From: a virus
Reading direction: 5' to 3' (one strand)
DNA length: 64,000 nt
IMG/VR virus record: IMGVR_UViG_3300039355_000083
Shown here: piece after piece, positions 1 to 64,000 of the stretch
Layout of the letters: each line of letters opens with the position of its first letter
How positions within the stretch are numbered: position 1 is the first letter of the stretch
Notes under the pieces: model-generated
The model's database searches: none
The model's input: only the letters and a program-made list of their open reading frames with translations
Told to the model about the DNA's origin: nothing
Translations under genes and position numbers: made by a program

Positions 1-63
1 ATATGGCTAAGATTAGAAATAATGAATTTAAAGAAGAAGTAGAGGCAAAAGAGTTATCAATGA

Positions 64-306
64 GTGGATTTTATTAAGTTGAAATTCGACTTTCATTTTA
101 TGAGAAAGATGGTGTTACAAATGGCAAAAGTAAAAGATACAGGGTATAGAATGATTATAGAAAATCATGGTGGAAGATGGATGTTTGTTAATGATGATAT
201 TTATAGTTTTATGGAATGTTCAAATTGTAAAGAGCAGATTTTAATTAAAGATGCTGAAGGATATTGCCCTAATTGCGGAGTAAAATTAGAAGGCGTGGGA
301 GATTAA
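64..306 (+). CDS. small zinc-ribbon protein (two CxxC pairs)
   Basis: 80 aa ORF with 'CSNCKEQ' and 'CPNCG' Cys pairs. No recognisable catalytic motif. Confidence 0.4.
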   Translation: MDFIKLKFDFHFMRKMVLQMAKVKDTGYRMIIENHGGRWMFVNDDIYSFMECSNCKEQILIKDAEGYCPNCGVKLEGVGD

Positions 307-376
307 TATGGAAAAATTAAAGCAAGGTGTGTGAATTTGGAATAACTGTCAATGATTTGTTGTGAGGAGAAATTTT

Positions 377-529
377 ATGTATGATCGTAACGAAATCAAA
401 GAAATAATTGACGAAATTGTGTTTCTGAAAAAATATACATTATTTGACAAGCAGGAATATGATGAAAAAGCAAAAGTTATAGAAGAATTAAAGTCGGATT
501 TATATAATGCATTTGGAATAGATGAATAA
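377..529 (+). CDS. small hypothetical protein (50 aa)
   Basis: Not in the ORF track (<60 aa). ATG preceded by a strong RBS GAGGAG with 7-nt spacing; acidic/charged product. Confidence 0.35.
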   Translation: MYDRNEIKEIIDEIVFLKKYTLFDKQEYDEKAKVIEELKSDLYNAFGIDE

Positions 530-565
530 ACAACATAAAAGGACGGTTTTAAAGGAGTGGTAGAT

Positions 566-712
566 ATGTATAGAGTTATATATAAAGGACATAGTGGCGG
601 TTATCAGATGAGTGATGAAATGACATTGGACGCTGCAAGAAAATTTAAAGATGATTGTTTGAAAATGAATTATCCAAAAGAAAATGTTCATATTATACAA
701 ATTGTAGAATAA
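566..712 (+). CDS. small hypothetical protein (48 aa)
   Basis: Not in the ORF track. ATG preceded by AAAGGAG RBS; fills an otherwise uncovered interval on the plus strand. Confidence 0.35.
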   Translation: MYRVIYKGHSGGYQMSDEMTLDAARKFKDDCLKMNYPKENVHIIQIVE

Positions 713-721
713 GTTGAAAAA

Positions 722-976
722 TTGCTTTTAAGGAGAGGTAAAAGTATGAACAAGTATTCTTTAAGTATTAAATGGAAATTTAATGAGGAATTTGAATCAT
801 GGAACATGATTATTATATCTGACGATAGTAAAGAACATGTTACAGAAGTAATTAAAAATTATCAGAAAACAAACAATGTGGAGTTTGAATCACCAGTAGA
901 CCTTATGGATACTATTTGTGATGAATATGGATGGCAGTGGGAAGATTTTTATTATGATATTGAGATTAAATTTTGA
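722..976 (+). CDS. hypothetical phage protein
   Basis: 84 aa ORF with RBS AAGGAGAGG upstream; no recognisable motif. Confidence 0.45.
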   Translation: MLLRRGKSMNKYSLSIKWKFNEEFESWNMIIISDDSKEHVTEVIKNYQKTNNVEFESPVDLMDTICDEYGWQWEDFYYDIEIKF

Positions 977-1018
977 TGAAATAATAATTTCGGCTAAAGA
1001 AAGAATGAGGTATATGTT

Positions 1019-1273
1019 ATGGAACAATTGCTTAAACATGTAGAAGAATTGAATACAAACACTCCGGATGGTCAAATTGTTGATGCTGACACTATTTTAA
1101 AAGATATAATGGACGAACAGGATTTTGAAATAACTGGCATAGCTCAAGAAATATTTAATATTTATCATAAAAGTAGTGACAAACAAGCGGTAAAAGAAAT
1201 GTTCTTTGAATTTACCGGTATGGAATTTGATCAGTATTTGATGAAATGTAGCAGAGAAATTACACGGAAATAA
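1019..1273 (+). CDS. hypothetical phage protein
   Basis: 84 aa acidic ORF in the same orientation as its neighbours. Confidence 0.45.
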   Translation: MEQLLKHVEELNTNTPDGQIVDADTILKDIMDEQDFEITGIAQEIFNIYHKSSDKQAVKEMFFEFTGMEFDQYLMKCSREITRK

Positions 1274-1379
1274 GATTTTAGGGTTATAAGAGAACGATAC
1301 AAGAGGTAGCTAAGAGCTGCCTCTTTTTATTGTAAAAAATATAATACGATAACAATATAATAATATAGGAGCTGATAAA

Positions 1380-2042
1380 ATGAAAACAGTAAGAGAAAAA
1401 TTTTTGACAGTAGCAGAGGCTGAAAAGGCAACTGGAGTTCATTATACTGTGAATCATTCAGGAAAAATGGAAGGGATGCAGAGTTTGTCAACTAGCTGTT
1501 TATGTAATAAATATTGCAAGAATCGATCAATCAATTCCGATCTGGTATGTTCACATTGTTATGCACAAAGACAAATGAAAATGTATAAAAATTTGAATGC
1601 ATGTTTAGAGCGAAATACAAAAATTTTAACTGGTAGGATATTAAAGGAAGCAGAGATCCCAATGATCAATGCTTCCTTTTTTAGATTCGAGAGTTTTGGT
1701 GATTTAATTAATGTTACACAAGTGATTAATTATTTTCATATCTGTAAAAAGAATAAACATGTGCACTTTGCTTTATGGACAAAAAATCCTTGGATTATCG
1801 AAGAAGCGTTAGATGCCAGCGAAAAAAAGCCAAGTAACTTACAGATTATATATAGTAGCCCTTGCATTAATGATCAAGCAGATCCTGGATATGATTTTAT
1901 TGATAAGATCTTTACAGTATATGATAAAGACTACATCAGTGCACATGATGTAAGCATTAATTGCGGGGCAAAGAGCTGCCTTACATGCCATAAATGTTAT
2001 GTAAAAAGTAAAATAAAATATATCAATGAAAAACTGAAATAA
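1380..2042 (+). CDS. Cys-rich hypothetical protein (possible metal/Fe-S binding)
   Basis: 220 aa. N-terminal cluster 'SCLCNKYCKNRS...CSHCY' and C-terminal 'CGAKSCLTCHKCY'. RBS AGGAG upstream. Confidence 0.45.
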   Translation: MKTVREKFLTVAEAEKATGVHYTVNHSGKMEGMQSLSTSCLCNKYCKNRSINSDLVCSHCYAQRQMKMYKNLNACLERNTKILTGRILKEAEIPMINASFFRFESFGDLINVTQVINYFHICKKNKHVHFALWTKNPWIIEEALDASEKKPSNLQIIYSSPCINDQADPGYDFIDKIFTVYDKDYISAHDVSINCGAKSCLTCHKCYVKSKIKYINEKLK

Positions 2043-2097
2043 AATTTAATGATACATGATTAATAAAATATTGAAAACGTAAAAGAGGAGTGGTATA

Positions 2098-2670
2098 ATG
2101 AAAACAGCAATTGGTTATAAGCTTTTTAGGGTGTCTAAAAAATATCCGGGGAAATTATTTCCTCTGTATGTAAATGCAAATACGAATATTCCAATTGGAG
2201 GATGGATTAGTGCAGAACCAGGAGAAAGATTAGAAAATGGAAAGGTAAAAAGCAAACTTGGGCCATTGAGATATCGTCCTGGCTTTCATATTAATGATGC
2301 AGCTCCGTATGTCTCACATATAGGGCAAAAGGTAAATGGCAAGATTACTTATATGCGGCCGGATACTGTATGGGCTATGGTTGAATATTGTATTGATCAT
2401 GATTACTGTGAAGAAGCAGAAGCAAATGGGATTTCTGAATCTGGAAAATTTAATTATATAAAAGCTGACTTAGATTATATTCCAAAACATGGATTTTACC
2501 GGTATAAAACGTCTCCTGTAATGACTGGAGAATGGATCATTGCCGGAGAAATGAAAGTAATCAAGATATTAAGCGATCAGGAAGTCAAAGAAATTTGTGA
2601 TTCATGTGGATCAGATTATTTACCTCGAAAAGAAACAATTAATTTATCGGAATTTGGATTTGCAGCATAA
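2098..2670 (+). CDS. hypothetical protein
   Basis: 190 aa ORF with RBS AAGAGGAG; no motif recognised. Confidence 0.5.
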   Translation: MKTAIGYKLFRVSKKYPGKLFPLYVNANTNIPIGGWISAEPGERLENGKVKSKLGPLRYRPGFHINDAAPYVSHIGQKVNGKITYMRPDTVWAMVEYCIDHDYCEEAEANGISESGKFNYIKADLDYIPKHGFYRYKTSPVMTGEWIIAGEMKVIKILSDQEVKEICDSCGSDYLPRKETINLSEFGFAA

Positions 2671-2685
2671 GGAGGAAGTATTAAA

Positions 2686-3177
2686 ATGTCTAAAAAGAAA
2701 CGAAGCACTATATCAAATTTTATATGCCCAGAATGTGGACTTGAGTTCCCTATCCCAAGAAAAATTGGGCAACAGAGAGAAAAGGGGCATATTAAAGATT
2801 TGTATTGTCCGATTTGTAATAAAATACAAAAATTTACAGAATATACATATAAGCAGTCTTATAAAACATTAGAAGGTGAAATAATAGAGGAAAAACCATT
2901 AACTGACTTTAAAATAATTATGGAGGATGGTCACTCAAAAGAAGAGACCATATCATATTTAAAAAATGGAGTTCTTGTTTTTGATAAAGAAGAATTTATT
3001 GAGAACTTTAATTCTTACATGATTGAATGGTGTTTTGACAGAAGGCGAATTGAAAAATTGAAGAAGATGATAGATACAGGGGTTCCAATTCGTAATTGGG
3101 GAATAGTTACTAAAAATGGTAAAACTTATTATATTAGATATACTTGTTTAGAAAGGGGTAAGGTGATTTTAAAATGA
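2686..3177 (+). CDS. zinc-ribbon protein
   Basis: 163 aa with 'CPECG' and 'CPICN' pairs; RBS AGGAGGAAG upstream. Confidence 0.5.
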   Translation: MSKKKRSTISNFICPECGLEFPIPRKIGQQREKGHIKDLYCPICNKIQKFTEYTYKQSYKTLEGEIIEEKPLTDFKIIMEDGHSKEETISYLKNGVLVFDKEEFIENFNSYMIEWCFDRRRIEKLKKMIDTGVPIRNWGIVTKNGKTYYIRYTCLERGKVILK

Positions 3178-4007
3178 GGTTAACAAAAGAAGAAGCCAGA
3201 GCATATAAGGGATATGCTCTAACTCCTAAGCAACTCATTGAGAAAGCAAAGAAATTTTATGATGATTTAACACCCGAAGAAAGAGATGAGGAATACATTG
3301 TCTATGGAAATAATATAAAATTTGAAAAAGTGGAGGTAGAAAGGCTTACTACTGGAGAATTTTATATGCGTTGTGTTAATGACATTGAAAAAAGATATGA
3401 AGAATTTAAAAATAGGGAACGTATTTACAATTCTTCAGCTGTAGCACCATATGATCCAAGATATAAAATGGATGATTTTACAGAATCAGAAAAAATGGTA
3501 AGTTTTCTATATTATTTAATGGACAATGGATTTTCTTTAGCCATATTATATCCTGAATATCCAATCGAAGTAATAGAAATGATTTTTTGGAGTATACCGG
3601 AAGTAAGAAAGACACCACAAGAAAGAGCAGCATCAAAAATAACAGAAGAATATACTAAGTATATAAAACCAGGAGAAAAAAATGTCGGAGGAGCAGAGCT
3701 TGTTAAAAGAAGAGCGAAAGCAAATCCACCACAGACCTCTTTGACTCCAGATGAAATTGCGAGTTTTGATCGTATGAGCGAAAAATGGCTAGTAAGATGG
3801 TGTAACTTTTCTACGAATTGGTTATGGGTAGCGCCATGTTTATTATTATGTATTGTGGTGAACAAAGGACTTATTTCAGCAATTGGATTACTTTTGTTTA
3901 TGGGGATTGGAGAGTGGTATTCATGGAAAGTCAAGGAATATTGTAGTGTGATACTGCCATGGTATCAACAAGCTGGAATTATGTTAGAGAGGAGAATGAA
4001 ATTATGA
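3174..4007 (+). CDS. hypothetical protein with C-terminal transmembrane segments
   Basis: 277 aa. The hydrophobic C-terminus 'WLWVAPCLLLCIVVNKGLISAIGLLLFMGI' predicts 2 TM helices. Start overlaps the previous stop (ATGA). Confidence 0.5.
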   Translation: MRLTKEEARAYKGYALTPKQLIEKAKKFYDDLTPEERDEEYIVYGNNIKFEKVEVERLTTGEFYMRCVNDIEKRYEEFKNRERIYNSSAVAPYDPRYKMDDFTESEKMVSFLYYLMDNGFSLAILYPEYPIEVIEMIFWSIPEVRKTPQERAASKITEEYTKYIKPGEKNVGGAELVKRRAKANPPQTSLTPDEIASFDRMSEKWLVRWCNFSTNWLWVAPCLLLCIVVNKGLISAIGLLLFMGIGEWYSWKVKEYCSVILPWYQQAGIMLERRMKL

Positions 4008-4987
4008 ATGGAAGGTTGGAGCATGAATTAAAATTAAATAAGAATGTTAAGAAAATTCTTAATGATATGCCACAATGCGTGAGTGATTTTTATATGAGTA
4101 TTCAGGCTGTTCGCAGCCCGAATACTTGTTTAAATTACGTTAGAAAACTTCATCATTTCTTAGATTATATAGATGTAGAAGATATAAGCGAAATTGATGC
4201 AGATGATATCGCAAGGTATCTGGAGCATATTAAATACGTAAAAGATGGTAATGGTGAAATTAAAAAGTCGTCTGTGGCATATACTAAATTGGTATGTTGC
4301 ACATTAAATAGGTTTTTTGATTTTTTGTATCGGAGAGGAGATATTGAAAGGAATCCGATGGACAATGTAAACCGGCCTATTAGAAAAGACTCGATTAAAA
4401 GAGTGTTTTTATCAATGGATGATTTAAATGGAATATTGGGTGCCGTAAAATATTCTTACATGCCAAAAGAATGGCATTCAAGAGATTATGCTATATTATA
4501 TTTATTTATGGTTACCGGCATGAGAAAAACTGCATTAAGCGAAATTAACTTAAGTGATTTAAATTTTGAGACTCACAATTTGACTATTATCGACAAGCGA
4601 GATAAAGAACAGGTATATCAATTAAATGATGATTCCATACGTGTATTAAGAGATTGGATCCTTGATCGAGATAAAATACTATATAATATGGGGATTAAAG
4701 AGGATGCTCTTTTTATATCAAAAAATGGAAAACGTATGGATCCACAAACGATCTATTGTATGGTAGTCAAATATGCCGAGAAAGGAATTGGTAAACATGT
4801 GTCTCCGCATAAGTTAAGAGCTGCTTTTGCTTCATTATATTATAAGGAAACAAAAGATATCGTTGCTACGAAAAATGCCGTAGGACATGCGGATATACAG
4901 ACAACCAGTATTTATACAGTTGAAGAAAATAACTCAAGAAAGGAAGCAACGGAGTTTATGTCGAAAAATTTATCATCAAAAATATAG
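3959..4987 (+). CDS. tyrosine site-specific recombinase (XerC/XerD-like integrase)
   Basis: 342 aa with the catalytic-domain signature 'HKLRAAFAS...GHADIQTTSIYT' (R..HxxR..Y) and an N-terminal core-binding-like domain. The true start may be the internal ATG near 4004. Confidence 0.8.
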   Translation: MVSTSWNYVREENEIMNGRLEHELKLNKNVKKILNDMPQCVSDFYMSIQAVRSPNTCLNYVRKLHHFLDYIDVEDISEIDADDIARYLEHIKYVKDGNGEIKKSSVAYTKLVCCTLNRFFDFLYRRGDIERNPMDNVNRPIRKDSIKRVFLSMDDLNGILGAVKYSYMPKEWHSRDYAILYLFMVTGMRKTALSEINLSDLNFETHNLTIIDKRDKEQVYQLNDDSIRVLRDWILDRDKILYNMGIKEDALFISKNGKRMDPQTIYCMVVKYAEKGIGKHVSPHKLRAAFASLYYKETKDIVATKNAVGHADIQTTSIYTVEENNSRKEATEFMSKNLSSKI

Positions 4988-5025
4988 ACAAAATTAACTT
5001 TGCGTGATATAATCTGAGAAAAGAG

Positions 5026-6306
5026 GTGAGAAAAATGAATGTCGATAGAAGTATTTTAGAAGATTATTTATCCAAAAAGTTTTTTAATATCTTAATTAAT
5101 AAGAGTGAAGAACTAGAAATTTACAATTATGCATATGAGAAATATAATTATCCAAAAGGCATTTTTTCAGATTTTCTATCTAGTAGAAAGAGTATTGAAG
5201 AAGCAAATGATTATACACTTTTTGTAATTGCAGATAGTATATTAAATGCCACTAAAAAAGATTATCGCAAAAAGTTATCTGACTTTTTTACAGACAGAGA
5301 AATAAGTAAATATAGTGGGATGCGATACGAAGAACCAAATAAAATTGAATTCCCGTTGGTGTTCAATATGATTCAGGTAAGCGATGATCAATGGATAGGA
5401 TCTTTAAATGTAGATGCATTTTGCGCTCTGCAAGAATCAGGATTAATTAACTATAATCCTGTCACACAACGTGCCATGACTAAAGTAACACGAGATAATA
5501 ATGAGCTATATCGTATTACATTGAATAAGAATGCAGTAAAAGAAATTACGGCAGATATGTTGGAACATATTTATGTTCCGGATACAATCACTTTGAATAT
5601 CCCGAAAGATGATGTATACGCAGATTTTCATTATGATGAGCAATCACGTCAGCTTATTATTCATTCTTTAGAGGCATTTGATATAAACGATGGATATCAT
5701 AGATATGTATCAATGTTCCAGGCCAGAAGTAAAAATCCAAATTTTAACTATCCAATGGAGCTGAGAATTACAAACTTTGACATTGATAAATCTCGCCGTA
5801 TGATATATCAGTATGACCAGAAAACTAAAATGAGCAAACAGTTAAGCGACACATATAACTCATATGCAGCTCAGAATAAAGTGGTCCAGCGTATTAATGA
5901 AAGCAGTATGTGTAATTTGCAAGGGGAAATAAAAATAGGCGGGCTTATTGATTCAACAACTCTGGCAGAATGTATTAAGAGATTATATTTCAGTAAAAGG
6001 CAAAGTGATTCTCCTGAGCAACGAAAAGAAATCATTAGAGTATCAAAGGAATTTATCGAAGATCTTAATATGCTTACAGAAGAAGATGACAAGTATCTTG
6101 AAAAAGAATATTCAAAGAAAGAAATTATAATTCTTACGATCTTGTTTCATTATTATGATGGAAAAAATAAAATATCAATGATAGAGAACTATAAGCGTTT
6201 TCTTATTGATGATGCGGAACGTGAGGAAAAAATAATATATGATTTTTCGAGAAACTTTAATAGGATAAGGAAAAGATTAATTCCTTTTTTAGAGGAGAGA
6301 ATGTAA
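5026..6306 (+). CDS. DGQHR-domain (DndB-like, ParB/Srx-fold) protein
   Basis: 426 aa carrying a 'QR' motif ('NPVTQRAM') followed by 'NDGYHRY', which resembles the DGQHR signature of DndB-like ParB-fold proteins. Confidence 0.45.
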   Translation: MRKMNVDRSILEDYLSKKFFNILINKSEELEIYNYAYEKYNYPKGIFSDFLSSRKSIEEANDYTLFVIADSILNATKKDYRKKLSDFFTDREISKYSGMRYEEPNKIEFPLVFNMIQVSDDQWIGSLNVDAFCALQESGLINYNPVTQRAMTKVTRDNNELYRITLNKNAVKEITADMLEHIYVPDTITLNIPKDDVYADFHYDEQSRQLIIHSLEAFDINDGYHRYVSMFQARSKNPNFNYPMELRITNFDIDKSRRMIYQYDQKTKMSKQLSDTYNSYAAQNKVVQRINESSMCNLQGEIKIGGLIDSTTLAECIKRLYFSKRQSDSPEQRKEIIRVSKEFIEDLNMLTEEDDKYLEKEYSKKEIIILTILFHYYDGKNKISMIENYKRFLIDDAEREEKIIYDFSRNFNRIRKRLIPFLEERM

Positions 6307-7218
6307 ATGTATAACGAAGATAGAAAACAAAGGTTTTACGAATTTAAGTTAAAAACTGTTGCAAGCGTTACTCCTCTTGTACCTAGATTTAAGAGAGTTG
6401 CGCCGTTTGAACATATGTATCAAAAGGATTTATGTGACTTTAATTTAAATGAGATTACAGAAATGTATAAGTTGTTCAAATTTACAACATTAGAGTCTAT
6501 TATTGTAGTAAATAATACTCTTACACAATATACGGACTGGTGTGTTAATGAGAATTTAGTGTTAAATGGACAAAATATCTATGCAACTATCACACCTGAT
6601 ATGCTGGCAGCACTATTAAATAAGACATTGTTAAATCATCAGATTGTATCAAGAGATACAATTTTAACATGGATCGAAGCATTAAAGAATCCTAGAGATC
6701 GATTTATGATTCTGAGCATTTTTGAATATGGCAAGTCTAAAGATTTTGAAGACACGATTAGAGCAAAACTTGATGATATCGACGTAGAAAATCATACAAT
6801 GAAATTGTATTCCGGAAGAGTTGTAAATGTAAGTGAAGCATTAATTTTAACTGCACAAAAGAGCAATATGACAATGGAATTAACATATCCATATGGAACT
6901 AAATCCAAACTTATGGACGATGGAACCATTATAAAAAGATCTCATATTGTAAAAGATGATCCGCATTGTCTTGGAAGGCAAATGTATAATTCATTAGCGG
7001 CAGCATTGAAGTCTATAGATGTATCATATATGACTGCTGAAAAAATTAACATTTCCGGACAAATTCATATGACAAATGAATTAATCCGGAAGTATAATTC
7101 AAATAAAAACAAGATTTTATATGATGTTGAAACTCGGTCTATGATTGAACACCAATATGGAATTAAGATTAATAGATCTTCATATTTTCTTAAAAAATAT
7201 GGTGACTATTTAATATAG
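6307..7218 (+). CDS. hypothetical protein
   Basis: 303 aa, start overlapping the previous stop (TAAATG); no motif recognised. Confidence 0.45.
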   Translation: MYNEDRKQRFYEFKLKTVASVTPLVPRFKRVAPFEHMYQKDLCDFNLNEITEMYKLFKFTTLESIIVVNNTLTQYTDWCVNENLVLNGQNIYATITPDMLAALLNKTLLNHQIVSRDTILTWIEALKNPRDRFMILSIFEYGKSKDFEDTIRAKLDDIDVENHTMKLYSGRVVNVSEALILTAQKSNMTMELTYPYGTKSKLMDDGTIIKRSHIVKDDPHCLGRQMYNSLAAALKSIDVSYMTAEKINISGQIHMTNELIRKYNSNKNKILYDVETRSMIEHQYGIKINRSSYFLKKYGDYLI

Positions 7219-7275
7219 TCGCCATGTTTAAATAAAGTAACAAGTTAAATTAACTTTAATTAAAGAGAAAATGTA

Positions 7276-7626
7276 ATGAGGAACAAAAAAATGGTTAGAG
7301 AATTTGTAAAGAATGCAAGTAAAGTAGCTCAGAAAATCGATATTATGTTTGAAAAAGCAGCATATGACAATAAAACTGTTGCGGTACATTTCTCTGTAGG
7401 AGAAAAAGAATCTGCAATAATATCTCATATGCAGTTGAATCCAGTTAATATTACAGTAAATGATAATATTATCACTTTTGAAGAGGGAACAGCAGAGCAT
7501 TATATTGATATTTCTCAGTTTGATTCAGTCAAATGTGATGACGAGTGCGTTAACGATATCGCGGATGCAACAATTGATATGATGTGTGATCATTGGTCAG
7601 TACATTTTGATATTTTGACGATTTAA
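7276..7626 (+). CDS. hypothetical protein
   Basis: 116 aa ORF with an upstream RBS. Confidence 0.45.
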   Translation: MRNKKMVREFVKNASKVAQKIDIMFEKAAYDNKTVAVHFSVGEKESAIISHMQLNPVNITVNDNIITFEEGTAEHYIDISQFDSVKCDDECVNDIADATIDMMCDHWSVHFDILTI

Positions 7627-7650
7627 TTATACATAATACAGGAGGAAAAA

Positions 7651-8802
7651 ATGAACAAGATTGAAGAAATGAAAGCATTGGTTGAAAAACTTAATCAGTA
7701 CCGAGATGCTTATTATAATAATGCAGAGAGTATTGTTACGGATCATCAGTATGATGATCTGTGTGATCAGTTGGAAAAAATGGAAAAAGAAACAGGAATT
7801 ATTTTAAGTAATTCTCCAGTCCATAGTGTTGGATATGAAGTAAAAAGTAAATTAGAGAAAATTGAGCATTCACATTTAATGATGTCTCTTGATAAAACTA
7901 AAGATGTGAATATGCTTCGAAAATTTATTGGTGATAAAGATTCTTTGCTAATGTGTAAGATGGATGGATTGACAATTCTTTTGACGTATGAAGATGGAGA
8001 GCTGATCCAGGCTGAAACTCGCGGAAACGGCGTCACAGGAGAAATTATTACTCACAATGCAAAGGCGTTCGAAAATATTCCTATGCATATTAATCAGAAA
8101 GGCCACGTTGAAATCGAAGGAGAAGCTATTATTACATATACAGATTTTGAGAAAATTAATAATTTAATTAAACACGAAGAAGATAGATATAAGAATCCGC
8201 GAAATCTTGCTTCAGGATCAGTCAGACAGTTAGATAGTAAGGTAGCAGCCAAACGTCATGTTCGTTTTATAGTATGGAAAGTACCTGCCGGTATGGATGA
8301 ACTACCTTTAATGTCAGCAAGATTTGAAAAAGCAAGAGAACTTGGATTTGATATTGTACCTTATATTCGTGTATATAAAGAAAATCAGAATCTTGAAGAG
8401 CTTATTAATCTGTTAAAGGAAAAGGCAGCATACTTATCTTATCCAATTGATGGGCTTGTTGCTGCATATAATGATATCGCTTATGGATTATCACTTGGAG
8501 TCACAGATAAGTATCCACGTCACTCTCTGGCATACAAGTTTTATAATGAAGAATATATTACGACACTTATTAATATTGAATGGCAAGTTGGTAAAACCGG
8601 AATTATTTCTCCGATAGCCGTATTTGAACCTATCGAAATAGAAGGAAGTATTATAACAAAAGCTAGTTTATTTAATCTTTCTATATTAAAAGAAAAATTG
8701 GGGCATCCTTATGTTGGACAAAAATTATGGATAATTAAAGCAAACCAAGTAATTCCATATATTACAAAAGCAGAAATGGTGGATGATAAATGGATAATAT
8801 AA
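7651..8802 (+). CDS. ligA: NAD-dependent DNA ligase, N-terminal fragment (Ia + adenylation + OB domains)
   Basis: Adenylation motif 'CKMDGL' (KxDG) and a LigA-like N-terminus 'LNQYRDAYYNNAESIVTDHQYDDL'. The ORF ends at the expected OB/Zn-finger domain boundary. Confidence 0.8.
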   Translation: MNKIEEMKALVEKLNQYRDAYYNNAESIVTDHQYDDLCDQLEKMEKETGIILSNSPVHSVGYEVKSKLEKIEHSHLMMSLDKTKDVNMLRKFIGDKDSLLMCKMDGLTILLTYEDGELIQAETRGNGVTGEIITHNAKAFENIPMHINQKGHVEIEGEAIITYTDFEKINNLIKHEEDRYKNPRNLASGSVRQLDSKVAAKRHVRFIVWKVPAGMDELPLMSARFEKARELGFDIVPYIRVYKENQNLEELINLLKEKAAYLSYPIDGLVAAYNDIAYGLSLGVTDKYPRHSLAYKFYNEEYITTLINIEWQVGKTGIISPIAVFEPIEIEGSIITKASLFNLSILKEKLGHPYVGQKLWIIKANQVIPYITKAEMVDDKWII

Positions 8803-9350
8803 AAATAGAAATATGGAAAGATATAATAGGATATGAGGGGTATTATCAAATAAGTAATTTAGGTAATGTTAAAAGTTTGAATAGAATTGTAAAAAATAAA
8901 AATGGTTATAGAAATACTGGCGAAAGATTATTAAAAATTTATTTACCTAAAGATAGTCAGCATTATCCATTTGTTATTTTATGCAAGAATGGAAAAACTG
9001 AAAACAAATTAATACATCGTTTAGTAGCCACAGCATTTGTAACTAATGACAATCCTATACATAAAACACAGGTAAATCATATAGATGAAAATAAAATGAA
9101 TAATAGTTCTGATAATTTAGAATGGTGTACTCCTAAATATAATGCAGAATATGGAACAAGAATAGAACGTACTAAAAAATCTACAACAAATAATCAATCG
9201 TGGAAGCGCGTTTTATGCGAAGAAACAGGTAAGACATACAGGTCTATTCGTTCAGCGTCTATGGATACAGGTGATTGCGAACACACCATTGCAAGAATGT
9301 GTAACGGATTAAAAACTAAAAATCTAAAATACCATTGGAGGTATGTATAA
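8790..9350 (+). CDS. HNH homing endonuclease (NUMOD4 + HNH_3 type)
   Basis: N-terminal 'WKDIIGYEGYYQISNLGNVKS' (NUMOD4-like) and 'HRLVA...VNHIDENKMNNSSDNLEWCT' (HNH). It overlaps the ligA N-fragment stop and the C-fragment start in different frames. Confidence 0.75.
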   Translation: MDNIKIEIWKDIIGYEGYYQISNLGNVKSLNRIVKNKNGYRNTGERLLKIYLPKDSQHYPFVILCKNGKTENKLIHRLVATAFVTNDNPIHKTQVNHIDENKMNNSSDNLEWCTPKYNAEYGTRIERTKKSTTNNQSWKRVLCEETGKTYRSIRSASMDTGDCEHTIARMCNGLKTKNLKYHWRYV

Positions 9351-10222
9351 TGAACAATATAAAATTTATTCAAATCCCTGAAGTATGCCCGATTTGTGGT
9401 AAGCCGGTGTCTGTTGTGAAAGAAAATGATTCTGAAGTATTGATGTGCATGAATGCTGGATGCAAAGGCAAGCTTCTGGGTGAATTAAATGCTTTTGTAG
9501 GGAAAAAGGCCCATGATATTAATGGATTATCTGAGGCCACATTGCAGCTATTGATTGATACTGGGCTTGTGGCATCACCAATTGATCTGTATTATTTGAA
9601 GGATCATTCTACAGAATTGTCCAGATTGCCTAGAATGGGAACAAAGAAAATTGCGAATATTTTAGATTCTATTGAGTCTAGTAGGAATACCACCATAGAA
9701 AAATTTATTGTAGGATTAAATATTCCGTTAATTGGTGGTAGAGCTGCAAAGGATATTGCTAGATATGAAGAAATAAGAACTAGGGAATCAGGAATACTCT
9801 ATCCATTTGAAACTTTTATTAAAGATGCTGCTTCTGATTTTAATTTTACCTGTATTGAAGGATTAGGGACGGAGCGAAATATTTCTATCCATAGATATTT
9901 TAAGGAAAATTATGATTACGTTATTGCTTTGGCAGAACAGTTCATATTTTCGAAACTTAATAATGATAAAATATCTTCTGAAAGCGATTCATTGTCCGGA
10001 AAGAAATTCTGTATCACTGGGAAGTTACATATTTTTGCTAACCGGGATGAACTTGTGGCGGATATAGAATCAAAAGGAGGGAAAGTTGTGTCCGGAGTTA
10101 CAAAGGCAACTGATTATCTAATTACCAATGATAAAAACAGTGGATCTAGTAAAAATAAGAAAGCTTCTGAGTTGAATATTCCTATTATCAGTGAAGAAGA
10201 ATACAAAAACAAATTAAATTAA
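9350..10222 (+). CDS. ligA: NAD-dependent DNA ligase, C-terminal fragment (Zn finger + HhH + BRCT)
   Basis: Cys4 Zn finger 'CPICGKP...CMNAGCKGK', helix-hairpin-helix region and BRCT-like 'GKKFCITGKL'. ATG at 9350 overlaps the HNH stop (TAATG) and follows RBS GGAGG. Confidence 0.75.
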   Translation: MNNIKFIQIPEVCPICGKPVSVVKENDSEVLMCMNAGCKGKLLGELNAFVGKKAHDINGLSEATLQLLIDTGLVASPIDLYYLKDHSTELSRLPRMGTKKIANILDSIESSRNTTIEKFIVGLNIPLIGGRAAKDIARYEEIRTRESGILYPFETFIKDAASDFNFTCIEGLGTERNISIHRYFKENYDYVIALAEQFIFSKLNNDKISSESDSLSGKKFCITGKLHIFANRDELVADIESKGGKVVSGVTKATDYLITNDKNSGSSKNKKASELNIPIISEEEYKNKLN

Positions 10223-10260
10223 CTTTTGCTATTGACAAATGCAAATAATGGTGATATAGT
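10210..10260 (+). promoter_or_regulatory. sigma-A/sigma-70-type promoter with upstream AT-rich UP-like box
   Basis: AAATTAAATTAACTTTTGC then TTGACA (10232-10237), a 17-nt spacer and TATAGT (10255-10260). Nearly identical to the cassettes at 20294 and 39131. Confidence 0.6.
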
Positions 10261-10308
10261 TGACCTATCAAAACAAATTAGATTAACTCAATCAGAAAGG
10301 CATGAACA

Positions 10309-10941
10309 ATGATATGTTACTATTTAAAAGGGAAAAATGGAGAGTACATCGCAAGAGATTCAACAGGAAGAATCAAATTAGTATCTGATCTTGCTGATGC
10401 ACTCTTGGTTCCTGAAATTGAAAAGAAAAAGATTAAGGCAATTCAAGCAAATAATATTCCAGACGTATTAAAAAAATTTGGACCATATGAAATTTGTGAA
10501 ACCGATTATAATGGAGTTGAAGCAATTACAACAGATGATATAGTTGGTGAAATTATCGGTAGTATAAATGAATTTTCAAGTAAGATGAATGAAATTACTG
10601 ATTATTCAAAAGAACTTAATTCTATTATTTCATATACTGATTTACAAATTTCAGATATTTTGCATTATATTGAATTTCATAAGTTTTCTGCGGCAGAAGG
10701 ATATAAATTATGCAAAAAGCTGCAAGAGATTTGTGATAGACGAAGAGAAGCTAAGAATAAGATGCAAATTATAAATACAATGAAAATTCAATCATGTGCG
10801 AGCGTTTTATCTGGAAGTGCTACTAAAAGAATAGAAAAAATTGTGCCAGATAAAAAGTATACTCCAAGAGTATTTGATGAATTGTTCAAAAAGAATCAGT
10901 CTCGAATAAGAAAAGAAAAATCAGTGAAAATAAAAATTTAA
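10309..10941 (+). CDS. hypothetical protein
   Basis: 210 aa ORF downstream of the 10232 promoter. Confidence 0.5.
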   Translation: MICYYLKGKNGEYIARDSTGRIKLVSDLADALLVPEIEKKKIKAIQANNIPDVLKKFGPYEICETDYNGVEAITTDDIVGEIIGSINEFSSKMNEITDYSKELNSIISYTDLQISDILHYIEFHKFSAAEGYKLCKKLQEICDRRREAKNKMQIINTMKIQSCASVLSGSATKRIEKIVPDKKYTPRVFDELFKKNQSRIRKEKSVKIKI

Positions 10942-10964
10942 TTAAACAATAAGGAGATAAAAAT

Positions 10965-13031
10965 ATGTTTAGAGATTTTGTAAAGGCAATCCAGAAAAAT
11001 TTACAGCAGATGTCTAAAGATTCTTCAAGATTATTCACAGTAAATGTGGACACCGAGGAGCTTTATAATTTATATCTGGATTCGTTTCCGGCAGGTACAA
11101 ATGAAATTTACAGAGAAAGAAGAGAATATGACTGCAGTTGCTGTAGACATTTTATCAGAGACGTTGGTAACGTTGTATCTATTAAAAATGGTGAGTTACA
11201 TACCATTTGGGGAATTAATCCAGTATCAGATGATAAATATAATGTAGTCGCAGCTGCGCTTGATGCCTATGTAAAACAGAAAGCGGTATCAGGGGTATTC
11301 CTCAAAAAAGAGAAACGAATTGGTACTCATGAAAATAGAGAAATGCTCCCGACAGGAAAAATTAATAAATACGAGCATTTCTTCGTAGATCTGCCAGAAA
11401 TTTGTATCTTTAAGGAATGTTATGGACATACACTTGAAGGTGATTTAAGTCAATTCAGAGATGTCCGTAATGTATTTAAACGTTCTCTTGATGAAATTAG
11501 TAAAGAAGCTGTAGATACTGTACTTGAACTGATTGCTCAAAATTCTTTATATAAAGGTGCCGAATGGAAAAAGCAACTTACTGAATTTAAGAATTATCAG
11601 AAAGAATATGGAAAGCTTACGGATAAACAGAAAGAACTTTGGATCTGGGAAAAGTCAATTTCTGCAGGTGCCGTTATCGGTAAGATTCGTAACCATAGCA
11701 TAGGAACATTGCTGGTGAATATTTCCGAAGGAATGGATCTTGACCTTGCCGTTAGAAAATATGAGCAGATTGTAGCCCCTGTAAATTATAAACGTCCAAA
11801 GGCAATTTTTACAAAGAAGATGCTTGAAAATGCAAAGAAGACTATTACAGAACTTGGTTATATGGATTCATTACAGAGAAGATTTGCTACCTTGGATGAT
11901 ATCACAGTGAACAATATACTTTTCTCTAATAAAGACGCAGCAAAGAGAATTACCGGCGCTATGGATTTGTTTGATGAAATGGAACAGGATGTTGCAATTG
12001 ATCCAAAACGATTCTCTAAGGTAGAGGAAATAAGTGCAGAAGATTTTATTAAGAATGTTTTGCCAGTGGCAAAGGAACTGGAAGTATACCTGGAGAATAA
12101 ACATATTCAAAATATGGTATCTTTGATTGCTCCAGAAGTTGCTGATGCGAAAACAATGTTCAAATGGAACAATGGAATGTCTTGGGCGTATACCGGTAAT
12201 ATTACAGATTCAGATATCAAAGAAAATGTAAAAGCTGCTGGTGGTTCAGTCACAGGCATTGTAAGATTTTCTATTCAATGGAATGACAAAGATGGAAAAG
12301 ATAATTCTGACCTTGACGCACATTGTATTGAACCAAAACGTGGAGAGCATATTTATTTTGGTCACAAAAAAGCACGATCCGGTGGAGAATTGGATATTGA
12401 TATTACTCAGCCAGTTGATCAGTGCTGGAATAGTAATGGAGTTGCCGTTGAAAATATTACATTTCCATCTAAAGAACGCATGATTCCTGGTACATATAAG
12501 TTTTTTGTACATCAGTTCGCATACAGAGGATCTCAGGGATTTAAAGCCGAAATCGAAGTAAATGGAGAAATTCATTCTTATGAATATAATACTCCAGTAC
12601 GTGGCGATGTAGATGTTGCAGAAGTAATTCTTGATCAGGCAGGTAATTTTAAAATTGTGGACAAACTTCCAGGAAATTGTTCTATGATCAGTAAAGATGT
12701 ATGGGGAATTAAAACTCTGCAGTTTACACCGGTATCTGTTGTATGCTACTCACCAAACTACTGGGATGAACAGAAGGGAATTGGTCATCAGCACTTATTC
12801 TTTATGCTGAAGGACTGCATCAATCCAGAAGAGCCGAATGGATATTATAATGAATTCTTGAAACCGGAACTTGAGCAGCATCGAAGAGTATTTGAAGCGC
12901 TTGGAGCGAAGGCACATGTAAAAGATATTGATGATCAGCTTTCTGGAGTAGGATTCTCCCTTACAAAGAGAAATGATTTGATTATTAAGGTAAAGGGTGC
13001 TACAGAGCGAGTATTAAAAATCAAATTCTAA
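10965..13031 (+). CDS. large hypothetical protein (688 aa)
   Basis: Long uninterrupted ORF with RBS AAGGAGATAA and an N-terminal Cys cluster 'DCSCCRHF'. No family recognised by eye. Confidence 0.55.
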   Translation: MFRDFVKAIQKNLQQMSKDSSRLFTVNVDTEELYNLYLDSFPAGTNEIYRERREYDCSCCRHFIRDVGNVVSIKNGELHTIWGINPVSDDKYNVVAAALDAYVKQKAVSGVFLKKEKRIGTHENREMLPTGKINKYEHFFVDLPEICIFKECYGHTLEGDLSQFRDVRNVFKRSLDEISKEAVDTVLELIAQNSLYKGAEWKKQLTEFKNYQKEYGKLTDKQKELWIWEKSISAGAVIGKIRNHSIGTLLVNISEGMDLDLAVRKYEQIVAPVNYKRPKAIFTKKMLENAKKTITELGYMDSLQRRFATLDDITVNNILFSNKDAAKRITGAMDLFDEMEQDVAIDPKRFSKVEEISAEDFIKNVLPVAKELEVYLENKHIQNMVSLIAPEVADAKTMFKWNNGMSWAYTGNITDSDIKENVKAAGGSVTGIVRFSIQWNDKDGKDNSDLDAHCIEPKRGEHIYFGHKKARSGGELDIDITQPVDQCWNSNGVAVENITFPSKERMIPGTYKFFVHQFAYRGSQGFKAEIEVNGEIHSYEYNTPVRGDVDVAEVILDQAGNFKIVDKLPGNCSMISKDVWGIKTLQFTPVSVVCYSPNYWDEQKGIGHQHLFFMLKDCINPEEPNGYYNEFLKPELEQHRRVFEALGAKAHVKDIDDQLSGVGFSLTKRNDLIIKVKGATERVLKIKF

Positions 13032-13064
13032 TACAATTTAATTAAACAAAGAAGGGAGAAAGTT

Positions 13065-13556
13065 ATGAAATTTAAAGAAGCATTTGAAGAAATGAAATCT
13101 GGAATTCCAGTAAAACTTCCGTCATGGGCGGGTTATTGGTGGTGGGATGAAGAATCCCAGACAATCCTTATGTACACAAAAGATGGCGGCTGTCTGGATA
13201 TAAGAGAAACACAGAATGTGGAGTATACGCTTCAGAATATTCTTTCCGATGAGTGGGTTTATGCGGATAGTCGGAACTGCCCAATACTTGGTGGAGAAGC
13301 AACATTCTCATTCGGAGAAGCGATTAAGTACCTGAAAAGAGGATTTAAAGTGGCACGTAAAGGCTGGAATGGAAAGAAACAGTACATTCAGCTTGCCACT
13401 GGGATTTCTTATAAGACTGCCGATAATGAGATTGTAAATTGTGAGCATGACGCAATCGGAAATAAAGCCATCGCTTTTGTAACATCTGGCGTACAGATGG
13501 GATGGCTTGCTACCCAGTCGGATATGCTCGCAGAAGACTGGATGTTTGTTAAATAA
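13065..13556 (+). CDS. tandem DUF2829-like protein (Tad2-like anti-Thoeris sponge candidate)
   Basis: Two copies of the DUF2829-style 'FxEAxxxxKxGxxVxRxxW' motif ('MKFKEAFEEMKSGIPVKLPSW' and 'FSFGEAIKYLKRGFKVARKGWNGKK'). C-terminal 'GWLATQSDMLAEDWMFV' matches the family hallmark 'WLxSQxDLLAEDW' as I recall it. Confidence 0.55.
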   Translation: MKFKEAFEEMKSGIPVKLPSWAGYWWWDEESQTILMYTKDGGCLDIRETQNVEYTLQNILSDEWVYADSRNCPILGGEATFSFGEAIKYLKRGFKVARKGWNGKKQYIQLATGISYKTADNEIVNCEHDAIGNKAIAFVTSGVQMGWLATQSDMLAEDWMFVK

Positions 13557-13562
13557 AATTAT

Positions 13563-13964
13563 ATGTATTGGAGGAATAAAAACATGGAACTTACAAATAT
13601 TTTTGAGGCGGCAACAAGATATAAATACAGATTCCCGTTCAAAGGAATGATTTCAGTAGAGGATTTATGGGATCTGAAATTACAGGATCTGGATTCAGTA
13701 TTTAAACTGCTGAATAAAGAGAAAAAACAGAGTGATGAAGAAAGTCTGTTACAGGTTAAATCTGAAGCAGACCAGGCGCTGGAAAATAAAATTCAGATTG
13801 TAAAATTCATCGTACAGGTAAAACAGGCAGAAGCTGCAGAGAGACTTGCTGCGAAAGATAAGAAAGAGCGTAATCAGAAGATTATGAGAATCATTGAGAG
13901 AAAGCAGAACGAAGCTCTGGAAGGCAAGAGTCTCGAAGAACTGACAGCCATGTTAGAGGAGTAA
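13563..13964 (+). CDS. hypothetical charged/coiled-coil protein
   Basis: 133 aa, K/E-rich. Confidence 0.45.
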   Translation: MYWRNKNMELTNIFEAATRYKYRFPFKGMISVEDLWDLKLQDLDSVFKLLNKEKKQSDEESLLQVKSEADQALENKIQIVKFIVQVKQAEAAERLAAKDKKERNQKIMRIIERKQNEALEGKSLEELTAMLEE

Positions 13965-13967
13965 TAT

Positions 13968-14141
13968 ATGGGAATACTCGGAGATATTGCGGCATTTCTG
14001 TTTATGGTGATTGTGATATTGATTTTACTACTAATTTTGTGTTTTATATGTGCTGCGGTATTAGCTGTAATTGTAGAAGCTATATACGAGGAAACCGGAA
14101 AATTAGAAGCTTTGTATAATATTTTACGCCATATTCTTTAA
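13968..14141 (+). CDS. small hydrophobic membrane protein (57 aa)
   Basis: Not in the ORF track. The product 'MGILGDIAAFLFMVIVILILLLILCFICAAVLAVIVEAIYEE...' is a single TM helix. Sits immediately upstream of the ABC permease. Confidence 0.4.
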   Translation: MGILGDIAAFLFMVIVILILLLILCFICAAVLAVIVEAIYEETGKLEALYNILRHIL

Positions 14142-14151
14142 GGGAAATAAA

Positions 14152-14898
14152 ATGAAAACATTTACAAAAAGAATTCTTTTACTTGCTTCGATACTCCTTA
14201 TTTGGAATATCACAGCAAAACACGTAAATCCCTTGTTCGTTCCGGAGCCAGTTACGGTATTTGATGATCTGATAGGCATGATACATACCGGACAGTTGAT
14301 TAAGGCAATTGAATATTCGTTTCTAAGAATAACTGCTGCTACATTTATATCTGGAGCAATAGCATTTCCTATAGCGATTCTGGTTTATAATTCCAGAATT
14401 GCTAAGGATATTCTTAATCCGATAATCAGTGTTATGCGATATATTCCGGTGACTGCATTTTATCCATTGCTTATTATGTGGTTCGGGATAGATGAAATGA
14501 TGAAAATTGTATTTTTGTTTATTGCAACATTCGTATATATGATGCCGTCAGTTGTATTATGCCTGGAGGAAGTGAACAACGATCTAATAGATACCGGACT
14601 TACAATTGGAATGAGCAAATTACAAACGATATGGAGAATCCAGATTCCGGCATCATTGCCAGGAGTATTAAATAGCTACATTATGATGTATGGAATTGGA
14701 TTTACATATATTGCAGTAGCTGAAACAATAAATGCTAAATATGGACTTGGATATATAATCCAGCAATCATCTTCCAGAGGAAGAACAGATTTAGTATTTA
14801 TGGCAATCATTATGATTATGATCATTAGTGTTATATTTGATTATGTGTCTAAATGGTTAGTAAGGAAGATTTTTAAATGGAGGTATATCAATGATTAA
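14152..14898 (+). CDS. ABC transporter permease (NitT/TauT, SsuC/TauC-like)
   Basis: 248 aa with about 6 predicted TM segments, BPD-transporter-like core, translationally coupled to the following ATPase. Confidence 0.7.
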
Positions 14899-15502
14899 AA
14901 TTCATGATTTATACACAGGATACAGTAGAGATAAACCACTTTTATCTGGATTTAATTACAATTTTGATAATAAGATCTATGGGATCCTTGGAGAATCTGG
15001 ATGTGGAAAGACAACTTTGCTAAGGACTGTTGCAGGATTGCTCAAACCGTTATCTGGAGAAATTATCATAGATAATAATCCGGTTACAAAAGCAAGTAAA
15101 AATGAAATATATATGATGCATCAGAACTATACTTCTTTTGATTGGTTAAATTGTCTTGACAATATACTAATTGCTAAAAAAGTTAAAGGCCATGTAGAAC
15201 CAGAAGATATAGAAGCAGCTAAGAAGATGCTTTATTTAGTTGGTCTGAATGGAAACGAAAATAAATATCCTAAGCAGCTGTCTGGAGGCATGAAACAACG
15301 GCTTGCGTTAGCCAGGACGTTATTTGCAAAACCAAAGATTCTTTTAATGGATGAACCATTGTCAGCACTGGATGCTGAGACACGAAGTAATATGCAATTG
15401 TTAATTATGGATTTACATAGGTTACTTGATAATACTGTGATCATGGTCACACACAGTGAATCAGAAGCAAAGATAATGTGTGATGAAATATTGAAATTTT
15501 AG
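14891..15502 (+). CDS. ABC transporter ATP-binding protein
   Basis: Walker A 'GESGCGKTT', ABC signature 'LSGGMKQR' and Walker B 'ILLMDEP'. Confidence 0.85.
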
Positions 15503-15514
15503 GAAGGAAATACG

Positions 15515-16048
15515 ATGGGAATTTTAAAAAACTTATTTGTGGAAGAAATACCGGATGAGACGCCTGATATTCCAGATATAGATACTGATTTTGACACAAC
15601 TGAGACTGACGTAGAGCTTGATTCAGTCAACACTGACACTTTGATTGATGATATTTACAGCCAGAATAATCTGGCAGATAAAACACAGTCAATTTTTAAA
15701 GTGGAAGAGTTAATAAAATCATTTCCAAAGGAAATGACGACAGAAACAAAAAGAAATTCAGTATTGGCAACACTTGGTGTATTTGGCTTGACAGTGACTG
15801 ATGTTGAGGCAGATGGAGAAAAAAGAGTTGATGTTTTAAGCGACATTCTCTCAAAGATTATTTGTGATTCTGAAGCTGTTGTTACTGAAAAAGAAAATGC
15901 TATTGAAGAACACAAAATGGAAATCGAGCGTCTGGAAAAGGAAATTGCTGATCAAAGAGCTGAAACAAAAACATCTGATGAAACTATTACTGCTGAAATT
16001 GACAGAATTAAAAATTTAATTAACTTTACTGTTGGAGGAAATGCATAA
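15515..16048 (+). CDS. acidic hypothetical protein
   Basis: 177 aa, highly acidic D/E/T-rich N-terminus with a coiled-coil C-terminus. Confidence 0.45.
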   Translation: MGILKNLFVEEIPDETPDIPDIDTDFDTTETDVELDSVNTDTLIDDIYSQNNLADKTQSIFKVEELIKSFPKEMTTETKRNSVLATLGVFGLTVTDVEADGEKRVDVLSDILSKIICDSEAVVTEKENAIEEHKMEIERLEKEIADQRAETKTSDETITAEIDRIKNLINFTVGGNA

Positions 16049-16785
16049 TGGAACTTGGTAAACTGATTTTTATTGTTGTAGTGGTTGTTATTGTATTGAT
16101 ACTGATTCTGTTTCCGGAAGCAAGAAAATTACTGTCTGGATTTACTAGATTATTTATCAAAGATATGGCAACCACACCAGAAGGAGCAGAGGCTATCTAT
16201 GAAGAAAAAATTGACCAGGCTCAGGAATCTTATAATAAAGCGGATAATGCATATAAGATTGCTGCTGGAAAATTAAGCAATGCACAGAAAGATCTCGATA
16301 GGAAAAGAAAAAGACTTATTAATGTTGAAGCTGAGTGTGAATCTCTTGTGAAAACAAATCAAATCGAACTTGCACAGTTAAAAGCAGAGGAAAGAGAAGA
16401 AATTCTTTCAGATATCCGCAGAGTTACCGGTTTGGTAAATGCCTATAAAGAAGCTACGGCCGCTGCAAAAGAGACACAGGAAAGGTGTGAAAAGAATCTT
16501 AGAAGTCTAAAGCGTGAAAGTAAAGAAGTTGTGGAGAATATGAAGGTAAAGAAGCAGCTTCAGGAAGTCTATGATGATATGGATGAACTGAAAAATGTCA
16601 CGGTAACAGATAAATTGCTTGATTCTGTTCGAGATAAAAACAGAGATCTGGATGCTATTGTGGAAGGATCTAAAGTAGTACACAATAATAAGATGTCTAC
16701 CAAACTTGAAAAGGCTGAAGCGGAAGCAAAAAAGAATAACAGCAATGATTATCTGAACAGCTTGAAAAAGAAATATAATAAATAA
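16048..16785 (+). CDS. membrane-anchored PspA/IM30-like coiled-coil protein
   Basis: N-terminal TM helix 'LIFIVVVVVIVLILILF', then an amphipathic start 'FTRLFIKDM...' and a long coiled coil laid out like PspA/Vipp1 (ESCRT-III-like). Confidence 0.4.
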   Translation: MELGKLIFIVVVVVIVLILILFPEARKLLSGFTRLFIKDMATTPEGAEAIYEEKIDQAQESYNKADNAYKIAAGKLSNAQKDLDRKRKRLINVEAECESLVKTNQIELAQLKAEEREEILSDIRRVTGLVNAYKEATAAAKETQERCEKNLRSLKRESKEVVENMKVKKQLQEVYDDMDELKNVTVTDKLLDSVRDKNRDLDAIVEGSKVVHNNKMSTKLEKAEAEAKKNNSNDYLNSLKKKYNK

Positions 16786-16796
16786 GGAGTAGTAAA

Positions 16797-17084
16797 ATGA
16801 AGAAAGCAAAAAGATTTAGATTAACTAAAGCAGCAAAAATTCTGATTATGGTTCTGATTGTAGCACTGCTTGGAGGAGGTATCTTTGCAGGAACACAGAC
16901 TGGAATGATTCAGACGAAGAAAGATAAATCAGTATCCGGTACTACTACATCAGAAACAGTCGCTAAAACAGAATCTACTTCAAATAATGAGGATGATGAC
17001 AAGAAAAACACTGTAAAGAAAGATGAAGCGAAAACTGCTGATGATAATGTTATTAATGTGTCATTAGATGAATGGATTGGTTAA
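16797..17084 (+). CDS. exon 1 of the substrate-binding lipoprotein/OmpA-fusion gene (signal anchor + linker)
   Basis: N-terminal TM/signal anchor 'ILIMVLIVALLGGGIFAG' followed by a T/S/D/K-rich linker. Ends '...DEWIG' directly at the proposed intron 5' splice site. Confidence 0.5.
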   Translation: MKKAKRFRLTKAAKILIMVLIVALLGGGIFAGTQTGMIQTKKDKSVSGTTTSETVAKTESTSNNEDDDKKNTVKKDEAKTADDNVINVSLDEWIG

Positions 17085-18319
17085 TTTCTAGCCCTTTTAC
17101 ATTGGTGACAATGTGATCGAACGCCTTTGAATTGCTGGAATTAAGGCTATACACGTAGCCACCCTAAAGCTTACTAAACTACAACATAATGATGAAATAC
17201 GCATAAGTGTGAATGTGGCGAAAGCAGAAAAAATTAGTAAGATGGCATAAGCTGAAATAAAAGCTTTTTCATTGAAATATGAGAAGGTGCTAAGTGCTGT
17301 AAGAATGGGGAATCAGCTTCCAAAATCCGAACAGGATAAGGTTCAACGAGTAAGAGCTTTTAAATTCGTTAAAGCCAGTGGAGGCGCATCTTATAAAAGA
17401 TGGTGATGTATTCTAATCTATATTGAAAAATATAGTGTTGTAACGTGTAAGGAGAATATAAAGAATTGGAGAAATATGTATACAAAATAGAGAATAACAT
17501 AAATCATAAGATTTATATAGGACAAACTAATAATTTAGAAAGACGTATTAAAGAGCATCGGCATGATAAACGCATGAATCATCCTATCTATAATGCAATA
17601 CATAAATATGGATGGGATAATTTTTCGGTAGAAACATTATATTTCGGAGAAGATTATAATACAAAAGAAAAGGAATATATTAAATTATATCGCAGTAATG
17701 AGAAAGAGTTCGGATATAATATTCAAAATGGTGGGCAAGATAGTTCTGGAGAAAATAATCCGCAAAGTAAGTTAACACAACAGCAGGTTGATTTATTGAT
17801 GAAAGATTTAAAAGAAACGAACGTTGAATTTGATAAGCTTGCCGAAAAGTATAATGTATCAATAAAAACTATTCGAAATGTTAATACCGGAATAGCTTGG
17901 AGAAAAAATGATATCACTTATCCTATCAGAGAACCTTTAATATGTCCATCTATAAATCATGAAAAAATTAAATTAATCAAAAAAATGTTACGAGATGGCT
18001 TTTATAGTATAGACTATATTGCTAGAATGTTTAAAGTAGAAAGATATGTAATTTTAAACATTAATAAAGGTGTTACATATTATGATGAAAACGATGAATA
18101 TCCTATCAGAGAATTAGGATTAACTCATGATGAATTAGAAGAAATTATTAAATTGTTAGAAGATCCTAGCATTCCTATGAAGTATATTGCTAAATTATAT
18201 GGTCGAGCTGTTACTCAGATTTATAGAATTAATAATGGTGGCAGTTGGCATAATCCAAATATAAAATATCCTATACGGAAATCAACAGTTCAGCGTAACG
18301 AACTGAATCAATAGTAATG
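17082..18319 (+). mobile_element. candidate group I intron carrying a GIY-YIG homing endonuclease ORF
   Basis: GC-enriched ~380-nt non-coding core (17085-17465) carrying group-I P/Q/R/S-like elements ('AATGGGGAATCAGC', 'AATCCGAACAGG', 'GTTCAACGAGTAAG', 'AAAAATATAGTG'). A P1 hairpin GGTTA/TAGCC pairs U17081 with G17091. A G at 18314 or 18319 gives an in-frame exon junction. Confidence 0.55.
17466..18314 (+). CDS. GIY-YIG homing endonuclease
   Basis: 'YVYKIENNINHKIYIGQTNNLERRIKEH' contains the GIY...YIG motif with the catalytic R/E. TTG start follows RBS AAGGAG. Confidence 0.8.
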   Translation: MEKYVYKIENNINHKIYIGQTNNLERRIKEHRHDKRMNHPIYNAIHKYGWDNFSVETLYFGEDYNTKEKEYIKLYRSNEKEFGYNIQNGGQDSSGENNPQSKLTQQQVDLLMKDLKETNVEFDKLAEKYNVSIKTIRNVNTGIAWRKNDITYPIREPLICPSINHEKIKLIKKMLRDGFYSIDYIARMFKVERYVILNINKGVTYYDENDEYPIRELGLTHDELEEIIKLLEDPSIPMKYIAKLYGRAVTQIYRINNGGSWHNPNIKYPIRKSTVQRNELNQ

Positions 18320-19663
18320 TGGAAATCCATTATTGACGCTAATGGCGGCTTAACAACTCAGTCAGGTTCCATCTATGATAAACTTGGCGTAAAAGTAAAT
18401 ATTAATGTTATTAACGACGCAACACAATCAAGTAATGCTCTGATTAAAGGAGATCTGAACGCTGCAGGTTATACAATCAACAGAACTGCATTCTTATCTA
18501 AGAAATTCACTGATGCCGGAAAAGAAGTGGTGATGCCGTATATTACAAATTACTCAAATGGTGGTGACGGTATTATTGCGAAGTCTTCTATTCAGAATGT
18601 AAATGATCTTGTAAATGCTAAAATTGGTGTACCAGAATTCTCTGAAGCTCAAACACTTGTAGTATGGTTTGTAAATAATTCTGATCTTTCTAATAAAGCC
18701 AAAGCAAAGATTATTGATAATCTTGTATTGTTCTCAACACCAGATGATGCAGCAAAAGCATTTTTTGCCGGTCAGATTGATGTTGCAGCAACCTGGGAAC
18801 CATACCTGACTCAGGCAAAGAATATGACAGACGCACATGTATTATTTAGCACTGCAAGTTCTTCAAATCTTGTTATGGATGGAATTCTGTTTGATAAGAA
18901 ATTTGCAGAAGCACATGCAGATGTAGTGGAGAAATTTATCCAGGGATCTCTGGAAGCTGCAGATATGTATAATACAGAATTTAATGCAATCCGTGAAGTA
19001 ATGCCTATGTTCAATACTGCATCAGATGAAGATATTGTAGCAAATACGGAGTCTGCAAAACTGACAACATGGAAAGATAATTTAGATCTGTTAAATGGAA
19101 CTGCAAAGACAATTTATTCAGATATGTGTAACGTATGGACATCAATTGGTGAGTCTGTAAATGCTGATCTTGTTAATAGTATTTTTGATGATACATATAT
19201 TAATGCTATTTCAGATAAATTTAGTGCAACGAAAGTGTCTAATACAAATACTGTAAAGGTTACAGAGGATAATAAAAAGGAAATTCAGGATACTGAAGCT
19301 TTATTACAGGGTAAAGCATCTGTTACATTTATTCAGAATACGGCAAAATTCTCTGATTCTGCTGCAGCATCTAAAGAACTTAATAAGTTTATTGACATTG
19401 CAAAGGTACTTGACGGTGCAATCATTGAAATTGCAGGAAATACAGACCCTAATCCGGAATCAGATCCTGAAGACGAGTATAATCAGAAGTTGTCTTTACA
19501 AAGAGCAGAAGCTGTTAAAAACTATTTTGTTATGAATGGAATTTCTAACGGACGTATTGTAGTAGTTGGAAATGGATCCAGCAATCCTGTTGTTGATAAT
19601 GACACTGATGAACATCGCGCAATGAATAGACGTACTGATGTATCATTTAAGATCATTGAGTAA
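18317..19663 (+). CDS. exon 2: NMT1/SsuA-type substrate-binding domain fused to a C-terminal OmpA-like peptidoglycan-binding domain
   Basis: SBP-like motifs ('GQIDVAATWEPYL') and no N-terminal signal peptide of its own. OmpA C-domain signature 'IAGNTDP...LSLQRAEAVKNYF...NRRTDV'. Confidence 0.65.
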   Translation: MWKSIIDANGGLTTQSGSIYDKLGVKVNINVINDATQSSNALIKGDLNAAGYTINRTAFLSKKFTDAGKEVVMPYITNYSNGGDGIIAKSSIQNVNDLVNAKIGVPEFSEAQTLVVWFVNNSDLSNKAKAKIIDNLVLFSTPDDAAKAFFAGQIDVAATWEPYLTQAKNMTDAHVLFSTASSSNLVMDGILFDKKFAEAHADVVEKFIQGSLEAADMYNTEFNAIREVMPMFNTASDEDIVANTESAKLTTWKDNLDLLNGTAKTIYSDMCNVWTSIGESVNADLVNSIFDDTYINAISDKFSATKVSNTNTVKVTEDNKKEIQDTEALLQGKASVTFIQNTAKFSDSAAASKELNKFIDIAKVLDGAIIEIAGNTDPNPESDPEDEYNQKLSLQRAEAVKNYFVMNGISNGRIVVVGNGSSNPVVDNDTDEHRAMNRRTDVSFKIIE

Positions 19664-19777
19664 GGAGTAATTATGGTTGCTTTAAATATAGAAACATTTG
19701 TTGTATGCCTTGTTATTGCTTTTCTGGCAGGTATTCTGGTTACAAAAATTAAATTAAAGAAATAAAGGAGAAAAATT

Positions 19778-20299
19778 ATGGGATTTACATTATTTGGAGA
19801 AAAATATAAATATGAAGTAGACAGTATTAATATTGGGATTTTTTGTCCAGATGGGACATTATTAATAGTTTTAAAACTTAAAGATGGTACATATAAATCA
19901 ATTGATGTTAATCTTGGAGCAGAAAAATATAAGTCATTATGCAAAGAGAATAACATTACAAACAATGTGCCGGTTCTTGTTACACAAGAACATGTTAATA
20001 AATTAGATAAAGAAATAAAACCTAAGTACAAATGGGGAGACTGGAAAGAAGGTTACACTTTTTTTATGGATCCATTTTCTCGTAGAGAAAAACTATTAGT
20101 ATATAATGTTAGAACTAATGGTAAGAGAGTGCAGGTAGAATTCGACGGTGTAAAAGCTATGGCTTCTTGTAATATTGAAGCAGGAGATCAATTTGATTAT
20201 AAGTTTGGTAGGGAACTGGCAGAGCGAAGATTGATTGCGAAATTGATTGAGAAACGTGCAAATTCATATTATATAAGCAAAATCAACAAAACAAATTAA
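19778..20299 (+). CDS. hypothetical protein
   Basis: 173 aa ORF with RBS AAGGAG. Confidence 0.5.
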   Translation: MGFTLFGEKYKYEVDSINIGIFCPDGTLLIVLKLKDGTYKSIDVNLGAEKYKSLCKENNITNNVPVLVTQEHVNKLDKEIKPKYKWGDWKEGYTFFMDPFSRREKLLVYNVRTNGKRVQVEFDGVKAMASCNIEAGDQFDYKFGRELAERRLIAKLIEKRANSYYISKINKTN

Positions 20300-20342
20300 A
20301 TTAACTTTGCATATTGACAAACGAAACTTGATATGCTATACT
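20294..20342 (+). promoter_or_regulatory. sigma-A-type promoter driving the tRNA/AAA-ATPase region
   Basis: AAATTAAATTAACTTTGC then TTGACA (20314-20319), 17-nt spacer and TATACT (20337-20342). Confidence 0.6.
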
Positions 20343-20438
20343 AAATACATAGTCAAGGATGACAACAGCACAGAGGAGTGAAAGCTCCCTGTGCTAAATA
20401 AAAAGAAGAAAGAAATTTAATTATACAAACAATGAATG

Positions 20439-20523
20439 TAGCGGTATGATGAAATTGGCTAGACATAATAGACTTTGACTCTATTGAGCAGTAGCTCGTG
20501 TGGGTTCGAATCCCACTACCGCC
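20439..20523 (+). tRNA. type-II-shaped tRNA (long variable arm) with anticodon UUG
   Basis: Folds by hand: acceptor AGCGGTA/TACCGCC (A1.C72 mismatch), 3-bp D stem, anticodon stem ATAGA/TCTAT with loop CTTTGAC (U33, anticodon TTG, A37), 15-nt variable arm GAGC-AGTA-GCTC, T arm GTGGG-TTCGAAT-CCCAC. No encoded CCA. Confidence 0.5.
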
Positions 20524-20603
20524 GTTTGGCAAGTATTTTATACAAATATACTCCAGCCGAATTGCAGAGAAATATAATTTAATTATACAAAAAGGAGATA
20601 AAA

Positions 20604-21722
20604 ATGAGTAAAATTATTAGTACAGGTTCCACTTTTAGAATCTACGGAGATGATCTTGTAACACATAATCAACTTCCGGCACAAATTTATTCTATCAGAT
20701 GTTCACAGATGACAGGATTTTATTTAGAGAAACATGCTGATATTGAGATCAATGAAGATAAAATATACGGTGTGCACATGGAAAAAGTAAATAAAGTATT
20801 AAATGCTTTTCCAAATTTCAATAAAAATCTTGGCGTGATCTTATCTGGAGCCAAAGGAATTGGCAAATCTTTATTTTCTAAGATTCTTGCTGTAGAAGCT
20901 GTAAAAAAAGGATTGCCAGTAATTATTGTTGATACATATATCCCTGGAATTGCTAATTTTATTGAAGAAATTGAACAGGAAGTATTAGTAATGTTTGATG
21001 AGTTTGATAAAACATTTGGTAATATTAAAGCTGCTGATGGTATGGCTAATCCACAAACAGAGCTGCTTACATTATTTGATGGATTAGCTCAAGGGAAAAA
21101 GTTATATGTTATTACTTGTAATAATCTTAATACTCTGAGTGACTATTTGGTAAATAGACCCGGAAGATTTCATTATCATTTTAGATTTGATTATCCAACA
21201 GATTCTGAAATTACAGAATATATGAGAGACAAGTTACATAAAGAGTATTATGGAGAAATTAGTAAGGTAGTTGCATTTTCTAAAAGAGTCAGCTTGAATT
21301 ACGATTGTTTAAGAGCTATTGCATTTGAACTTAATACAGGCTTACAATTTCAAGAAGCAATTAAAGATATGAATATCCTTCATATAAATAATACTGTTTA
21401 TATAGCTACTTTGTATACTAAAGATGGTAAAAAAGATACAGAAGAAAAAACTCTTGACTTGTTTGATAAGACTTCTAATCATAGTTTATATTTTACAATA
21501 GATGGAAAATGGTTCTATACAAAATTTTCTGGTGTTGATGTAAGATATGATTTTGACAGACACATTGATTTTGTTGATGGAAAAGATGTTGAAATTATTC
21601 CGGATGAAGACTATGCGGATCTTACAAAAGAAGAAAAGAAAAAATACGAAAATATTAAAATTGATCGTATCGTTTTTGCAAGAAAAGAAGAAAAGGGACT
21701 TCATTATAATCTTTCTGTATAA
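20604..21722 (+). CDS. AAA+ ATPase
   Basis: Walker A 'GAKGIGKS', Walker B 'VLVMFDEFDK' and sensor/Arg-finger region 'NRPGRFHYHF'. Confidence 0.7.
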   Translation: MSKIISTGSTFRIYGDDLVTHNQLPAQIYSIRCSQMTGFYLEKHADIEINEDKIYGVHMEKVNKVLNAFPNFNKNLGVILSGAKGIGKSLFSKILAVEAVKKGLPVIIVDTYIPGIANFIEEIEQEVLVMFDEFDKTFGNIKAADGMANPQTELLTLFDGLAQGKKLYVITCNNLNTLSDYLVNRPGRFHYHFRFDYPTDSEITEYMRDKLHKEYYGEISKVVAFSKRVSLNYDCLRAIAFELNTGLQFQEAIKDMNILHINNTVYIATLYTKDGKKDTEEKTLDLFDKTSNHSLYFTIDGKWFYTKFSGVDVRYDFDRHIDFVDGKDVEIIPDEDYADLTKEEKKKYENIKIDRIVFARKEEKGLHYNLSV

Positions 21723-21889
21723 AAATTTAATTAAACATTCCGATGAATAAAAACTTTAGATATGTGGAAGTTCGGTTATAAGCATGTGGCTTTCATTTTA
21801 CTTTTTACCTCTTATAACTCGTTTGAAGCAGGTCTTACGAGTATAAATAAACTGTATAAGGGTAAGCCGGTAGTAACCTTATACAACAA

Positions 21890-21969
21890 GCGGATATGAC
21901 GGAACTGGCAGACGTAGAAGGCTCAAACCCTTCGGAGAAATCGTGTGGGTTCGAATCCCACTATCCGTA
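21890..21969 (+). tRNA. tRNA-Leu (anticodon CAA)
   Basis: Acceptor GCGGATA/TATCCGT, U8, 3-bp D stem ACG/CGT with a GG-containing D loop, anticodon stem GAAGG/CCTTC with loop CTCAAAC, 11-nt variable region, T arm GTGGG-TTCGAAT-CCCAC. Confidence 0.6.
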
Positions 21970-22412
21970 TTCGGACTATTCTTACGGATTTACTTGATGG
22001 CCTAAATAGTAATGAGGAGAAACAAGTCCGGAAGGTTGACCTTTATATTATATAGCGTCTATAGGACATTAAAGAAGATTGAAAAGTTGGTGGAATACTG
22101 GAACCCAGTGATGAGGAAGCTGCGAATGTGTTGGTTGTATGGTTTGGACGCATTGAAAGGAAACATTTATATAGATGTGCTTTGTGCTAATGAGGTTGTA
22201 AGTGGGAAGTTGGAGGATGATCTGGTTAAGCAGATGTGTAGATTAGTTATGAAGCAAAAAAGTAATTGAGTCAGTGAGGTAGAAATAATGTGGGAGGGCT
22301 TTTGAGAGTGATGACGATTGCTCGTGTAACTGACACGATTGCATAAGCAAGTTTTTTTACAGATATTGTTACATTTCTATATTGTGGGTGTAATTATAAC
22401 GCCCACTACAAA

Positions 22413-22486
22413 GGAAACTTAGCTCAGTTGGTTAGAGCAACCGGCTCATAACCGGTCGGTCCTGGGTTCGAGTCCCAGAGTTTCCA
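22413..22486 (+). tRNA. tRNA-Met (anticodon CAU; elongator Met or lysidine-modified Ile2)
   Basis: Canonical cloverleaf: acceptor GGAAACT/AGTTTCC, D arm GCTC-AGTTGGTTA-GAGC, anticodon stem ACCGG/CCGGT with loop CTCATAA, T arm CTGGG-TTCGAGT-CCCAG. Confidence 0.85.
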
Positions 22487-22570
22487 TTAAAAGAAAAATG
22501 AAAGGAGAGATATAAAATTCTTATAAATAATCCCGTAAAAATAATAATTTAAAATAAAGGAGATTAAATT

Positions 22571-23350
22571 ATGGCTATCGTTGGTGCAATCTTAGGTGAT
22601 ATTGCAGGTTCACAATATGAATTTGGTAGACCAATTGATTTAGATTGGAAGAATTGTAAGTTATTTACTGATAGATGTTATTTTACAGATGATACTGTAA
22701 TGACACTTGCTGCTAAATTAGCAATTATTAATAATAAATCTTTCACAGAATCATATAGAGAATGGGGAAGAAAATATCCAAATGCAGGATATGGAAACAA
22801 TTTTGAAACGTGGTTAAGATACGATGATAAAACTGCATACGGAAGTTTTGGTAATGGATCTGCAATGAGATGTTCTTATATTGGAGAACATTTTAACACA
22901 GAGAAAGAAGTTATTGAATGGGCTACTAAGTCTGCTGAGTGTACGCATAATCATCCAGAAGGAATTAAAGGGGCGGTTGTAACAGCAATGTGTATTTATA
23001 TGGCAAGAACAGGAGTTACTAAAGAGGAAATCTATGAATATGCGAAGAAGAATTATCCAAAAGACGATTATCAATATAGTGTTGAATATAAAATTGAAGA
23101 CTATAGAAAGATATATCAGTGGAATGAAACTTGTCAAGGAAGTGTACCTGTTGCAATTAGATGTTTTTTAGAGAGTGGTGATTATGAAAGTTTCTTGCGA
23201 AACGTGTTCTCATTAAAGTGTGATATGGATACGTTATGTGCTATAGGTGGTGGAATTGCGGAAGAATTTTATCACGGAACTGGATTAAACAATGATTACT
23301 TACTTGGACATTACCTGAATAGACAATTGTACAGGATTGTAGAAATGTGA
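22571..23350 (+). CDS. ADP-ribosylglycohydrolase (ARH/DraG family)
   Basis: N-terminal 'IVGAILGDIAGSQYEF' plus the 'TDDT' motif and 'GNGSAMR', all typical of the ADP-ribosyl-(arginine/dinitrogenase reductase) hydrolase fold. Confidence 0.7.
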   Translation: MAIVGAILGDIAGSQYEFGRPIDLDWKNCKLFTDRCYFTDDTVMTLAAKLAIINNKSFTESYREWGRKYPNAGYGNNFETWLRYDDKTAYGSFGNGSAMRCSYIGEHFNTEKEVIEWATKSAECTHNHPEGIKGAVVTAMCIYMARTGVTKEEIYEYAKKNYPKDDYQYSVEYKIEDYRKIYQWNETCQGSVPVAIRCFLESGDYESFLRNVFSLKCDMDTLCAIGGGIAEEFYHGTGLNNDYLLGHYLNRQLYRIVEM

Positions 23351-23544
23351 GGTTAGATATGAAATCTTATATAGGATCATTATTGATAGGAATACTATTA
23401 TCATTAATTTTTACAATTGGTATGTCTTTTTCAAGACTCGATATTCTTGATGATAGAAAGAGACTTGTTTTGGCTATCGGTGATTTTATTATTATGTGTA
23501 TATTATTTTCGTTGTTTATTACGGGAATGTTTTTAATAGGATAA
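23347..23544 (+). CDS. small membrane protein (2 TM)
   Basis: 65 aa hydrophobic ORF translationally coupled to the ARH gene. Confidence 0.4.
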   Translation: MRLDMKSYIGSLLIGILLSLIFTIGMSFSRLDILDDRKRLVLAIGDFIIMCILFSLFITGMFLIG

Positions 23545-23584
23545 TAAGTGATTCGATGGAATGTGAGATTCGAGAGGTGACAGA

Positions 23585-23806
23585 ATGAAAATTAAGAAAC
23601 TATTAATTGGATTGCTTGTATCGGGATTGGCATTTTCGTTTACTGGATGTGGTGACAAAGAGATAAATGACAATGGAGAAAAAGTTCAATCATTCGGTCA
23701 ATTTATTGAAATTAAGGAAATACAAATCGTATCAAGTAATGGGTTTAGTCGATATAGTCAATATTTTGTATATGATAAAACCACTAAAATTGTATATGTA
23801 GTATAA
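23585..23806 (+). CDS. small lipoprotein
   Basis: Signal peptide with lipobox 'FTGCGD'. An in-frame TAA is followed by 34 more sense codons (see findings). Confidence 0.5.
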   Translation: MKIKKLLIGLLVSGLAFSFTGCGDKEINDNGEKVQSFGQFIEIKEIQIVSSNGFSRYSQYFVYDKTTKIVYVV

Positions 23807-23981
23807 GGTTCAGACCGTTATGGTGGCATTGGTGGCATTACACCATATTACGTATTAGATGAAAATGGCAAACCAGAAATCGCAATCTATGGAGAAAATT
23901 ATAATGGATAAGGAGAAAGAATAAGTACACATAATCCTGTTGTGACTGCAGTACGACAGGTCATGCATGTAAAAAAAAAGA

Positions 23982-24051
23982 TGACATATAGTCTAACGGA
24001 AAGAACGTGGCTTTTTAAGCTGAAATATTGGTTCGAATCCAATTGTGTCAT
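23982..24051 (+). tRNA. degenerate tRNA-like element (possible tRNA-Lys UUU remnant)
   Basis: Good acceptor (TGACATA/TGTGTCA) and T arm (ATTGG-TTCGAAT-CCAAT), but the anticodon stem is weak (2 Watson-Crick + 2 wobble pairs) and the variable loop is 3 nt. The best loop reads TTTTTAA (anticodon TTT). Confidence 0.3.
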
Positions 24052-24128
24052 ATTTGTAATGATGTCGCGCGGATCATTACAGAAGAAAATAGTAACTACT
24101 GAAATGTATATTTAAGGAGGCAGTAAAC

Positions 24129-24497
24129 ATGACAAAATATGATTTATGTACGGGTGATATCGTTCTTTCTACAAAGGGAAGCTACGGTATTGTGCTAATC
24201 GGAACTAATGGAGATGATCAAATCAAATGGTACAGTAATAATAAAGGACAGGTTATTAACAGATTTAGATCTTTTTCTATGATTAACGAAGATCTTACAT
24301 TTAAATATGATTTAGGTAATCGTATTATTAAGGTATGGAGAACGAAAGACAAACATTATCTTGGTGATAAAGCAATTACAGAATATAATGCAGCAGAATG
24401 TCATGGATTTGAATGCATCTATGAAGAGTTAATTAAGGAAGTAACTATGGCTGAAGTTGAAGAAAAGTTTGGCTGCAAAGTAAAAATTGTAAAGTAA
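24129..24497 (+). CDS. hypothetical protein
   Basis: 122 aa ORF with RBS AAGGAGG. Confidence 0.5.
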   Translation: MTKYDLCTGDIVLSTKGSYGIVLIGTNGDDQIKWYSNNKGQVINRFRSFSMINEDLTFKYDLGNRIIKVWRTKDKHYLGDKAITEYNAAECHGFECIYEELIKEVTMAEVEEKFGCKVKIVK

Positions 24498-24635
24498 TAA
24501 AATTTAATTATACAGGCACGTATAAATGAGGAATAGGAAATAATATTTGAAGCACTATCTTAAAAGATCAGTGCATAGATGTCAGTGTGACAATAAACTG
24601 CAAAGTTATTCCACTTCGGAAAGCGAGGTGAAATA

Positions 24636-25556
24636 ATGGAGCAGAAGAAATTTATGGATATTCAACGTCTGAAAGAAGGATATGCAGATGGATTTGTACC
24701 GGGTGACTTAATTGTTATCCAGGAAAAATTTGATGGATCTAATGCAGCAGCTAGATATGATGCAGAGACTGGCAAAATGGTAGCTTTTTCCAGAAGACAT
24801 ACGTTGAATCAGAACAATACATTAAATGGTTTTTATAATTATGTGCAGGAGTTAAATCCTGAAGATTATAAAGACGTTCCGGACTATGTAATATTTGGAG
24901 AATGGTCTGGAGCAAGAAATGCGATTATTTATTATCCAGAAAATACTAAGAAATGGTACGTATTTGATATTTATGATGTAAGGGAAGAAAAATATCTTCC
25001 TCAGTCAGAAGTAAAGGCATTTGCAGAAACGCATGGACTTACATATATCAATACATTTTATGTTGGACCGTTTGTCAGTTGGGAACATGTACAAAGTTTT
25101 ATGGATCATCCGGGATATGGAGAAATTCAAGAAGGTATTGTTATAAAGAACCAAACAAGATTAAACGATCCGAATAGCAGATTACCATTTGTAGTGAAAA
25201 TCGTTGGAGATAAATTTCATGAAGTCACAAAAATGAATCATGTTAAAAAGATTCAAGATCCACAAAAGTTGCAAGAACGAACAGAAGCACAGGAACTTGT
25301 AAAATCTGTCGTGACGCGGCGTAGAGTTGAAAAAGAGTTATATAAAATGCGTGATGAAGGAATCATCCCAACAGAGTGGTGTGAACAGGATATGAAAACT
25401 GTTGCAAGGAATCTTCCAAACAGAATTTATACAGATTGTGTAAAAGAAGAACCGGAAGTAGTTCAAGCAGCAGGACAATATTTTGGAAAATTCTGTTCCG
25501 TTATTTCGATGAATTACGCACGAGAGATTATTCTCGGTCCGACTGGAGCAAAGTAA
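24636..25556 (+). CDS. ATP-dependent RNA ligase (Rnl2-like nucleotidyltransferase)
   Basis: Motif I 'EKFDGSN' (KxDG lysine adenylation site) in a ~300-aa protein of Rnl2/DRB0094-like size. Confidence 0.6.
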   Translation: MEQKKFMDIQRLKEGYADGFVPGDLIVIQEKFDGSNAAARYDAETGKMVAFSRRHTLNQNNTLNGFYNYVQELNPEDYKDVPDYVIFGEWSGARNAIIYYPENTKKWYVFDIYDVREEKYLPQSEVKAFAETHGLTYINTFYVGPFVSWEHVQSFMDHPGYGEIQEGIVIKNQTRLNDPNSRLPFVVKIVGDKFHEVTKMNHVKKIQDPQKLQERTEAQELVKSVVTRRRVEKELYKMRDEGIIPTEWCEQDMKTVARNLPNRIYTDCVKEEPEVVQAAGQYFGKFCSVISMNYAREIILGPTGAK

Positions 25557-25574
25557 AGCGAAAGGAGGACACGA

Positions 25575-25790
25575 ATGGTGGCAACAGCATTTAGTAGATT
25601 ATGTACTTCTTGTAAAAAAAGATTTGCATACAAACAAACAGACGCCATCTTTGATGAGAATGGATATGGATATTCAACCAAGCTTGTGAAATGCAAACAT
25701 TGTGGGCGATTAAATGTGATTCGATATTTTGAAGATGACTCGATGAAATTAAACAATGATAGAAAATATTATGATTATGACATGGTATAG
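25575..25790 (+). CDS. small zinc-ribbon protein
   Basis: 'CTSCKK...CKHCG' Cys pairs. Confidence 0.4.
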   Translation: MVATAFSRLCTSCKKRFAYKQTDAIFDENGYGYSTKLVKCKHCGRLNVIRYFEDDSMKLNNDRKYYDYDMV

Positions 25791-25809
25791 AATAGGAGAA
25801 TAATAAATA

Positions 25810-27027
25810 ATGGCAAAACAGAAAGAAAAAAAACCGTTAGATAAAAAAGGCTGGGTTCAGACATTTGAATTGATTGGAAAGGCATGTATTAAAGATTACA
25901 CATTCAAAATTGATGAACATTCTAAGAAAAGTGACTGGATTTACAATTCTATTAACCTGAATGTTGACTGCGGTGATAAATACGGAAAAGTTGGCTGCGA
26001 ATTAATGGGTGGTTATGGAGCTGGCAGAAACAATGTTATTTATGTTCATGGCAAAGATGAGAATGGTGGAGATGATTTTGATAACAGATACCAGATTGAT
26101 TTTGATGATCGATTTGACGAGGATATTCTAAAAGATATCGGAGATCTTTGCTTTATCAAAATTGGCATTGAGAAGGATACAAAAGGTGAAGTTGTTATCA
26201 ATAAATTCTTACATGCATATGATGCAATTAAATATCTGTCTGAAGCATTGCAGGATGGTATGGAGATTAAGGTAAGAGGGCAGTTAAAATATACTGTATA
26301 TGACAAACATATACAAGTAAGAAAAGAAATTAACAGTATTTATCTTCCAAGAGAGAAAGAATTGAATACTTATGAAGCAGCATTTACTCAGTCGATGCTT
26401 CTTGACAAGTATTCAATCGGAAAAGCAGATAAAGATAAATGTGCGTTCCCGATAACGGCATACATTCTGGAGAAATTCAAAGAATATAATGGTAATGACT
26501 TGACTGAAGGTGGCGCTGTAAAAGGCGGAAAGTTTGTACCTTTGAGAAAGACATTTGAATATGTTTATGATCCGGAAGATGAAAAATCTATTGAGCGCGC
26601 AGGAAAACTTTTCAAAGTTAAGAAAAACGTGACATTGATTATTTGTCAAGGAGTATTTGTTGAAGGCGGTGCAGTGATCCAGACAACTGAAGACGATTTA
26701 CCAGACGATATTAAAGAACTGGTAGAAATGGGAGCTTACAGTTTGGAAGAAGCATTAGCACTTTGTACAGAAAATGCTAGTAAAGAACGCAGGATGTTAC
26801 TTACTAGACCAGTTATTAAGTTAGTTGGAGAAGACGGATCTAAGATTCCACAGATTCAGAAATTCGATTCTATGTATTCAGAAGATGATCTTGTATTAGA
26901 TTATCTGATTGAAGCAGATGATGACGAAGAAGTGGATGAAGTAGAGGAAGATTCAGAAACTGATACAACGGAGCAGGATGAAGAAATTGATTATGACTCA
27001 ATGTTAGATTCGTTGCTTGATGATTAA
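25810..27027 (+). CDS. hypothetical protein with SSB-like acidic C-terminal tail
   Basis: 405 aa whose last ~45 residues are almost entirely D/E ('DDDEEVDEVEEDSETD...DSLLDD'). It heads the replication module, so it may be an ssDNA-binding or recombination mediator. Confidence 0.4.
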   Translation: MAKQKEKKPLDKKGWVQTFELIGKACIKDYTFKIDEHSKKSDWIYNSINLNVDCGDKYGKVGCELMGGYGAGRNNVIYVHGKDENGGDDFDNRYQIDFDDRFDEDILKDIGDLCFIKIGIEKDTKGEVVINKFLHAYDAIKYLSEALQDGMEIKVRGQLKYTVYDKHIQVRKEINSIYLPREKELNTYEAAFTQSMLLDKYSIGKADKDKCAFPITAYILEKFKEYNGNDLTEGGAVKGGKFVPLRKTFEYVYDPEDEKSIERAGKLFKVKKNVTLIICQGVFVEGGAVIQTTEDDLPDDIKELVEMGAYSLEEALALCTENASKERRMLLTRPVIKLVGEDGSKIPQIQKFDSMYSEDDLVLDYLIEADDDEEVDEVEEDSETDTTEQDEEIDYDSMLDSLLDD

Positions 27028-27073
27028 CTATAAATAATTAAATTATACAAAGTACAGAAAGGAAACAAATACT

Positions 27074-28222
27074 ATGGGATACGGAAAAAAGAATACAATT
27101 AAAATTGATCCTTTATCATATAATATTGGACTTATTGGGGAAAGTGGTATCGGAAAAACAACAATTATTAAAGAGATGTGCGAGAAACTTGTAGGTGAAG
27201 ATGGATATCGTTTTCTTGAGTGTGGTAAAGAAGATGGCGCTGACGGTATTAATGGAATCAACTATTTAAATTGTCCGGAATGGTCAATGGATTATGATGA
27301 AGAAACAAACAGTATTGGATTTGAAGATTTTGTGGATGATGTCGTTGAGAATAAATCCACAGAATATCCTGATCTAAAGACAGTTGTTATTGATACATAT
27401 GATCAGCTTGTAGAAATTGCAAAGCCAGAAGTCATTCGTATGCATAATGCGGAGAATCCTGAGAAACCGGTAAAATCTATCAAAGCAGCTTTTGGTGGTT
27501 ATATGGCCGGAGAGGATAAGGCAACAGAAATTGTTCTGAATAAGTTATGGGAACTGAAATCGGTTGGTGTTCATTTCATTATTATTGGACACGTTAAGCA
27601 GCGTACACAAGATGATGTAACGACGGGACAGACATATACTTCTCTAACAACTAATATGTCAATGAGAGATTTTAATGCAATCAAAACAAAATTACATTTT
27701 CTTGGTGTTGCTTCTATTGATAGAGAAATCGTGCAGGAAAAGACTGGCAAGACTAAAAAGGAAGGTAAAAAAGATGTAGATATTATGAAAGGTGTAATTA
27801 CAAGCGAAAGCCGTAAAATTACATTCCGTGATGATTCTTATTCTATCGATTCCAAATCAAGATTTGCTGACATTGTTCCGGAAATTGAATTTAGTTCAGA
27901 TGCATTAATCAAGGCTCTTACAGATGCTATCAAAGCCGAAGCATCTAAAGGGAGTAAATCTGTTGATGAATTAAAGAAAGAACAGGATTCAGCTGCAGAA
28001 AAAAGAGCTGAAAAGATTGCGGAAGCTGAGGCAGAAGCTAAAATACAGAAAGAACTTAGTGAAATCACAGAAAAGATTAAGGCGTTCTGTATTGCTAATA
28101 AAGGTAAAACAGCAAAATTAAAACCGCTTGTAGCTGCAGCTAAAGAAATGGGTTATGACAATCCGATGAAAGTAACAAATATTGATGACGCAAAAAAGAT
28201 TCTTGAACTTACTGTTGCGTAA
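27074..28222 (+). CDS. AAA_24/RecA-like ATPase (Sak4-like) with charged C-terminal extension
   Basis: Walker A 'GESGIGKTT' and Walker B-like 'VVIDTYDQL'. Sits upstream of the helicase/primase, as is typical of phage replication modules. Confidence 0.6.
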   Translation: MGYGKKNTIKIDPLSYNIGLIGESGIGKTTIIKEMCEKLVGEDGYRFLECGKEDGADGINGINYLNCPEWSMDYDEETNSIGFEDFVDDVVENKSTEYPDLKTVVIDTYDQLVEIAKPEVIRMHNAENPEKPVKSIKAAFGGYMAGEDKATEIVLNKLWELKSVGVHFIIIGHVKQRTQDDVTTGQTYTSLTTNMSMRDFNAIKTKLHFLGVASIDREIVQEKTGKTKKEGKKDVDIMKGVITSESRKITFRDDSYSIDSKSRFADIVPEIEFSSDALIKALTDAIKAEASKGSKSVDELKKEQDSAAEKRAEKIAEAEAEAKIQKELSEITEKIKAFCIANKGKTAKLKPLVAAAKEMGYDNPMKVTNIDDAKKILELTVA

Positions 28223-28232
28223 ATAAATATTG

Positions 28233-28260
28233 ATCCCAGGGCTTTTGCCTTGGGATTTCT
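28233..28260 (+). terminator. rho-independent terminator candidate
   Basis: 8-bp stem ATCCCAGG/CTTGGGAT, then a short loop and TTTCT. Confidence 0.45.
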
Positions 28261-28273
28261 AAGGAGAATAACA

Positions 28274-28744
28274 TTGAGTAAGGAAAATAAAAAGGACACA
28301 ACTGGTTGGAAAAATGAAGACTTCTTACAAATGTGTAATTGGGTTGAAAGAGAATTGATGGGGTATTCTGGGACGCAGCGTTTGCATAAGAACGCATGTC
28401 TAAGATTGCAGGGGCTAAGAAAAGGACAAAGTATGGCAAATAATTCTCATGAAATGTATGGAGAATATCCTATTGATGTTATTTTTAATACTTTTAAAGC
28501 GAATAAATATGTCATTTTAAAAGCAATAAAAGGAAAAACATTTAACAGCGAAGATCAGAAAATGGCTTACATTTGTGCTATTGTAAGCAGTCGAATTAAT
28601 GATATGTACACCAGAATGAAAAATGCAAAGAAAAGTGAAGAGAAGTCTGAAAAGATTGATATAGGAGCGCAAAATAGTGAAGCCGCTAAATATCAACGTC
28701 AGACGGAAGAGGTCATAAATTCTACATTCGAGGGGATTTGGTAA
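28274..28744 (+). CDS. hypothetical protein
   Basis: The track ORF starts at 28250 inside the terminator hairpin. A TTG at 28274 with RBS AAGGAG 7 nt upstream is the more plausible start. Confidence 0.45.
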   Translation: MSKENKKDTTGWKNEDFLQMCNWVERELMGYSGTQRLHKNACLRLQGLRKGQSMANNSHEMYGEYPIDVIFNTFKANKYVILKAIKGKTFNSEDQKMAYICAIVSSRINDMYTRMKNAKKSEEKSEKIDIGAQNSEAAKYQRQTEEVINSTFEGIW

Positions 28745-30268
28745 TTGACATCTATCACTACTAAGACGAAGGATCGCAGTAGTGCGAAAACAATGTCTCC
28801 TTTTGAAAAGGAATGTATTGAGACTATTAAAAAGGTAAATGAATATAAGTTAATTGCAGAAGCAAATGCAGTGTCTTCTATTTACAAGAACCCGGATTTA
28901 GTCAGAGACACTTCTTTGAAACTGGAAGATATAACAAATAATGCTTGGAGAGTATATTTTTCAATTGCGAACGATATCATCAATGTAGAACAAAAAAATA
29001 CATTAGATGAAATTACAATCAATATGTATCTATCGAAACATTCAAAATTAAGTAAGAAATACGATGAATATGGTGGATATGGGAAGATTGAAAGTTCATT
29101 TACATATATCGAAGAATCTAATTTTGATTCTTATGTGAATGAAGTAAAAAAGTGGAACGCTGTAATGAAATTAGCCCGAATGGGCTTTCCTGTAAAAGAA
29201 AAGTTAAGTAAATATGTCGATGCTAAAGCTGAAGATATATATAATGAACTTGAGGCACTTTTGAATCACACATTTATTAATGTGGAATCTGAAGTTAAAA
29301 CTTATAATGCCTGCGACGGATTATTTGATTTGATTGATAAATTAAATGCTGGGAGTCAGGTAGGAATGCCACTTAAACATTGTGATATTTTGAACAGAGA
29401 AATTGGCGGCATTAATTTTAATGGAAACATTTATGGTCTAGGTGCCAATTCAGGTGTTGGAAAATCAACAACAGCAATCAACTACTTAATGCCTTCAGTG
29501 TTAGAACATAATGAAAAAATGGTCATTATGATTAATGAAGAAGATCAGGACAAAGTAAAGAAAGAGTTACTTATCTGGGTTGCAAATAATTTATATAGTG
29601 CTGGACTACATAAATATATTTTGCGCGACGGCCATTTTAGTAAAGATGTTTTAGATAAGCTTCGTAAAGCAGCAAAATATCTTGAAGAGTTAAAAGAACG
29701 CAGAAATATTACAATCGTTCCCTTTGAAAAATATACTGTCAAAGCAGCAATCAAAGTAATAAAAAAATACTCTAGTATGGGAGTAAGGCTGTTTGTTCTG
29801 GATACATTAAAAGAGTCATCTGATTCAAGAGACACAGAAACATGGAAATCTATGGAACGAGATATGGTTGATCTTTACGATGTTGTGAAACCAGCTGCTA
29901 AAAACGTGGCATTATTTGTTACATATCAGTTAGGGAAAGCTTCAGTAAAGATGAGGTATCTTACAAATAATGAAATTGGACAAGCAAAGAATATATTGGA
30001 TGTATTTAGTGTGAATTTAATGATGCGTAAACCATTTGAAGATGAATTTCCTGGTGGTTCACATGAGATTAAAGCTTATAAGTTGGCGGGGAAAAATAAT
30101 TCCTCAAAGATTCCGTATCATCTGGATCCGGATAAACATTATATGATCACATTTATTACTAAAAATAGATTTGGGGCTACAGACCAATTCCAGATAATCT
30201 CAGAGTATGATCTGAGTACAAATATGCACAAAGATGTTGCTATTTGTAATATAGCACAAGATTTTTAA
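28745..30268 (+). CDS. DnaB-like replicative DNA helicase
   Basis: RecA-fold Walker A 'GANSGVGKST' and Walker B-like 'LFVLDTL' with a DnaB-type N-terminal domain. 507 aa. Confidence 0.7.
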   Translation: MTSITTKTKDRSSAKTMSPFEKECIETIKKVNEYKLIAEANAVSSIYKNPDLVRDTSLKLEDITNNAWRVYFSIANDIINVEQKNTLDEITINMYLSKHSKLSKKYDEYGGYGKIESSFTYIEESNFDSYVNEVKKWNAVMKLARMGFPVKEKLSKYVDAKAEDIYNELEALLNHTFINVESEVKTYNACDGLFDLIDKLNAGSQVGMPLKHCDILNREIGGINFNGNIYGLGANSGVGKSTTAINYLMPSVLEHNEKMVIMINEEDQDKVKKELLIWVANNLYSAGLHKYILRDGHFSKDVLDKLRKAAKYLEELKERRNITIVPFEKYTVKAAIKVIKKYSSMGVRLFVLDTLKESSDSRDTETWKSMERDMVDLYDVVKPAAKNVALFVTYQLGKASVKMRYLTNNEIGQAKNILDVFSVNLMMRKPFEDEFPGGSHEIKAYKLAGKNNSSKIPYHLDPDKHYMITFITKNRFGATDQFQIISEYDLSTNMHKDVAICNIAQDF

Positions 30269-30281
30269 GCGGAAAGTAAAT

Positions 30282-31361
30282 ATGATTGCATTAGAGATTA
30301 AGGAATACATTCAAAAAAATGGAAAAATCCCTTATGTTTTAGAAAGCATTGGGTGTAGCAATATAGTATATCATGATAACAAGGATTATTATAGCTGCTC
30401 TAATGCGGTGGGTGGTGACTGTAACAATCCGGCCGCCATCAATATAAGAAATAATAAATATCTGAATTATCGAAATTATACCAGAGGAGTTGAATATGAC
30501 GATGGTGAGGATTTAATTTCTTTAGTTCAGTATAATAAAAATATTGACTTTGCAAATGCAATGAAATATCTTCATAAACTTTTAGGATTGAAAAATTTAT
30601 ACAAAGGAAAAGAGGAGAAGAAAAAGCCGGATGATTCCTGGTTCGTGTTCTCAAGATTTGTGGTTAAGCGTAGGAAATGTATCGTAAATGACTTTGATCC
30701 TATGAGTGAAGATATTTTAAATGATTTTGTCCCATATATTCATATTGATTTATTTCGCGAAGGGATTGTAAAACGAACAATTAAAAAATTTGGACTTGGA
30801 TATTCGTATAGATGGAGAAGAACAATATTTCCAATTAGATATTGGCTAGATGGAACGCTGATGGGATATAATGCCAGAAGTTCCATCGAAAATTGTTCTG
30901 AATTTGGAATATCAAAGTACTTTATAACACCTGGGATGCGAAAAGAAATTAATATATATGGATTGTGGGAAAATTATAAAGATATTCAGAAAGCAGGATA
31001 TATTGTTATATTCGAAGCCGAGAAATCTGTTCTTAAAAGAGATAGCAGAATGGATCCAACCGGCGGTGCAATTGAAGGCCATGTACTTTCAGATGAGCAG
31101 GTGCGAATTATACTTGGCATTGGAGTAGAAGAAGTTATTATCGCGATGGATAATGATGTTCCAATAGAAGAGGTCTGGAATATGTGTGAGAAGTTTTACG
31201 GATTACGTAAAGTCAGCTACATTCGTGATAAATGGAAACTGCTTGGCCCAAAGGACTCACCTGCAGATGCGCCAAATAAAATATACAATTTTCTGTTTAA
31301 ATGGAGAATTCCTTATGATGAAAGTAAACACAGAGAATATTTAAAGAGTTTGAAAAAATAG
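30282..31361 (+). CDS. DnaG-like DNA primase (Zn-binding + TOPRIM)
   Basis: TOPRIM acidic motifs 'IVIFEAEKS' and 'IIAMDNDVP' with an N-terminal Cys/His cluster. Directly downstream of the helicase. Confidence 0.6.
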   Translation: MIALEIKEYIQKNGKIPYVLESIGCSNIVYHDNKDYYSCSNAVGGDCNNPAAINIRNNKYLNYRNYTRGVEYDDGEDLISLVQYNKNIDFANAMKYLHKLLGLKNLYKGKEEKKKPDDSWFVFSRFVVKRRKCIVNDFDPMSEDILNDFVPYIHIDLFREGIVKRTIKKFGLGYSYRWRRTIFPIRYWLDGTLMGYNARSSIENCSEFGISKYFITPGMRKEINIYGLWENYKDIQKAGYIVIFEAEKSVLKRDSRMDPTGGAIEGHVLSDEQVRIILGIGVEEVIIAMDNDVPIEEVWNMCEKFYGLRKVSYIRDKWKLLGPKDSPADAPNKIYNFLFKWRIPYDESKHREYLKSLKK

Positions 31362-32543
31362 TTGAGATTAAGCTATGAAGAACTGCAGAAGATGTGCGAG
31401 GCACTTGGAGTCGATAGACTCAATTCATGGAGCCGTGTAAACTGCGTACACAATGGTCTCTATGAGTATTTTTTGAAGTATGTATTACATAAAAAAGAGG
31501 ATCGTGATGATTCTATTTATAAAGTAACTGGCGGTATTAGTCATGATATTATAGAGCGATTTTATACTGAAGAATTAGCTTATGAAAAAATGGCTGAAGA
31601 GTTTGACGAAGGATGGATGATAGCATTTGATATTGCTGATCTAAAATTTGTTCGTGGAGATGGTGCCAGAAACAATAGTATTGCAACTAAGTATTATTAT
31701 GATTTGAAAAATTTCTTTGAGACACACGAGAAGATTACTGATCATATTGATATTGAAAAGTTTGTAACCGTAAAGGTTGGTGATGAATATTACCAGGGGT
31801 ATATTGACGCTCTGGTGACAGATGAAAATGGTAATTATACTATATTAGATTGGAAGACAAGCAGCATATATAAAGGAGATAAAGCGAAAAATGAATGTGG
31901 GCAGTTGGTAATGTACTCTCTGGCTTTACATCAGATGGGAATTCCGTTTGAAAAAATCAAAATTGCATGGAATTTCCTTAAATATCAGTGTGTAACTGTT
32001 CAATCTAAAAAAGGTGTAAAGAAAGTAAGAGAAATCGAACGCTTTGAGCTTGGGGAGAAGCTACAGGCAAATGCAAAGATGTGGTTAAAAGAATTCGGAT
32101 ATGAAGAAAACATGTTGGAGTATCTGGATAAATTAGCTCAAACAAATGATATTACCTGTCTTCCACCGGAAGTACAGGAGAAATATGAATTGCATGATTG
32201 TTATGTATATGTTGACTTGACTCCGGAGTTGATTCAGTATTGGGAAAATTTTATTATCAATACTATGAAAATGATTCGTGATAAAGAAGCTACATATGCG
32301 GAACTAAAGGCAGCAGGAAAATATGATGAAGCAGATAAACTTTGGTGGGAAGATGAAGAGAGTCTAAAAAAGCAAAGTTATTATCTTACGAATTTGTGTG
32401 GTTATTCCACTAAACTTTATAAACCGTTAAAAGCTTATCTTGATGCTCAAGATGCAAAGAAAAATGGAGATATTTTGGGTACGAAAAATAAGCAGGATGA
32501 AGAATACGACATTGACAATTTAGATTGGCTTAACGATTTATAA
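31362..32543 (+). CDS. PD-(D/E)XK family exonuclease (Cas4/lambda-exo-like)
   Basis: 'GYIDALVTDENGNYTILDWKTS' fits the D...(D/E)xK nuclease core. Confidence 0.55.
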   Translation: MRLSYEELQKMCEALGVDRLNSWSRVNCVHNGLYEYFLKYVLHKKEDRDDSIYKVTGGISHDIIERFYTEELAYEKMAEEFDEGWMIAFDIADLKFVRGDGARNNSIATKYYYDLKNFFETHEKITDHIDIEKFVTVKVGDEYYQGYIDALVTDENGNYTILDWKTSSIYKGDKAKNECGQLVMYSLALHQMGIPFEKIKIAWNFLKYQCVTVQSKKGVKKVREIERFELGEKLQANAKMWLKEFGYEENMLEYLDKLAQTNDITCLPPEVQEKYELHDCYVYVDLTPELIQYWENFIINTMKMIRDKEATYAELKAAGKYDEADKLWWEDEESLKKQSYYLTNLCGYSTKLYKPLKAYLDAQDAKKNGDILGTKNKQDEEYDIDNLDWLNDL

Positions 32544-32552
32544 GGAGATAAA

Positions 32553-35500
32553 ATGGGACAGTATACTATTTATCATTGCCACTCAAACCGTTCTCTTCTT
32601 GATAGTTGTACTGGTTATAAAGAATATGCAGACCGTGTATCGGAGCTAGGGTATAAAGCCTTAGCTCTGACGGAACATGGTAATGCCTACAATTGGGTTG
32701 AAAAAAAGATGTATATCAATTCAAAAGGATTAAAATACATACACGGAGTTGAGTGTTATTTAACAGCTTCACTAGGAGAGAAGGTAAGGGACAATTATCA
32801 TACAATTCTTTTGGCTAAGAACTATGAAGGTGTAAAAGAAATCAATCTTTTGATTGATAAATCTACACAACCGGATCATAGATATTATAAACCACGTATT
32901 ACATTTGAAGAATTTTTTAATATTTCAGATAATGTAATCAAGATTTCTGCTTGTTTGGCATCACCTTTGAATAAATACCCAAAGGATGTCCAAAAGCAAA
33001 TAGCGGAAAAGTCTGCAGTATTAAAGCAGGAACTGGCAAATAAAGTAGCTGAACTTGAAAAGCAAAAAAGTGATCAAAAAGCCATGATAAAGTGGTTCAA
33101 ACAGTTTGATGACTTTAAAGAAGAGGAGTTACCGTGGGTAATAAACGGATGTATTCCGGGGGATTCATATTTGCATTATATCGAAGCTCAAATTGATAAG
33201 TTGAAGCAATATTATGATAATCTGCTTGAAGAAGTTCAGCTTATGAATGTGACAGCGAGAGAGACTTTTTATAAGTTACTGGAAACATATGATTACTATG
33301 AAATTCAGCCGCATGATTTTCCAGAGCAGAAACGATATAACGAATTTTTATATGCTGCATCAAAACAAACAGGGAAACCTTTAATCGCCGGAACAGATAC
33401 ACATAGCATTGATTATTATAAAGCTGAATGCAGAAGCATTTTACAGAAAGCAAAACGTATCGAATATGCTGATGAAGATAAATTTGATCTGACATTAAAG
33501 ACTTACGAAGAGTTGGTTGAAATGTTTCGTGTTCAGAATTGCGATATTCCATTTGATGTGATTCTGCAAGCAATAGAAAATACAAATGTGATGGCCGATT
33601 CTGTTACTGATTTCAAACTTGATACTTCTGTAAAATATCCAAAATTATACGATAATGAAGAGGAAGTATTAAAGAAAAGAATTTTTGATAAATTGCATGA
33701 GAAAATTGATGCAGGAATTATCAAAAAGAAAAAAATTCCAGAATACGTGAAGCGTATCAAAGAGGAAATGCGTGTATTTAAAAAGATTAATATGATTGGA
33801 TTTATGCTCTTTATGTCCGAACTGGTATGTTGGTGTTGGGAAAATGGTATACCAGTTGGGCCATGTAGAGGATCTGTAGGTGGTTCTACTGTTGCATACA
33901 TAACAGATATCATTGATGTTGATCCAGTTATATGGAATACAATTTTCTCACGATTTGCAAATGAAGATCGTGAAGAGGTTGGAGATATCGATCTTGATAT
34001 TTCACCAGATCAGCGAGAATTAGTTTACAATCACATCATTGAGTCATTTGGATATGATAAGACAGCATATATTCTTGCTATCGGAACTGTGTCTGATAAA
34101 GGCACTATTGATGAAATCGGGCGCGCTTTAGATATTCCACTTGATGAGGTTGCACATATTAAGGAAATGTATAGTGCCTATAAAGATACAATTGAATCAA
34201 CCGGAAAAAGAATTAAAGAAATCGAAGATATGATTCATTTCGATGAAATTAAACAGGCAGATAAAGAATCAGAATATTATGGCCTACGTCGTGATTATGA
34301 AAATAAAATAACTGAGCGTGACAAGGCTATAAAGCAAATGAATGATTTGAAAGATAATCAGTACAGGAAATTGTTCTATTATTTTGATGGAATTAACGGC
34401 ACTCCGGTTTCTCAGTCAATTCATCCGGCAGGCATTGTAGTTTCTCCGGTAACACTTCCAGACAACTATGGAACGTTTTGGAATGATGGAAAACGTATTA
34501 TGTGTATTAATATGGAAGAAATTCATGATGGAGCCGGTCTTGTTAAATACGATTTACTTGGACTAAAGAATCTGGAAATTATTCGAAAGTGCTATGAATA
34601 TGCCGGACTTCCATATCCAAAATCACATCAGATTAACTGGAATGATAAGAAGGTATGGAATGATATTGTTCTTTGTCCTGCTGGTGTATTTCAGTTCGAA
34701 TCGCCATATGCATACGAAATGCTTAAGAATTATGGCCCACAATGTATCAACGATTTATCAATGATAAATGCGTCACTAAGACCATCTGGGGCTTCATATC
34801 GAGATAGGCTGCTGGCAGGTGAGACAAATAAAAATCCATCACCACTTATTGATGAATTGCTGAAAGACAATAGAGGATTTCTTATTTTTCAGGAGGACAC
34901 CATTAAGTTTCTTCAAAATATATGCGGGTTAAGTGGGTCTGCTGCTGATAACGTTCGACGAGCAATCGGACGTAAACAGATGGATCGACTGCAGAAAGCT
35001 TTGCCTGATATTTTGAATGGGTATTGTAAAATGTCTTCTCAGCCAAGAGAAATAGCAGAGAAGGAAGCAAGGGCATTCTTACAGATTATTGAAGATAGTG
35101 CAAATTATCAATTTGGGTACAATCATTCTACAGGCTATTCTATGATTGGTTACATGTGTGCATTCTGTAGGTATTATTATCCAGAAGAATTCATTGCTGC
35201 ATATTTAAACTGTGCAAACAATACAGATGATATTCTGATGGGGACTGAATTGGCGAAGATAAAGAACATTGAAATAAAAAATATCAAGTTCCGAAAATCC
35301 GGTGCCGAATATACCGTAGATAAAGCGAATCATGCATTATATAAGGGTATTGCATCAATTAAATTCTGTAATGCTCAAATAGCAGATGATCTTCTTGAAT
35401 TAGCAACGAATCGATATAACAATTTTACAGAAGTTCTGGCAGATGTAAATACAAAAACATCTGTGAATTCCAGACAGTTAACGATTCTTATTGGATTAAA

Positions 35501-36062
35501 TTATTTCGAGGAGTTTGGAAAAAATCAGTATTTGATGCAAGTATCCGAGATCTACGACAAATTTGCTTTATGTAAGATTATCAGTAAAAAAAAGATGGAA
35601 AGTCTTGGCTTGACAGAGTATCTGATGAAGAAATATGCCGGGAAAGAGACTGCTTCTCAATATAGGGATTTGGATAATACAGGTCTTATAGCTGAGTTAT
35701 CTAGTCGTTTAGAAAATAAAGCAATGTCTGTTATTGATCAGGTGAAGTTTGAAAAAGAATATCTTCAGTATGTTGTATATGTGAATCCAAAAGTAAATCA
35801 ATGTTTTTATGTCGTGACAGATTATAAAACTTTCAAGGAAGTCAGAAAACCATATTGTGTATTGCATAATATTAAAACTGGAGAGGACGTAAAAGCAAGA
35901 GTAACCAGTATTAAAGTATATCAAGATAATCCGTTTGGTGAATTTTCTATTTTGAAAGTCCCACACTTTACAAAGAAAAAGAAGAAAAAATGTGTGAATG
36001 GAACATGGCAGGAAACAGATGAACTTGAAAATATACTTGATGAATATGAAGTAATTAAATAG
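32553..36062 (+). CDS. DNA polymerase III alpha subunit (PHP + DnaE-type polymerase core)
   Basis: 1169 aa. N-terminal PHP 'YHCHSNRSLLDS...LTEHGN' and polymerase core motifs ('GPCRGSVGGSTVAYITDI', 'PAGIVVSP'). Confidence 0.8.
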   Translation: MGQYTIYHCHSNRSLLDSCTGYKEYADRVSELGYKALALTEHGNAYNWVEKKMYINSKGLKYIHGVECYLTASLGEKVRDNYHTILLAKNYEGVKEINLLIDKSTQPDHRYYKPRITFEEFFNISDNVIKISACLASPLNKYPKDVQKQIAEKSAVLKQELANKVAELEKQKSDQKAMIKWFKQFDDFKEEELPWVINGCIPGDSYLHYIEAQIDKLKQYYDNLLEEVQLMNVTARETFYKLLETYDYYEIQPHDFPEQKRYNEFLYAASKQTGKPLIAGTDTHSIDYYKAECRSILQKAKRIEYADEDKFDLTLKTYEELVEMFRVQNCDIPFDVILQAIENTNVMADSVTDFKLDTSVKYPKLYDNEEEVLKKRIFDKLHEKIDAGIIKKKKIPEYVKRIKEEMRVFKKINMIGFMLFMSELVCWCWENGIPVGPCRGSVGGSTVAYITDIIDVDPVIWNTIFSRFANEDREEVGDIDLDISPDQRELVYNHIIESFGYDKTAYILAIGTVSDKGTIDEIGRALDIPLDEVAHIKEMYSAYKDTIESTGKRIKEIEDMIHFDEIKQADKESEYYGLRRDYENKITERDKAIKQMNDLKDNQYRKLFYYFDGINGTPVSQSIHPAGIVVSPVTLPDNYGTFWNDGKRIMCINMEEIHDGAGLVKYDLLGLKNLEIIRKCYEYAGLPYPKSHQINWNDKKVWNDIVLCPAGVFQFESPYAYEMLKNYGPQCINDLSMINASLRPSGASYRDRLLAGETNKNPSPLIDELLKDNRGFLIFQEDTIKFLQNICGLSGSAADNVRRAIGRKQMDRLQKALPDILNGYCKMSSQPREIAEKEARAFLQIIEDSANYQFGYNHSTGYSMIGYMCAFCRYYYPEEFIAAYLNCANNTDDILMGTELAKIKNIEIKNIKFRKSGAEYTVDKANHALYKGIASIKFCNAQIADDLLELATNRYNNFTEVLADVNTKTSVNSRQLTILIGLNYFEEFGKNQYLMQVSEIYDKFALCKIISKKKMESLGLTEYLMKKYAGKETASQYRDLDNTGLIAELSSRLENKAMSVIDQVKFEKEYLQYVVYVNPKVNQCFYVVTDYKTFKEVRKPYCVLHNIKTGEDVKARVTSIKVYQDNPFGEFSILKVPHFTKKKKKKCVNGTWQETDELENILDEYEVIK

Positions 36063-36064
36063 GT

Positions 36065-38368
36065 GTGAATATGAGTAAAAAAGAAGTGAAATTTAATTGT
36101 AAAATCGTAAAGTGCATGTATAATTCGGAGGATTATAAGATTTATGCTACAGATGTAGATAAAAAAGAGTTTCCCAATATTAAACATAATAAATATGATA
36201 ATGTTACTATTTATGGAAACGTACATAATTTAGTAGTTTCACAGTCGTATGAAATTACGGCTGTGGAACAGCTCGATAAATATGGTTTTGGGTATGATAT
36301 TGTAAATGTGAGAATGGATAAGCCTAAAAATGAAGAAGAAGTTTATATGTTCTTAAGAGAAATTTTAACTGAGAACCAGGCAGGAGTACTTTGGCAGCAT
36401 TATCCAGATATTATTGATATTGTGTTAAGAGGAGAAGATGACACTGTTGATCTTGATAAATTAAAAGGCATCGGAGAAAAAACATTTGAAACTATTAAAA
36501 CAAAAATAATTGAGAATTATTGTATCTATGATTTAGTAATTGAATTTGGTGGAATTCTTACAATGTCAATGTTAAAGAAATTATATGATGAATTTAAATC
36601 AATTCCTAAAATGAAACAAGAATTGAGGAAACAACCATATAAATCTTTGACAAAAATATCTGGTGTAGGTTTTATTAAGGCAGATAGTATTCTTTTAGAA
36701 TTGCAGAGACTTGGCAAGATCAATTTTCCGTTTGAATTAAAATCATCTGCGCAAAGATGTGCAGCATGTATGGAATATTATTTGGAAGAGAATCAAAAAG
36801 AGGGAAATACTAAAATGGATCTGCGCGATCTCAGAAAACAGGTTGTAAGACTTGTTCCTGCTTGTTCATCACATTATGTTGAATGTTTAAAGGATCCAGA
36901 TATTTATTATAACAAAGATACTTTTGAAGTATCTTTAAAAGCCACACATGATACTGAAACTGCTATAACTGCTGTATTATTTTCAGCAAACTTAAAACCT
37001 AAAATATGGGATTTTGACTGGAAGAGTTATCAGACGTCGGGAGAGTATCATTTAACTGACGAACAAACCAGTGCATTGGAATGTATATGTAACAATAATA
37101 TTATGATATTGAATGGTTTTGCAGGATCAGGTAAAAGTGCTACTTCCGCAATGATCATTAAAATGTTGGAGGATAACAATATTTCATATACTTTAATGGC
37201 TCCAACAGGACGTGCTGCAAAAGTGTTAAGCGATTATACCGGTAAGCCAGCGGCTACAATTCATCGTGGCTTAGGTTATATGCCGAAGAATAGATGGGGA
37301 TATCATAGCGAATATCAATTACCATATGACGTTGTTCTTGTAGATGAATTTTCTATGACAGATATATTTCTATTCTTACATTTGTGTGACGCGATTGATT
37401 TTAGCAGAACAAAACTTATCGTTGTAGGTGATTCAGCGCAGCTTCCATCTGTTGGACCGGGAAATCTACTTTACGATATGATCAATTCATTTGTTATACC
37501 TACAGTGACTTTGAATCAAATTTTCAGGTATGCTGAGGGTGGGTTAATGAAAGTTGCTACTGATGTTAGAAATATGAAACCATATTTATATGATTTGAGT
37601 AATGGTATGGTAAAATTTGGCAAGGATTATACTTTTATTAATGCTAATAATGAACAATCAGTAAAATGTGCAATTGGATTATATCAGAAGCTTCTTTCTC
37701 AATATGTTCCTGAAGATATCCTTGTTCTATCTGCTTTCAATAAAGGTGATTGTGGTACTATTGCAATTAATAATGCAGTCCAGAAAATTGCTAATCCAAA
37801 CTATGGATCAGAAAAATGTATCAAATCTGGAGATACGACATATTACGTGGGTGATATAGTAATTCAGATCAAAAATAATTATGAAGCAGAAGTGGATATG
37901 GAGGATATGAAAATAGAAAATGATTCTCAAAATGATGAACCTTCTATAAATAACACATTTATTCCTAATGGTATGTTAGGAAAGATTATTGATATTTATG
38001 ACGAAATTATTCCATATACAAATGAACATAAGACAGGCGCTATTATTGATTTTGATGGTGTCAGAGTAAAATATGAAAAATCAGAAATGTCAATGTTGCT
38101 GCTTGGATATGCAATTTCTATTCATAAAAGCCAAGGAGGAAGTGCTAAGGTGACGATTATACTTACACCATCTTGTCATGCTTATATGATGAATTCTAAT
38201 TTATTATATGTGGCATTAACACGTACAAAAGAAAAATGCTTTCATATTGGAGATAAAGACACTGTAAACAGATCCATTAAAAAGAAAGAGAATTTTAAGA
38301 GGAACACTTTTTTATTAGATATATTAAAGAAGTTAAAAATTAAATTAAACAAAAAGGAGAGCAAATGA
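36065..38368 (+). CDS. RecD-like SF1 DNA helicase
   Basis: Walker A 'GFAGSGKSAT', Walker B 'VLVDEFSMTD' and C-terminal SF1 motifs ('ISIHKSQG', 'YVALTRTK'). Confidence 0.75.
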   Translation: MNMSKKEVKFNCKIVKCMYNSEDYKIYATDVDKKEFPNIKHNKYDNVTIYGNVHNLVVSQSYEITAVEQLDKYGFGYDIVNVRMDKPKNEEEVYMFLREILTENQAGVLWQHYPDIIDIVLRGEDDTVDLDKLKGIGEKTFETIKTKIIENYCIYDLVIEFGGILTMSMLKKLYDEFKSIPKMKQELRKQPYKSLTKISGVGFIKADSILLELQRLGKINFPFELKSSAQRCAACMEYYLEENQKEGNTKMDLRDLRKQVVRLVPACSSHYVECLKDPDIYYNKDTFEVSLKATHDTETAITAVLFSANLKPKIWDFDWKSYQTSGEYHLTDEQTSALECICNNNIMILNGFAGSGKSATSAMIIKMLEDNNISYTLMAPTGRAAKVLSDYTGKPAATIHRGLGYMPKNRWGYHSEYQLPYDVVLVDEFSMTDIFLFLHLCDAIDFSRTKLIVVGDSAQLPSVGPGNLLYDMINSFVIPTVTLNQIFRYAEGGLMKVATDVRNMKPYLYDLSNGMVKFGKDYTFINANNEQSVKCAIGLYQKLLSQYVPEDILVLSAFNKGDCGTIAINNAVQKIANPNYGSEKCIKSGDTTYYVGDIVIQIKNNYEAEVDMEDMKIENDSQNDEPSINNTFIPNGMLGKIIDIYDEIIPYTNEHKTGAIIDFDGVRVKYEKSEMSMLLLGYAISIHKSQGGSAKVTIILTPSCHAYMMNSNLLYVALTRTKEKCFHIGDKDTVNRSIKKKENFKRNTFLLDILKKLKIKLNKKESK

Positions 38369-39138
38369 AGTCAGAATTATTTCAGAATGAATTAAAAACG
38401 ATTCAATCAGACGATATCCGTGATTTTGCAAAAGTTGTCTTGGATGATGCTCCTGACTATTTTTTCAAGGTTGCGGCGAGTTCTACAGGTAAATATCACC
38501 CGGCATATGCGCTGGGTGATGGAGGTTTAATGCGCCATACTAAAGCAGTATTAAGGATTTACAACTATATCATCGGATTAGAACAGTACCAGAATCAGTT
38601 TGATGAGAGATGGATAGATCTTGGACGTGTTGCTTGTTTGGCACATGATATTCAAAAGTCTGGTACTGCAGAAACATATGAAGAAAAGGCAAAGGATGGA
38701 AAAAAGGTGTTTACTGTATTTAATCATCCGTTGTTGGCAGCAGAATATATTCGTAATTATAAAGGATTATATCTCGAAGATGATGAACTTGAGATTATTG
38801 CTGATGCTGTTTCGTCTCATATGGGACAATGGAACACAAGTGATAGAGAAAGTATTGTCTTACCAAAGCCAAAATCACAGTTAGGGAAAATTGTACATGT
38901 AGCAGATTATTTGGCTTCCAGAAAAGACATTGATATTTCTTTTAAAGATGATACTGATGCATATGATTTACCGGATATTGAGACATACAAATGTCCATAC
39001 AAAAAGCATAAGGATGAATTACTGACAGATGTTGCAAAGACAGATCCTGAGTATCTGGAGTGGCTACATGAAAATGTTAATATGAGAGAACCTATGAAAA
39101 CATTCGTAAATGAACTTTTAAAAAATAAAACAAATTAA
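38365..39138 (+). CDS. HD-domain phosphohydrolase
   Basis: HD motif 'ACLAHDIQK' plus conserved His ('KYHPAY', 'SSHMGQW'). A (d)NTP/nucleotide hydrolase is plausible. Confidence 0.55.
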   Translation: MKSELFQNELKTIQSDDIRDFAKVVLDDAPDYFFKVAASSTGKYHPAYALGDGGLMRHTKAVLRIYNYIIGLEQYQNQFDERWIDLGRVACLAHDIQKSGTAETYEEKAKDGKKVFTVFNHPLLAAEYIRNYKGLYLEDDELEIIADAVSSHMGQWNTSDRESIVLPKPKSQLGKIVHVADYLASRKDIDISFKDDTDAYDLPDIETYKCPYKKHKDELLTDVAKTDPEYLEWLHENVNMREPMKTFVNELLKNKTN

Positions 39139-39181
39139 ATTAACTATTACTATTGACATCAGAAACCTATAGTGCTATTAT
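39131..39181 (+). promoter_or_regulatory. sigma-A-type promoter upstream of the nucleotide-metabolism operon
   Basis: CAAATTAAATTAACTATTAC then TTGACA (39153-39158), 17-nt spacer and TATTAT (39176-39181). Confidence 0.6.
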
Positions 39182-39229
39182 AATGGCACAGGGAAAACAA
39201 ATTAAATTAACTCAAGGAGATATGTAGAC

Positions 39230-39982
39230 ATGAAAGTGACCCTTACAGAAATGCACTCAATAAGAGATGCAATCAGAACAATGTACATGAGCAAAAGAAC
39301 ATGGAATGGAGAGATAGAGCAGCAACTCAAAGAAATGGTAGATCATTGCACAGATCGTTATGGGAGGCCATTAGATCTGCCAGAGGATGATGAATTAAAA
39401 ATTAAATTTGACAAAGAAGTAGCAAAACTTCTTAAATGGGGACAAAAGCATATCACAATGCTGCGATTTGAAGATATTTCAGTTGTTGTAGAAGGTCTTC
39501 ATAGAGGAGCAACCGACGATCTTGACTCACACGCAAAGAGAATGGATAACAGAATTATTCGTAGCAGTACAAGGCTTGCAGATTACCATGAAGGAGAAGT
39601 TTCTGAATGGTACGAAGATAAAATTATTACATGGGATGAAGTATTAAAATATCTTGGTACGAAAATTCCTGGTGAGATTAGTTATTATGGTGATACTTAT
39701 GTAAGGTCAAATAATGGTTTCATCAAAAAAGGATTAGAAAATAATAAAGATGTAAAACGTGGTTTATATCCACTGGCAATTCCCATGAATTTTACTTTCA
39801 AAATAAATATTACTGAATTAGCGCATATTTATGTTGAGAGAGGATCAAAAGATGGTGGCGCTCATGGAACAGCTGCTCCGGAGCTTCAGATCATGATTGA
39901 AGATTTAATTAATCAGATTGAGTCTTGGTATCCGGGAATTAATAGAGAATTACTTTTAAAGATTGCGAGCAATAATGTATGA
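39230..39982 (+). CDS. flavin-dependent thymidylate synthase ThyX-like
   Basis: N-terminus 'MKVTLTEMHSIRDAIRTMYMS' resembles the ThyX start (V.L...T...E..I..AAR.CY.S) and the size is about 250 aa. Embedded in a nucleotide module. I did not see a clean RHR...S.R motif, so this is tentative. Confidence 0.45.
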   Translation: MKVTLTEMHSIRDAIRTMYMSKRTWNGEIEQQLKEMVDHCTDRYGRPLDLPEDDELKIKFDKEVAKLLKWGQKHITMLRFEDISVVVEGLHRGATDDLDSHAKRMDNRIIRSSTRLADYHEGEVSEWYEDKIITWDEVLKYLGTKIPGEISYYGDTYVRSNNGFIKKGLENNKDVKRGLYPLAIPMNFTFKINITELAHIYVERGSKDGGAHGTAAPELQIMIEDLINQIESWYPGINRELLLKIASNNV

Positions 39983-40209
39983 ATGTATATTTTGCAAACG
40001 GAACTAATATTATAGTTGGATGCGATAATGAAAAAGATAGTTATTATTTTTGCCAGAAAGATGGTAATGAGTGCTGCAAGAAAGATACTTGCAAAAGATT
40101 TCTTGATTCAGATGGCAATGTAAGCACAAGACTTTTTAAGATTATGTGTAATGATGAAAATCATCACATCTTATATATACCGGAAAGGAATGAAACAAAT
40201 AATGCATAA
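39979..40209 (+). CDS. small Cys-rich protein
   Basis: 76 aa with 'CDNEKDSYYFCQKDGNECCKKDTCK'. Confidence 0.4.
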   Translation: MNVYFANGTNIIVGCDNEKDSYYFCQKDGNECCKKDTCKRFLDSDGNVSTRLFKIMCNDENHHILYIPERNETNNA

Positions 40210-40774
40210 AAAGTTAGTATTTTTATTTATTGGAAGAACCGCTTCTGGTAAATCATCGCTTGCAAGATATATATGCGAGACATTAGGACTTCGACAGGTA
40301 AAAAGCATTACAACAAGACTGCCGCGCAAAGATGAAATAACAGGATATGAAGATCATTACTTTGTATCTGAGAGTGAATTCGATGAAATTAAATTTAAAG
40401 AAGGCTTTGTAGCGTATACTGAAATTAACGGAATTAAATATGGCACTACATATAATGAAATTGTGAATTCCGATATTTATGTAATTGATCCGAACGGAGC
40501 AAAGTATTTGAAAAAACATTGCAAAGATGAATTTAAATTTATCGAGATTTATTTTTCTTCACCATTTGAATTAGCAAAAGACAGGTTCCTTAAAAGAGAT
40601 GGATCAGAAGAAGAATTTTACTCCAGATATAACAGTGAAGATGAACAATTCACTAAATATGAAGAAGCTGAAGGGTATGACCACTTATTTGTGAATGATA
40701 TGAGCTTTTCGAAAGCTGCAGAAGCATTATGTGACTTACTTAAGAGTGAAATGGAAAAGGAGAAATCGTTATGA
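40202..40774 (+). CDS. guanylate kinase-like (d)NMP kinase
   Basis: P-loop 'GRTASGKSS' and GMK signature 'SITTRLPRKDEITGYEDHYFVSESEF'. Start chosen at the internal ATG to avoid overlapping the preceding ORF. Confidence 0.65.
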   Translation: MHKKLVFLFIGRTASGKSSLARYICETLGLRQVKSITTRLPRKDEITGYEDHYFVSESEFDEIKFKEGFVAYTEINGIKYGTTYNEIVNSDIYVIDPNGAKYLKKHCKDEFKFIEIYFSSPFELAKDRFLKRDGSEEEFYSRYNSEDEQFTKYEEAEGYDHLFVNDMSFSKAAEALCDLLKSEMEKEKSL

Positions 40775-42948
40775 ATGTAGTTAAAAAGGATTTAACAGTT
40801 GAACCTTTTAACGATCAGAAAATTGTTGATGCCGTAAATAAGTCAGCATCACGAGTAATGGTCGAGTTGACAAATGATGATTATAAAAGAATTATAGATC
40901 TTGTTTGGGACGAGCTTATTGCTGATGATATAGATGAAAATACCACATGTACAGTAGAAGAATTACATAATGCAGTAGAATCCGCATTGGATGAATTTAA
41001 TCCAAAGATTGCAAAGTCTTATAAAGATTATCGTAATTATAAGAAAGAATTTGTTCATATGATGGATGACGTTTTCACCAAGAGTCAGGCAATCCGTTAT
41101 ATTGGTGATAAGAGTAATGCCAATACAGATAGTGCGCTTGTAGCTACAAAGCGAAGCCTGATCTTTAATGAACTGAACAAAAACTTGTATAGAAAATTCT
41201 TCATGACAAGAGATGAATTACAGGCATGCAAGGACGGATATATTTATATTCATGACCAGTCTGCCAGACTTGATACTATTAACTGTTGCTTATTTAGAGT
41301 TGGAGAAGTTATGAAAGGCGGCTTCGAAATGGGAAATGTCTGGTATAACGAACCAAATTCTCTTGATACTGCGTTTGATGTTATGGGTGATATTATCTTG
41401 AGCACTGCTGCACAGCAGTATGGCGGATTCACAGTACCGGAAGTAGACAAGATTCTTGCACCTTATGCAGAAAAAAGTTATCAGAAATATTATAAAGAAT
41501 TTTTTGAAGTTTTTGATTCCGATATTGATGGTGTTTATGTTGATGTTTTTTCAACATCAGAACATTTGATTGAAGAAAAAGCTTGTGAATATGCAACAAA
41601 TAAAGTAAAACGTGATTTTGAACAGGGCTGGCAGGGAATTGAATATAAGTTAAATACTGTAGGATCATCAAGAGGTGATTATCCATTTGTAACAATGACA
41701 TTCGGTCTCTCAACCACAAAATTTGGTAAAATGGCTTCTATTACATTCTTAAATGTTCATAAAGAAGGCCAAGGTAAGGCCGGTAATAAGAAACCTGTGT
41801 TATTCCCCAAATTGGTATTTTTATATGATGAGAATTTACATGGACAAGGAAAGGTTAATGAAGATGTATTTAATGCAGGCATTGAATGTAGTATGAAGAC
41901 AATGTATCCAGACTGGTTATCATTAACAGGGGATGGATATGTACCAAGTATGTACAAAAAATATGGTACGGTTGTTAGTCCAATGGGGTGTCGCGCATTC
42001 TTAAGTCCTTGGTATGAAAAAGGTGGAATGGAACCGGCGGATGAGAATGACAAAGCAATTTTTGAAGGACGTTTCAATCTTGGTGTTGTAAGCCTTCATC
42101 TTCCAATGATTTTGGCAAAAGCGCAGCGTGAAAGTAGAGATTTCTATGAAGTATTGGATTATTATCTTGAGATGATACGTAGCATTCATAAGAGAACATA
42201 TGACTATATTGGTGAAATGAAAGCTAGTACGAATCCATTGGCATACTGTGAAGGTGGTTTCCTTAATGGTTATTTAAAACCAGATGAAAAAATACGTTCA
42301 ATTCTTAAACCTATGACTTTATCATTTGGAATTACTGCTTTGAATGAATTGCAGGAACTTTATAATAAGAAGTCATTAGTTGAGGATGGTAAGTTTGCTG
42401 TAGATGTAATGAAATACATTAATAAAAAGATTACTCAATTTAAACATGAGGACGGATTATTATATGCGATTTATGGAACTCCGGCCGAGAGCCTTTGCGG
42501 GCTTCAGGTAGAACAATTCCGTAAGATGTATGGCATTGTGAAAGGGGTTTCTGACAGAGAATATGTGAGCAACAGTTTCCACTGTGGAGTGTGGGAAGAT
42601 ATTACACCGATTCAGAAGCAGGATTTAGAAAATAGATTCTGGGATCTGTTTAATGGAGGCAAAATTCAATATGTTCGGTATCCAATCAATTATAATCGTG
42701 AGGCCGTAGTTACATTAGTTAGAAGAGCCATGTCTTTGGGATATTATGAGGGAGTAAATCTTTCCCTTGCTTACTGTGATGACTGCGGGCATGAGGAACT
42801 TGAGATGGATGTGTGTCCGGTCTGCGGTTCCAAGAATCTGACAAAGATTGACCGTATGAATGGATATTTGTCTTATAGTAGAGTCCATGGAGATACACGA
42901 TTAAATAAAGCGAAGATGGTTGAAATCGCAGAGAGGAAATCAATGTAA
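40771..42948 (+). CDS. nrdD: anaerobic ribonucleoside-triphosphate reductase (class III RNR)
   Basis: N-terminal ATP-cone, 725 aa, and C-terminal Zn ribbon 'CDDCGHE...CPVCGS' followed by the glycyl-radical region. Immediately followed by the activase. Confidence 0.8.
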   Translation: MNVVKKDLTVEPFNDQKIVDAVNKSASRVMVELTNDDYKRIIDLVWDELIADDIDENTTCTVEELHNAVESALDEFNPKIAKSYKDYRNYKKEFVHMMDDVFTKSQAIRYIGDKSNANTDSALVATKRSLIFNELNKNLYRKFFMTRDELQACKDGYIYIHDQSARLDTINCCLFRVGEVMKGGFEMGNVWYNEPNSLDTAFDVMGDIILSTAAQQYGGFTVPEVDKILAPYAEKSYQKYYKEFFEVFDSDIDGVYVDVFSTSEHLIEEKACEYATNKVKRDFEQGWQGIEYKLNTVGSSRGDYPFVTMTFGLSTTKFGKMASITFLNVHKEGQGKAGNKKPVLFPKLVFLYDENLHGQGKVNEDVFNAGIECSMKTMYPDWLSLTGDGYVPSMYKKYGTVVSPMGCRAFLSPWYEKGGMEPADENDKAIFEGRFNLGVVSLHLPMILAKAQRESRDFYEVLDYYLEMIRSIHKRTYDYIGEMKASTNPLAYCEGGFLNGYLKPDEKIRSILKPMTLSFGITALNELQELYNKKSLVEDGKFAVDVMKYINKKITQFKHEDGLLYAIYGTPAESLCGLQVEQFRKMYGIVKGVSDREYVSNSFHCGVWEDITPIQKQDLENRFWDLFNGGKIQYVRYPINYNREAVVTLVRRAMSLGYYEGVNLSLAYCDDCGHEELEMDVCPVCGSKNLTKIDRMNGYLSYSRVHGDTRLNKAKMVEIAERKSM

Positions 42949-43475
42949 TGAATTATCACGATATTAAACATGATGACATGAACAATGGACCAGGATTAAG
43001 AGTCACGCTTTTTGTTTCCGGTTGTGATCATTATTGCAATGGCTGTCAAAACCCGGAAACATGGGACACCAAATCTGGAATTCCATTTGATAATACAGCA
43101 ATAGAAGAGATTTTTAAACAGCTTGATAATGATTATATTTCTGGAATTACTTTTTCTGGAGGAGATCCGTTAAATGAAAATAACAGAGTTGAAGTTTGTA
43201 ATTTAATAAGTAAAATTAAATCAAGATATGGTAATTCTAAATCTATTTGGATTTATACTGGATACACTTGGAATGAAATTATAGAAGAAGCATTTCCTAT
43301 TTTAACAGATATTTTGTTAAATACAAATGTAATTGTAGACGGTATGTTTCAGAAAGATTTGGCAGATGTAAATTATCATTGGGCTGGATCAACTAATCAA
43401 AGAGTAATTGATGTGCAGAGATCACTCGAAGAGAAAAAGATCGTTCTGTATAAAGATGACATTAATAATGATTGA
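42948..43475 (+). CDS. nrdG: anaerobic RNR activating protein (radical SAM)
   Basis: 'GCDHYCNGCQN' CxxxCxxC radical-SAM cluster motif in a 175-aa protein. Translationally coupled to nrdD (ATGA overlap). Confidence 0.8.
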   Translation: MNYHDIKHDDMNNGPGLRVTLFVSGCDHYCNGCQNPETWDTKSGIPFDNTAIEEIFKQLDNDYISGITFSGGDPLNENNRVEVCNLISKIKSRYGNSKSIWIYTGYTWNEIIEEAFPILTDILLNTNVIVDGMFQKDLADVNYHWAGSTNQRVIDVQRSLEEKKIVLYKDDINND

Positions 43476-43543
43476 TAAGCTATTAAAGCTTTGATATAAA
43501 AATTTAATTAAACAAAACACGGAGAAAAAGGAGAACTAAAAAC

Positions 43544-44524
43544 ATGGCAGAAATTACAATGAAATCAACAAAAGCAGAAATTATGGAAGCGTATAAGGCA
43601 GCGGTGGAGAAACTTGATACAAGAGACCGAATGATTGATGATCCTGCAAAAGAAGCAGCAGCAAAACTGAAAACAGAAGTAATCAAATCTGCAGATGCAA
43701 CAGCAAAAGAGGATATTTTTAATCCAGAGATTATCAAGAAATACAATGATCTTACAGAAGCTATTGAAATTAAACAGCTTGAGTTAGATGAATTATATGG
43801 TATTGAGACAAAAGCAAATGCTATGGCAGCTATGATCAATGCTTATAAAGAGAAAAATGAAGAGTTAAAAGAGGCTCAGGCAGCGAAAGAAGCAGAGATT
43901 GAAGCTGAATTGGGTGAGAAAAAAGATACACTGAAAGCTGAAATTGAGGCACTGAAGCAGCAGAAACAGGAAATTATTTGTTCTATCAATGCAGAAGCTA
44001 AAGCAAGAGAAAATGAAATTAAATTAACTCGTAGCCGTGAGGAAGATGAATACACCTATAATCTGAAACGCAGTCGTAAAGCTGAAAATGATAAATGGGA
44101 AGATGAGAAAGCTGCTAGAGAAAAGATTTTAGAACTTAGAGAAACAGCGGCTCTTGAGAAAGAAACAGAATTGAATGCAAAAGCTGATCATGTAAAGGAA
44201 TTAGAAGCAAAAGTAGAAGAGATTCCGACATTGATTGCAGCAGCAACAGAAGAAGGTATTAAAAAAGGTAAAGCCGATGCTGATAAATCAAATGCGTTTG
44301 AGGTCAGAGCGCTTAAGAAAGATGCAGAATATCAGAAACAGCTTCTGGAAGATAAAAATGAAAGACTTGCAGAGGATCTGGCTAATGCGAGAGCAGAAAA
44401 AGTTGAATTACAGCAGAAACTTGACGATGCATATGCTCAGATGAGAGAACTTGCTGCTAAGACTGTAGAATCTACCGGTGGAGTTAAAATTCTGAACGGT
44501 CAGACTCAGCAGAATAATAAATGA
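43544..44524 (+). CDS. coiled-coil protein
   Basis: 326 aa, A/E/K-rich heptad-like sequence throughout. Confidence 0.45.
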   Translation: MAEITMKSTKAEIMEAYKAAVEKLDTRDRMIDDPAKEAAAKLKTEVIKSADATAKEDIFNPEIIKKYNDLTEAIEIKQLELDELYGIETKANAMAAMINAYKEKNEELKEAQAAKEAEIEAELGEKKDTLKAEIEALKQQKQEIICSINAEAKARENEIKLTRSREEDEYTYNLKRSRKAENDKWEDEKAAREKILELRETAALEKETELNAKADHVKELEAKVEEIPTLIAAATEEGIKKGKADADKSNAFEVRALKKDAEYQKQLLEDKNERLAEDLANARAEKVELQQKLDDAYAQMRELAAKTVESTGGVKILNGQTQQNNK

Positions 44525-44532
44525 TAATTTAA

Positions 44533-44565
44533 TTATACGGTATGCGTAAGAAAACGCATACCGTA
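44533..44565 (+). terminator. stem-loop (terminator-like, weak U-tract)
   Basis: 9-bp stem CGGTATGCG/CGCATACCG with an 8-nt loop right after the coiled-coil gene. The downstream run is not U-rich. Confidence 0.3.
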
Positions 44566-44579
44566 GTAAGGAGAATTAT

Positions 44580-44741
44580 ATGAATCCGGTATTTATATTT
44601 TTAGTATTAGTTGGAGCAGTAATTTTATGGTTTCTATTATCTGCATTGTTTTATCCATTTGGGAGATTCTTACATAGAATCTGGAAAGATGCAGCAGATG
44701 AAATAAATAGAGAAGATCAAAATAAGGAGAAGAAAGATTAA
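44580..44741 (+). CDS. small membrane protein (53 aa), NfeD-like partner candidate
   Basis: Not in the ORF track. Single TM helix 'VFIFLVLVGAVILWFLLSALFYPF'. Its stop overlaps the SPFH start (TAATG). Confidence 0.4.
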   Translation: MNPVFIFLVLVGAVILWFLLSALFYPFGRFLHRIWKDAADEINREDQNKEKKD

Positions 44742-45703
44742 TGAAAAAAGGATTTTTAGGTAGTATTGGATTAGCAGTAATTATTGTAGCAGGATTAATT
44801 TGCGTAGCAAAGTGTACGGTAAGAGTACCTGCCGGTTACGTGGCGGTAAAATATGAGATGAATGGAGGAATTTCTGATGATACGCTTACTCAGGGATGGC
44901 ATTTAGTTTCTCCAACGATCAAAACATCTTTATATTCAGTGGGTATCGAGCAGTCATATCTTACATCTGAAGATAAGGGTGATTCTCCAAAGGATGAAAG
45001 CTTTAAAACTCCTACTGCAGATGGTAAGCAACTTCTTGTAGATCTTGAGTTTTCATATAAATTTGATCAGGAACATGTTGCTGATGTATTTACAAGATTT
45101 AAAGGTCAGTCCGGAGAAAGTGTAAAAAATACTTTCATTAAACCTAAAATGAAAGCATGGACACAGGAAGTGACTGCTAAGTATCCAGTAACAGATGTAT
45201 TTGGTGATAAACGTCAAGAACTGAACGAGGCTCTTGACACATATCTGAAAAAGAAATTTGAGCCATATGGAATTATCATTGACACTGTAAACTTTACTTC
45301 AATTTCTACAGATGATGAAACTCAAGCAGCTATTCAGAAGAAAGTAAATGCACAGCAGGAACTGGAACTTGCAAATATTGAAGCCAAGACTGCAAAAGTA
45401 CAGGCAGATAAAGATAAAGAAGTTGCTCTTATTGCAGCTGAACAGGATAAAGAGAAAGCTGCTATTGAAGCTGAACAGGCAAAAATCACTGCGGAAGGTA
45501 AGGCGGAAGCTACAAAAATTAAAGCGGATGCTGAAGCAGAAGCAAATAAAAAGATCGCTGAGTCACTTACTCCAGAACTTATTGAGAAACAGAAGATTGA
45601 TAAGTGGAATGGTGATGTGCCGAAGGTACAAGGTGGAAATGCTGCAACAATTGTTGATGCAGGTGATTTAACATCAGGAACAGCAAGTGTAAAAGGAGAT
45701 TAA
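44741..45703 (+). CDS. SPFH/band-7 (prohibitin/HflK-like) membrane protein
   Basis: N-terminal TM helix, then an SPFH core ('VPAGYVAVKYEMNGG...GIIIDTVNFTSIS') and a C-terminal A/E/K coiled coil. Confidence 0.7.
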   Translation: MKKGFLGSIGLAVIIVAGLICVAKCTVRVPAGYVAVKYEMNGGISDDTLTQGWHLVSPTIKTSLYSVGIEQSYLTSEDKGDSPKDESFKTPTADGKQLLVDLEFSYKFDQEHVADVFTRFKGQSGESVKNTFIKPKMKAWTQEVTAKYPVTDVFGDKRQELNEALDTYLKKKFEPYGIIIDTVNFTSISTDDETQAAIQKKVNAQQELELANIEAKTAKVQADKDKEVALIAAEQDKEKAAIEAEQAKITAEGKAEATKIKADAEAEANKKIAESLTPELIEKQKIDKWNGDVPKVQGGNAATIVDAGDLTSGTASVKGD

Positions 45704-45881
45704 TATGAGGGGAATGTTACTTATTATTATGTCATTATTGGCATTAGCTTTCAGTTGGATCGTAACATGTGGAATTATAAAATTAATCACATTATGTTTC
45801 GGGGTCGCTTTCAGCTGGTTGATTGCTACAGGAATTTGGCTTGTAATCTTATTACTGAAATCAGTATTTGGGAAATAAACT

Positions 45882-46502
45882 ATGATTAGATGGAAAATAG
45901 AAAAATTTATTGTTGGCGATTATGTAAAATTAACCAATCTCCCTCAAGGTTACGAACGCCTTGAGGGAACTGAGGGAATCATCACGAACATTAATTGCGA
46001 ATTATATACAGTACATAATTCTGATTCTATGATTTTTGAAGTAGAAAAACAATATTTGACGCATTTATATAAATCAGAAGAGGAGAATGGACAAATGGCA
46101 AAATTAACAGGATATTATGCAGTAGCAGTAATTGAAGAAGTAACTTGTTGTTGTAAGAAAGACTATTATTATGCAGTCTTTGACGATGGCAATACATATA
46201 AAGCCGGAGACCAGGTTTTAGTAAGTGGTTGTAACAAAGATGTTCTGACAATTAAAGAAATTTTAACTGTGTCGGAAGCAGAAGTAAAATGCGCCAAGAA
46301 TATTACTGCAGAAATTATCTGTAGAGTTGATACATCTGCATATGACCAGCGTGTTGAAAATAGAAAGAAAGCTGAGAAGCTTAAAAAAGATATGGATGCA
46401 GTTATTAAGCAGATGGATGTAACAAAGAAATATGAAATGTATGCGGCTGAGAATCCGGAACTGGCGACCTTGCTTGATCAGTATAAAGAGTTAACGAAAT
46501 AA
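45882..46502 (+). CDS. hypothetical protein
   Basis: 206 aa ORF. Confidence 0.45.
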   Translation: MIRWKIEKFIVGDYVKLTNLPQGYERLEGTEGIITNINCELYTVHNSDSMIFEVEKQYLTHLYKSEEENGQMAKLTGYYAVAVIEEVTCCCKKDYYYAVFDDGNTYKAGDQVLVSGCNKDVLTIKEILTVSEAEVKCAKNITAEIICRVDTSAYDQRVENRKKAEKLKKDMDAVIKQMDVTKKYEMYAAENPELATLLDQYKELTK

Positions 46503-46641
46503 TGATTAAAACGATATTAAAAAATATTGTGTGTTTCATTATCAGTGGGATATGCATGAGCATTGTTCTGAATAATGTTGTTCCGGGTGGTTATTGGCCT
46601 TCTGCAATATCATTATTTATTTTAAGTGTTAACTACTTCAT

Positions 46642-47394
46642 TTGGGGATCACGGACATGATTTGGGTAACTGGAGATACGCATGGGGATTGGATCCATAG
46701 AGTTAATATGGATTCTTTTCCCGAACAGCGTGAGATGTCGAAGGACGATTATGTGATAATTCTTGGAGATTTTGGGATATGGAGAGATTCACCGCAGCAA
46801 AGGTGGTACCTGAATTGGCTTGAAGAGAAACATTTCACAACACTCTTTATTGACGGAAATCATGAGAATTACGATATATTAGATTCTTATCCGGTAGAAG
46901 AATGGCATGGTGGTAAGGTGCATTTTATTAAACCATCGATAATTCATCTTATGAGAGGACAGGTATTTGATATAGACGGATTAAAATTCTTTACCTTTGG
47001 AGGAGCTTCAAGTCATGATATTTCAGATGGAGTATTAGAGATTGACGATCCAAGAGTAAAAGAATGGAGGGATGATCCGGATAAAATGTACCGAATCAAT
47101 CATATTTCATGGTGGGAACGAGAAATGCCAAATCAAGAAGAGATGGATGAGGGTATAAAGAATCTGGCAGAACATGATAATAAAGTAGATTTTATCCTGA
47201 CACATTGTACAGCTTCTTCTACAGCAGCATTATTATCACATGGATTATATAAGCCAGATAAGTTAACTAATTATTTTGAAGAAATAAGGTGCAATGTTGA
47301 TTATAAGCGTTGGTTGTGTGGACATTACCACGACAATAAAGCAATAACAATAAAAGATATAGTTCTATATGAACAGATTGTGAGGATCGCATAA
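46642..47394 (+). CDS. calcineurin-like metallophosphoesterase
   Basis: Motifs 'GDTHGD', 'GDFGIW' and 'GNHE' of the binuclear metallophosphatase fold. Confidence 0.7.
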   Translation: MGITDMIWVTGDTHGDWIHRVNMDSFPEQREMSKDDYVIILGDFGIWRDSPQQRWYLNWLEEKHFTTLFIDGNHENYDILDSYPVEEWHGGKVHFIKPSIIHLMRGQVFDIDGLKFFTFGGASSHDISDGVLEIDDPRVKEWRDDPDKMYRINHISWWEREMPNQEEMDEGIKNLAEHDNKVDFILTHCTASSTAALLSHGLYKPDKLTNYFEEIRCNVDYKRWLCGHYHDNKAITIKDIVLYEQIVRIA

Positions 47395-47404
47395 TGATAT
47401 AGAT

Positions 47405-47854
47405 ATGTCAGAACTTACAGAAAGTGTTAAGGGATACATTGAAGGATTGCAAGATGTATTACAAAGAAAATATCAAATTTCAGAAGATAAGGCTTTAAAT
47501 ATGATTACTTCTTCTTATATTATGGATTCTCTTATAGATTACCCAGAGGAGACGTTACATGATGACATTGAAGCACATGCAGATAATATATATGAAGACC
47601 AAGTATCAAAAACAGAACGGTTATTGTTAGAGGCCGGATACGAGGGAACGATATTCTTTACAAATCCATCTTATGAAGATGCGTTTCTTGGTATTTCTTC
47701 TGATGATAGAGCAATATATGATTACGAAAAAATGGTTGAATCTTTAGTTAACCATGAGGATATGACAGAAGATGAGGCTAGAGAATTTATAGATTACAAT
47801 GCGACGTTCTATATTGAAGGTGGACCAATTATTTTGTATAGACTGGAGGAATAG
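47405..47854 (+). CDS. hypothetical acidic protein
   Basis: 149 aa ORF. Confidence 0.45.
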   Translation: MSELTESVKGYIEGLQDVLQRKYQISEDKALNMITSSYIMDSLIDYPEETLHDDIEAHADNIYEDQVSKTERLLLEAGYEGTIFFTNPSYEDAFLGISSDDRAIYDYEKMVESLVNHEDMTEDEAREFIDYNATFYIEGGPIILYRLEE

Positions 47855-47856
47855 TA

Positions 47857-48213
47857 ATGCCGGAACGTAACAGAGGGTATTTGAGAAAGCAAAGACTACG
47901 AAATATTGAACGTAGAAAAAAATTAATAAGTCAACGAGAACTTATGTATCATGGATATAAAACTTTGAACGATCCTGATTTTAAAGAGGGGATGTTACAT
48001 AAAGGACACAGTGGACGACTTGGCATGGGTGGAACTGCAGTAAAAACTAATACTCGTAAAGGACATGCTTCATATCGACATAAAGGTGCTTATGGTCCAG
48101 CAGATAATTATTCAAGACATGATAAGCAGCAAGTTGAAGATGGAGCACAGCAAATTAAAGAATGGGAGAATAAAAATGAAAAAAGAGAAAAAGAAAGTTC
48201 TGATTGTGATTGA
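47857..48213 (+). CDS. hypothetical basic protein
   Basis: 118 aa, K/R/H/G-rich. Confidence 0.4.
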   Translation: MPERNRGYLRKQRLRNIERRKKLISQRELMYHGYKTLNDPDFKEGMLHKGHSGRLGMGGTAVKTNTRKGHASYRHKGAYGPADNYSRHDKQQVEDGAQQIKEWENKNEKREKESSDCD

Positions 48214-48727
48214 TGTACAGAATGATTTTGTAACCGGTTCACTTGGTACACCGGAAGCCCAAGCTATTATTCCGAATGTAAAAGAGAAATTTGATGAATA
48301 TAAGAATAATAAGAACTATGTAATTCTTACAAAGGATACTCATCATTCAGATTACGCAGATACTTCAGAGGGCAGAAAACTTCCTGAACATTGTATGTAT
48401 GGTACTAAAGGTTGGGAAATTGTTGATGAACTTGATTATAAAAATCTCGATAGTTTTATGGTATGTTGTAAATCTACTTTTGGATTTGATGACTGGAATT
48501 GGGAAGAAATATTTAATACTACAGATGGTTCTTTATTAGATATTGAAATTATTGGCATATGCACAGATATCTGTGTTATTACGAACGCTCTTTTGATTAA
48601 AACTTATTATCCAGAGGCAAAAATCACAGTTGATGCATCATGCTGCGCAGGATCAACACCGGAAAAGCATAAAGCGGCTCTTGATGTAATGGAAAGCTGC
48701 CAGATTAATGTAATCAATAGAAATTAA
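48176..48727 (+). CDS. pncA: nicotinamidase/pyrazinamidase (isochorismatase fold)
   Basis: 'KKVLIVIDVQNDFVTGSLG' is the canonical PncA N-terminus (catalytic Asp). The Cys-containing C-terminus 'GICTDICV' is present. Start moved to the ATG with RBS GGGAGAA. Confidence 0.75.
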   Translation: MKKEKKKVLIVIDVQNDFVTGSLGTPEAQAIIPNVKEKFDEYKNNKNYVILTKDTHHSDYADTSEGRKLPEHCMYGTKGWEIVDELDYKNLDSFMVCCKSTFGFDDWNWEEIFNTTDGSLLDIEIIGICTDICVITNALLIKTYYPEAKITVDASCCAGSTPEKHKAALDVMESCQINVINRN

Positions 48728-48735
48728 ATTAAACA

Positions 48736-49374
48736 ATGGAGGGAATTAAAATGATGAATAATTTTATGAATGGAATGTTTGGAAAAATCGGTAGTGGAAT
48801 GTGCAAGTTATCCATGAGCGGTAATATTGCGGTAAAAACTTCTAATGGATATAAGAGTTACAATGTTAAATCCGGCAAGCTCACAAACTGTGGCAATTTC
48901 GTGTTTCCTGGAGTAGATGAAAACTTTTTCTTCGTCATTCCTACAAATAAGGTAACTAAAGGAGATATTATCCTTGTAAATGGCAAACCTAAGTGCGTCA
49001 TCGAAGCAGATAAAACAAAGATCACTGTAATTAATTATGAGGACTCTACAGTTGAAACAATCCTGCCGGAACGCCATGTATTTATGGGCAATACTTATTT
49101 CTATGGGAAAATTGTATCGATGTTCGGAAGTAATCTTGGAAAAGATAAGAATAGTGCAAACAAAATCTTTAAATATATGATGATGTCTCAGATGATGAAT
49201 GGAGCAGCCGGTACCGGAACTGGAACTGGAACGGACAACAATCCGATGAATGCTATGATGCCATTTATGATGATGAGTGGAGGTATGGGAGATGTATTTG
49301 ACGGTATGTTTGATTTTAGTATTGATGATACAGATGCAGAAGATAGTGAAGATGATTTAGAGGAGGATGAATAA
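48736..49374 (+). CDS. Met/Gly-rich protein with acidic tail
   Basis: 212 aa with M-rich low-complexity tracts ('MMMSQMMNGAAGTGTGTGTD...PFMMMSGGMG') and a D/E tail. Confidence 0.4.
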   Translation: MEGIKMMNNFMNGMFGKIGSGMCKLSMSGNIAVKTSNGYKSYNVKSGKLTNCGNFVFPGVDENFFFVIPTNKVTKGDIILVNGKPKCVIEADKTKITVINYEDSTVETILPERHVFMGNTYFYGKIVSMFGSNLGKDKNSANKIFKYMMMSQMMNGAAGTGTGTGTDNNPMNAMMPFMMMSGGMGDVFDGMFDFSIDDTDAEDSEDDLEEDE

Positions 49375-49376
49375 TT

Positions 49377-50276
49377 ATGGGATGTGGAAGTTGGGATACT
49401 AGAAGTTTTGTAAGTTATTCAACATCAAAAGGATATGACACTGATTCACGAGGAGTAGTTACAGGAAGTTATTCTAATCAGGAAATGTTTAAAGCAAAAA
49501 ATATTGATGCAGCACTCGATCCTAAAGGTGTTATTAGAGAATGTTGTGATAATGAAGAGCATCCGAATACTTTACCAGTTATTTTAGCTTTGGATGTCAC
49601 AGGATCTATGGGACAGACCGCAGTAGAAATTGCAAAAAGACTTAATGAAATCATGACAAAATTATATGGTCAGATTAAAGATGTAGAATTTATGATTATG
49701 GGTATTGGTGATTTAGCATATGATAATTATCCAATTCAGGCATCACAGTTTGAATCCGATATTAGAATTGCGGAGCAGCTTGATAAAATCTATTTTGAAT
49801 TTGGCGGCGGAGGTAATTGTTTCGAGTCATATACTGCTGCTTGGTATTTTGGATCTCGTCATACAAAACTTGATTGTTGGAATAGGGGTAAAAAAGGCGT
49901 AATTATCACAATTGGGGACGAACGTCTTAATCCGTACTTACCAGTATCAGGACGACGCTCTGGATTAGGAATTACAACTGGCGATACGCTTCAGGCCGAT
50001 GTAGAAACTAAAGATTTATATATGGAAACATCTGAGAAATTTGATATTTATCACATTAATGTAAATCATCGTGATGGATATGACCAGAGAGGAATAGTTG
50101 AGTCTTTTTCAGAGTATCTTGATGATAATCATTTTAGGACCATTAATCGTCTTGATGATATTGCAGATGAAATTGTAAAGATTGTAGTTGCGGCTGCAGA
50201 AAATAATGAACCTGTAGTAGTCTCATCCACTGTAATTTCTGCAGAGACAGATGAATCAGGAGCTATTGTTTGGTAA
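49377..50276 (+). CDS. von Willebrand factor A (vWA) domain protein
   Basis: MIDAS-like 'LALDVTGSMG' plus downstream 'GGGN' and 'TIGDE'. Confidence 0.6.
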   Translation: MGCGSWDTRSFVSYSTSKGYDTDSRGVVTGSYSNQEMFKAKNIDAALDPKGVIRECCDNEEHPNTLPVILALDVTGSMGQTAVEIAKRLNEIMTKLYGQIKDVEFMIMGIGDLAYDNYPIQASQFESDIRIAEQLDKIYFEFGGGGNCFESYTAAWYFGSRHTKLDCWNRGKKGVIITIGDERLNPYLPVSGRRSGLGITTGDTLQADVETKDLYMETSEKFDIYHINVNHRDGYDQRGIVESFSEYLDDNHFRTINRLDDIADEIVKIVVAAAENNEPVVVSSTVISAETDESGAIVW

Positions 50277-50288
50277 GGAGAATAACTT

Positions 50289-51392
50289 ATGAAAGATATA
50301 AAAATTGTCATCGGAGCAAACTTTGGTGACGAGGGCAAGGGCAAATTAACAGATTATTATACTAAAAATGCAGATAACTGTATCGTTGTGTGTTCAAATG
50401 GCGGTGCCCAGAGAGGACATACAGTATTAAAATCAGATGGAACCCGGCATGTCTTTCACCATTTCGGCTCTGGAACATTAAACGGAGCAGATACTTATTT
50501 ACCGGAGGATTTTATTTTAAATCCTCTGGTATTTAGGGAAGAATGGGAAGAGTTGAAGAAATTAGGATGGGAACCTTATGTGTACGTTCATGAACAATGT
50601 ATGATTACGAATCCTCTTGATATGATGGCAAATCAAATTATTGAGCGAAGTCGCGGTAATAATAAACACGGAAGTTGTGGAATGGGTATTTATAATACCA
50701 TTCAACGATATAAAAAGCATATTGATTCATATTCATTATCATGGACATATTATATGAACATGTTCAAAAACATGGGAATTACGTTATCTGAGCAGGAAGA
50801 AGAATTATTTCATCCCGTAAAAAATCCTGGGCTTCGAGACCATTACAATGAAGATCTTGATTTTATGATGTCTCATGTACATGTTGTAAATAATATTCAA
50901 TTACTACTTAATGGATACGACACCATTGTGTTTGAAAATGGTCAGGGGCTTCTTTTGGATCAAAATAATACTGAATATTACCCACATCTTACACCATCAA
51001 ATACTGGTATTAAGAATCCTGCCAGAATTATAAAGGCTATAAGATGGACTGATGAAATTAATATAGAAGCTTGTTATGTGACACGTACATATATGACGCG
51101 GCATGGAGCCGGTGCGTTCCCAACTGAATGTAATAAGGAAGAAATTAATCCGGACATCAAAGATTTAACCAATGTTCCAAATCCACATCAGGATACTTTG
51201 AGATATGGGAAGTTAAATGTTGAAGAACTATATGAAAGATGTCAAGCAGACATAATAAGTGCAGGTTTTCCGTGTCAAAAAACATTGGCTATAACTCATT
51301 TTAAAGAATATTGGGAGCCAGTTGCACTTATACGTGAAACGTTCAAGAAAAGTAACTGGGGATTTAGTATTTTTCATAAGGAAGAGAATTAA
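50289..51392 (+). CDS. short adenylosuccinate synthetase homolog (PurA-like; PurZ candidate)
   Basis: P-loop 'GANFGDEGKGK' and 'GGAQRGHT' match the PurA catalytic motifs. At 367 aa it is nearer archaeal-type PurA/PurZ than the ~430-aa bacterial PurA. Confidence 0.65.
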   Translation: MKDIKIVIGANFGDEGKGKLTDYYTKNADNCIVVCSNGGAQRGHTVLKSDGTRHVFHHFGSGTLNGADTYLPEDFILNPLVFREEWEELKKLGWEPYVYVHEQCMITNPLDMMANQIIERSRGNNKHGSCGMGIYNTIQRYKKHIDSYSLSWTYYMNMFKNMGITLSEQEEELFHPVKNPGLRDHYNEDLDFMMSHVHVVNNIQLLLNGYDTIVFENGQGLLLDQNNTEYYPHLTPSNTGIKNPARIIKAIRWTDEINIEACYVTRTYMTRHGAGAFPTECNKEEINPDIKDLTNVPNPHQDTLRYGKLNVEELYERCQADIISAGFPCQKTLAITHFKEYWEPVALIRETFKKSNWGFSIFHKEEN

Positions 51393-51667
51393 ATTGAATA
51401 AAGTAAAAGAACAAATTATGCAATTATCACAAAAACCAGAATGTATAGATTTAATGCTGCATGACGATTTAAAAGACGATTATTCTTTCAGAACAAATAT
51501 TCAAGATATAGCATCTTTACTGAGTGGGATATTAAATATTATGCAGCAAGCAAATCTTACTGATAAAGAGCTTGCCGAACTAGAACAATTATATAATGAA
51601 AGATATGAAACTAATAAGTCTGGATTGGGAACCAGTAACTGTATTACATGGTAGAAAGGTGATTTGA

Positions 51668-52471
51668 ATGATTAAATTAAACGACGTAGAAATCAAACTT
51701 GATAAATATCCGGATGGAACATTCTTATTTAAGGATATTCCTCCTATTGGCGGATGGCACAGAGATAATATTGAATGGTTCTTTGAATCAATGGAAGAGT
51801 TAACAGCAGTTGAATATATTACTAGATATTGTTGGGATCATAGAGTAGTGCCTAATTTATATATGCCTTATATCCCAGATGCACGTATGGACCGAGTTAA
51901 GCATAAGAACGAATTATTTACTTTAAAATATTTTGCTCAGACTATTAATTCATTACATTTTGGAAAAGTAGAAGTTTTAGATCCGCATTCTGATGTATCT
52001 GCCGCATTATTTAATAAAGTACATGTAGAATCCCCGAATCGAATGATTGAGGATGCTGTTAAGAAGATTGCGAGTAATAACCTTATGATGTTTTATCCGG
52101 ATGCGGGATCCATGAAGCGATATTCTTCAGCAGTACATCTTCCATATGCTTTCGGTATTAAGAATAGAGATTGGGAAACGGGAGAGATTAAAGGTTTAGA
52201 TTTATCAGGTGAAATTGATCAGTTACCAGGTAAAGATATCCTTATTGTAGATGATATTTGCAGCAGAGGCGGAACTTTTTATCACAGTGCTAAAAAACTG
52301 AAAGAGGCCGGTGTAGGTAAGATTTATCTTTATGTAACTCATTGTGAAAACACTATTTATGAAGGAGAACTTCTGAAAAATAATGGATTAATTGAGAAGA
52401 TTTATACGACAGATACGATTTTGACAAATCTGGAAAGTCCTAAGATTGAATTGGTTGAGAGGTTTAGATAA
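51668..52471 (+). CDS. ribose-phosphate pyrophosphokinase-like PRTase (Prs/Adps-like)
   Basis: PRPP-binding motif 'ILIVDDICSRGGT'. The 267-aa length is that of the short Prs-like enzymes that accompany phage NadV genes. Confidence 0.65.
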   Translation: MIKLNDVEIKLDKYPDGTFLFKDIPPIGGWHRDNIEWFFESMEELTAVEYITRYCWDHRVVPNLYMPYIPDARMDRVKHKNELFTLKYFAQTINSLHFGKVEVLDPHSDVSAALFNKVHVESPNRMIEDAVKKIASNNLMMFYPDAGSMKRYSSAVHLPYAFGIKNRDWETGEIKGLDLSGEIDQLPGKDILIVDDICSRGGTFYHSAKKLKEAGVGKIYLYVTHCENTIYEGELLKNNGLIEKIYTTDTILTNLESPKIELVERFR

Positions 52472-52519
52472 GGAGGAATATTATGAAACAAATTATTATT
52501 CCTTTAGGGTGGTGAGAAA

Positions 52520-52990
52520 ATGAAAGAAATTTTAGGAAATAATCTTGAACAATTCTTTTTTGTATTATTAGATTTATTAGATTACCAAAAAGAATGTGGA
52601 GCGATATGCACATACAAGAGTAATAGATATGAAGTTTGGTTAATGTATGATGAAACATTTAATAGGATCTCAGATATGTCAGAAGAAGAATTTGTTAAAT
52701 TCGCAGGTGAAGATGCTTGGTGGAGAAGTAGCAATGGTAGTGTATTATATTCACTTGATAAAGGAGAAATAACAATTAATCATAAGAAAATGATTGGATG
52801 GATTAGAAAACCTGGGGATGAAGAAATATCAACAGATATTGAATATTCATCATTAACAGAATATTTATGTGAATTTATTGGGGCTTCTACACCTCATAAT
52901 GTTGTTGCTTGTGCAATGGATTTGGGTAAATTTAATCATTTGACAATGGGTAGATTGTTTAAAAAATATGAACCAGTGGAGGATGAATGA
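52520..52990 (+). CDS. hypothetical protein
   Basis: 156 aa ORF. Confidence 0.45.
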   Translation: MKEILGNNLEQFFFVLLDLLDYQKECGAICTYKSNRYEVWLMYDETFNRISDMSEEEFVKFAGEDAWWRSSNGSVLYSLDKGEITINHKKMIGWIRKPGDEEISTDIEYSSLTEYLCEFIGASTPHNVVACAMDLGKFNHLTMGRLFKKYEPVEDE

Positions 52991-53285
52991 AGAAATGATG
53001 TTTACAGTTTGTAATGTTCCAAAGTTTTTAGAGGAACAGATGAATAAAATGAAAGACACTATTACGAGTGATATGAATGAAGATAATCTTAAAGGTTATG
53101 AGTATGCAGTTGAAACTATGTTAAGTATTATTAGACAGACAATTCATGCTGCCGAGATGGATGATGAAATTCTTGTGCATAGCGATAAGATTGCTGATGA
53201 GAACGATATTGAAGAGTTTGATTTACATGATTTGTTAGGACTTTATGGTTGTAGAGTTGTGGCACAGAAAGAATTTGAAGAATAA
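52968..53285 (+). CDS. hypothetical acidic protein
   Basis: 105 aa ORF. Confidence 0.4.
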   Translation: MNQWRMNEEMMFTVCNVPKFLEEQMNKMKDTITSDMNEDNLKGYEYAVETMLSIIRQTIHAAEMDDEILVHSDKIADENDIEEFDLHDLLGLYGCRVVAQKEFEE

Positions 53286-53363
53286 TACATGCAAAAAAGC
53301 AATCTTTTTTCGGAGAATCAATGTGAAATATGAAAGAATGCAAGAGGAATGGAGAAATAGTAT

Positions 53364-53705
53364 ATGAAAGCACAGATTTGCGAAACGTGTGTACATAAAC
53401 ATGATAGATGTTATTGCAGTCCGAATAGTACATGTGATAAGTATAAGAAAATTCAAATGGTAGAAAAGAAATCATGGGAAGAATTTAAGAATAACGGATT
53501 TCTCTGGTGGATTAATATGATTTTACATACATTCGGATGGGCGATTTGTGTAGATATCGAAGAAGACGGATCAGTTTCAAATGCTTATCCTGCCAGAGTA
53601 AAATTCAGAGGATTTGCAGAGAAGAATAATACAGATGGTTATATTAAAGTCAGTCAATATTTGAAAGACAATGTGGACGAGCTTGTAAAAGAAGCGAATG
53701 ATTAA
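53364..53705 (+). CDS. Cys-rich hypothetical protein
   Basis: 'CETCVHKHDRCYCSPNSTCDKY' N-terminus. Confidence 0.4.
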   Translation: MKAQICETCVHKHDRCYCSPNSTCDKYKKIQMVEKKSWEEFKNNGFLWWINMILHTFGWAICVDIEEDGSVSNAYPARVKFRGFAEKNNTDGYIKVSQYLKDNVDELVKEAND

Positions 53706-53714
53706 GGAGGAGTT

Positions 53715-55190
53715 ATGAATAATACTTTAGCAATTTTACTTTCAGATACATATAAACAAATTCATAATAAAATCTATCCAAAAGGATTAACAAAACTTGT
53801 TTCCTACTGGACTCCACGACGATCAATGCTTAAGAATCAGAACAAAATGGTTTTCTTTGGTTTACAAGCATTTATTGAAGAATATCTGGTTGACTATTTC
53901 AATGAAAATTTTTTCGAGCTAACAGCAGTAGAAGTTGAGCATACATATAAATACAGTATGGATATACAGTTAGGAAATAGTTATGACCTAGAGCCTATTA
54001 TGAAACTTTATAAATTAGGTTATCTTCCAATTCAGATACGTGCTATCCCGGAGGGAACATTAGTACCAATGGGCATTCCATGCATCGAGATTACAAACAC
54101 ACATCCAGATTTTGCTTGGGTAGTACAGTGGATAGAATGTATCCTGCAGGTTGAACTCTGGAAACCATGTGCTCATGCAACAATTAGTCATATGTATAGA
54201 GAACTTGCAAACAACTACTATAAAATGACTTGTGATGACTTTTTAAGACCTGAAATGGCATGCTCAGACTTTGGTATGAGAGGAATGTCTTGCATGGAAG
54301 AGGCAGTAAGATGTTCATCTGCTTGGTTATTATCATTTGATAAGACAAGTACAATTCCGGCCATTGATTATATAGATACGTATTATGATGCTTGCTGTTG
54401 GACTAAAAGAATCGGAATTGGTGCTGTATCAACAGAACATTCAGTTATGGCTTCAAATTATGCAGTAGACGGTGATGAAATCACATTTGTAAAAAGACTA
54501 CTTACGGAACTATATCCTAATGCATCTTTCAGTATGGTATCTGACACTTATGATTACTGGAATATGATTGATAATATTCTTCCGGCTTGTAAAAAAGAAA
54601 TCATGCAGCATAATGGTAAACTTCTGGTTCGTCCAGATTCCGGAGATATGGTAGAAATTGCTGTAGAGACAATTGAAAAGCTTTGGAATACATTCGGCGG
54701 AACAGTAAATAGCAAGGGATATAAAGTGCTTGATCCGCACATTGGAATTATTTATGGGGACGGATGTACTCTTAATAATGTAAAGCAGGTATGGGAAAAA
54801 CTGAAGAAAAAAGGATTTGCTGCAAACAATATCGTATTCGGAGTCGGAGCATTTTGCTTCTCAGCAGTTATAGAACCCGATGGACATATGGTTGTTGTAA
54901 CCAGAGATATGTTTGGTATTGCTATGAAAGCCACCTATGGAATTGTCAATGGCGAGCCAATTATGATCTATAAAGATCCAAAAACCGATACGAGTCATTT
55001 GAAAAAATCTCATAAAGGGTGTTGTTGTATATATTACGATGACAATGGAGAATTACAGTGTGAAGACGGGTATAATGATGTATTTCGTGACGGAGCGTTA
55101 AGTACCGTATTTGTAGATGGGAAAGCTTGCAATAAAGAAACATTTGAAGACATTAGAGAAAGATTAAACGGAGGAAACAAAGATGAGTAA
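53715..55190 (+). CDS. nadV: nicotinamide phosphoribosyltransferase (NAMPT/NadV-like type II PRTase)
   Basis: N-terminal 'ILLSDTYKQIHNKIYPKGLTKLVSYWTPR' parallels NAMPT 'ATDSYK...YP...VYSYFECR'. 491 aa. Confidence 0.7.
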   Translation: MNNTLAILLSDTYKQIHNKIYPKGLTKLVSYWTPRRSMLKNQNKMVFFGLQAFIEEYLVDYFNENFFELTAVEVEHTYKYSMDIQLGNSYDLEPIMKLYKLGYLPIQIRAIPEGTLVPMGIPCIEITNTHPDFAWVVQWIECILQVELWKPCAHATISHMYRELANNYYKMTCDDFLRPEMACSDFGMRGMSCMEEAVRCSSAWLLSFDKTSTIPAIDYIDTYYDACCWTKRIGIGAVSTEHSVMASNYAVDGDEITFVKRLLTELYPNASFSMVSDTYDYWNMIDNILPACKKEIMQHNGKLLVRPDSGDMVEIAVETIEKLWNTFGGTVNSKGYKVLDPHIGIIYGDGCTLNNVKQVWEKLKKKGFAANNIVFGVGAFCFSAVIEPDGHMVVVTRDMFGIAMKATYGIVNGEPIMIYKDPKTDTSHLKKSHKGCCCIYYDDNGELQCEDGYNDVFRDGALSTVFVDGKACNKETFEDIRERLNGGNKDE

Positions 55191-55656
55191 AATTACAGAT
55201 TATTTATTAAAAGATGATGTGATTGTAGTAATGGATGTAGATGGAGTACTTGCTCCGTATGAGTTCTCTGAATTAAGTCATAGTATGACTGATAATGAAT
55301 GGGATAGACTTGTAGCTTCCAGTGAGAATCCGTATAAAGATGTGCGTCCGATTAAATTAATGCAAGAGTTCATTCAAAAGAAAGGTATTGACAAAGTATA
55401 TGCTTGTTCAAAGAGTCCTTTCAGTGAGATCCCCGGCAAAAGAGCTTTTATCAAAGATAATTACGGCCTTCCGGATGATAATATCTATTTTACTTTAGAA
55501 AAGACAGAAAAACTTACTGTGCTTCAGACGCTGCAACAAAAGCTTGGGCTTAAGCCGTCTCAGATTGCAATTGTAGAGGATACAGTAAAAACTTTGGATT
55601 ATATTCGTGCACATAGTGATTTTGTAACTGTACACGTTTCATCATTTATGGAGTAA
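55183..55656 (+). CDS. HAD-superfamily 5'(3')-deoxyribonucleotidase-like phosphatase
   Basis: Motif I 'VVMDVDGVLAPYEF' (DxDGVL) resembles the NT5C family. Confidence 0.5.
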   Translation: MSKITDYLLKDDVIVVMDVDGVLAPYEFSELSHSMTDNEWDRLVASSENPYKDVRPIKLMQEFIQKKGIDKVYACSKSPFSEIPGKRAFIKDNYGLPDDNIYFTLEKTEKLTVLQTLQQKLGLKPSQIAIVEDTVKTLDYIRAHSDFVTVHVSSFME

Positions 55657-55671
55657 AGAGGAGTAAAGAGA

Positions 55672-56622
55672 ATGAATTTACAAAGTATTAGTAGATATAT
55701 AAGTCTTATATTAAGACATAAGCCTGAAGTTATTGGTATTACTATAGATGAACATGGTTGGGCGAATGTAGAAGAACTGATTCAGGGTATCGCTAAAAAC
55801 AATCCCGGATTCAACAAAGAATTTTTAGAGGAAATTGTACGGACTGACAATAAGCAGCGATATTCTTTCAATGATGACAAGACATTGATCAGAGCGAATC
55901 AGGGACATTCAATTCCGGTAGATGTAGAACTGGAAGAGAAAGAGCCACCTAAAATTCTTTATCATGGAACTGGCGAGAAATATATAGCGTCTATTGATCA
56001 GAATGGACTGATTCCTAAAAGTCGTTTATATGTTCATTTGTCAAAAGATGTTGAAACCGCCAAAGCTGTCGGCAAGAGACATGGTAAAGAAGTTGTTTAT
56101 TCTATCAATAGTGAACAGATGTACAAAGATGGATACAAATTTTACTTATCTAAAAATGGAGTTTGGCTGACTAAAAGGGTTCCAGTGAAATATTTAATGA
56201 AGGAAGGTATAAAAATGAGTAGTACATATTTTACGGATTCAGTTTCAGATCTTTGTCAGGGGATTGTTGATAAAGCAGATACTTATGAAAAACGAATTAA
56301 ATACTTAGAAGAAGAAAACAAGAAGCTCAAAGATGAGCATTATAAAGATTCTGAAATGCAGAGAATGGAAGCAGAACTGAAAAAAGCGAAAGAGGATCTG
56401 TATAGAGGATTTCCAATTTCAGAAAAAGAACAAGAGAAAATCAGAGAGTGGGAATTAAAACATGATGCTGAGAAACATGGTTTGAAAACTATGGAACAGA
56501 GAGCAATGGGACATGGTTGCATAGGCGGCTCTCTTACATGGTGCTTTACACCAACATCAATCGGAACTATTGGAGAAGTGATTTGCTCCTGTGGCGAGAA
56601 GTTTACATTTCAGGATTTATAG
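55672..56622 (+). CDS. kptA: RNA 2'-phosphotransferase Tpt1/KptA with C-terminal coiled-coil/Cys extension
   Basis: Tpt1 signature blocks '[27 protein letters not shown]', 'IRANQGHSI' and 'LYHGT'. Confidence 0.75.
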
Positions 56623-56632
56623 GAAAAGATTT

Positions 56633-57133
56633 ATGATTAAAATTATTGAAGGTAATATCGTTAATGCAAAGACAGATTTTATAATTCATCAGGTTAACTG
56701 CCAAGGAGAAATGAACACTGGAGTCGCTAAAGCATTAAGAGATTATGATGAAGGCATTTATAAACACTATAGAAAGTTTTGTGAGTTTTGTAAGTTCGAG
56801 TCGGAAGAACTACTCGGAACGTGTGATGCATATTTATTGAAAGATAGAGGTCAAATTGTATTGTCTTTATTCGCACAAAATAAATATGGATATGATGGTA
56901 AACAGTATACAGATCTTGAAGCTTTTAGATATGGTTTAAGATATATTTCGCAACATTTTGGAGTATGGCGTGAAAAAAATGGACTAGAAGGAAAAGATCT
57001 TTGTAGAACTTCAGTAGCACTTCCGTATAAGATTGGTTGTGGAAGAGGGGGAGCAGACTGGGAAATGGTTTATAAAATCATTGAAGAGGAACTTAAAGAT
57101 TATGATGTGGAATTATGGAGGCTGGATGAATGA
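56633..57133 (+). CDS. macro domain protein (Poa1p-like, ADP-ribose/ADP-ribose-1''-phosphate processing)
   Basis: 'IIEGNIVNAKTDFIIHQVNCQGEMNTGVAKAL' and 'IGCGRGGADWEMV' match the macro-domain ligand-binding loops. Start moved to the ATG at 56633. Confidence 0.7.
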   Translation: MIKIIEGNIVNAKTDFIIHQVNCQGEMNTGVAKALRDYDEGIYKHYRKFCEFCKFESEELLGTCDAYLLKDRGQIVLSLFAQNKYGYDGKQYTDLEAFRYGLRYISQHFGVWREKNGLEGKDLCRTSVALPYKIGCGRGGADWEMVYKIIEEELKDYDVELWRLDE

Positions 57134-57555
57134 GCGAGGCGATGAATATTATTATAGCCGGTTCACGAGATTTTGATGATTATCGTTTGCTTAAGAAAAC
57201 TGTGTCAGATTATATCGAAGAGAATCAAGTTAATAACACTCAGCAAATTAGAGTTATCAGTGGTGGTGCAAAAGGTGCAGATAGGCTTGGTGAATGTTAT
57301 GCGTTTGATAATGGTTACTCCGTTATAAGATTTCAAGCGTTATGGGGAGTTTATGGAAAGTCTGCTGGCCCTAGACGTAATAATGAAATGGCAAAATTTG
57401 CATCAGAATCAGGCTCTGGTACGTTGATCGCATTTTGGGATGGTGAATCGCGAGGTACAAAAAATATGATTGATACTGCAAGAAGATATGGATTACATGT
57501 AATTGTAGTTGAATATGAAAAAGATTCGGAGGAATTAAATGAACAGAAAAGATAA
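57130..57555 (+). CDS. SLOG-superfamily (DprA/LOG-like, DUF2493-type) nucleotide-binding protein
   Basis: 'IIIAGSRDF...ISGGAKGADRLGE...IAFWDGESRGTKNMI' fits the SLOG Rossmann-like signature common in phages. Confidence 0.55.
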   Translation: MSEAMNIIIAGSRDFDDYRLLKKTVSDYIEENQVNNTQQIRVISGGAKGADRLGECYAFDNGYSVIRFQALWGVYGKSAGPRRNNEMAKFASESGSGTLIAFWDGESRGTKNMIDTARRYGLHVIVVEYEKDSEELNEQKR

Positions 57556-57823
57556 TACATTAGAAGGAATAGGTGCGTTTACAGTAATCATCCTTGCGAT
57601 TTTCACTCTTGTTATTAGTCCGGCATTATCATTTATGTTTGCTTACATAGGTGGATGTATACTGAAATTTTTTGTAGGGGACGCATTGGTTAATGGATTA
57701 AATATCATATTTAATACAACTAGATTTACGAAACCAATGATCCCTGTTATTTGTGCAACAATTGCAACAATTGGTAAATATTTTAAAACAACAGTCGATA
57801 TGTCAAGACATAAAGGACAGTAG
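57539..57823 (+). CDS. small membrane protein
   Basis: 94 aa with 2-3 predicted TM helices. Confidence 0.4.
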   Translation: MNRKDNTLEGIGAFTVIILAIFTLVISPALSFMFAYIGGCILKFFVGDALVNGLNIIFNTTRFTKPMIPVICATIATIGKYFKTTVDMSRHKGQ

Positions 57824-57877
57824 GAGTTACATATAAATTCTTATGAAAGTAAGAAAGGAACTGCAGGAGGAATCAAA

Positions 57878-58237
57878 ATGAAAAAGGTAACTACTATATT
57901 AATTCTTCTGCTTATCAGTGCATTTATGTTGACTGGTTGCGCTAAATGTATTGATAAGAAAGAAGAAAGTGTAAAAGTCAAAATTGTTAATGAATACTAT
58001 AAACCGAAAGAAACTCGTTTCATAGGTATAATTAATCATGTTCCACAATTTCGGACAGATTATGCCGAGTATGAAATTACGGTAGACTATAACGGAGTGG
58101 AATATTCACTTAGTGATGAAAGTACATATCGTAAATATCATGGAAGAATAGGACAAACAGTGTCTGCCGTATTGATTACAAAGACATATGATAATGGCAA
58201 TGTTAAACAATATATTAATTGTTTAGGAGGATTATAA
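57878..58237 (+). CDS. lipoprotein
   Basis: Signal peptide with lipobox 'LTGCAK'. Confidence 0.5.
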   Translation: MKKVTTILILLLISAFMLTGCAKCIDKKEESVKVKIVNEYYKPKETRFIGIINHVPQFRTDYAEYEITVDYNGVEYSLSDESTYRKYHGRIGQTVSAVLITKTYDNGNVKQYINCLGGL

Positions 58238-58238
58238 G

Positions 58239-59000
58239 ATGAAATATTACGATGGATATTTTAAAGAACTCAAGAATGAAATTGTACAGTGGATCAGAGA
58301 CTGGTTCGATCAGAATGGTCCCGGCTGCAATGCAATTGTAGGAATCTCTGGTGGAAAAGATTCTTCCGTAGTAGCAGCGCTTTGTGTAGAAGCTCTTGGA
58401 AAAGATCGTGTAATTGGTGTACTAATGCCACAGGGTCAGCAGAAAGATATTTATGCTGCGTACAAGCTTTGTGAATTTCTTGATATTAAATCATACGAAA
58501 TCAACATTAGCGACACAGTTCGAAGTGTATTGTCAAGACTCGAAAGCTCAGGAATCGAGATCAGCGAACAGACAAAAATAAATCTTCCGGCACGTATTAG
58601 AATGTCTACATTATATGCTGTCTCTCAGTCTTGTAATGGAAGAGTAGCAAATACATGTAATCTTTCAGAATCATATGTCGGTTATGAAACCAGGTATGGT
58701 GATTCGGCAGGTGATTTTAGTCCGTTAGGAAAATTAACTGTATATGAAGTTAAAAAACTTGGATATGAATTATTGCTTCCTACAGAACTTATTGAAAAGA
58801 TTCCAATTGATGGATTATGTGGAAAGACAGATGAGGACAATTTAGGATTCCCATATGAAGTTCTGGACAGATATCTTCGTACAGGAGAGATTGACGATCT
58901 GGCTGTAAAAGCTAAGATTGATTTAATGCATAAACGATGTCTCTTCAAATCAGAGAAGATTCCGGTATTTAATCCTGAATTAAAAGTGGAGGCAGAATAA
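58239..59000 (+). CDS. nadE: NH3-dependent NAD+ synthetase
   Basis: PP-loop 'GISGGKDSSVVAAL' and NadE-like C-terminus ('LGFPYEVLDRYL'). 253 aa. Confidence 0.65.
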   Translation: MKYYDGYFKELKNEIVQWIRDWFDQNGPGCNAIVGISGGKDSSVVAALCVEALGKDRVIGVLMPQGQQKDIYAAYKLCEFLDIKSYEINISDTVRSVLSRLESSGIEISEQTKINLPARIRMSTLYAVSQSCNGRVANTCNLSESYVGYETRYGDSAGDFSPLGKLTVYEVKKLGYELLLPTELIEKIPIDGLCGKTDEDNLGFPYEVLDRYLRTGEIDDLAVKAKIDLMHKRCLFKSEKIPVFNPELKVEAE

Positions 59001-59260
59001 TGGAGAACATATTTATATCATTCTTGTTAATCGAAATTCTTTTCACAACAATTTTAATAATTAATTGTGCAATTGATGAATTATTACCAATAAAAGAATA
59101 TAAAAAGTGGTCCCAAAATAAAAATTGGTTCGGTAAGATATATATATTTCTTACAGTTATATTTACTATTCCTGCAGCAATTATTATATATATCGCTTTT
59201 TCCATTGTGTTCTTAGTAACATTTATTTATACACTTGGAATTAAAGAGGAGAAGAAATAA
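59000..59260 (+). CDS. small membrane protein
   Basis: 86 aa with 2 TM helices. Confidence 0.4.
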   Translation: MENIFISFLLIEILFTTILIINCAIDELLPIKEYKKWSQNKNWFGKIYIFLTVIFTIPAAIIIYIAFSIVFLVTFIYTLGIKEEKK

Positions 59261-59261
59261 C

Positions 59262-59810
59262 ATGAAACCATATGATGTTGGGCTTGTTTGTGGGCGTTTT
59301 CAAACGTTCCACAAAGGCCATGAAAAACTTATTGATACTGGGTTATTGCTTTGTGATCGGATGCTTATTCTTGTTGGCAGTGCACAAGAATGTGGGACAA
59401 AACGTAATCCTTTGAATGTTAATACTAGAATCAAGATGATACGTGAAGTATATGGTGATGATCCAAACATTATGATTTATGCATTATCAGACCTTACTGA
59501 TGAAAATGATATCACACCAGATTGGGGTAGATATCTTCTTCAAAATGCAGATCGATATATTTATAAAAATCCAGATGTAATGATTTATGGTAATGATGAT
59601 AGCCGGAGTGGATGGTTCGACAAGAAAGATTTAAAGAACACAACCGAATTAATCATTAATCGTGAAGAATTACCCATCTCTGGGACCATGTTGAGAGCAC
59701 TTATGATACAGGATAAACGGCGAGAATGGATGACTTTTGTTAATCCTAAGTTACATAAAATGTATGATGAAATTCGTAGTGAACTTATGGAAAGCATAAA
59801 GGAGAATTAA
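59262..59810 (+). CDS. nicotinamide/nicotinate mononucleotide adenylyltransferase (NadM/NadR-type NMNAT)
   Basis: (H/T)xGH motif 'GRFQTFHKGH' and C-terminal 'ISGTMLRAL' (ISxTxxR). Start at the ATG with RBS AAGAGGAG. Confidence 0.7.
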   Translation: MKPYDVGLVCGRFQTFHKGHEKLIDTGLLLCDRMLILVGSAQECGTKRNPLNVNTRIKMIREVYGDDPNIMIYALSDLTDENDITPDWGRYLLQNADRYIYKNPDVMIYGNDDSRSGWFDKKDLKNTTELIINREELPISGTMLRALMIQDKRREWMTFVNPKLHKMYDEIRSELMESIKEN

Positions 59811-59848
59811 AATTATGATAAAAACATTAAAGGAATTATATTAAATTA

Positions 59849-60091
59849 ATGGAGGAAGCAGATATGACACCAGGAAGGCCGCAACAATTGCCTTACGTAT
59901 CACCACCAGATAAAAAAACGTCTCAGGAAAAATCCGGTAGTAACATTGTTGTTGAATGGATGTCTGAAATAAAAGAGCTTGCGAAAAATGGATATGAGAT
60001 ATCTAGCGTAAATGCTTGTATGAAGGATGAAAAATTTCAAAGAATTATTGGTATCTGTGATGCAGTAATTATGGTATTGAAGGAGAATTAG
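59849..60091 (+). CDS. hypothetical protein
   Basis: 80 aa ORF. Confidence 0.4.
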   Translation: MEEADMTPGRPQQLPYVSPPDKKTSQEKSGSNIVVEWMSEIKELAKNGYEISSVNACMKDEKFQRIIGICDAVIMVLKEN

Positions 60092-60232
60092 GATATGGAA
60101 TTTGCAAAAGCAGCAGCATGGATTTCAACTGCATTAGCAGTAATTGTAGGCATTGAAGTCACGCATTCAGCATGGTGCTTATGGGCGTTTTTGTTACCAT
60201 TGTTAATGAGTTAAAGGGAGTAAAAAACTAAA

Positions 60233-60439
60233 ATGAATTGTCTCAATTGTGATTATTATAGAGAAAATTTTTTATTTAACTGTTGTGAGTTAACGCAAGA
60301 GGAATGCTTCTTTATAAAGACAAAAAAGCATCCATGTTACTATATTAATGATGATTATACTTTTAAAGAAGATGTTCCGTTCTTTGGATTTAAGAAAGGA
60401 ACTGATTCTAAAGAGGTTTTTAAATGGCAAAATATCTAA
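60233..60439 (+). CDS. small Cys-rich protein
   Basis: 'CLNCDYY...CC...C' in 68 aa. Confidence 0.4.
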   Translation: MNCLNCDYYRENFLFNCCELTQEECFFIKTKKHPCYYINDDYTFKEDVPFFGFKKGTDSKEVFKWQNI

Positions 60440-61116
60440 TGAAATATAAAGGTACTTACAGACTAAAAGCTGCGATAGATCAAAGTACCAATGATTATCC
60501 CAGAGATGATTCTGGAGGAATAGATCCAAGCTTTGATGATATTTATATTAAGTGTTATGGCGGCGCTCAAATATATCATTATGGGTTTTCTACTCTTGTA
60601 GCTTACATTCCATCTATAGGAAGAGGACACAATATTTTAAAAGCTATAGCCAATGATCTCGGATTACCGGAATATGAAACTTATGCAGAATTATACAAGG
60701 CACTTGAAGATGAAGGAACTGTACGAAGTATCATGGAAAACGACAAAGAAATAGAGTTTAAGTTCCATGCTCGTAAGTTAGAATACATAGCACTTTTTCT
60801 TAAACCTGCGATTGCAGGAGCTGATATTAGTCCTTTCTCGACTAAGAACTTACCCAAATGTGATTACCCTATTTCTGAGGAAGATTTAGCAGAATACAAC
60901 GCTATTTTGGATTCTATGGACAGTAAGGATTACTTGTTAGTCTCTAGGGTAACTGATGCTTTTTTGACCAATAAACTTCAAAAAAGTAAGCAGTATAGGA
61001 CAATTGATTTGAAAAAAGATATGAAGAAAAAATGTTTAAAAACTAAAGAATATATCCATTCATTAGGCGAATGGAATGAATATATTGAATATTTAAAAAA
61101 GGAGATTTGTAAATGA
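60424..61116 (+). CDS. hypothetical protein
   Basis: 230 aa ORF. Confidence 0.45.
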   Translation: MAKYLMKYKGTYRLKAAIDQSTNDYPRDDSGGIDPSFDDIYIKCYGGAQIYHYGFSTLVAYIPSIGRGHNILKAIANDLGLPEYETYAELYKALEDEGTVRSIMENDKEIEFKFHARKLEYIALFLKPAIAGADISPFSTKNLPKCDYPISEEDLAEYNAILDSMDSKDYLLVSRVTDAFLTNKLQKSKQYRTIDLKKDMKKKCLKTKEYIHSLGEWNEYIEYLKKEICK

Positions 61117-61649
61117 AAAGAATAGCAAAGTTTGAAAAAGTGAGCTTAGAAGAATTCATGAAAGATTGGTGTGATACATTCGAATTAGACGCCTCTGATG
61201 CTGACACGAGACGTGAAATAGAAGGCATTTATGGTAGTATTGAACTTCCTAAAAGAGCAACAGTAGGAAGTGCCGGTTATGACTTCTTCACACCGCTTAC
61301 ACTTAATATGAAACCAGGTGAAACAGTAAAAGTGCCAACTGGAATTAGATGTAAGATTGATGAAGGATGGGTACTGAAATGCTATCCAAGAAGCGGCCTT
61401 GGATTCAAATACCGTCTGCAGCTTGATAATACAGTAGGTATCATCGACAGTGATTACTATGATTCTGATAATGAAGGTCATATCTTTATTAAAGTTACTA
61501 ATGATAGTAAAAGACCATGGAAAACTCTTAATGTACTTCGCGGAGAAGGATTCGCTCAGGGTATTTTTGTTGAATATGGTATTACTATTGATGATGAAGC
61601 TGCAGGAGTACGAAATGGCGGATTTGGAAGTACAACAGAGAATAAATAG
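61113..61649 (+). CDS. dut: dUTP diphosphatase
   Basis: dUTPase motifs 'GSAGYDFF', 'PRSGLG', 'GIIDSDYYD' and a C-terminal 'RNGGFGSTT' (motif V). Confidence 0.8.
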   Translation: MKRIAKFEKVSLEEFMKDWCDTFELDASDADTRREIEGIYGSIELPKRATVGSAGYDFFTPLTLNMKPGETVKVPTGIRCKIDEGWVLKCYPRSGLGFKYRLQLDNTVGIIDSDYYDSDNEGHIFIKVTNDSKRPWKTLNVLRGEGFAQGIFVEYGITIDDEAAGVRNGGFGSTTENK

Positions 61650-61658
61650 GAGGGTTTT

Positions 61659-61964
61659 ATGTGGATCAGAAGTCAAAATCAAGAAAATTATTTAGATGCA
61701 TCTGGAAAGACATTTTCTATATATAATGGAAATCAGATTCGTATGAAATATGCAAATAGTTCTGTATTACTTGGAGAATATTCTTCTTCTAAAAAAGCAC
61801 ATAATGTATTGAATAAATTAAGAAAACAAAATGATAAATGGCATTCTATGAATGTATTTTATTCAAGTAATAATATGGGTTTAACTATTTCATCTATGAA
61901 TAATGTACTTGCTGCACTAGAAGAAACCAATACATTTGAAATGCCACAGGATGAAGACGTGTAA
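61659..61964 (+). CDS. hypothetical protein
   Basis: 101 aa ORF. Confidence 0.45.
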   Translation: MWIRSQNQENYLDASGKTFSIYNGNQIRMKYANSSVLLGEYSSSKKAHNVLNKLRKQNDKWHSMNVFYSSNNMGLTISSMNNVLAALEETNTFEMPQDEDV

Positions 61965-61965
61965 C

Positions 61966-62142
61966 TATGCTTACAACAGACAAAGAAAAGGCTATATGCG
62001 AAAAATATAGCGCATATGATAAAAATAATCGTGTCCATTGTAATGAGTGTCCACTTATTAAAGGGGATCCTGCTCAACATGACTTCCGGTGCAAAGCGAA
62101 TAGTCATTATAATAGACACACTCGTGAATGGGAATATGATGA
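61966..62142 (+). CDS. small Cys/His-rich protein (58 aa)
   Basis: Not in the ORF track. 'CEKYSAYDKNNRVHCNECPLIKGDPAQHDFRCKANSH' suggests a zinc ribbon. Confidence 0.35.
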
Positions 62143-62283
62143 TTAAAAGTAAAAAAAGAGGCACTCCGTATATGGTTAGTGCCTCTTTAAAGAAAAATGT
62201 GTATGGTTATATGTATGAATGCTATACATCAAATACAACCATGCATAGTATATCATTTTATTTGATAAAAAGAAAGGATAACT

Positions 62284-62535
62284 ATGAAAATTCGACTAAA
62301 TAATTCAGCAGATGCTACGGCTGTTGTATCTATTGCAAATAAGTTTAAAGATTGCGATATTGATGGAAAATTTGGAAGATATATTATAGATCTTAAATCT
62401 ATTTTAGGAGTGTTATCATTTGAACTTCCAAAAACAATTGAGGTAGTAATTCAGAGTGACAATACTAAATTAATAGAAGATTTGGAGCATCAACTTGGAT
62501 TTTGGAAAGTAGAAGATGATGATCGCATTATCTGA
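62284..62535 (+). CDS. HPr/Crh-like phosphocarrier-fold protein lacking the His15 site
   Basis: Aligns by eye to HPr over its whole length ('DLKSILGVLSFE' vs HPr 'NLKSIMGVMSLG'; 'TIEVVIQSDN' vs 'AEITISASG'). Ser46-equivalent retained; His15 position is Asp. Confidence 0.45.
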   Translation: MKIRLNNSADATAVVSIANKFKDCDIDGKFGRYIIDLKSILGVLSFELPKTIEVVIQSDNTKLIEDLEHQLGFWKVEDDDRII

Positions 62536-62707
62536 GAAATATGCTCTAACTATAGATGAGGCCGCTCAATACTTTAATATAGGAAAGAATAAGCTACGTG
62601 AGCTTGTTAAAGAACCGGGATGTACTTTTGTCATGTACTCCGGTAACAGGTGTCTGATAAAAAGACAGAAGTTTGAAAAATATTTAGATAGCATTGTCTA
62701 TTTATAA
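62516..62707 (+). CDS. xis: Tn916-type excisionase (Xis)
   Basis: 'KYALTIDEAAQYFNIGKNKLRELVKE...YSGNRCLIKRQKFEKYLDSI' closely parallels Xis-Tn916 ('[22 protein letters not shown]...MNGNRIQIKRKQFEKIID'). Confidence 0.7.
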   Translation: MMIALSEKYALTIDEAAQYFNIGKNKLRELVKEPGCTFVMYSGNRCLIKRQKFEKYLDSIVYL

Positions 62708-62715
62708 TTGAAAGA

Positions 62716-62777
62716 AGTCCGTATGTATGATATGATTAATGTAGAAAATTGTCTCATTGTACATACGGACTTTTTGA
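62716..62777 (+). terminator. long-stem hairpin followed by a U-tract (terminator or recombination-site hairpin)
   Basis: 12-bp perfect stem AGTCCGTATGTA/TACATACGGACT flanking a 32-nt loop, followed by TTTTTG. Sits between xis and int. Confidence 0.5.
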
Positions 62778-62791
62778 AAGGATGATGTATA

Positions 62792-64000
62792 ATGGGAAAA
62801 GATTTAAAAGGTAAAGAACTCGGAAAGGGCATTTCACAGAGAAAGGACGGTAGATATCAAGCCCGATTTACAGATAGGTTCGGGAAACGTAGATGCGTAT
62901 ACGGGATAACTTTAAAAGAAGTTAAAAATGCATTAATGAGTGAAGTTGTAGATAATTACAGTAAGAATAATGTAGTAGACTCCAGTATGACTTTGGATCA
63001 GTGGTATGAAAAGTGGATGAGGGTATATAAAGAACCTGTTCTGAAGCCAAGTACAATTAGAATATATATACGTACATACCATTGCTATATAAAACCTGTA
63101 CTAGGTAGATTGCCATTGTCATCAATTACTAAATTGATGGTAACAGATTTACTTAACGGGCTGGGTAAAAGGTTACATAAAAGTACAGTCAATAATATAC
63201 GTACAGTTTTGTGCGATTTATTCTCTTATGCTATGGATAATGATTTATGTACTAAAAACCCGGCAAAAGGCATAAAAATAATCGGAACTGACAAAAGAAA
63301 AATCGTTACCTTATCCCGTGAGGATCAAAGAGATTTCTTCTTTATGGCGAAAGGATGCTTCTATTATAATCTATATGTTGTCGCAGTTAATACAGGACTT
63401 CGCTCAGGAGAACTGAGAGCGCTTACTTTAGATGATATTGATTTTGAAAATAATACTATAAATGTTACTAAAACTTTAACTTATTTTAGAAAATCTTCAA
63501 AAGATGATTTTTTAGGATACAAAATCAGCATACCAAAAACTAAATCCAGTATAAGAACCGTACCGATGAATTCCATATGCAGAAAAGCAATTGAAGATCA
63601 AGTACAGCAGCTCAATACATTGCCACCGATTGATTATGACTCTGACGTTCTTGGTAAGCTCCTTTTCGTGACAAGAAATAATAGACCCTTGATGGATGAA
63701 GTACTTGGTAGTTCGATACGTACAGTAAGAAATAATGTTAATAAAATTAGAGCATCTCAAAATCAGCCTCTGATGCCAAAATTTAGTGCGCATACATTTA
63801 GACACACATTTGCCACACGCTGTTTTGAGGCAGGAATCCCACCAAAGACAGTACAATCATATCTTGGACATACAAATATTCAGATGACCATGGATATCTA
63901 TACAGAAGTTTTAAGTGATAAAAAAATGAGTGACATTAAGTTGTTAGAAAGTACGATGAATGATATAAATACGTGCAGAGCATTCCAAAAAATCAGCTAA
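62792..64000 (+). CDS. int: Tn916-family tyrosine integrase
   Basis: N-terminal Int-Tn-type DNA-binding domain ('SQRKDGRYQARFTDRFGKRR'). Catalytic domain 'TFRHTFATRCFEAGIPPKTVQSYLGHTNIQMTMDIYTEV' (HxxR...Y). The stop codon is the last 3 nt of the window. Confidence 0.85.
   Translation: MGKDLKGKELGKGISQRKDGRYQARFTDRFGKRRCVYGITLKEVKNALMSEVVDNYSKNNVVDSSMTLDQWYEKWMRVYKEPVLKPSTIRIYIRTYHCYIKPVLGRLPLSSITKLMVTDLLNGLGKRLHKSTVNNIRTVLCDLFSYAMDNDLCTKNPAKGIKIIGTDKRKIVTLSREDQRDFFFMAKGCFYYNLYVVAVNTGLRSGELRALTLDDIDFENNTINVTKTLTYFRKSSKDDFLGYKISIPKTKSSIRTVPMNSICRKAIEDQVQQLNTLPPIDYDSDVLGKLLFVTRNNRPLMDEVLGSSIRTVRNNVNKIRASQNQPLMPKFSAHTFRHTFATRCFEAGIPPKTVQSYLGHTNIQMTMDIYTEVLSDKKMSDIKLLESTMNDINTCRAFQKIS

Follow-up and report, generated by a model that had tools for sequence, protein, structure and literature searches.

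We found that positions 17082-18319 of the window, by which we mean the whole 64,000-nt stretch of viral DNA analysed here (IMG/VR record IMGVR_UViG_3300039355_000083), form a clean 1238-nt insertion into a single gene. Our data indicate that the insertion is, very probably, a mobile group I intron belonging to the Twort-like lineage of phage introns (IA-like subgroup), and that the product of the gene it interrupts is a binding protein of the SsuA/NMT1 type with a membrane anchor and an OmpA-like C-terminus. This is the best explanation of the locus as a whole, and it agrees with an earlier note on this DNA, whose reading of a binding-protein gene interrupted by a group I intron with a GIY-YIG endonuclease is supported by covariation and by uninterrupted alleles. 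The intron adds a member to a class that is already well known; it is no new kind of element, and it leaves the working principles of group I introns unaltered. All features described below lie on the + strand.

The exact boundaries of the insertion were established directly by comparison with uninterrupted alleles at both the protein and the DNA level. Among 40 alleles on viral contigs, 31 are one continuous gene that lacks the insert, and nine carry the intron at the same codon boundary; in this comparison with related phages, which the earlier note had proposed, two independent genes at the locus were not seen. The uninterrupted alleles (protein 93-95% identical) read ...SLDEWIG-WKSIID... 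across the site, with GGATTGGT running directly into TGGAAATCC in the DNA, which places the insertion between the Gly and Trp codons. The insert is preceded by U and its last base is G; comparison with intron-less DNA assigns this omega-G, the terminal intron base before the 3' splice site, to position 18319. Two junctions had been suggested previously. The first, 17081/18320, is exactly the junction of the uninterrupted alleles at both levels, and the ligated exons are predicted to read ...GGAUUGGU-UGGAAAUCC.... The second, 17082/18314 ('...IGLMWKS...'), is contradicted by all homologues, none of which has the additional Leu-Met. The first intron codon is an in-frame UAA (17082-17084), and TAA or TAG stands there in four of four same-site variants; an in-frame stop just inside the intron is typical of group I introns (PMC3073962, PMC3984707). 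At the other end, an ATG at 18317 consists of the final three intron bases and is not a genuine start codon. A scan for promoters and terminators gave no more sites than shuffled sequence, and the lone terminator-like match near the intron arose from reading the 3' hairpin on the opposite strand.

Exon 1 (16797-17081) encodes a transmembrane anchor, a variable, low-complexity linker and the first conserved residues (...NVSLDEWIG), ending in U17081, while exon 2 (18320-19663) encodes the remainder of the NMT1/SsuA-like binding domain and an OmpA-like domain. These assignments bear out the previous description of ORF 16797-17084 as an anchor plus linker only and of ORF 18317-19663 as a substrate-binding domain without a signal peptide; the downstream ORF additionally has a C-terminal OmpA-like peptidoglycan-binding domain (63.6 bits) that had been missed. 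Exon 2 passes the Pfam NMT1 cut-off (24.6 versus 20.5 bits), and the host gene scores below the TIGR01728 SsuA_fam cut-off (65.2 versus 163.5 bits). Since the binding-domain match of the Pfam and NCBIfam profiles, which begins just 2 residues into exon 1, does not clearly span the junction, the claim of a single gene rests on full-length homologues and on PHROG 25518, whose profile positions 1-77 match exon 1 and 78-526 match exon 2, and are thus contiguous. In the window both exons are intact, with 99-100% identity to their counterparts in uninterrupted alleles. Upstream of the host gene lie a TauC/SsuC-like permease and an ABC ATPase. It had been remarked that such a gene is an uncommon host for a self-splicing intron, which is fair (PMC11878797, PMC3984707), but there is a precedent in the cyanophage psbA gene, which is also auxiliary and contains a group I intron (PMC5931967).

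A complete group I core, comprising P1-P9 and the P3/P7 pseudoknot, occupies the first ~355 nt of the insert, and none of the 94 modelled pairs is broken in the window. The P1 hairpin (17079-17093; 17079-83 paired with 17089-93) joins GGU-UA, with the splice site directly after GGU, to UAGCC in 5 bp that are invariant in all four same-site variants. The U17081-G17091 wobble that had been proposed at the 5' splice site sits within it, and the exon contributes three of its base pairs only. The guide strand AUUUCUA (17084-17090) pairs with the first seven bases of exon 2 (18320-18326, UGGAAAU) to give a 7-bp P10; in variant D, where exon 2 is different (UGGCUU), the guide is AAGUUA and covaries with it. 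P2 (17099-17114), capped by a GUGA (GNRA) loop, is drawn from modelled pairing and covariation alignments. The P3 5' strand CGCCUUU (17122-17128) pairs with GGAGGCG (17380-17386) in the pseudoknot with P7 (97% of cells paired, two pairs changed on both sides), and the P4 5' strand (17134-17138) pairs with 17313-17317 (100% of cells paired in 15 sequences, three pairs changed on both sides). These P4 strands belong to the true P element, AAUUGCUGG (17130-17138), and the true Q element, AAUCAGC (17311-17317). Of the core elements picked out in the earlier note, GTTCAACGAGTAAG is indeed the R element and holds the P7 5' strand, but AATCCGAACAGG falls in the P6a hairpin and is not Q.

Between P4 and P5 there is an extra hairpin (17145-17160, GGCUA/UAGCC) that shows compensatory changes and is absent in all 12 cultured-phage relatives; we rejected the idea that it is lineage-specific, since many metagenomic introns have hairpins of varied sequence there. 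P5 and its long extension P5a-e (17162-17310) include UAAGC (17248-17252) with GCUAAG (17289-17294), which by inspection looks like a tetraloop-receptor motif, and P6 and P6a (17320-17341) are paired in 100% of cells and covary. The P7 5' strand GAGUA (17348-17352), in the R element, pairs with UAUUC (17409-17413) to form the guanosine-binding helix; at its third pair (17350/17411) the window and an independent contig (L020) have G.U, L019 and three further copies have G-C, and relatives have C-G. The P7.1 hairpin (17356-17375), whose loop contains UUCGUU (17365-17370), has a stem that covaries in variant D, and P8 (17387-17402) and P9 (17418-17435, GAAA loop) were placed by modelled pairing and the same-site variants. 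Between P7 and P3', both P7.1 and P7.2 are present in typical IA introns; the window lineage has the single covarying hairpin there, and its closest relatives have two. The 381-nt stretch 17085-17465 holds no long ORF, matching the non-coding segment of ~380 nt described earlier. Its description as GC-enriched holds against the AT-rich endonuclease ORF (0.24-0.32) but not against the exons (0.34-0.38), with the ribozyme at 0.37-0.38.

The fold is established directly by covariation. Across 15 family members, 86.3% of the cells at the 94 pairs can pair, compared to 36-41% in slid controls, and 63 pairs changed on both sides, compared to 11-33; none of 500 shuffles reached the observed values. 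Among the four diverged same-site variants, 97.2% of cells pair (slid controls, 35-43%), with both-side changes at 40 of 94 pairs (slid controls, 0-6). The window and variant B differ at 34 pairs, of which 25 are compensatory, six are one-sided and still paired, and three are broken. For the 3' halves, a hand-drawn structure on MAFFT alignments (A3, A4) was dropped because it had P7.1, P7.2, P8 and inner P9 in inconsistent registers, and a single-sequence seed model with model-guided realignment took its place.

Family membership is equally direct. Intron segments homologous to the non-coding part occur in Staphylococcus, Enterococcus, Enterocloster, Clostridium, Lactococcus and Brochothrix phages, and one of these segments carries a GenBank annotation as a group I intron. 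Two independent covariance models were built using only other phages' introns, R1 from an Enterocloster-phage intron (L003) alone and R2 from 21 matches in relatives. Both place the core at 17302-17437, with nothing else significant in 64 kb: R1 matches it with 70 bits (E=4.5e-16; next match E=0.23, 64 kb searched) and R2 with 76.1 bits (E=1.6e-11), with no match in intron-less loci. The covariance-model check suggested in the earlier note was therefore positive with models built from relatives, but Rfam RF00028 stayed below its gathering score (50 bits) on the window, with nothing relevant at E<=10 on 1.5 kb. On a short core input, RF00028 gave 19.3 bits (E=0.01) with a partly wrong alignment; on variant B, the sister intron at the identical site, it gave 41.9 bits (E=1.7e-9) over the full model length, and on the homologous L003 intron 93.6 bits. 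It found none of the three tandem Twort-type introns in a Staphylococcus phage (L001), which indicates poor sensitivity for the Twort-like family, and its miss on the window is a sensitivity limit, not evidence of absence. Since this standard model misses the window intron, similar gut-phage introns are probably under-counted.

Downstream of the core lies a 282-aa ORF (17466-18314) with a TTG start and a Shine-Dalgarno AAGGAG (17449-17454). Its membership of the GIY-YIG homing endonucleases, recognized in the earlier note, is established by PF01541 (34.1 bits, cut-off 22.6), by TIGR01453 'group I intron endonuclease' (69.9 bits, cut-off 56.05) and by an alignment to the I-TevI catalytic domain (1mk0/1ln0) over the GIY, YIG, Arg, Glu and Asn motif regions. 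The DNA-binding part is based on HTH repeats (HTH_7), and from its sequence the protein is predicted to be an active endonuclease. Because the 3' part of the intron is taken up by this ORF, ~880 nt separate P9 from the 3' splice site. A 3'-terminal hairpin within the ORF end (18289-18307) has a covarying 5-bp stem and an invariant loop, CGUAACGAA, and in four of four variants the terminal G lies 12 nt past its end.

From the modelled structure we infer that the intron splices. A ribosome on exon 1 would halt at the UAA that opens the intron, and the first ~355 nt would form the catalytic core. Exogenous guanosine bound in P7 would attack after U17081, displayed in P1 as the U.G wobble; the guide strand would pair with exon 2 as P10, omega-G18319 would move into the G site, and ligation of the exons would give ...DEWIG-WKSII.... 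The loop of the conserved 3'-terminal hairpin (AACGAA, 18297-18302) complements that of P7.1 (UUCGUU), and through this hypothetical contact the hairpin probably docks the remote 3' end onto the core. Support for this predicted docking is modest: the loop-loop pairs have a chance probability of 0.006-0.03 per variant, and the invariance at synonymous sites one of ~0.02. The pairs never vary, so docking is untestable by covariation, and by inspection it could not be extended to ORF-less relatives. The TTG-started enzyme would cut intron-less alleles in co-infecting phages, and repair would copy the intron in.

The distribution of the intron is consistent with such mobility. Assemblies of different samples, namely at least five IMG/VR contigs, one ENA scaffold and one Logan contig, carry this 1238-nt insert at an unchanged position, and three further diverged variants occupy the identical site (variants A-D in all). 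The ribozymes of variants A-D are 72-76% identical and their endonucleases 47-60%, and this divergence roughly tracks that of the host alleles (51-100%). In exon 1, all intron-plus alleles agree in a single haplotype, which forms a bounded patch (16852-17051), and their exon 2 is 97-100% identical to that of intron-less alleles. The patch resembles a homing co-conversion tract and fits the exon-I co-conversion bias known for I-TevI (PMC2988022); it also coincides with the hypervariable linker, and ordinary recombination or shared descent could have produced it instead. The relatives of these phages in bacterial assemblies are from Lachnospiraceae.

We asked whether the locus could be explained otherwise. 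Phage Aeh1, in which nrdA is reportedly split by mobE, offers a model for a split gene, in which a free-standing GIY-YIG cassette would lie beside a decayed, non-functional ribozyme remnant and the halves would be translated separately, the second from the ATG at 18317, only 2 nt past the endonuclease stop. We consider this extremely unlikely, as that ATG is the last three bases of the intron and has no Shine-Dalgarno before it, variant D ends in AAAG without an ATG there, and an exon-2-only product would be without the membrane anchor and the conserved ...SLDEWIG segment. Furthermore, selection on the structure of the ribozyme is strong (25 compensatory versus 3 disruptive changes, 97% pairing in four variants), which is at odds with a decayed remnant.

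That the intron is genuine but impaired in splicing in the window copy, leaving the gene a pseudogene or conditionally expressed in this phage, is very unlikely. The G.U in P7, where four other copies have G-C, and an RF00028 score below that of variant B would fit such a copy; however, G.U is a standard pair, every modelled pair forms, the exons are as well preserved as stated above, and contig L020 carries an identical copy of the intron. An assembly or chimera artefact joining unrelated sequence into the gene has a negligible probability: we found nothing in its favour, and it is excluded by the independent assemblies in which the insert recurs and by the three diverged variants at the identical site.

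The mobile group I intron proposed here has several known counterparts. The introns of the tail-tube gene (orf142) in Staphylococcus phages of the Twort/Kayvirus/Silviavirus type (IA2) have the P, Q and R/S elements and the conserved P5 extension in common with it, match it by blastn at 75-80% over ~100 nt, and show the same helices with covariation, including GNRA-capped P2 and P9. Unlike the window intron, those compared here are shorter and ORF-less, lack the P4/P5 hairpin, have another P7.1-P9 layout and reside in a structural gene. A crystal structure of the Twort ribozyme is cited in PMC3984707. The closest cultured-phage relative is the intron of Enterocloster phage CB457P1 (OP172753, L003 2930-3261), which likewise has the core first and a GIY-YIG (I-TevI-like) ORF in its 3' part, with 78% nucleotide identity over core blocks, while it differs in having both P7.1 and P7.2, no P4/P5 hairpin and another, unannotated host gene.

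In the T4 nrdD (sunY) intron, a long-range pairing of a peripheral core element with the 3'-terminal domain is reportedly required, a finding ascribed to Michel et al. 1992 (Genes Dev); the pairing of L7.1 with the 3'-hairpin loop in the window is a prediction only. With I-TevII, sunY also resembles the window intron in that its GIY-YIG ORF (PMC2988022) lies downstream of the core and makes the 3' splice site remote. The T4 td intron with I-TevI likewise has a stop codon in frame past the 5' junction, structured RNA overlapped by the 3' end of its ORF, and co-conversion biased towards exon I (PMC3073962, PMC2988022), but its ORF lies in the P6 loop and its enzyme has a zinc finger and NUMOD3 instead of HTH_7 repeats. 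The psbA intron of cyanophage S-PM2 is likewise in an auxiliary, non-replication phage gene and widespread in metagenomic alleles (PMC5931967). It differs from the window intron in having no internal endonuclease, being served by the free-standing F-CphI, and in its intron lineage and host. Splicing of the psbA intron is light-dependent. By analogy, the window intron might be a long-term resident and not a recent parasite, with splicing conditional on finished transcription of the endonuclease ORF through kissing of the P7.1 and 3'-hairpin loops, and might serve as a timing or condition switch for a phage transporter component; we regard this as an unlikely speculation.

To the replication and structural genes that host introns of the Twort-like lineage, our data add an accessory gene of the transporter type. 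With four diverged variants that share an insertion site, P10 and 3'-hairpin stems that covary, and a mosaic biased towards exon I, the locus is a compact system for homing, co-conversion and remote 3' splice-site recognition. Because of the ATG at 18317, gene callers report the host gene as two ORFs, a 95-aa orphan and one of 448 aa ('MWKS...'), and public protein sets already contain truncated clusters, P0060 and P0083 among them.

Our sequence comparisons indicate that positions 17082-18319 of the window are a group I intron interrupting one gene; its splicing and homing are predicted. An open reading frame (ORF) check confirmed the three ORFs described in the earlier note: a 95-amino-acid (aa) ORF on the exon 1 side (16797-17084), with a transmembrane (TM) segment, an acidic or Thr/Ser-rich linker, and the C-terminal end NVINVSLDEWIG; a 448-aa ORF on the exon 2 side (18317-19663), with an NMT1/THI5-like binding domain and an OmpA-like C-terminal domain; and a 282-aa endonuclease ORF (17466-18314), with a TTG start, AAGGAG at 17449-17454, and GIY-YIG and HTH_7 domains. 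The 381 nt separating the 95-aa ORF from the endonuclease ORF contain no long ORF, and their GC content (0.37-0.38), which had been called enriched, is so relative to the endonuclease ORF (0.24-0.32) but not relative to the exons (0.34-0.38).

With the conceptually spliced protein as query, we found dozens of continuous 532-548-aa proteins (93-95% identity, 100% coverage), which read ...SLDEWIG-WKSIIDANGG... across the junction, and a few 448/424-aa truncations starting with MWKSII... The host gene's homologues from bacterial assemblies were all from Lachnospiraceae. Exon 1 matches positions 1-77 of the PHROG 25518 profile and exon 2 positions 78-526. At the junction, uninterrupted loci L004-L006 read GGATTGGT followed directly by TGGAAATCC, and the window carries the same sequence with a clean 1238-nt insert at 17082-18319, which bears out the proposal of one intron-interrupted gene. 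The insertion boundary is ambiguous by one base (T) and was settled by the group I rule of a terminal U on the exon and a terminal G on the intron. The interrupted gene is the last of a phage-borne ABC-importer-like cassette (14152-19663) that starts with a TauC/SsuC-like permease (14152-14898) and an ABC ATPase (14891-15502). Two unknown genes follow (15515-16048 and the weakly PspA-like 16048-16785) and then, ending at 19663, an SsuA/NMT1-like binding protein that has a TM anchor and is fused to an OmpA-like domain for peptidoglycan binding. Gene order is identical in L004-L006.

Among 40 viral-contig alleles, 31 were uninterrupted, five carried the same 1238-nt insert (99.8-100% identical), and at the same site four carried a diverged insert of 1246 nt. 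To variants A (the window) and B, a pattern scan added two diverged 1241-nt variants at the Gly-Trp boundary in more distant alleles, C (L094) and D (L089/L092). In all four variants, exon 1 ends in GGT, the intron opens with an in-frame TAA or TAG and closes with G, and a GIY-YIG ORF extends to within a few bases of the 3' splice site. The endonuclease ORFs of L071 (B), L094 (C), and L089 (D) have no stop before this site and continue into exon 2 in another frame; a second copy of B (L045) has a TAA 8 nt upstream of the junction, and the window has a TAG 5 nt upstream. A non-AUG start, an in-frame stop at the first intron codon, and an ORF 3' end overlapping structured RNA, as seen here, have each been described as typical (PMC3073962, PMC3984707).

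The ribozyme fold was derived by homology and then checked on the window. It comprises P1, P2 (GUGA loop), P3, P4, an extra hairpin, P5 with a long extension, P6/P6a, P7, P7.1, P8, and P9 (GAAA loop), and the window forms 94 of the 94 modelled pairs. Across 15 family members, 86.3% of cells were paired versus 36-41% with slid partners, 63 pairs were changed on both sides versus 11-33 in controls, and the covariation score was 0.378 versus at most 0.09 in controls; none of 500 shuffles reached the observed values. The alignment of the four same-site variants, which we regard as safe, had 97.2% of cells paired (35-43% in controls) and 40 pairs changed on both sides (0-6 in controls). The window and variant B differ at 34 pairs, comprising 25 compensatory double changes, six one-sided changes that remain paired, and three broken pairs. 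At the third P7 pair, relatives have C-G, most 1238-nt copies have G-C, and the window has G.U. The P4/P5 hairpin is missing from all 12 cultured-phage relatives; since hairpins of varied sequence occur at this position in many metagenomic introns, we consider it a recurrent peripheral element.

A search with the Rfam group I intron model RF00028, suggested in the earlier note, gave no match in the window at the gathering score (50 bits), the core scoring 19.3 bits (E=0.01). The same model covered an Enterocloster homologue in full (93.6 bits), scored 41.9 bits on sister variant B (E=1.7e-9), and found none of three tandem Staphylococcus phage introns (L001), even at E<=1. Since these two relatives match while the three Staphylococcus introns are missed, we reasoned that the negative result reflects sensitivity. 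A covariance model built solely from the Rfam-validated Enterocloster intron (R1; 3' half, 36 bp) matched window positions 17302-17437 with 70 bits (E=4.5e-16), the second-best match within the 64 kb having E=0.23. A model rebuilt from 21 matches in relatives (R2) scored 76.1 bits on the window (E=1.6e-11) and 78-85 bits on sister copies, with no match in intron-less loci. The original observation and its group I interpretation thus stand, apart from a minor mislabelling of core elements.

P1, in which GGU and the UA across the splice site pair with UAGCC, is invariant. Immediately upstream, the guide strand AUUUCUA (17084-17090) pairs with UGGAAAU of exon 2; variant D has AAGUUA as its guide and UGGCUU in exon 2, and because both are changed, the guide covaries with the exon. 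P9 and the 3' splice site are about 880 nt apart, with the ORF between them. A hairpin ends 12 nt upstream of omega-G in all four variants, with covarying stems UUCAG/CUGAA, UCGAG/CUCGG, CCGAG/CUCGG, and CCAAG/CUUGG (100% of cells paired, both-sided change in three of five pairs). Its loop, CGUAACGAA, is invariant among them, and the three loop codons are identical in 4/4 variants versus 26% of conserved-residue codons (chance about 0.02). The loop is complementary to the P7.1 loop (UUCGUU) over 5-6 nt (chance 0.006-0.03 per variant), onto which it would dock by analogy with T4 sunY, where a contact of this sort has reportedly been described. The docking contact proposed for the present intron is unproven, since the loop-loop pairs never vary.

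Phage group I introns are concentrated in genes for nucleotide and DNA metabolism and for terminases (PMC11878797, PMC3984707), which makes an accessory gene of transporter type an atypical host, in agreement with the earlier suggestion that such a location is uncommon. The cyanophage psbA intron (PMC5931967) is a precedent for an accessory host gene, and gut jumbo phages are now known to contain abundant group I introns (PMC12880540). Our literature search turned up no intron described in this binding-protein gene family. The same-site introns form a small clade, with at least four variants, within an already known kind of element.

Using blastn with the non-coding part, we found unannotated stretches in many Bacillota phages. 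In Enterococcus and Brochothrix phages, homologous stretches lie within split nrdE genes; others lie in the PolIII-alpha gene of a Lactococcus phage, at the tape-measure gene of a Thomasclavelia phage, and, in Enterocloster phages, 5' of an I-TevI-like ORF. A homologous Clostridium botulinum phage segment is labelled 'Group I catalytic intron' in GenBank. In Staphylococcus Twortvirinae, three in tandem adjoin the tail-tube gene, a setting like that of Twort orf142, whose product is the tail tube protein (PMC11878797). The three tandem Twort-type group I introns beside the tail-tube gene of Staphylococcus phage vB_SauM-V1SA22 (L001, 2592-3625) are annotated as several tiny opposite-strand 'hypothetical proteins'. 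The Enterococcus nrdE intron has an ORF in the P8 region in Carl (L002, about 3000-3480) and none in phiEF17H (L066, about 1500-1765), a natural ORF-plus/ORF-minus pair. Related introns with a P4/P5 hairpin split other large ORFs in L098, L104, L138, and L079 (one of 709 aa and tail-fibre-looking, the others of 170-393 aa), suggesting that this intron lineage has a wide range of host genes in gut phages. About 35 loci (including L070, L072, L073, L077, L083, and about 20 others) share a 35-nt insertion, TGGT[TG]AC[GA]ACTACCGTAATGG..., between a P-like element and CCTAAAGC. A simple pattern did not find the R element in these loci, and the 'ORF' upstream of it does not resemble a gene; the loci may represent another kind of structured RNA or a divergent class of intron.

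The endonuclease ORF scored 69.9 bits against TIGR01453 'group I intron endonuclease' (cut-off 56.05), passed Pfam GIY-YIG, matched PHROG homing-endonuclease families, and is alignable with the catalytic domain of I-TevI. I-TevI cuts 23-25 nt upstream of its insertion site, remains bound on the exon II side, and has a known exon-I co-conversion bias (PMC2988022). We found that exon 1 is 100% identical among all five alleles with the 1238-nt intron and just 73% identical in uninterrupted alleles that match at 97-100% in exon 2. Between intron-plus and intron-less alleles, a divergent exon 1 patch (about 16852-17051) has 50-69% identity with flanks at 96-100%, and it is perfectly linked to the intron (5/5 intron-plus versus 0/8 intron-less). 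The patch fits an I-TevI-type exon-I bias and, by this analogy, could be a homing co-conversion tract; it also coincides with the hypervariable linker, as would suit an origin in shared descent or ordinary recombination, which may account for it. A second strongly divergent patch, unrelated to the intron, lies at 19690-20100 (13-75% identity versus intron-less L030) and covers a small ORF (19666-19766) as well as the beginning of ORF 19778-20299. Rfam identifies four tRNA genes on the + strand, at 20440-20524, 21890-21969, 22413-22486, and 23982-24051.

Follow-up and report, generated by a model that had tools for sequence, protein, structure and literature searches.

The window, a 64,000-nt stretch of the virus record IMGVR_UViG_3300039355_000083, carries phage replication genes (DnaB-like helicase, DNA polymerase, ExoV/Dda, NrdD and an NAD-dependent DNA ligase) and, on the + strand between 48176 and 59810, five NAD+ enzymes located by profile searches. 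On an IMG/VR viral contig (L012) the Nampt-like gene recurs at 100% identity; the source is a large gut phage with a conserved NAD+ enzyme set. The relevant features are:

7651-8802: NAD-dependent DNA ligase
48176..48727, +: PncA-like nicotinamidase, core gene 1 (PF00857, isochorismatase, E 2.9e-23)
48736..51392, +: cassette of three genes that interrupts the module (212 aa; 299 aa, phrog_2971; PurA-like, 367 aa)
50289-51392, +: PurA-like protein of this cassette (PF00709, E 2.4e-38, residues 6-285 only)
51668..52471, +: Adps-like, putative ADP-ribose pyrophosphokinase, core gene 2 (41% identity to SPbetaL1 Adps, E 4e-54)
52520..53705, +: three small ORFs of 156, 105 and 113 aa, separating Adps from Namat
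53715..55190, +: Namat-derived transferase, core gene 3 (PF04095 + PF18127)
55183..55656, +: HAD-like putative phosphatase (TIGR01509, 28 bits, cut-off 29.4; DxDG motif)
55672..56622, +: Tpt1/KptA RNA 2'-phosphotransferase, an NAD+ consumer (PF01885, E 5.5e-48)
56633..57133, +: macrodomain protein, candidate ADPR-1''-phosphate phosphatase, Adpp-like (phrog_335 "phosphatase", E 1.7e-37)
57130..57555, +: SLOG/YspA-family protein, possible ligand-binding accessory (PF10686, E 2e-13)
58239..59000, +: NadE, NH3-dependent NAD+ synthetase, single domain, short type, core gene 4 (PF02540, E 5.5e-53)
59235..59810, +: NadM-type NMN/NaMN adenylyltransferase (NMNAT), accessory (PF01467)

A sequence-only reading of this DNA had proposed a phage NAD+ island of five enzymes (PncA, NadV-like, Prs-like, NMNAT and NadE). 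Profile matches confirm all five at their positions on phage DNA, and the island itself is supported: its NAD+ genes cluster again in more than 140 related loci, and this recurrence makes the clustering more than chance. Tpt1/KptA, the macrodomain, the HAD-like, SLOG/YspA and PurA-like genes were missing from that first list.

The best solved relative of PncA is the P. horikoshii nicotinamidase 1ILW, and an alignment with it shows a conserved Asp/Lys/Cys triad and Asp-His-His metal site. NadE scores 179 bits against TIGR00552 (cut-off 63.65), and its match to QueC is marginal; thus, the concern that this ORF might encode QueC does not apply. It is equally similar, at ~111 bits each, to a genuine archaeal NAD synthetase (PDB 2E18) and to the F. 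tularensis homolog (3FIU), which is an NMN synthetase (PMC3376133). The NMNAT is nearest to archaeal NadM-type enzymes (NF002243, 61.6 bits; PDB match 1F9A) and has the motifs GRFQxFHKGH and ISGTxxR; it carries no Nudix domain, and no Nudix box was found anywhere in the 64-kb window.

The interspersed genes are conserved to different degrees. The PurA-like protein (phrog_1211, 293 bits; PDB matches exclusively to PurA) is found in 20 of 142 related loci and co-occurs with the 212-aa and 299-aa ORFs; the three small ORFs have no significant family match, and their homologs occur in a few loci only, those of the closest relatives. In many relatives, the HAD-like protein forms an in-frame fusion with the Namat-like enzyme: residues 490-646 of two 646-aa fusions (P0002 and P0004) match it at 95% identity, and P0028 is extended at its C-terminus in another way, by a sequence with a DxDD(T) motif that is HAD-like by eye only and matches no Pfam family. 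Tpt1 (NF002014, 259 bits; cut-off 239) has a C-terminal extension of ~140 aa. The macrodomain, present in 103 of the 142 loci, is weakly similar to the DarG and Poa1p macrodomains and aligns over its full length (25% identity, E 2e-9) with gp182, a phosphatase of phage Gary. Locus L002 has a YpsA/SLOG gene too, adjoining PncA there.

The Prs-like and NadV-like proteins

Are the two central enzymes what their names suggest? As an alternative to Prs and NadV, the sequence-only reading had named a NARP1-type pair, Adps and Namat (Osterman et al., bioRxiv 10.1101/2024.02.11.579819), and the evidence favors this assignment to the NARP1 families rather than to Prs/Nampt. The two genes are adjacent on one strand, as in NARP1, and each product is 41% identical to its SPbetaL1 counterpart, in both cases a characterized enzyme; in neighbor-joining trees the two fall within the phage Adps clade and the phage Namat clade, respectively, and group with neither cellular Prs nor Nampt. 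The Pfam signatures are also those of NARP1: PF18127 plus PF04095 for the transferase and PF14572 for its partner, which matches only this family and PF00156, both weakly and under the cut-off. The Adps-like protein scores 235 bits against phrog_619, but only 90.6 against the Prs family TIGR01251 (cut-off 113). It retains all invariants of the Adps family, including the catalytic Lys (K165, aligned with K162 of SPbetaL1 Adps), and has the Adps-specific positions P15, N94, S108 and T171-G172, which are absent from Prs. SPbetaL1 Adps made no product in a ribose-5-phosphate/PRPP-synthetase test reaction; the substrates of this test are "PRPP and ATP" in the text of the preprint and ribose-5-phosphate and ATP in its figure legend.

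The best PDB matches of the NadV-like protein are the Namat crystal structures 9W5X/9W5W (395 bits vs. 206 for human NAMPT), and the NARP1 catalytic residues F189, R192, H245, R306 and D308 are retained. Its substrate pocket, however, is altered. In the Namat-NAD+ structure, D215 and A242 contact the nicotinamide (PMC12774641); both are Ser in the window enzyme (S212, equivalent also to human D219, and S239), and K210 replaces G213. These are hallmarks of a subfamily: of the listed ligand contacts, those altered in every member are D215, which becomes S/A, and A242, which becomes S. The pocket neighbors G213, H207 and H187 are changed as well (to K/N, W and G/S, respectively); Y396 also differs across the subfamily, but lies beside an insertion where the alignment is ambiguous. 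His245, R306, D308 and the ribose/phosphate contacts are invariant, except S190 and S391, which are altered only in the Ser-type subclade of the window, although S190 is Asp in 45% of Ala-type sequences too. The Ser/Ala215 sequences form a monophyletic clade beside the canonical Namat clade. D215A lowers SPbetaL1 Namat activity about 8-fold, and in human NAMPT Asp219 sets substrate specificity, with D219S reported to switch "substrate affinity".

On the ADPR side, unlike in NARP1, the adenine-clamp helix motif (GSXΦXΦXΦTRD) is broken by a 10-aa insertion, which displaces Y396, and the clamp of the window subclade is further eroded (R40 to Met, S391 to Ala); thus, use of ADPR-PP is less certain for this enzyme than for the Ala-type sister group, which retains R40 and S391. 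Kept are F392, the Namat-type start of the motif (GAFCF vs. GGGLL in Nampt) and T398/R399/D400. The AlphaFold model is poor around the active site.

A four-gene module in related loci

The pocket change goes together with a change of neighbors. Among 236 loci from IMG/VR, GenBank and GTDB, each flanked by 4 kb or more on either side, canonical Namat (D/E215, n = 93) is always accompanied by Adps (93/93) and never by PncA or NadE (0/93 each); Ser/Ala215 enzymes (n = 142) have Adps in 142/142 loci, PncA in 139/142 and NadE in 139/142. The same pattern persists after clustering at 90% (0/57 vs. 37/39). Since the Ser/Ala clade is monophyletic, this covariation may stem from one ancestral event and later retention instead of an association that arose independently several times. 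All four genes have the same orientation in 85 non-identical loci (median span 4.9 kb, minimum 3.6 kb) and are often operon-like, at about 3.6 to 5 kb; in loci L160 and L064 their ORFs abut or overlap, leaving no adenylyltransferase between them. The conserved unit is a single four-gene module, PncA-Adps-Namat(Ser/Ala215)-NadE, which points to a single deamidated route of ADPR recycling. By contrast, the flanks contain an NMNAT in just 18 of the 142 Ser/Ala215 loci, although some module-bearing contigs (e.g., 3300045988_156458) have close homologs elsewhere. The earlier idea that two complete routes run in parallel, an amidated one (NadV, Prs and NMNAT) and a deamidated one, lacks support as written: the Nampt-like enzyme lacks the Asp that recognizes the amide, the Prs-like protein belongs to another family, and NMNAT is not near most related modules.

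How does this module compare with known NAD+ pathways? It differs from NARP1 in its pocket, its clamp and its partners, and its transferase is predicted to make NaAD in place of NAD+. In NARP1-AP of Vibrio phage Gary, Adps and Namat are joined by the macrodomain phosphatase Adpp (bioRxiv 10.64898/2026.01.28.702374); gp182 sits between Adps and Namat, the place of Adpp in the published operon, and is Adpp by this position. The window macrodomain, a homolog at low identity and a candidate for the same activity, instead lies downstream of Namat beside Tpt1. With NARP2 of Vibrio phage KVP40 (Nampt plus NMNAT/Nudix) the island shares an NMNAT, of the NadM type and encoded 4 kb downstream of its Nampt-family gene, but here the product of the latter gene falls outside the Nampt clade, lacks a GGGLLQ-type motif and is 26-31% identical to the weakest-scoring Nampt-family matches, from T4-like and jumbo phages (CfP1, the one checked, is Nampt-type), and conservation of the module does not extend to the NMNAT, which is devoid of a Nudix domain; Osterman et al. 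reported no phage with both NARP1 and NARP2. NARP3, a PnuC-like transporter and a NadR-like enzyme that import, phosphorylate and adenylate nicotinamide riboside (PMC13464706), is likewise a phage strategy to restore NAD+, but its genes and chemistry are unrelated and the island has none of its components. The bacterial Preiss-Handler pathway (PncA-PncB-NadD-NadE) also begins with a nicotinamidase, ends with NAD synthetase and runs through deamidated intermediates; the island, however, has no PncB-type NAPRTase and no NadD, with Adps and the Namat-derived enzyme in the middle instead.

Candidate routes to NAD+

We propose, at about even confidence, that the island core is a NARP1-derived module that reconstitutes NAD+ through deamidated intermediates. 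The gene identities, the family assignments and the residue switches, with their covariation with PncA and NadE, are observed; we infer the substrates of the Adps-like, Namat-like and NadE steps, and the anti-defense role, as follows. PncA would convert nicotinamide, freed by NAD+-cleaving defense effectors, into nicotinate; the Adps homolog would pyrophosphorylate ADP-ribose with ATP to ADPR-PP; the Namat-derived transferase, with its Asp to Ser, Ala242 to Ser and Gly213 to Lys changes, would join nicotinate and ADPR-PP into nicotinate adenine dinucleotide (NaAD), a reaction of which we found no description in the literature searched; and NadE would use ATP and ammonia to turn NaAD into NAD+. 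The macrodomain, and possibly the HAD-like protein, may recycle phosphorylated ADPR derivatives to ADPR. Namat accepts PRPP too in vitro, so NaMN formation is possible, and the NMNAT could adenylate whatever NaMN or NMN arises from PRPP. Tpt1 and the DNA ligase are NAD+ consumers of the phage.

If PRPP can be used, why invoke ADPR at all? A phage-boosted Preiss-Handler pathway, in which the Prs-like protein supplies PRPP, a Nampt-family NAPRTase makes NaMN from the nicotinate provided by PncA, and NMNAT or host NadD forms NaAD for NadE, is rather doubtful. In its favor, the window would encode all five activities, the Ser/Ala215 switch suits nicotinate use equally, and the residual PRPP activity of Namat, the loss of R40, S391 and Y396 from the clamp and the NMNAT homologs elsewhere on some contigs all fit. 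A variant, with NadE as NMN synthetase and NMNAT last, as in Francisella, draws on the equal similarity of NadE to 3FIU and 2E18. Against these stand the Adps-clade position, Adps-specific residues and sub-threshold Prs score of the supposed PRPP synthetase, the failure of SPbetaL1 Adps in the PRPP-synthetase test, the compact four-gene operons and scarcity of NMNAT in related loci, the frequent Adpp-like (ADPR-making) macrodomains, and the retention of F392 and the Namat-type motif start.

Ordinary NARP1, making NAD+ from nicotinamide and ADPR-PP and supplemented independently by PncA and NadE (a top-up through host PncB/NadD, or a supply of NAD+ for the phage ligase and Tpt1), agrees with the clade membership of both proteins, their intact catalytic residues and the presence of these consumers. 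But PncA would then be destroying the very substrate that this reading requires. All subfamily members lack the Asp that forms a hydrogen bond with the amide, and its loss cripples SPbetaL1 Namat; moreover, PncA and NadE are absent beside all 93 canonical modules and present beside nearly all altered enzymes, which is not the behavior expected of independent add-ons. We consider this reading quite improbable. Finally, the cassette, by either chemistry or another, could simply raise NAD+ so that the phage replicates in gut hosts that are anaerobic, with no part in counter-defense; NrdD, the NAD-dependent ligase and Tpt1 in the window, and the finding that NARP2 raises NAD+ with no defense system present, speak for such a role, which nonetheless appears unlikely: Adps-type chemistry needs ADPR, which accumulates mainly upon NAD+ cleavage, the Adpp-like macrodomain matches a published answer to aRES defense, and all tested NARP1 homologs were counter-defenses.

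Rebuilding of NAD+ from its breakdown products through such a nicotinic acid route appears to be undescribed, as we found no report in the searchable literature; the phage probably uses this module to survive bacterial defenses that destroy NAD+.

The NAD+ island and its central pair

What does this phage carry between 48.1 and 59.8 kb? The sequence-only reading had listed five NAD+ enzymes there, and family and profile matches recover all five:

48176-48727, + strand: PncA-like protein of the isochorismatase family, aligned to the P. horikoshii nicotinamidase 1ILW
51668-52471, + strand: short Prs-like protein, below the Prs family cut-off
53715-55190, + strand: Nampt-family protein (PF18127 and PF04095)
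58239-59000, + strand: single-domain NadE (TIGR00552, 179 bits vs a cut-off of 63.65)
59235-59810, + strand: NMNAT of the NadM type, by family matches

In the alignment to 1ILW, the PncA-like protein keeps the Asp/Lys/Cys triad and the Asp-His-His metal site. The NadE assignment, for which QueC had been named as the possible alternative, stands: the QueC match is marginal. The island also encodes HAD-like, Tpt1/KptA RNA 2'-phosphotransferase, macrodomain, SLOG/YspA and PurA-like proteins. Its DNA is that of a phage: the window has a G+C content of about 33% with nearly all genes on the + strand; a DnaB-like helicase, DNA polymerase, ExoV/Dda, NrdD and an NAD-dependent DNA ligase are encoded upstream of the island; and IMG/VR viral contigs of 100-177 kb hold near-identical copies. 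A megablast search of GenBank phages with the 12-kb island gave no match, and a promoter/terminator scan of 47-61 kb returned counts at or below the shuffled expectation, providing no operon boundaries. A cluster of four tRNA genes (Gln-TTG, Leu-CAA, Met-CAT and Lys-TTT; 20439-24052) lies upstream of the replication module, and a calcineurin-like metallophosphoesterase gene (46642-47394; PF00149, 39 bits) directly precedes the island; similar genes are found upstream of the module in a related locus (L002) and upstream of the NARP1-AP operon in phage Gary.

Is the central pair a PRPP synthetase with a Nampt, or the Adps and Namat of NARP1? The published NARP1 pair has a distinctive Pfam signature, a "Prs" with PF14572 only and a "Nampt" with PF18127 and PF04095 (bioRxiv 10.1101/2024.02.11.579819), and the signature of the window pair is identical. 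Among solved structures, the Nampt-like protein comes closest to SPbetaL1 Namat, 9W5X/9W5W (395 bits, vs 206 bits for human NAMPT and about 155 bits for Xanthomonas Nampt), and direct comparison gives 41% identity to SPbetaL1 Namat. The Prs-like protein is likewise 41% identical to SPbetaL1 Adps over nearly its full length (E 4e-54), places K165 on the catalytic K162 of that enzyme, has the Adps-family invariants, including positions that separate Adps from Prs, and scores under the Prs family cut-off. In neighbour-joining trees, the Nampt-like protein adjoins the canonical Namat clade, apart from T4-like phage and human Nampt, and the Prs-like protein falls within the phage Adps clade, apart from E. 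coli, B. subtilis and human Prs. Because signature, structure matches, identities, trees and Adps-specific positions agree, the pair belongs to the NARP1 families; the Adps/Namat alternative raised from sequence inspection is thereby favoured, also by phylogenetic placement.

How does the island compare with the known systems? In NARP1, Adps makes ADPR-PP from ADPR and ATP, and Namat then joins it to nicotinamide to yield NAD+. As in NARP1, an Adps (by clade and catalytic Lys) and a Namat (by clade and proximity) occur together, with three small ORFs in between, well inside the NARP1 limit of at most 10 genes. NARP2 combines a Nampt with an NMNAT/Nudix protein; the window enzyme clusters with Namat rather than with the KVP40-like, PRPP-preferring Nampt clade and lacks the Nampt-type GGGLLQ of CfP1, K566 and human NAMPT. 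An NMNAT is present in the same genome, as in NARP2, but it is of the NadM type and without a Nudix domain, and a Nudix box is missing from every frame of the window. NARP3, an unrelated system made of PnuC and NadR, is excluded, none of its components being encoded in the island.

The pyridine pocket and the adenine clamp

If the transferase is of Namat descent, does it handle the same base? In the crystal structure of SPbetaL1 Namat, whose numbering is used here (215, 242 and 213 correspond to S212, S239 and K210 of the window protein), D215 and A242 contact nicotinamide, and D215 hydrogen-bonds the amide (PMC12774641). When the window protein was compared with the SPbetaL1, FADO-like, Staphylococcus, ICP1, Gary, Felixounavirus and Acj9 Namats, plus Nampts, every reference had Asp or Glu at 215 and Ala at 242. 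A larger set, comprising 109 canonical, 83 Ala-type and 59 Ser-type sequences (the types named after residue 215), separates cleanly: positions 215/242 are Asp or Glu/Ala in all canonical sequences, Ala/Ser in the Ala-type and Ser/Ser in the window protein and all Ser-type sequences. Here the window enzyme differs from NARP1, lacking the canonical D215/A242 nicotinamide pocket. Of the NAD+ contacts in the crystal structure, these two are switched throughout the Ser/Ala subfamily; Y396 reads differently too, but adjoins an insertion that makes its alignment ambiguous, and S190 and S391 differ in the Ser-type subclade only, except that S190 is Asp in 45% of Ala-type sequences. Pocket neighbours are switched as well (G213 to Lys/Asn, H207 to Trp, H187 to Gly/Ser), while the catalytic His, R306, D308 and most ribose/phosphate contacts are invariant.

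The D215A substitution lowers SPbetaL1 Namat activity about 8-fold (PMC12774641). In human NAMPT, substrate specificity is reportedly set by Asp219, and the D219S substitution has been reported to "switch the substrate affinity". The D219S enzyme is said to gain activity on nicotinic acid. The altered phage pocket has one negative charge fewer and two hydroxyls more, plus a Lys (Ser-type) or an Asn (Ala-type), a composition that would fit a carboxylate. An AlphaFold2 model of the Namat-like enzyme, built from 34 close homologues, has a mean pLDDT of 66.5, with residues 183-251, which form the pyridine pocket, below 50.

The second departure from NARP1 lies at the adenine end. The Namat "selectivity clamp" consists of the SCH motif GSXΦXΦXΦTRD, with aromatics at positions 3 and 7, and a stacking Arg/Lys/Tyr in SCL (PMC12774641). 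The window sequence reads GAFCFS, AVIEPDGHMV and VVTRD: it opens in Namat fashion, with GAFCFS rather than the Nampt GGGLLQ, and the position-3 aromatic is present, but position 7 is displaced, SCL R40 is replaced by Met, and in this protein and its close relatives the motif is broken by a conserved insertion of 9-10 residues, for which the model only weakly suggests a beta-hairpin. The window enzyme thus lacks the complete canonical clamp. F392 and the Namat-type motif start are retained, and the Ala-type sister group also has R40 and S391; by these residues, the clamp is partly eroded in the window's own subclade. Many other Namat homologues (proteins P0159, P0122, P0152 and others; also L006, 2974-4770) reach 570-1100 aa owing to large insertions, which may be inteins or homing-endonuclease insertions; in P0159, an insertion of about 300 aa sits within the clamp motif itself.

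Partner and accessory genes

Does the altered pocket go with a different set of partners? Related loci were collected with four IMG/VR queries (the window protein, canonical Namats and two Ser/Ala-type sets), from GTDB genomes and from GenBank phages, and all their ORFs were scanned with HMMs made from the island proteins; neighbourhoods were counted where both flanks of the Namat gene extended for at least 4 kb (236 loci).

Partner genes near Namat, by residue 215 (number of loci)
Asp/Glu (canonical), n = 93: Adps 93, PncA 0, NadE 0
Ser/Ala, n = 142: Adps 142, PncA 139, NadE 139

After clustering of the Namats at 90% identity, PncA and NadE each accompany 0 of 57 canonical vs 37 of 39 Ser/Ala enzymes. 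The four genes share a single strand in all 85 non-identical Ser/Ala loci, in the order PncA-Adps-Namat-NadE in 64 and Adps-Namat-NadE-PncA in 21, and span a median of 4.9 kb (minimum 3.6 kb); several, such as L160 8632-12193 and L064 1510-5059, are compact operons whose ORFs touch or overlap. The 12-kb version in the window is the most expanded, with extra genes inserted among the four core genes. A macrodomain homologue is present in 103 of the 142 Ser/Ala loci, an NMNAT within the flanks in only 18. In one single-member protein, P0022, PncA residues 1-111 run straight into Namat residues 113-491, probably as the result of a deletion or of chimeric assembly rather than of a genuine fusion.

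In the window, the HAD-like gene (55183-55656) and the Namat-like gene share 8 nt; in many relatives, the HAD-like product is fused in frame to the transferase (646 aa; P0002 and P0004, the latter cluster having 2406 members). The HAD-like protein has no PDB match, and its Pfam/NCBIfam matches are all sub-threshold. Another protein, P0028, carries a different C-terminal extension, HAD-like only through a DxDD(T) motif seen by eye and matched by no Pfam family, which may be a second, independent fusion. Such fusions link at least the first phosphatase-like domain, and possibly a second, to the transferase.

The Tpt1/KptA protein (55672-56622) passes its NCBIfam cut-off; the domain covers residues 1 to about 178 only, the other ~140 residues being coiled-coil-like, Cys-containing and without a family match. 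Tpt1 consumes NAD+ and yields ADP-ribose 1'',2''-cyclic phosphate, and together with the adjoining macrodomain it could close a recycling loop. That macrodomain is a distant homologue of the phage Gary macro phosphatase gp182 (25% identity, E 2e-9; phrog_335 match) and a candidate Adpp; the Gary gene, by its position between Adps and Namat, is the published ADPR-1''-phosphate phosphatase Adpp of the NARP1-AP operon (Adps, phosphatase and Namat). SLOG genes recur as well: a SLOG/YspA protein is encoded in the island (57130-57555), a YpsA/SLOG gene lies directly upstream of PncA in a 356-kb relative (L002, 8073-8585) and T4-like phage CfP1 has a DprA-like/SLOG gene close to its Nampt (L008, 1100-1684). 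The ligands of SLOG domains derive from nucleotides, so these proteins could conceivably act with signals that come from ADPR.

The PurA-like gene (50289-51392) always occurs with two others (encoding 212 aa and 299 aa, phrog_2971; 48736-50276). Its product has the P-loop and catalytic Asp/His equivalents and, by eye, lacks the TTGR aspartate-binding and TKLD guanine motifs. It matches a PHROG labelled PurZ but falls under the NCBIfam PurZ and PurA cut-offs; a PurZ reading is unsupported (44.7 bits vs a cut-off of 300, PDB matches to PurA only). Close homologues of the window NMNAT (66-79% identical) are common on many other gut phage contigs (L181-L232), and among the IMG/VR matches listed, a few Ala-type contigs carry a distant NMNAT, as in IMGVR_UViG_3300045988_156458 (L228, L331), where about 70-80 kb separate it from the module.

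A candidate deamidated route, its rivals and its distribution

How might these four proteins work together? PncA would convert nicotinamide to nicotinate; the Adps homologue would convert ADPR to ADPR-PP; the Ser/Ala215 Namat-like enzyme would couple nicotinate to ADPR-PP, giving NaAD and PPi; and NadE would amidate NaAD to NAD+. This is the simplest closed pathway because the altered pocket fits a carboxylate, PncA and NadE supply the end steps, and the pair between them descends from enzymes that make ADPR-PP from ADPR and couple it to a base. With moderate confidence, we propose that Ser/Ala215 Namat-like enzymes with PncA, Adps and NadE make up a pathway complete in itself, the fourth by which phages rebuild NAD+ and a "deamidated NARP1". 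From its sequence, the island itself looks to be derived from NARP1, its pyridine site retuned and PncA and NadE its obligate partners.

A PRPP-based, Preiss-Handler-like route is a real rival, which we rate as rather unlikely: the clamp is partly eroded in the window subclade, Namat accepts PRPP in vitro, an NMNAT gene is present in the window, and NadE is equally similar to Francisella NMN synthetase and to a genuine archaeal NAD synthetase, a similarity that does not discriminate between NaAD and NaMN preference. Like Preiss-Handler salvage, the window has PncA, with triad and metal site, and NadE; a PncB-type NAPRTase is absent from it, the sole PRTase being of the Nampt/Namat family, and NadD models score 19-20 bits vs cut-offs of 112-315, leaving the NadM-like protein as the sole adenylyltransferase. 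ADPR as the ribosyl source is favoured by the Adps-family kinase, by F392 and the Namat-type motif start (with R40 and S391 in the Ala-type sister group) and by the frequent macrodomain, homologous to the Gary phosphatase gene. An ordinary NARP1 plus unrelated add-ons, for which the shared families could speak, is improbable given how PncA and NadE track residue 215. As for the function of the proposed deamidated route, an anti-defence role is inferred by analogy with the tested NARP1 and NARP1-AP systems; general NAD+ supply is also possible because the phage encodes an NAD-dependent ligase (7651-8802; phrog_3869, E 5e-110) and Tpt1. With such a ligase, the phage's own replication consumes NAD+, a direct reason to protect the NAD+ pool.

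Among large phages that infect gut Clostridia, the putative deamidated pathway would be common. When 1.84 billion cluster representatives were searched exhaustively with HMMER, 28 of the nearest 150 clusters at 50% identity are Ala215/Ser242 and 21 are Ser215/Ser242, about a third together. Databases of cultured phages contain hardly any members of the subfamily, and this would account for the variant having been overlooked: in a protein search of 50,697 GenBank phage records, the sole match above 43% identity, and the only Ser/Ala-type record among the top-ranked matches inspected, is MT835544.1, an unverified faecal contig, with the FADO and SPbetaL1 Namats about 42% identical to the window protein. 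Full-text literature searches linking NARP1/Namat to nicotinic acid, nicotinamidase or NadE/NAD synthetase found no description of it. GTDB matches are Clostridia (Ruminococcus sp. AM36-2AA, Lachnospiraceae, Acutalibacteraceae and Clostridium MAGs). In the cultured isolate Ruminococcus sp. AM36-2AA, a 499-kb scaffold (L159, QTYB01000001.1) holds, within 289-311 kb, a 76% identical transferase gene with homologues of PncA, PurA-like, Adps, macro and NadE on its flanks. Its HMM matches have coordinates and scores identical to those of a 177-kb IMG/VR viral genome (L052, IMGVR_UViG_2873737359_000001), so one element appears to be present in both. It is probably a large prophage and could serve as an experimental system. 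An Ala-type PncA-Adps-Namat module also occurs on a 6.9-kb contig of a Methanomassiliicoccaceae MAG (L163, JAIRJQ010000079.1); the explanation could be faulty binning or a virus that infects archaea.

Bacteria widely defend themselves against viruses by depleting NAD+, with Thoeris, DSR, SIR2-HerA, SEFIR, Kongming and aRES among the systems that do so, and three phage pathways that restore NAD+ are known so far. For the thousands of metagenomic genes annotated as "nicotinate phosphoribosyltransferase", Ser/Ala215, Ser242 and flanking pncA and nadE offer annotation markers. If the proposed pathway is real, it would add a new enzyme activity and a fourth route of phage NAD+ restoration, would show Namat specificity retuned at the pyridine site in nature, and would tie phage counter-defence to the deamidated branch of NAD+ synthesis, which is dominant in many gut anaerobes.

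Follow-up and report, generated by a model that had tools for sequence, protein, structure and literature searches.

The open reading frame at positions 50289 to 51392 of the window (the whole 64,000-nucleotide stretch of viral DNA that was analysed) encodes a PurA-like ligase from a widespread, undescribed and PurA-derived family, whose marks are a residue signature of its own and a vWA/MIDAS partner protein encoded directly upstream. The two genes form the core of a conserved cassette, which is carried by large phages infecting hosts of four or more phyla and also lies on the chromosomes of many bacteria. As the best, although still tentative, explanation of these results, we propose that the ligase, acting jointly with its vWA partner, uses an amine other than aspartate and that the cassette is tied to NAD+/ADP-ribose turnover.

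A preliminary description of this DNA had placed a 367-aa PurA-like open reading frame here, and its extent proved exact: the gene runs from 50289 to 51392 on the + strand, starts with ATG and encodes a protein of 367 aa that belongs to phrog_1211. With 432 aa, E. coli PurA exceeds the protein by 65 residues, in agreement with the earlier estimate of about 60, and the two motifs noticed earlier, the P-loop GDEGKGK and the region of the catalytic histidine, are found at residues 13-19 and, as R-G-H-T, at residues 42-45. The Pfam profile PF00709 (Adenylsucc_synt) matched with 132 bits, residues 6-285 of the protein aligning with positions 1-280 of the 416 in the profile. Further, the AlphaFold model (pLDDT 94.3, pTM 0.93) clearly has the adenylosuccinate synthetase fold, and its only soft region comprises residues 291-300, which form the rebuilt loop described below. 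We found 5230 word-indexed homologs at E ≤ 1e-10 and, at E ≤ 1e-30, a family of 2257 clusters at 50% identity. Taken with the pLDDT of the model, the numbers of homologs and clusters indicate that 50289-51392 is a real gene and no chance open reading frame. A search of deposited phages for DNA nearly identical to this region gave no match.

We surveyed the residue pattern of the family in an alignment of 150 mutually divergent representatives, using the numbering of E. coli PurA. The catalytic core of canonical PurA (P-loop, Asp13, His41 and Gln224) was found in the query and in all 150 representatives. The query residues D14 (PurA Asp13), H44 (His41) and Q219 (Gln224) are each present in 150/150, the G-D-x-G-K-G segment is kept, and the P-loop, Asp13, Gly40-His41-Thr42, Gln224, Leu228 and Thr239 are invariant in the family. 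Four residues of E. coli PurA, V273, T300, T301 and R303, which we take from the structural and mutational work of Honzatko and Fromm to be those that recognize L-aspartate, have all been replaced in the query. V273 has become His (query H272) and T301 has become Gln (query Q301) in 150/150 representatives, T300 is replaced by Phe, Tyr, Trp or His (query H300), and R303 by Ser or Thr (query T303). Elsewhere, T129 is Cys in 140/150 representatives (query C130) and N38 is Gln. Two residues of the aspartate loop are retained, namely N295 and R305, the latter in 144/150. The resulting family signature is GSCG (with Cys at T129), TRHG (with His at V273) and N-x-x-N-x-[FYWH]-Q-x-x-x-R, all of which the query displays (C130, H272, N295, N298, H300, Q301 and R305). 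The change in the aspartate sub-site is a conserved remodelling of this one sub-site, and not decay.

The elements that presumably recognize guanine in E. coli PurA, K331 and D333 together with the S414-P417 loop, are likewise gone from the query. Its residues T336-H-F-K339 align with T330-K-L-D333 of PurA, placing His and Lys at K331 and D333, which bears out the earlier impression, gained by eye, that a (T/N)KxD motif is absent. Where canonical PurA has K331/D333 and the guanine loop, the query's clade has H and N or K, and the S414-P417 loop is deleted; the C terminus of the protein is also shortened. Across the 150 representatives the D333 position is occupied by N in 75 and by D in 70.

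The alternative that survives best, although we consider it unlikely, is that of an ordinary but divergent adenylosuccinate synthetase, which would use IMP, aspartate and GTP or ATP and would serve as an auxiliary metabolic gene, raising AMP for replication and for the ATP-consuming reconstitution of NAD+, with the vWA protein as a regulator or scaffold. The fold and all residues of the catalytic core are conserved, as this alternative would have it, and the annotators' label is adenylosuccinate synthetase. Given the retention of R305 and N295, and the presence of D333 in about half of the family, aspartate or GTP use could still be accommodated. However, the scores of the query against curated PurA models reach only about a quarter of the respective cutoffs and thus fall far below every equivalog threshold (106.8 bits versus 402 for the NCBIfam PurA equivalog NF002223, 90.3 versus 395.6 for TIGR00184 and 57.3 versus 368 for the archaeal-type model NF003295). 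Moreover, V273, T300, T301 and R303 have all been swapped for other, family-invariant residues. Because both the aspartate and the guanine determinants have been replaced, the protein is no plain PurA paralogue, and we conclude that it is not a canonical PurA. The preliminary description had suggested, as one possibility, a repurposed purine enzyme or PurA paralogue beside an NAD island; the direction of this suggestion holds, with NAD genes lying on both sides of the cassette, whereas the plain paralogue does not.

The gene directly upstream (49377..50276, + strand; phrog_2971, function unknown) encodes a 299-aa protein with a vWA α/β fold and a MIDAS, comprising D-x-S/T-x-S, the Thr-equivalent loop and D. 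It carries a family-specific motif, Q-F-E-x-D-x-R-I, and an invariant N-terminal Met-Gly: M1-G2 is present in 78/78 partner sequences, down to ∼27% identity, with conserved aromatics further on, at positions 6 and 11. The N-terminal 60 residues are conserved, and are of low confidence when the protein is modelled alone. The gap between the partner and the PurA-like gene measures 12 nt, with a Shine-Dalgarno sequence, AAGGAG (50275..50280, + strand), that overlaps the partner stop codon and lies 8 nt before the PurA-like ATG; the sequence here reads tggTAAGGAGaataacttATG. Promoter-like and terminator-like sites in 47300-53800 showed no excess over the shuffled expectation. The position of the Shine-Dalgarno sequence over the partner stop, together with this lack of excess, fits co-transcription and tight translational coupling of the two genes. 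The two open reading frames lie in the same frame, which is interrupted by stop codons. The partner gene had not figured in the preliminary description as a linked gene.

The linkage to the vWA partner is a conserved feature of the PurA-like family. The partner gene lies directly upstream, on the same strand, at 81/82 phage loci, at 12/12 loci of divergent lineages (including metagenomic representatives 36-43% identical to the query) and at 73/80 bacterial loci, six of the seven misses having no upstream sequence. For instance, Rhizobium phage RHph_TM39 (38% identity, E = 2e-46), mycobacteriophage Tonenili (31% identity, E = 3e-40) and Vibrio phage Va1 each have a partner homolog directly before their PurA-like gene. 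Among deposited phages, the PurA-like family occurs in 202 Mycobacterium phages (cluster C, Bixzunavirus), 10 Rhizobium phages, 6 Vibrio phages and a few uncultured records, and the phage database records that hold both genes make up the same set (202 Mycobacterium, 10 Rhizobium, 6 Vibrio and 1 Mycolicibacterium). Canonical PurA, whether that of E. coli (1ADE, 1CG0) or the short archaeal enzyme of P. horikoshii (5K7X), has no obligate vWA partner, whereas the PurA-like family has one. For a housekeeping-type PurA, a partner that is obligate in as many as four lineages of phages and in numerous bacterial phyla would be unexpected.

The complete cassette consists of an accessory first gene, the vWA/MIDAS partner and the PurA-like ligase, often with a fourth gene. 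In the window, the first gene (48736..49374, + strand) encodes a Met/Gly-rich protein of 212 aa with an acidic tail, here called u212, which matched no Pfam or PHROG family; its end is separated from the partner gene by 2 nt. In this position next to the partner, u212 is conserved at 78 gut-phage loci, at one locus designated L092 and at 14/80 bacterial loci. At 46 of the 80 bacterial loci, its slot is occupied by a gene for a protein of ∼340 aa with a J-domain and a protein-kinase-like domain, as exemplified by gp283 of Tonenili, and the two types of first gene never occur together at one locus. The HPD motif is present in 35/49 of the J-domain/kinase-like proteins, and their kinase catalytic motifs are poorly conserved. 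In isolate genomes of Massilia, Methylobacterium and Rhizobium, the cassette is flanked by ordinary cellular genes, which rules out prophages as the source of the copies in these three genomes and indicates a cellular system that large phages carry too. Bacteria with the cassette are expected, as we infer, to own a canonical purA, which makes a simple duplicate of that gene less likely. PADLOC defence models, run on the phage and bacterial cassette proteins, returned nothing meaningful.

An NAD island surrounds the cassette on both sides in the window, with genes for an isochorismatase/PncA-like protein, a Prs-like protein, a Namat-type protein, Tpt1/KptA, a SLOG protein and NadE. The Prs-like protein (51668..52471, + strand, 267 aa), which is probably the Adps of NARP1, matched phrog_619, 'ribose-phosphate pyrophosphokinase', at E = 2e-69, the Pfam family Pribosyl_synth weakly and PRPP synthetases in the PDB at E = 5e-13; its matches are to PRPP synthetases only, and the sequence does not separate Adps from Prs. 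The Namat-type nicotinamide ADP-ribose transferase (53715..55190, + strand, 491 aa) has its best solved matches in 9W5X/9W5W, which are structures of phage Namat (PMC12774641), at E = 3.5e-117, compared with ∼1e-60 for human NAMPT, which makes this assignment strong. The two genes would form a NARP1 (Adps/Namat) pair for NAD+ reconstitution, which begins just downstream of the cassette, and a 156-aa open reading frame and other small ones lie between them. Other genes of nucleotide metabolism and replication named in the preliminary description were all present: PolIII-alpha (32553-36062), an HD-domain protein (38365-39138), a guanylate-kinase-like protein (40151-40774), NrdD (40771-42948), NrdG (42948-43475) and dUTPase (61113-61649). 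Neighbours such as NrdDG, which are found in the window and in Vibrio phage Va1, would suit an ordinary PurA.

We considered the adjacency of the cassette to the Prs/NamPT genes as a possible conserved linkage and rejected it. The cassette adjoins these genes only in relatives at least 74% identical to the query; in the clade at 58% identity they are absent or 7-10 kb away, and at the bacterial cassette loci a Prs-like gene is nearby in 1/80 and a NamPT-like gene in 0/80. The tie to the NAD island proposed earlier therefore holds, as far as adjacency goes, for the window's own clade only, but it gains from the bacterial copies, where NrtR-type regulators stand beside the cassette. An NrtR-family protein (NUDIX + NrtR_WHD, up to 94 bits) flanks the cassette at 41/80 bacterial loci, 18 of these genes being transcribed divergently. 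A canonical Nudix box is kept in just 12/41, most boxes being degenerate; such degeneracy, in combination with an NrtR winged helix, marks a regulator that senses a ligand. These neighbours, too, hint, and do so independently of the NAD island, at a cassette that responds to ADP-ribose or a related nucleotide, although not all NrtR-family regulators sense ADP-ribose. The link of the cassette to NAD+/ADP-ribose is, on this evidence, circumstantial. To our knowledge, and in agreement with our literature search, the NrtR regulons described comprise NAD synthesis and salvage genes and no PurA-like/vWA cassette. Their regulators are Nudix-related and respond to ADP-ribose; the bacterial cassettes resemble these regulons in having neighbours that combine NUDIX and NrtR winged-helix domains, with degenerate boxes and often in divergent orientation. 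Accessory genes of NARP1 such as RyDEP (bioRxiv 10.64898/2026.05.28.727677) likewise lie beside Adps/Namat and could support NAD+ reconstitution; however, RyDEP and the PurA-like ligase are unrelated in fold and chemistry, and the adjacency of the PurA-like gene to NARP1 is limited to the window's clade.

In the reading that we favour, the PurA-like enzyme would use an NTP to phosphorylate O6 of IMP or of a dIMP-like nucleotide, and an amine other than aspartate would then displace the 6-phosphoryl group, so that the product would be an adenine nucleotide substituted at N6 or, in one step, AMP or dAMP. The retained P-loop, Asp13, Gly40/His41 and Gln224 would equip the enzyme for O6 phosphorylation of a 2-unsubstituted 6-oxopurine nucleotide, and the intact Asp13 in itself argues for such a substrate. 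Because the aspartate pocket is rebuilt and the guanine elements are gone in the clade, an amine other than aspartate seems the most likely attacking group. The vWA partner would act together with the enzyme in this reaction, which may help to maintain the adenylate/NAD pool, or to alter its make-up, when that pool is being depleted, and might in this way benefit a phage that faces NAD- or adenylate-depleting immunity. Pairs of a P-loop NTPase with a vWA/MIDAS protein are familiar from the MoxR-vWA pairs and from the I and D subunits of Mg/Co chelatases, in which an AAA+ remodelling motor provides the NTPase. In the present pair, by analogy, the place of the AAA+ motor would be taken by a SIMIBI-class small-molecule ligase whose purine-activating site is intact. 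With the aspartate pocket rebuilt and the catalytic core intact, the family probably aminates purine nucleotides in a new way, and the acceptor may even be a protein; its ties to NrtR and NARP1 suggest a missing piece in the response of cells and phages to NAD+/adenylate depletion. Some members belong to mycobacteriophages and vibriophages that are easy to handle, which makes the question directly testable. A role of the enzyme in countering inosine-nucleotide immunity (Kongming dITP or RADAR-type deamination) was also considered and set aside as speculation; the Kongming paper offers no support for it, and the known counter-measure to Kongming described there is a dNMP phosphatase.

A little less likely than an ordinary PurA is a protein-directed ligase, which would join purine C6 to the α-amine of Gly2 of the partner, once Met has been removed, or to the amine of some other protein that the vWA/MIDAS domain presents, yielding a protein-nucleotide conjugate. 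The invariant M1-G2 of the partner, and the conserved aromatic character of positions 6 and 11 behind it, would fit such a substrate. The partner's N-terminal 60 residues, conserved and yet of low confidence in isolation, behave as a segment that becomes ordered on binding would. On the side of the enzyme, the residues that bind the aspartate side chain have given way to bulkier His, aromatic residues and Gln, and the C-terminal lid is shortened; the accessory genes, moreover, are of protein-handling types (J-domain, kinase-like domain). However, this chemistry is purely an inference, no precedent is known for the purinylation of a protein N terminus, the conserved Gly2 could have another role, and with neighbours from nucleotide metabolism a small molecule would be just as fitting a substrate. 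In its narrower form, in which IMP or dIMP is activated at O6 and its C6 is then attached specifically to the α-amine of the partner's N-terminal glycine ('N-terminal purinylation'), the proposal is marginally less probable again. If true, it would mean a MIDAS protein with a covalent nucleotide tag and a role in phage-host conflict or in stress linked to NAD/ADP-ribose.

We regard it as improbable that the protein merely binds or soaks up nucleotides without catalysis, or that it is an enzyme that has decayed and been kept for a structural role. The substrate pocket is unlike that of all characterized relatives, and phages are generally known to encode nucleotide sponges often, both of which would agree with such a role; however, the invariance in 150 divergent sequences of the P-loop Lys and of the catalytic residues Asp, His and Gln points to retained catalysis.

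Contradicted by the residues that define the enzyme, and by far the least probable, is the reading given prominence in the preliminary description, namely a PurZ that condenses dGMP with aspartate toward dZTP in a phage that swaps A for 2-aminoadenine. The residue at the position of the catalytic Asp13 is Ser in 100% of 147 phage PurZ/PurZ0 proteins and Asp in 99% of canonical PurA (PMC12884076). In our alignment, the query has the PurA-type Asp (D14) where phiVC8 PurZ has Ser (S14), and Asp is kept in 150/150 family representatives; as all phage PurZ have Ser here, the PurZ reading fails on this residue, whatever accessory genes lie elsewhere. Consistent with this, the query scored 44.7 bits against the NCBIfam PurZ model NF038379 (cutoff 300), solved PurZ chains in the PDB were matched at E = 0.0036-0.26 only, compared with 5e-17 for PurA chains, and tblastn with phiVC8 PurZ at E ≤ 10 did not detect the PurA-like open reading frame. 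Asp14, the low score and the lack of a tblastn match together rule out a PurZ identity for 50289-51392.

The accessory genes of a Z-genome were sought with phiVC8 DatZ, p26 (the small DatZ neighbour, MazZ-like) and DpoZ as queries, and no homolog was found (all E > 0.2) in the 64-kb window, which covers about a third of the ∼175-kb genome. The HD-domain protein at 38365-39138, put forward earlier as a DatZ-like hydrolase, exists but is unrelated to DatZ (E = 0.86) and belongs to an unannotated PHROG; the replicative polymerase in the window is of the PolIII-alpha type. The two families also differ in other respects. PurZ/PurZ0 (6FM1, 7ODX, 7VF6), with Ser for Asp13, keeps an aspartate-type loop and travels with DatZ/MazZ/DpoZ or DutZ/DmtZ, whereas the PurA-like family has N-x-x-N-x-[FYWH]-Q in this loop and travels with the vWA partner; the sequence similarity between them is negligible.

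Our literature searches, which combined PurA-like proteins with phage, vWA, NrtR, anti-defence and J-domain, found nothing on the cassette, and papers on NARP1, its accessory genes, Kongming and Z-genomes make no mention of it. A 2026 survey took in all viral PF00709 proteins and used the 'other PurA homologs' only as an outgroup (PMC12884076). Members of the family, which number in the hundreds in phages and in the thousands in metagenomes, currently carry the labels 'adenylosuccinate synthetase', 'PurA-like' or '2-aminooxy adenylosuccinate synthetase'. Their recognition as a distinct branch, with a residue signature of its own and an obligate vWA partner, avoids false Z-genome calls and defines a widespread cassette of three to four genes. 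The last of these labels is the product name in the record of phiVC8 PurZ and recurs in the PHROG name and in RefSeq records of cluster C phages, to which it was probably propagated from phiVC8.

Inspection of the genes surrounding the cassette revealed that, in the window, the PurA-like gene and its upstream vWA/MIDAS partner are flanked on both sides by an extended NAD island (48065-59000). An isochorismatase/PncA-like gene (48065-48727) lies on the upstream side, and the downstream side contains a Prs-like gene that probably encodes Adps (51668-52471), a gene for a Namat-type enzyme (53715-55190), a gene for a 316-aa Tpt1/KptA RNA 2'-phosphotransferase (55672-56622), a SLOG/YAcAr protein gene (57130-57555), and the NAD synthase gene nadE (58239-59000). 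The Pfam match of the Tpt1/KptA protein is limited to residues 5-168, leaving its C-terminal half outside the match. Between the PurA-like and Prs-like genes is a 78-aa ORF (51418-51654), which did not match any family and recurs in no more than 9 related loci.

We note that the cassette is also found on bacterial chromosomes (loci L094-L173), where it can take a four-gene form consisting of an NrtR-like regulator, a J-domain and kinase-like protein, the vWA protein, and the PurA-like protein (for example, L120 2928-7109, L132 2980-7302, and L150 3155-7272). The hosts comprise Proteobacteria, Acidobacteria, Cyanobacteria-related bacteria, Chlorobiota, and Clostridia, and the surroundings of these cassettes are non-prophage, with cellular genes flanking the copies in three isolate genomes. 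The PADLOC defence models gave no match to the bacterial four-gene cassette.

Among close relatives of the window (L009, L012, L013, and L018), the identities of partner and enzyme to their window counterparts are uncoupled: a partner with 75% identity can accompany an enzyme with 89%, and a partner with 98% identity an enzyme with 87%. This suggests that recombination has occurred between the two adjacent genes inside the phage group of the window. In six gut-phage loci (L056, L058, L060, L065, L068, and L069), the two genes lie ∼1 kb further apart, with additional sequence between them and the partner at an offset of -1934 compared with the usual ∼-896. The apparent exceptions to the pairing were two. 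At L091 (1096-1990), the partner is seemingly split or frameshifted into ORFs of 175 and 97 aa; at the bacterial locus L115 (4937-6627), an NrtR-like gene is present, and the partner was not detected beside a truncated PurA-like ORF.

Across unrelated lineages, a calcineurin-like metallophosphatase gene repeatedly occurs no more than a few kb from the cassette, as seen in the window (46642-47394), L001 (306-959), L091 (3472-4128), L089, and L092; in L086, a dual-specificity phosphatase occupies the corresponding position. In Vibrio phage Va1 (L085), a gene for an Rv2179c-like 3'-5' exoribonuclease (9095-9739) is located directly 3' of the PurA-like gene, and NrdD/NrdG are encoded ∼4 kb upstream, as in the window.

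The preliminary description had considered the HD-domain protein encoded at 38365-39138 a potential DatZ-like dATPase, a proposal we set aside because it has no similarity to DatZ. The protein belongs to phrog_5889, a family of unknown function, carries an ExoX-like C-terminal motif, and has weak similarity to Cas3-HD models. A nearby 250-aa ORF (39230-39982) is possibly a divergent flavin-dependent thymidylate synthase, based on its sole match, to ThyX, which at 21.9 bits fell short of the 24.8-bit cutoff.

Matching IMG/VR contigs of 125-177 kb carry a 100% identical PurA-like protein, and the nearest cellular homologs belong to assemblies of Lachnospiraceae, Clostridium, and Mediterraneibacter, which together point to a gut Clostridia phage of ∼175 kb as the source of the window. 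The GC content of the window is 30-38%, and GC skew is positive in all of its 2-kb bins (0.16-0.37). Between 36 and 64 kb, the + strand carries all listed ORFs of at least 200 aa; the listing has only a few minus-strand ORFs there, all short and overlapping these larger ORFs.

Follow-up and report, generated by a model that had tools for sequence, protein, structure and literature searches.

A probable NARP1-AP island with an accessory Tpt1 gene in viral DNA from a metagenome

Gene content of the locus

The window, by which we mean the whole 64,000-nucleotide stretch of viral DNA that was analysed (IMG/VR record IMGVR_UViG_3300039355_000083), has ORFs for Tpt1, a macro-domain protein and a SLOG protein that run in the same direction on the + strand and are closely spaced. 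A preliminary description of this DNA had placed them next to an NAD+ gene island lying upstream; the island is indeed there, and it resumes downstream as well. The features are as follows.

51668 to 52471, + strand: Adps-like gene, by homology to the NARP1 ADP-ribose pyrophosphokinase; labelled ribose-phosphate pyrophosphokinase elsewhere
53715 to 55190, + strand: Namat-like gene (NARP1 nicotinamide ADP-ribose transferase); best solved match SPbetaL1 Namat
55183 to 55656, + strand: accessory gene for a small HAD-like protein; DVDGV motif, TIGR01509 match below cut-off
55672 to 56212, + strand: Tpt1/KptA RNA 2'-phosphotransferase gene (PF01885, NF002014, 7KW8)
56204 to 56205, + strand: single extra A that puts Tpt1 and the gene after it into one frame (comparison with relatives)
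56215 to 56622, + strand: 135-aa gene, named 'TptC'; a separate protein in relatives
56633 to 57133, + strand: macro-domain protein, Adpp-like, predicted ADPR-1''-phosphate phosphatase (fold, profile, homology)
57130 to 57555, + strand: SLOG protein (YAcAr/YpsA-like), accessory (PF10686)
57539 to 57823, + strand: 94-aa hydrophobic protein of the island (ORF list; kept in the long island type)
57878 to 58237, + strand: 119-aa protein, candidate lipoprotein (ORF list; hydrophobic N terminus, then Cys)
58239 to 59000, + strand: NAD synthetase NadE (PF02540, 5.5e-53)
59262 to 59810, + strand: nicotinamide-nucleotide adenylyltransferase (NMNAT)-like protein (PF01467, 3e-11)
24636 to 25556: RNA ligase (PF09414)

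NadE lies 3' of the macro gene in almost every related locus, and the NMNAT-like protein also matches NF002243 and TIGR01527 at about 1e-16, both under cut-off. The 94-aa protein, which is conserved in the long island type and has no match in Pfam, is probably a membrane protein, judging from its hydrophobic sequence; a hydrophobic N terminus with a Cys after it suggests that the 119-aa protein is possibly a lipoprotein. Many relatives have a 182-aa gene and a NADAR gene directly upstream of the 119-aa gene, and the window has neither. A nicotinamidase-like gene is found near the island, and a metallophosphoesterase is encoded in the same window as Tpt1. Megablast of positions 51600 to 59900 against 50,697 phage records gave no match, so there is no annotated close relative in that set. 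When the macro protein was used to query 185,579 species genomes it found a single contig, from a metagenome bin.

Tpt1 and its apparent fusion

The Tpt1/KptA domain is complete at residues 1-177 of ORF 55672 to 56622. It matches PF01885 (5.5e-48, 163.8 bits; cut-off 26), NF002014 (259.2 bits; cut-off 239) and PDB entry 7KW8 (1.1e-47), with which residues 4-175 align without gaps, and the identity first proposed for this protein stands. The essential residues of the Runella enzyme are R16, H17, R64 and R119 (PMC6097658). Alignment, the check that had been proposed for the catalytic R/H residues, finds all four counterparts in the window protein (R15, H16, R63 and R118), and the Arg-His-Arg-Arg set is invariant in 33 distinct phage alleles. 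Tpt1 looks catalytically intact by these criteria and most probably acts on RNA, taking off 2'-phosphates (or other phosphate monoesters) and spending NAD+. That it might run a reversed RES-type reaction, making NAD+ from ADPR-1''-phosphate, was considered and rejected: rough thermodynamic reasoning makes this unfavourable, and Namat already gives an activated route.

The ORF as called encodes 316 aa. Is this one bifunctional protein or two genes? Comparison with relatives indicates two genes, merged by one additional A at 56204/56205. Positions 56197 to 56217 of the window read ATGAAGGAAGGTATAAAAATG, whereas the counterpart in relatives is ATGAAGGAGGTATAAAAATG, in which Tpt1 stops after 179 aa and the ribosome-binding site (RBS) and ATG of a 135-aa gene follow. 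The difference is GGAAGG in the window versus GGAGG in every relative, and the Tpt1 stop codon (TAA, 56210 to 56212) is out of frame in the window. A 179-aa Tpt1 occurs in 21 of 21 distinct close relatives, several of them otherwise 100% identical in protein. A true fusion, in which Tpt1 is tethered to a coiled-coil/Cys-His domain, would agree with the frame being open from 55672 to 56622, but it hinges on the single extra A where all 21 relatives have two genes; moreover, the 135-aa gene retains its own ATG and purine-rich RBS, and its product stands alone in hundreds of clusters. We regard such a protein as unlikely in this phage, and as a conserved architecture it is ruled out by the relatives' sequences. 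Judged from these alignments, the fused ORF is the outcome of a one-base insertion, and for annotation the 316-aa 'Tpt1' is best handled as two genes. The Tpt1 and macro ORFs, originally described as adjacent, are thus co-directional and tightly packed, but the 135-aa gene lies between them.

The 135-aa protein is modelled (pLDDT 85) with two parts, a long coiled coil and a small beta domain, and W79, H83, E86, H88, C124 and C126 are invariant in an alignment of the family. The homologues are stand-alone proteins of 129-136 aa. No fold match was found in PDB or BFVD, and a Pfam search gave no match. That the gene might be obligatorily paired with the macro gene was considered and rejected, since its homologues occur in unrelated genomic contexts. 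A contig of a Ruminococcus sp. encodes a homologue with 52% identity, which is only a hint as to the host.

The macro-domain protein and its NARP1 partners

The true start of the macro gene is ATG 56633, not GTG 56591, giving a 166-aa product. This has no Pfam match at E<=0.01. Foldseek with the AlphaFold model (pLDDT 90.3) returned Poa1p (6LFR; 1.3e-10, TM 0.73) as top match, followed by DarG 5M3E and TARG1, which bears out the earlier assignment to a Poa1p-like class. H19, the equivalent of Poa1p H23, is invariant, and the site of the DarG/TARG1 catalytic Lys is occupied by Gln82, invariant in 46 family members.

The NARP1-AP system of Vibrio phage Gary consists of Adps, Namat and the macro phosphatase Adpp; it turns ADPR-1''-phosphate, the product of RES-type NAD+ phosphorylase defence, into ADPR and then NAD+, and so counters that defence (Osterman et al., bioRxiv, January 2026, 10.64898/2026.01.28.702374). 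The window protein aligns over its full length with the validated Gary Adpp (BLASTP 2e-9, 25% identity; collinear but weak), at 29% identity in a MAFFT alignment, and Gary Adpp also has Gln at the catalytic Lys site. It aligns with further NARP1-associated macro proteins from Table S1 of Osterman et al., and its tblastn matches include PAK_P1-like Pseudomonas phages named in that table. It also matches phrog_335 'phosphatase' at 3.7e-37. Osterman et al. counted Adpp as associated when at most two genes from the Adps-Namat pair. The window's macro gene is beyond this radius, separated from the Namat-like gene upstream by three ORFs and 1.4 kb; homologues in distant phages (39-62% identity) sit directly after Namat.

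The Adps-like protein is 41% identical over 258 aa (E 4e-54) to the experimentally validated Adps of SPbetaL1 and 39% identical (1e-28) to that of Gary; it scores no more than 52 bits against genuine Prs structures, and 90.6 bits against TIGR01251, short of the 113 cut-off. Likewise, the Namat-like protein scores 395 bits against SPbetaL1 Namat (9W5X/9W5W) versus about 206 bits against human NAMPT, and has 30% identity to KVP40 Nampt. The Namat selectivity motif is present and retains the position-3 aromatic residue, with position 7 ambiguous, but is split by a 10-aa insertion (GAFCFS[AVIEPDGHMV]VVTRD); similar insertions of 9-14 aa are found in the motifs of Namat-like proteins from related gut phages. 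The partners of the macro gene accordingly appear to be Adps and Namat, and not Prs and Nampt, with the qualification that the Namat substrate is not certain because the insertion falls inside the motif said to give ADPR-PP specificity.

The best-supported reading of the macro protein is that it is an ADPR-1''-phosphate phosphatase feeding ADP-ribose to NAD+ recycling. By homology to the characterised Gary enzyme it would remove the 1''-phosphate of ADPR-1''-phosphate; Adps would then pyrophosphorylate the resulting ADP-ribose, and Namat would couple the Adps product to nicotinamide, giving NAD+. For this phage we infer the three steps from homology and conserved gene order. A different role, that of a DarG-like antidote which frees phage DNA of the ADP-ribose added by host DarT, is suggested by the best sequence-level matches, which are DarG macro domains (5M31 at 7e-6, a DarG profile at 4e-10, NCBIfam DarG at 1.3e-12, PADLOC DarG at 3.6e-15), and phage DarG-like anti-defence proteins are already known (PMC13309987). 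PADLOC gave, besides this N-terminal DarG match, a marginal PsyrA match and no others. The full-length DarG models are, however, matched only at about positions 1-50 (of 338 in the NCBIfam model), the window protein being a bare 166-aa macro domain, and the conserved neighbours are NAD+ synthesis genes. The catalytic K80 of Thermus aquaticus DarG aligns with the invariant Gln. With the catalytic Lys missing, an anti-DarT role was set aside as very unlikely.

The SLOG and HAD-like genes

The macro and SLOG genes share 4 nt at their junction. The protein matches PF10686 (YAcAr; 2e-13, 50.4 bits, cut-off 28.2), as expected from the first assignment, and phrog_289 (7e-30); a PDB sequence search gave no match. 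The gene upstream of Tpt1 had been called a HAD nucleotidase. Its product does carry a DVDGV motif, but the match to TIGR01509 (2e-6, 28 bits) is under the 29.4 cut-off, making this a weak call, and Pfam and PDB sequence searches gave no match.

Which genes travel together?

The island survey comprised 56 distinct variants. In every locus examined the macro gene accompanies Adps-like and Namat-like genes, and it is still beside them in the 29 variants (of 56) that have no Tpt1. Phages whose macro proteins are only 39-46% identical also have the Adps-like and Namat-like genes and lack Tpt1 and SLOG. The order Adps > Namat > macro > NadE is kept, again with neither Tpt1 nor SLOG, at macro identities of 39-62%, and a second lineage shows it in 23 of 24 loci. 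Tpt1, on the other hand, is present in 27 of the 56 variants, the HAD-like gene in 38 and SLOG in 19; SLOG is cleanly missing from close relatives, and eight of the 27 Tpt1-bearing variants are without it. Tpt1, SLOG, the HAD-like gene, the 135-aa gene and (in relatives) NADAR are accessory genes, gained and lost between closely related phages.

Outside this lineage, the nearest Tpt1 alleles (66-80% identity) were examined in 47 phage loci, and no macro gene lies within 10 kb in any of these; nor is there one within 6 kb of Tpt1 in Clostridioides difficile, Erwinia and Dickeya phages. The preliminary description had Tpt1, macro and SLOG as a candidate cassette; the survey contradicts this, and the trio is neither the conserved unit nor self-contained. 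A looser link between Tpt1 and NARP1-AP may nevertheless exist. All 26 'long-type' island variants retain Tpt1, in two alleles that are just 76% identical, which argues for a role of Tpt1 in this lineage beyond that of a chance passenger. Further, Tpt1 and NARP1-AP occur in one genome, 9-14 kb apart, in the second gut-phage lineage, and the distance between Tpt1 and a macro gene is 3.4 kb in Bacillus phage C30-3 and some 7 kb in Klebsiella jumbo phages. All in all, the region from Tpt1 to SLOG probably forms the accessory central part of an extended NARP1-AP island in a large phage of human-gut metagenomes.

What might Tpt1 do in the island?

Of the cassette roles first envisaged, the recycling of ADP-ribose into the NAD+ pathway survives for the macro gene, as a predicted ADPR-1''-phosphate phosphatase like the published phage Adpp; it does not extend to Tpt1, macro and SLOG as a unit. 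Another possibility is a dedicated pathway like that of yeast (Tpt1, cyclic phosphodiesterase, Poa1), made up of Tpt1 and the macro protein with SLOG as a third component, which would clear RNA 2'-phosphates after repair of nuclease-cut tRNA and dispose of the ADP-ribose by-product. The chemistry is coherent and was proposed earlier for viruses generally (PMC9503650). Consistent with it are the fixation of two divergent Tpt1 alleles in 26 of 26 long-type islands, the PF09414 RNA ligase (24636 to 25556) and metallophosphoesterase in the same window, the macro genes near Tpt1 in phage C30-3 and the Klebsiella jumbo phages, and the co-occurrence of Tpt1 and NARP1-AP in genomes of the second gut-phage lineage. 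Yet the RNA ligase is 30 kb distant, and no 2H or other cyclic phosphodiesterase was found among the approximately 40 window ORFs scanned with Pfam, which included part of the small unannotated ones. The macro gene, moreover, stays by Adps and Namat in the 29 variants without Tpt1, the 47 outside loci have no macro gene within 10 kb, Tpt1 has unrelated neighbours in other phages, and SLOG is missing from eight of 27 Tpt1-bearing variants. We therefore consider a dedicated pathway doubtful.

The two proteins could also be a writer and an eraser, Tpt1 adding an ADP-ribose cap to phage RNA or DNA at 5'-phosphate ends and the macro protein taking it off again. TARG1-class macro domains can reverse the ADP-ribosylation of 5'-phosphate ends. 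Bacterial and mammalian Tpt1 enzymes ADP-ribosylate such ends (PMC12678800, PMC10415124). The macro gene is tied to NARP1, however, and not to Tpt1, its product lacks the TARG1 catalytic Lys, and the sequence gives no preference for capping over 2'-phosphate removal, and we consider this arrangement very unlikely.

It is a literature rule that NARP1 operons recruit enzymes turning NAD+ breakdown products into ADPR, and Tpt1 by-products could, speculatively, feed Adpp. If Tpt1 were functionally integrated with NARP1-AP, it would use NAD+ to strip 2'-phosphates or terminal phosphates inflicted on RNA by a defence; the HAD-like protein, the 135-aa Cys/His protein or SLOG would open the ADP-ribose cyclic phosphate; and Adpp, Adps and Namat would convert the by-products back to NAD+. 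We rate this integration as rather unlikely. Were it true, RNA repair would be NAD+-cost-neutral during an NAD+-depleting defence, and each accessory gene of the island would point to an as yet undescribed product of host defence, for which Adpp and RyDEP are the precedents.

The pathway to which the macro gene probably belongs is already published, and the statement that the Tpt1-macro pair had not been described in phages is to that extent out of date. Extra genes of NARP1 have twice led to discoveries, Adpp to the RES-type NAD+ phosphorolysis defence and RyDEP to the enzymatic destruction of Thoeris signals. One mosaic slot in the present island holds Tpt1, SLOG, the HAD-like gene, NADAR (in relatives) and the abundant 135-aa protein, and these genes are a handful of concrete candidates for counter-defence enzymes. 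A search that reaches only two genes, as was used for Adpp, would overlook islands of this kind.

Comparison with known systems

The island resembles NARP1-AP in that all three protein families recur in a single co-directional cluster, with a macro protein of the Poa1p class that aligns with Adpp over its full length, and related gut phages have the macro gene directly after Namat. It differs in gene order (Adps...Namat...macro, versus Adps-Adpp-Namat in Gary); in the HAD-like, Tpt1 and 135-aa genes lying between Namat and macro; in the mere 25-29% identity of its macro protein to Gary Adpp; in the insertion in the Namat selectivity motif; and in the addition of SLOG, NadE, the NMNAT-like gene and the nearby nicotinamidase-like gene.

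The yeast pathway for the tRNA-splicing by-product consists of Tpt1, Cpd1 (a 2H cyclic phosphodiesterase) and Poa1p. As there, the window has a Tpt1 with the full set of essential residues and a Poa1p-class macro protein, encoded 430 bp apart; unlike there, no cyclic phosphodiesterase was found among the ORFs scanned and no Trl1-type ligase was identified, and Tpt1 and macro genes are unlinked in most other phages with Tpt1. The macro subclass is the same as that of the DarG antitoxin and human TARG1 by fold and best sequence matches, but Gln replaces the catalytic lysine of both, and DarG's C-terminal DarT-binding domain and DarT context are absent.

Phage KptA and frequent Macro-SLOG-NADAR neighbourhoods beside NAD+ salvage genes were reported by Iyer, Burroughs, Anantharaman and Aravind in 2022 (PMC9503650). 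That survey predates NARP1 and takes NadV to be a plain NAMPT; in its available portion Tpt1 inside an Adps-Namat cluster is not described. Finally, RyDEP in the NARP1 loci of mycobacteriophages converts 2'cADPR and 3'cADPR to ADPR for recycling (bioRxiv 10.64898/2026.05.28.727677). Its protein family is unrelated and its substrate different, but it sets a precedent: a NARP1 operon can take up an accessory enzyme that turns an NAD+-derived product into ADPR.

Layout of the NAD+ island

The window has a G+C content of about 33% and a positive GC skew across its whole length, and nearly all of its long ORFs are carried on the + strand. From 51.6 to 59.9 kb the ORFs stand close together, overlaps of a few bases being common, and form an island of NAD+-related genes:

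51668-52471, +, Prs-like (Adps-like) gene
between the Prs-like and NAMPT-like genes, three small ORFs without assignment
53715-55190, +, NAMPT-like (Namat-like) gene
55183-55656, +, HAD-like gene (weak call)
55672-56622, +, 316-aa ORF with Tpt1 domain
56633-57133, +, macro protein, 166 aa
57130-57555, +, SLOG protein
between the SLOG and possible lipoprotein genes, 94-aa hydrophobic protein
between the 94-aa protein gene and NadE, possible lipoprotein
58239-59000, +, NadE
59262-59810, +, NMNAT-like gene

An adenylosuccinate-synthetase-like gene (50289-51392; PF00709, 2.4e-38) lies directly upstream of the Adps-like gene and keeps this position in related contigs. The SLOG protein named in the preliminary description is upheld by a PF10686 match above threshold. 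The HAD assignment is weak, with a DVDGV motif and a sub-threshold TIGR01509 match.

A probable Adpp-like macro protein with Adps-like and Namat-like partners

NARP1 (Adps plus Namat) rebuilds NAD+ out of ADP-ribose (ADPR) and nicotinamide. In 15% of NARP1 phages a Poa1p-like macro protein, Adpp, is added (NARP1-AP); purified Adpp of Vibrio phage Gary converts ADPR-1''-phosphate to ADPR, and the three-gene Gary operon defeats the RES-domain defence aRES, which phosphorolyses NAD+ (Osterman et al., bioRxiv, January 2026, 10.64898/2026.01.28.702374). Against the validated Adps of Bacillus phage SPbetaL1 the Prs-like protein shows a full-length identity of 41% (4e-54), and against Gary Adps one of 39%; genuine Prs structures score at most 52 bits. 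The best solved relatives of the NAMPT-like protein are the SPbetaL1 Namat structures 9W5X and 9W5W (395 bits; human NAMPT, about 206 bits). A caveat to the Adpp/NARP1-AP reading is the insertion of 9-14 aa in the Namat selectivity motif of all these gut-phage proteins.

The macro protein has no Pfam match at E ≤ 0.01. Its AlphaFold model (46 homologues in the input; pLDDT 90.3) has Poa1p as best structural match (6LFR, 1.3e-10, TM 0.73), in agreement with the Poa1p type proposed earlier; further top matches are the DarG macro domain and TARG1. Is it then a DarG rather than an Adpp? DarG is indeed its best match at the sequence level, but the position of the DarG/TARG1 catalytic lysine is an invariant glutamine in the family of this protein, as it is in Gary Adpp, and the DarG C-terminal domain is absent. 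On these two grounds we consider the macro protein to be quite probably Adpp-like. Its alignment with Gary Adpp runs from end to end (2e-9), and the PAK_P1-like phages of Table S1 of Osterman et al. are among those with homologs; a caveat to the Adpp reading is that in the window the macro gene stands three ORFs from Namat.

Neighbors of the macro gene

The NAMPT-to-NadE interval was compared in 56 distinct variants from IMG/VR and ENA contigs, a biased sample in that loci were baited with Tpt1, the macro protein, or the 135-aa protein encoded after Tpt1. They fall into three types.

Island types, by macro identity to the window
Long (at least 86%): HAD, Tpt1, 135-aa gene, macro, with or without SLOG, TM, with or without 182-aa gene plus NADAR, lipoprotein, NadE
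Short (65-67%): with or without HAD, 135-aa gene, macro, NadE
Distant (39-46%): NAMPT-like gene, directly macro, then NadE

The 135-aa gene is present in 43 of the 56 variants and the HAD-like gene in 38; NADAR occurs in 19. Tpt1 (27/56) and SLOG (19/56) are each so often missing that Tpt1, macro and SLOG do not make up the conserved unit envisaged for them. In another gut-phage lineage (24 loci, L201-L224) a nicotinamidase-like gene and NadE flank Prs-like, NAMPT-like and macro genes in a compact five-gene operon, and macro comes next after the NAMPT-like gene in 23 loci. These distributions mark Prs-like, NAMPT-like and macro genes (plus NadE) as the stable unit.

At nearly every locus examined NadE comes after the macro gene, and the window has a nicotinamidase-like gene of the isochorismatase family at 48065-48727. 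Taken with the extra residues inside the Namat selectivity motif, the flanking nicotinamidase-like and NadE genes suggest a deamidated route in which nicotinate and ADPR-PP would give NaAD, which NadE would convert to NAD+; no link of NARP1 with NadE or PncA was found in the literature searched. Many close relatives have the 182-aa gene and NADAR between the 94-aa protein and lipoprotein genes (7601-8579 in the related locus L120), and in some the NMNAT-like gene is followed by a PF21825 'Sequestin' gene (L120 10504-10758); the window has none of these.

Tpt1 and the 316-aa ORF

Tpt1 scores far over the curated thresholds and its alignment to the Runella enzyme (7KW8, 1.1e-47) is ungapped, so that its identification is secure. 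The essential Runella residues R16, H17, R64 and R119 (PMC6097658) correspond to R15, H16, R63 and R118 in the window, and these are invariant across the 33 distinct phage Tpt1 alleles collected.

The 316-aa ORF is, judged by its relatives, two genes. IMG/VR relatives match the whole ORF, residues 1-177 alone, or residues 177-316 alone. Their junction reads ...ATGAAGGAGGTATAAAAATGAGT; Tpt1 stops after 179 aa (KYLMKEV*), and the ATG of the next gene is preceded by an AGGAGG ribosome-binding site. At the same junction the window reads ATGAAGGAAGGTATAAAAATGAGT, with one extra A at 56204/56205 that carries the frame past the Tpt1 stop. The 179-aa form is found in each of the 21 distinct close relatives, some of them on contigs otherwise 100% identical at the protein level; the extra A is either a true mutation or an assembly error. 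The 135-aa protein stands alone in hundreds of sequence clusters (129-136 aa), is predicted to have a long helix and a small beta domain, and has invariant W79, H83, E86, H88, C124 and C126; Pfam profile and fold searches gave no match.

Tpt1 in other phages

The proposed linkage of Tpt1 to macro genes is mostly absent elsewhere. Within 6 kb of Tpt1, phiCD211-type C. difficile phages, Erwinia Ea35-70 and Dickeya AD1 have no macro homolog. We compared 80 Tpt1 loci from IMG/VR, each with flanks of 10 kb: those at 93% identity or above, 33 in number, are all this island, and the 47 at 66-80% have no macro homolog in those flanks, their immediate neighbors being unrelated (e.g. GmrSD_N-like proteins, an integrase). 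Looser links do occur. A 76% Tpt1 allele lies 9-14 kb upstream of the operon in the compact-operon lineage, and this 76% allele occupies the same slot within the island in an abundant ENA lineage. In Bacillus phage C30-3 the macro, Tpt1 and NADAR genes all fall inside 7 kb, in Klebsiella jumbo phages a stretch of 17 kb contains NadR and PnuC, Tpt1 and a macro gene, and NADAR is 1.4 kb from Tpt1 in two IMG/VR loci. From gene neighborhoods, then, Tpt1 appears as a recurrent member of NAD+/ADP-ribose settings with no fixed tie to the macro gene.

Proposed mechanism

Homology and gene order lead us to infer the following steps. A host defence would turn NAD+ into nicotinamide plus ADPR or ADPR-1''-phosphate; the macro protein would dephosphorylate the latter, Adps would make ADPR-pyrophosphate, and Namat would re-form NAD+. 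Tpt1 would take phosphate monoesters off RNA, spending NAD+, and its cyclic phosphate, if opened, would be an Adpp substrate, so that the island could recycle this expense. Such recycling via Adpp is speculative and rather unlikely, since no cyclic phosphodiesterase was found among the window ORFs scanned. Possible RNA-repair partners for Tpt1 are an RNA ligase 30 kb away (24636-25556; PF09414, 2e-26) and a calcineurin-like metallophosphoesterase 9 kb away (46642-47394); a 47% identical RNA ligase also occurs in IMG/VR locus L192, where it is 6 kb upstream of Tpt1.

Other genes of the phage

A Tad2-like domain protein (13065-13556; PF11195, 1.1e-23), from a family that sequesters Thoeris signals, would be a second NAD+-related counter-defence gene in this phage. 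An ADP-ribosylglycohydrolase (22571-23350; PF03747, 1.3e-28), distant from the island, is a further putative ADP-ribose-processing enzyme. Translations also point to a putative NAD+-dependent DNA ligase, apparently split, with its N-terminal part in one ORF (7651-8802) and its C-terminal part in another (9335-10222), between which a 186-aa ORF (8790-9350) resembles an HNH-type homing endonuclease. A 372-aa AAA/STAND-like NTPase is encoded at 20604-21722 (PF00004, 3e-9; nSTAND3, 1.6e-6).

Relation to known systems

What the island mainly offers is a set of accessory genes that are candidates for counter-defence, and a correction of annotation. The association of macro with NARP1 is already published. 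A 2022 survey (PMC9503650) catalogs viral Macro-SLOG-NADAR neighborhoods, proposed there to process ADPR derivatives, and includes phage KptA and the idea of its joint work with 2H and Macro domains. Since the NARP1 literature searched mentions neither Tpt1 nor KptA, the stacking of Tpt1, SLOG, HAD-like, NADAR and the Cys/His (135-aa) protein between Namat and Adpp is a new form of a known system.
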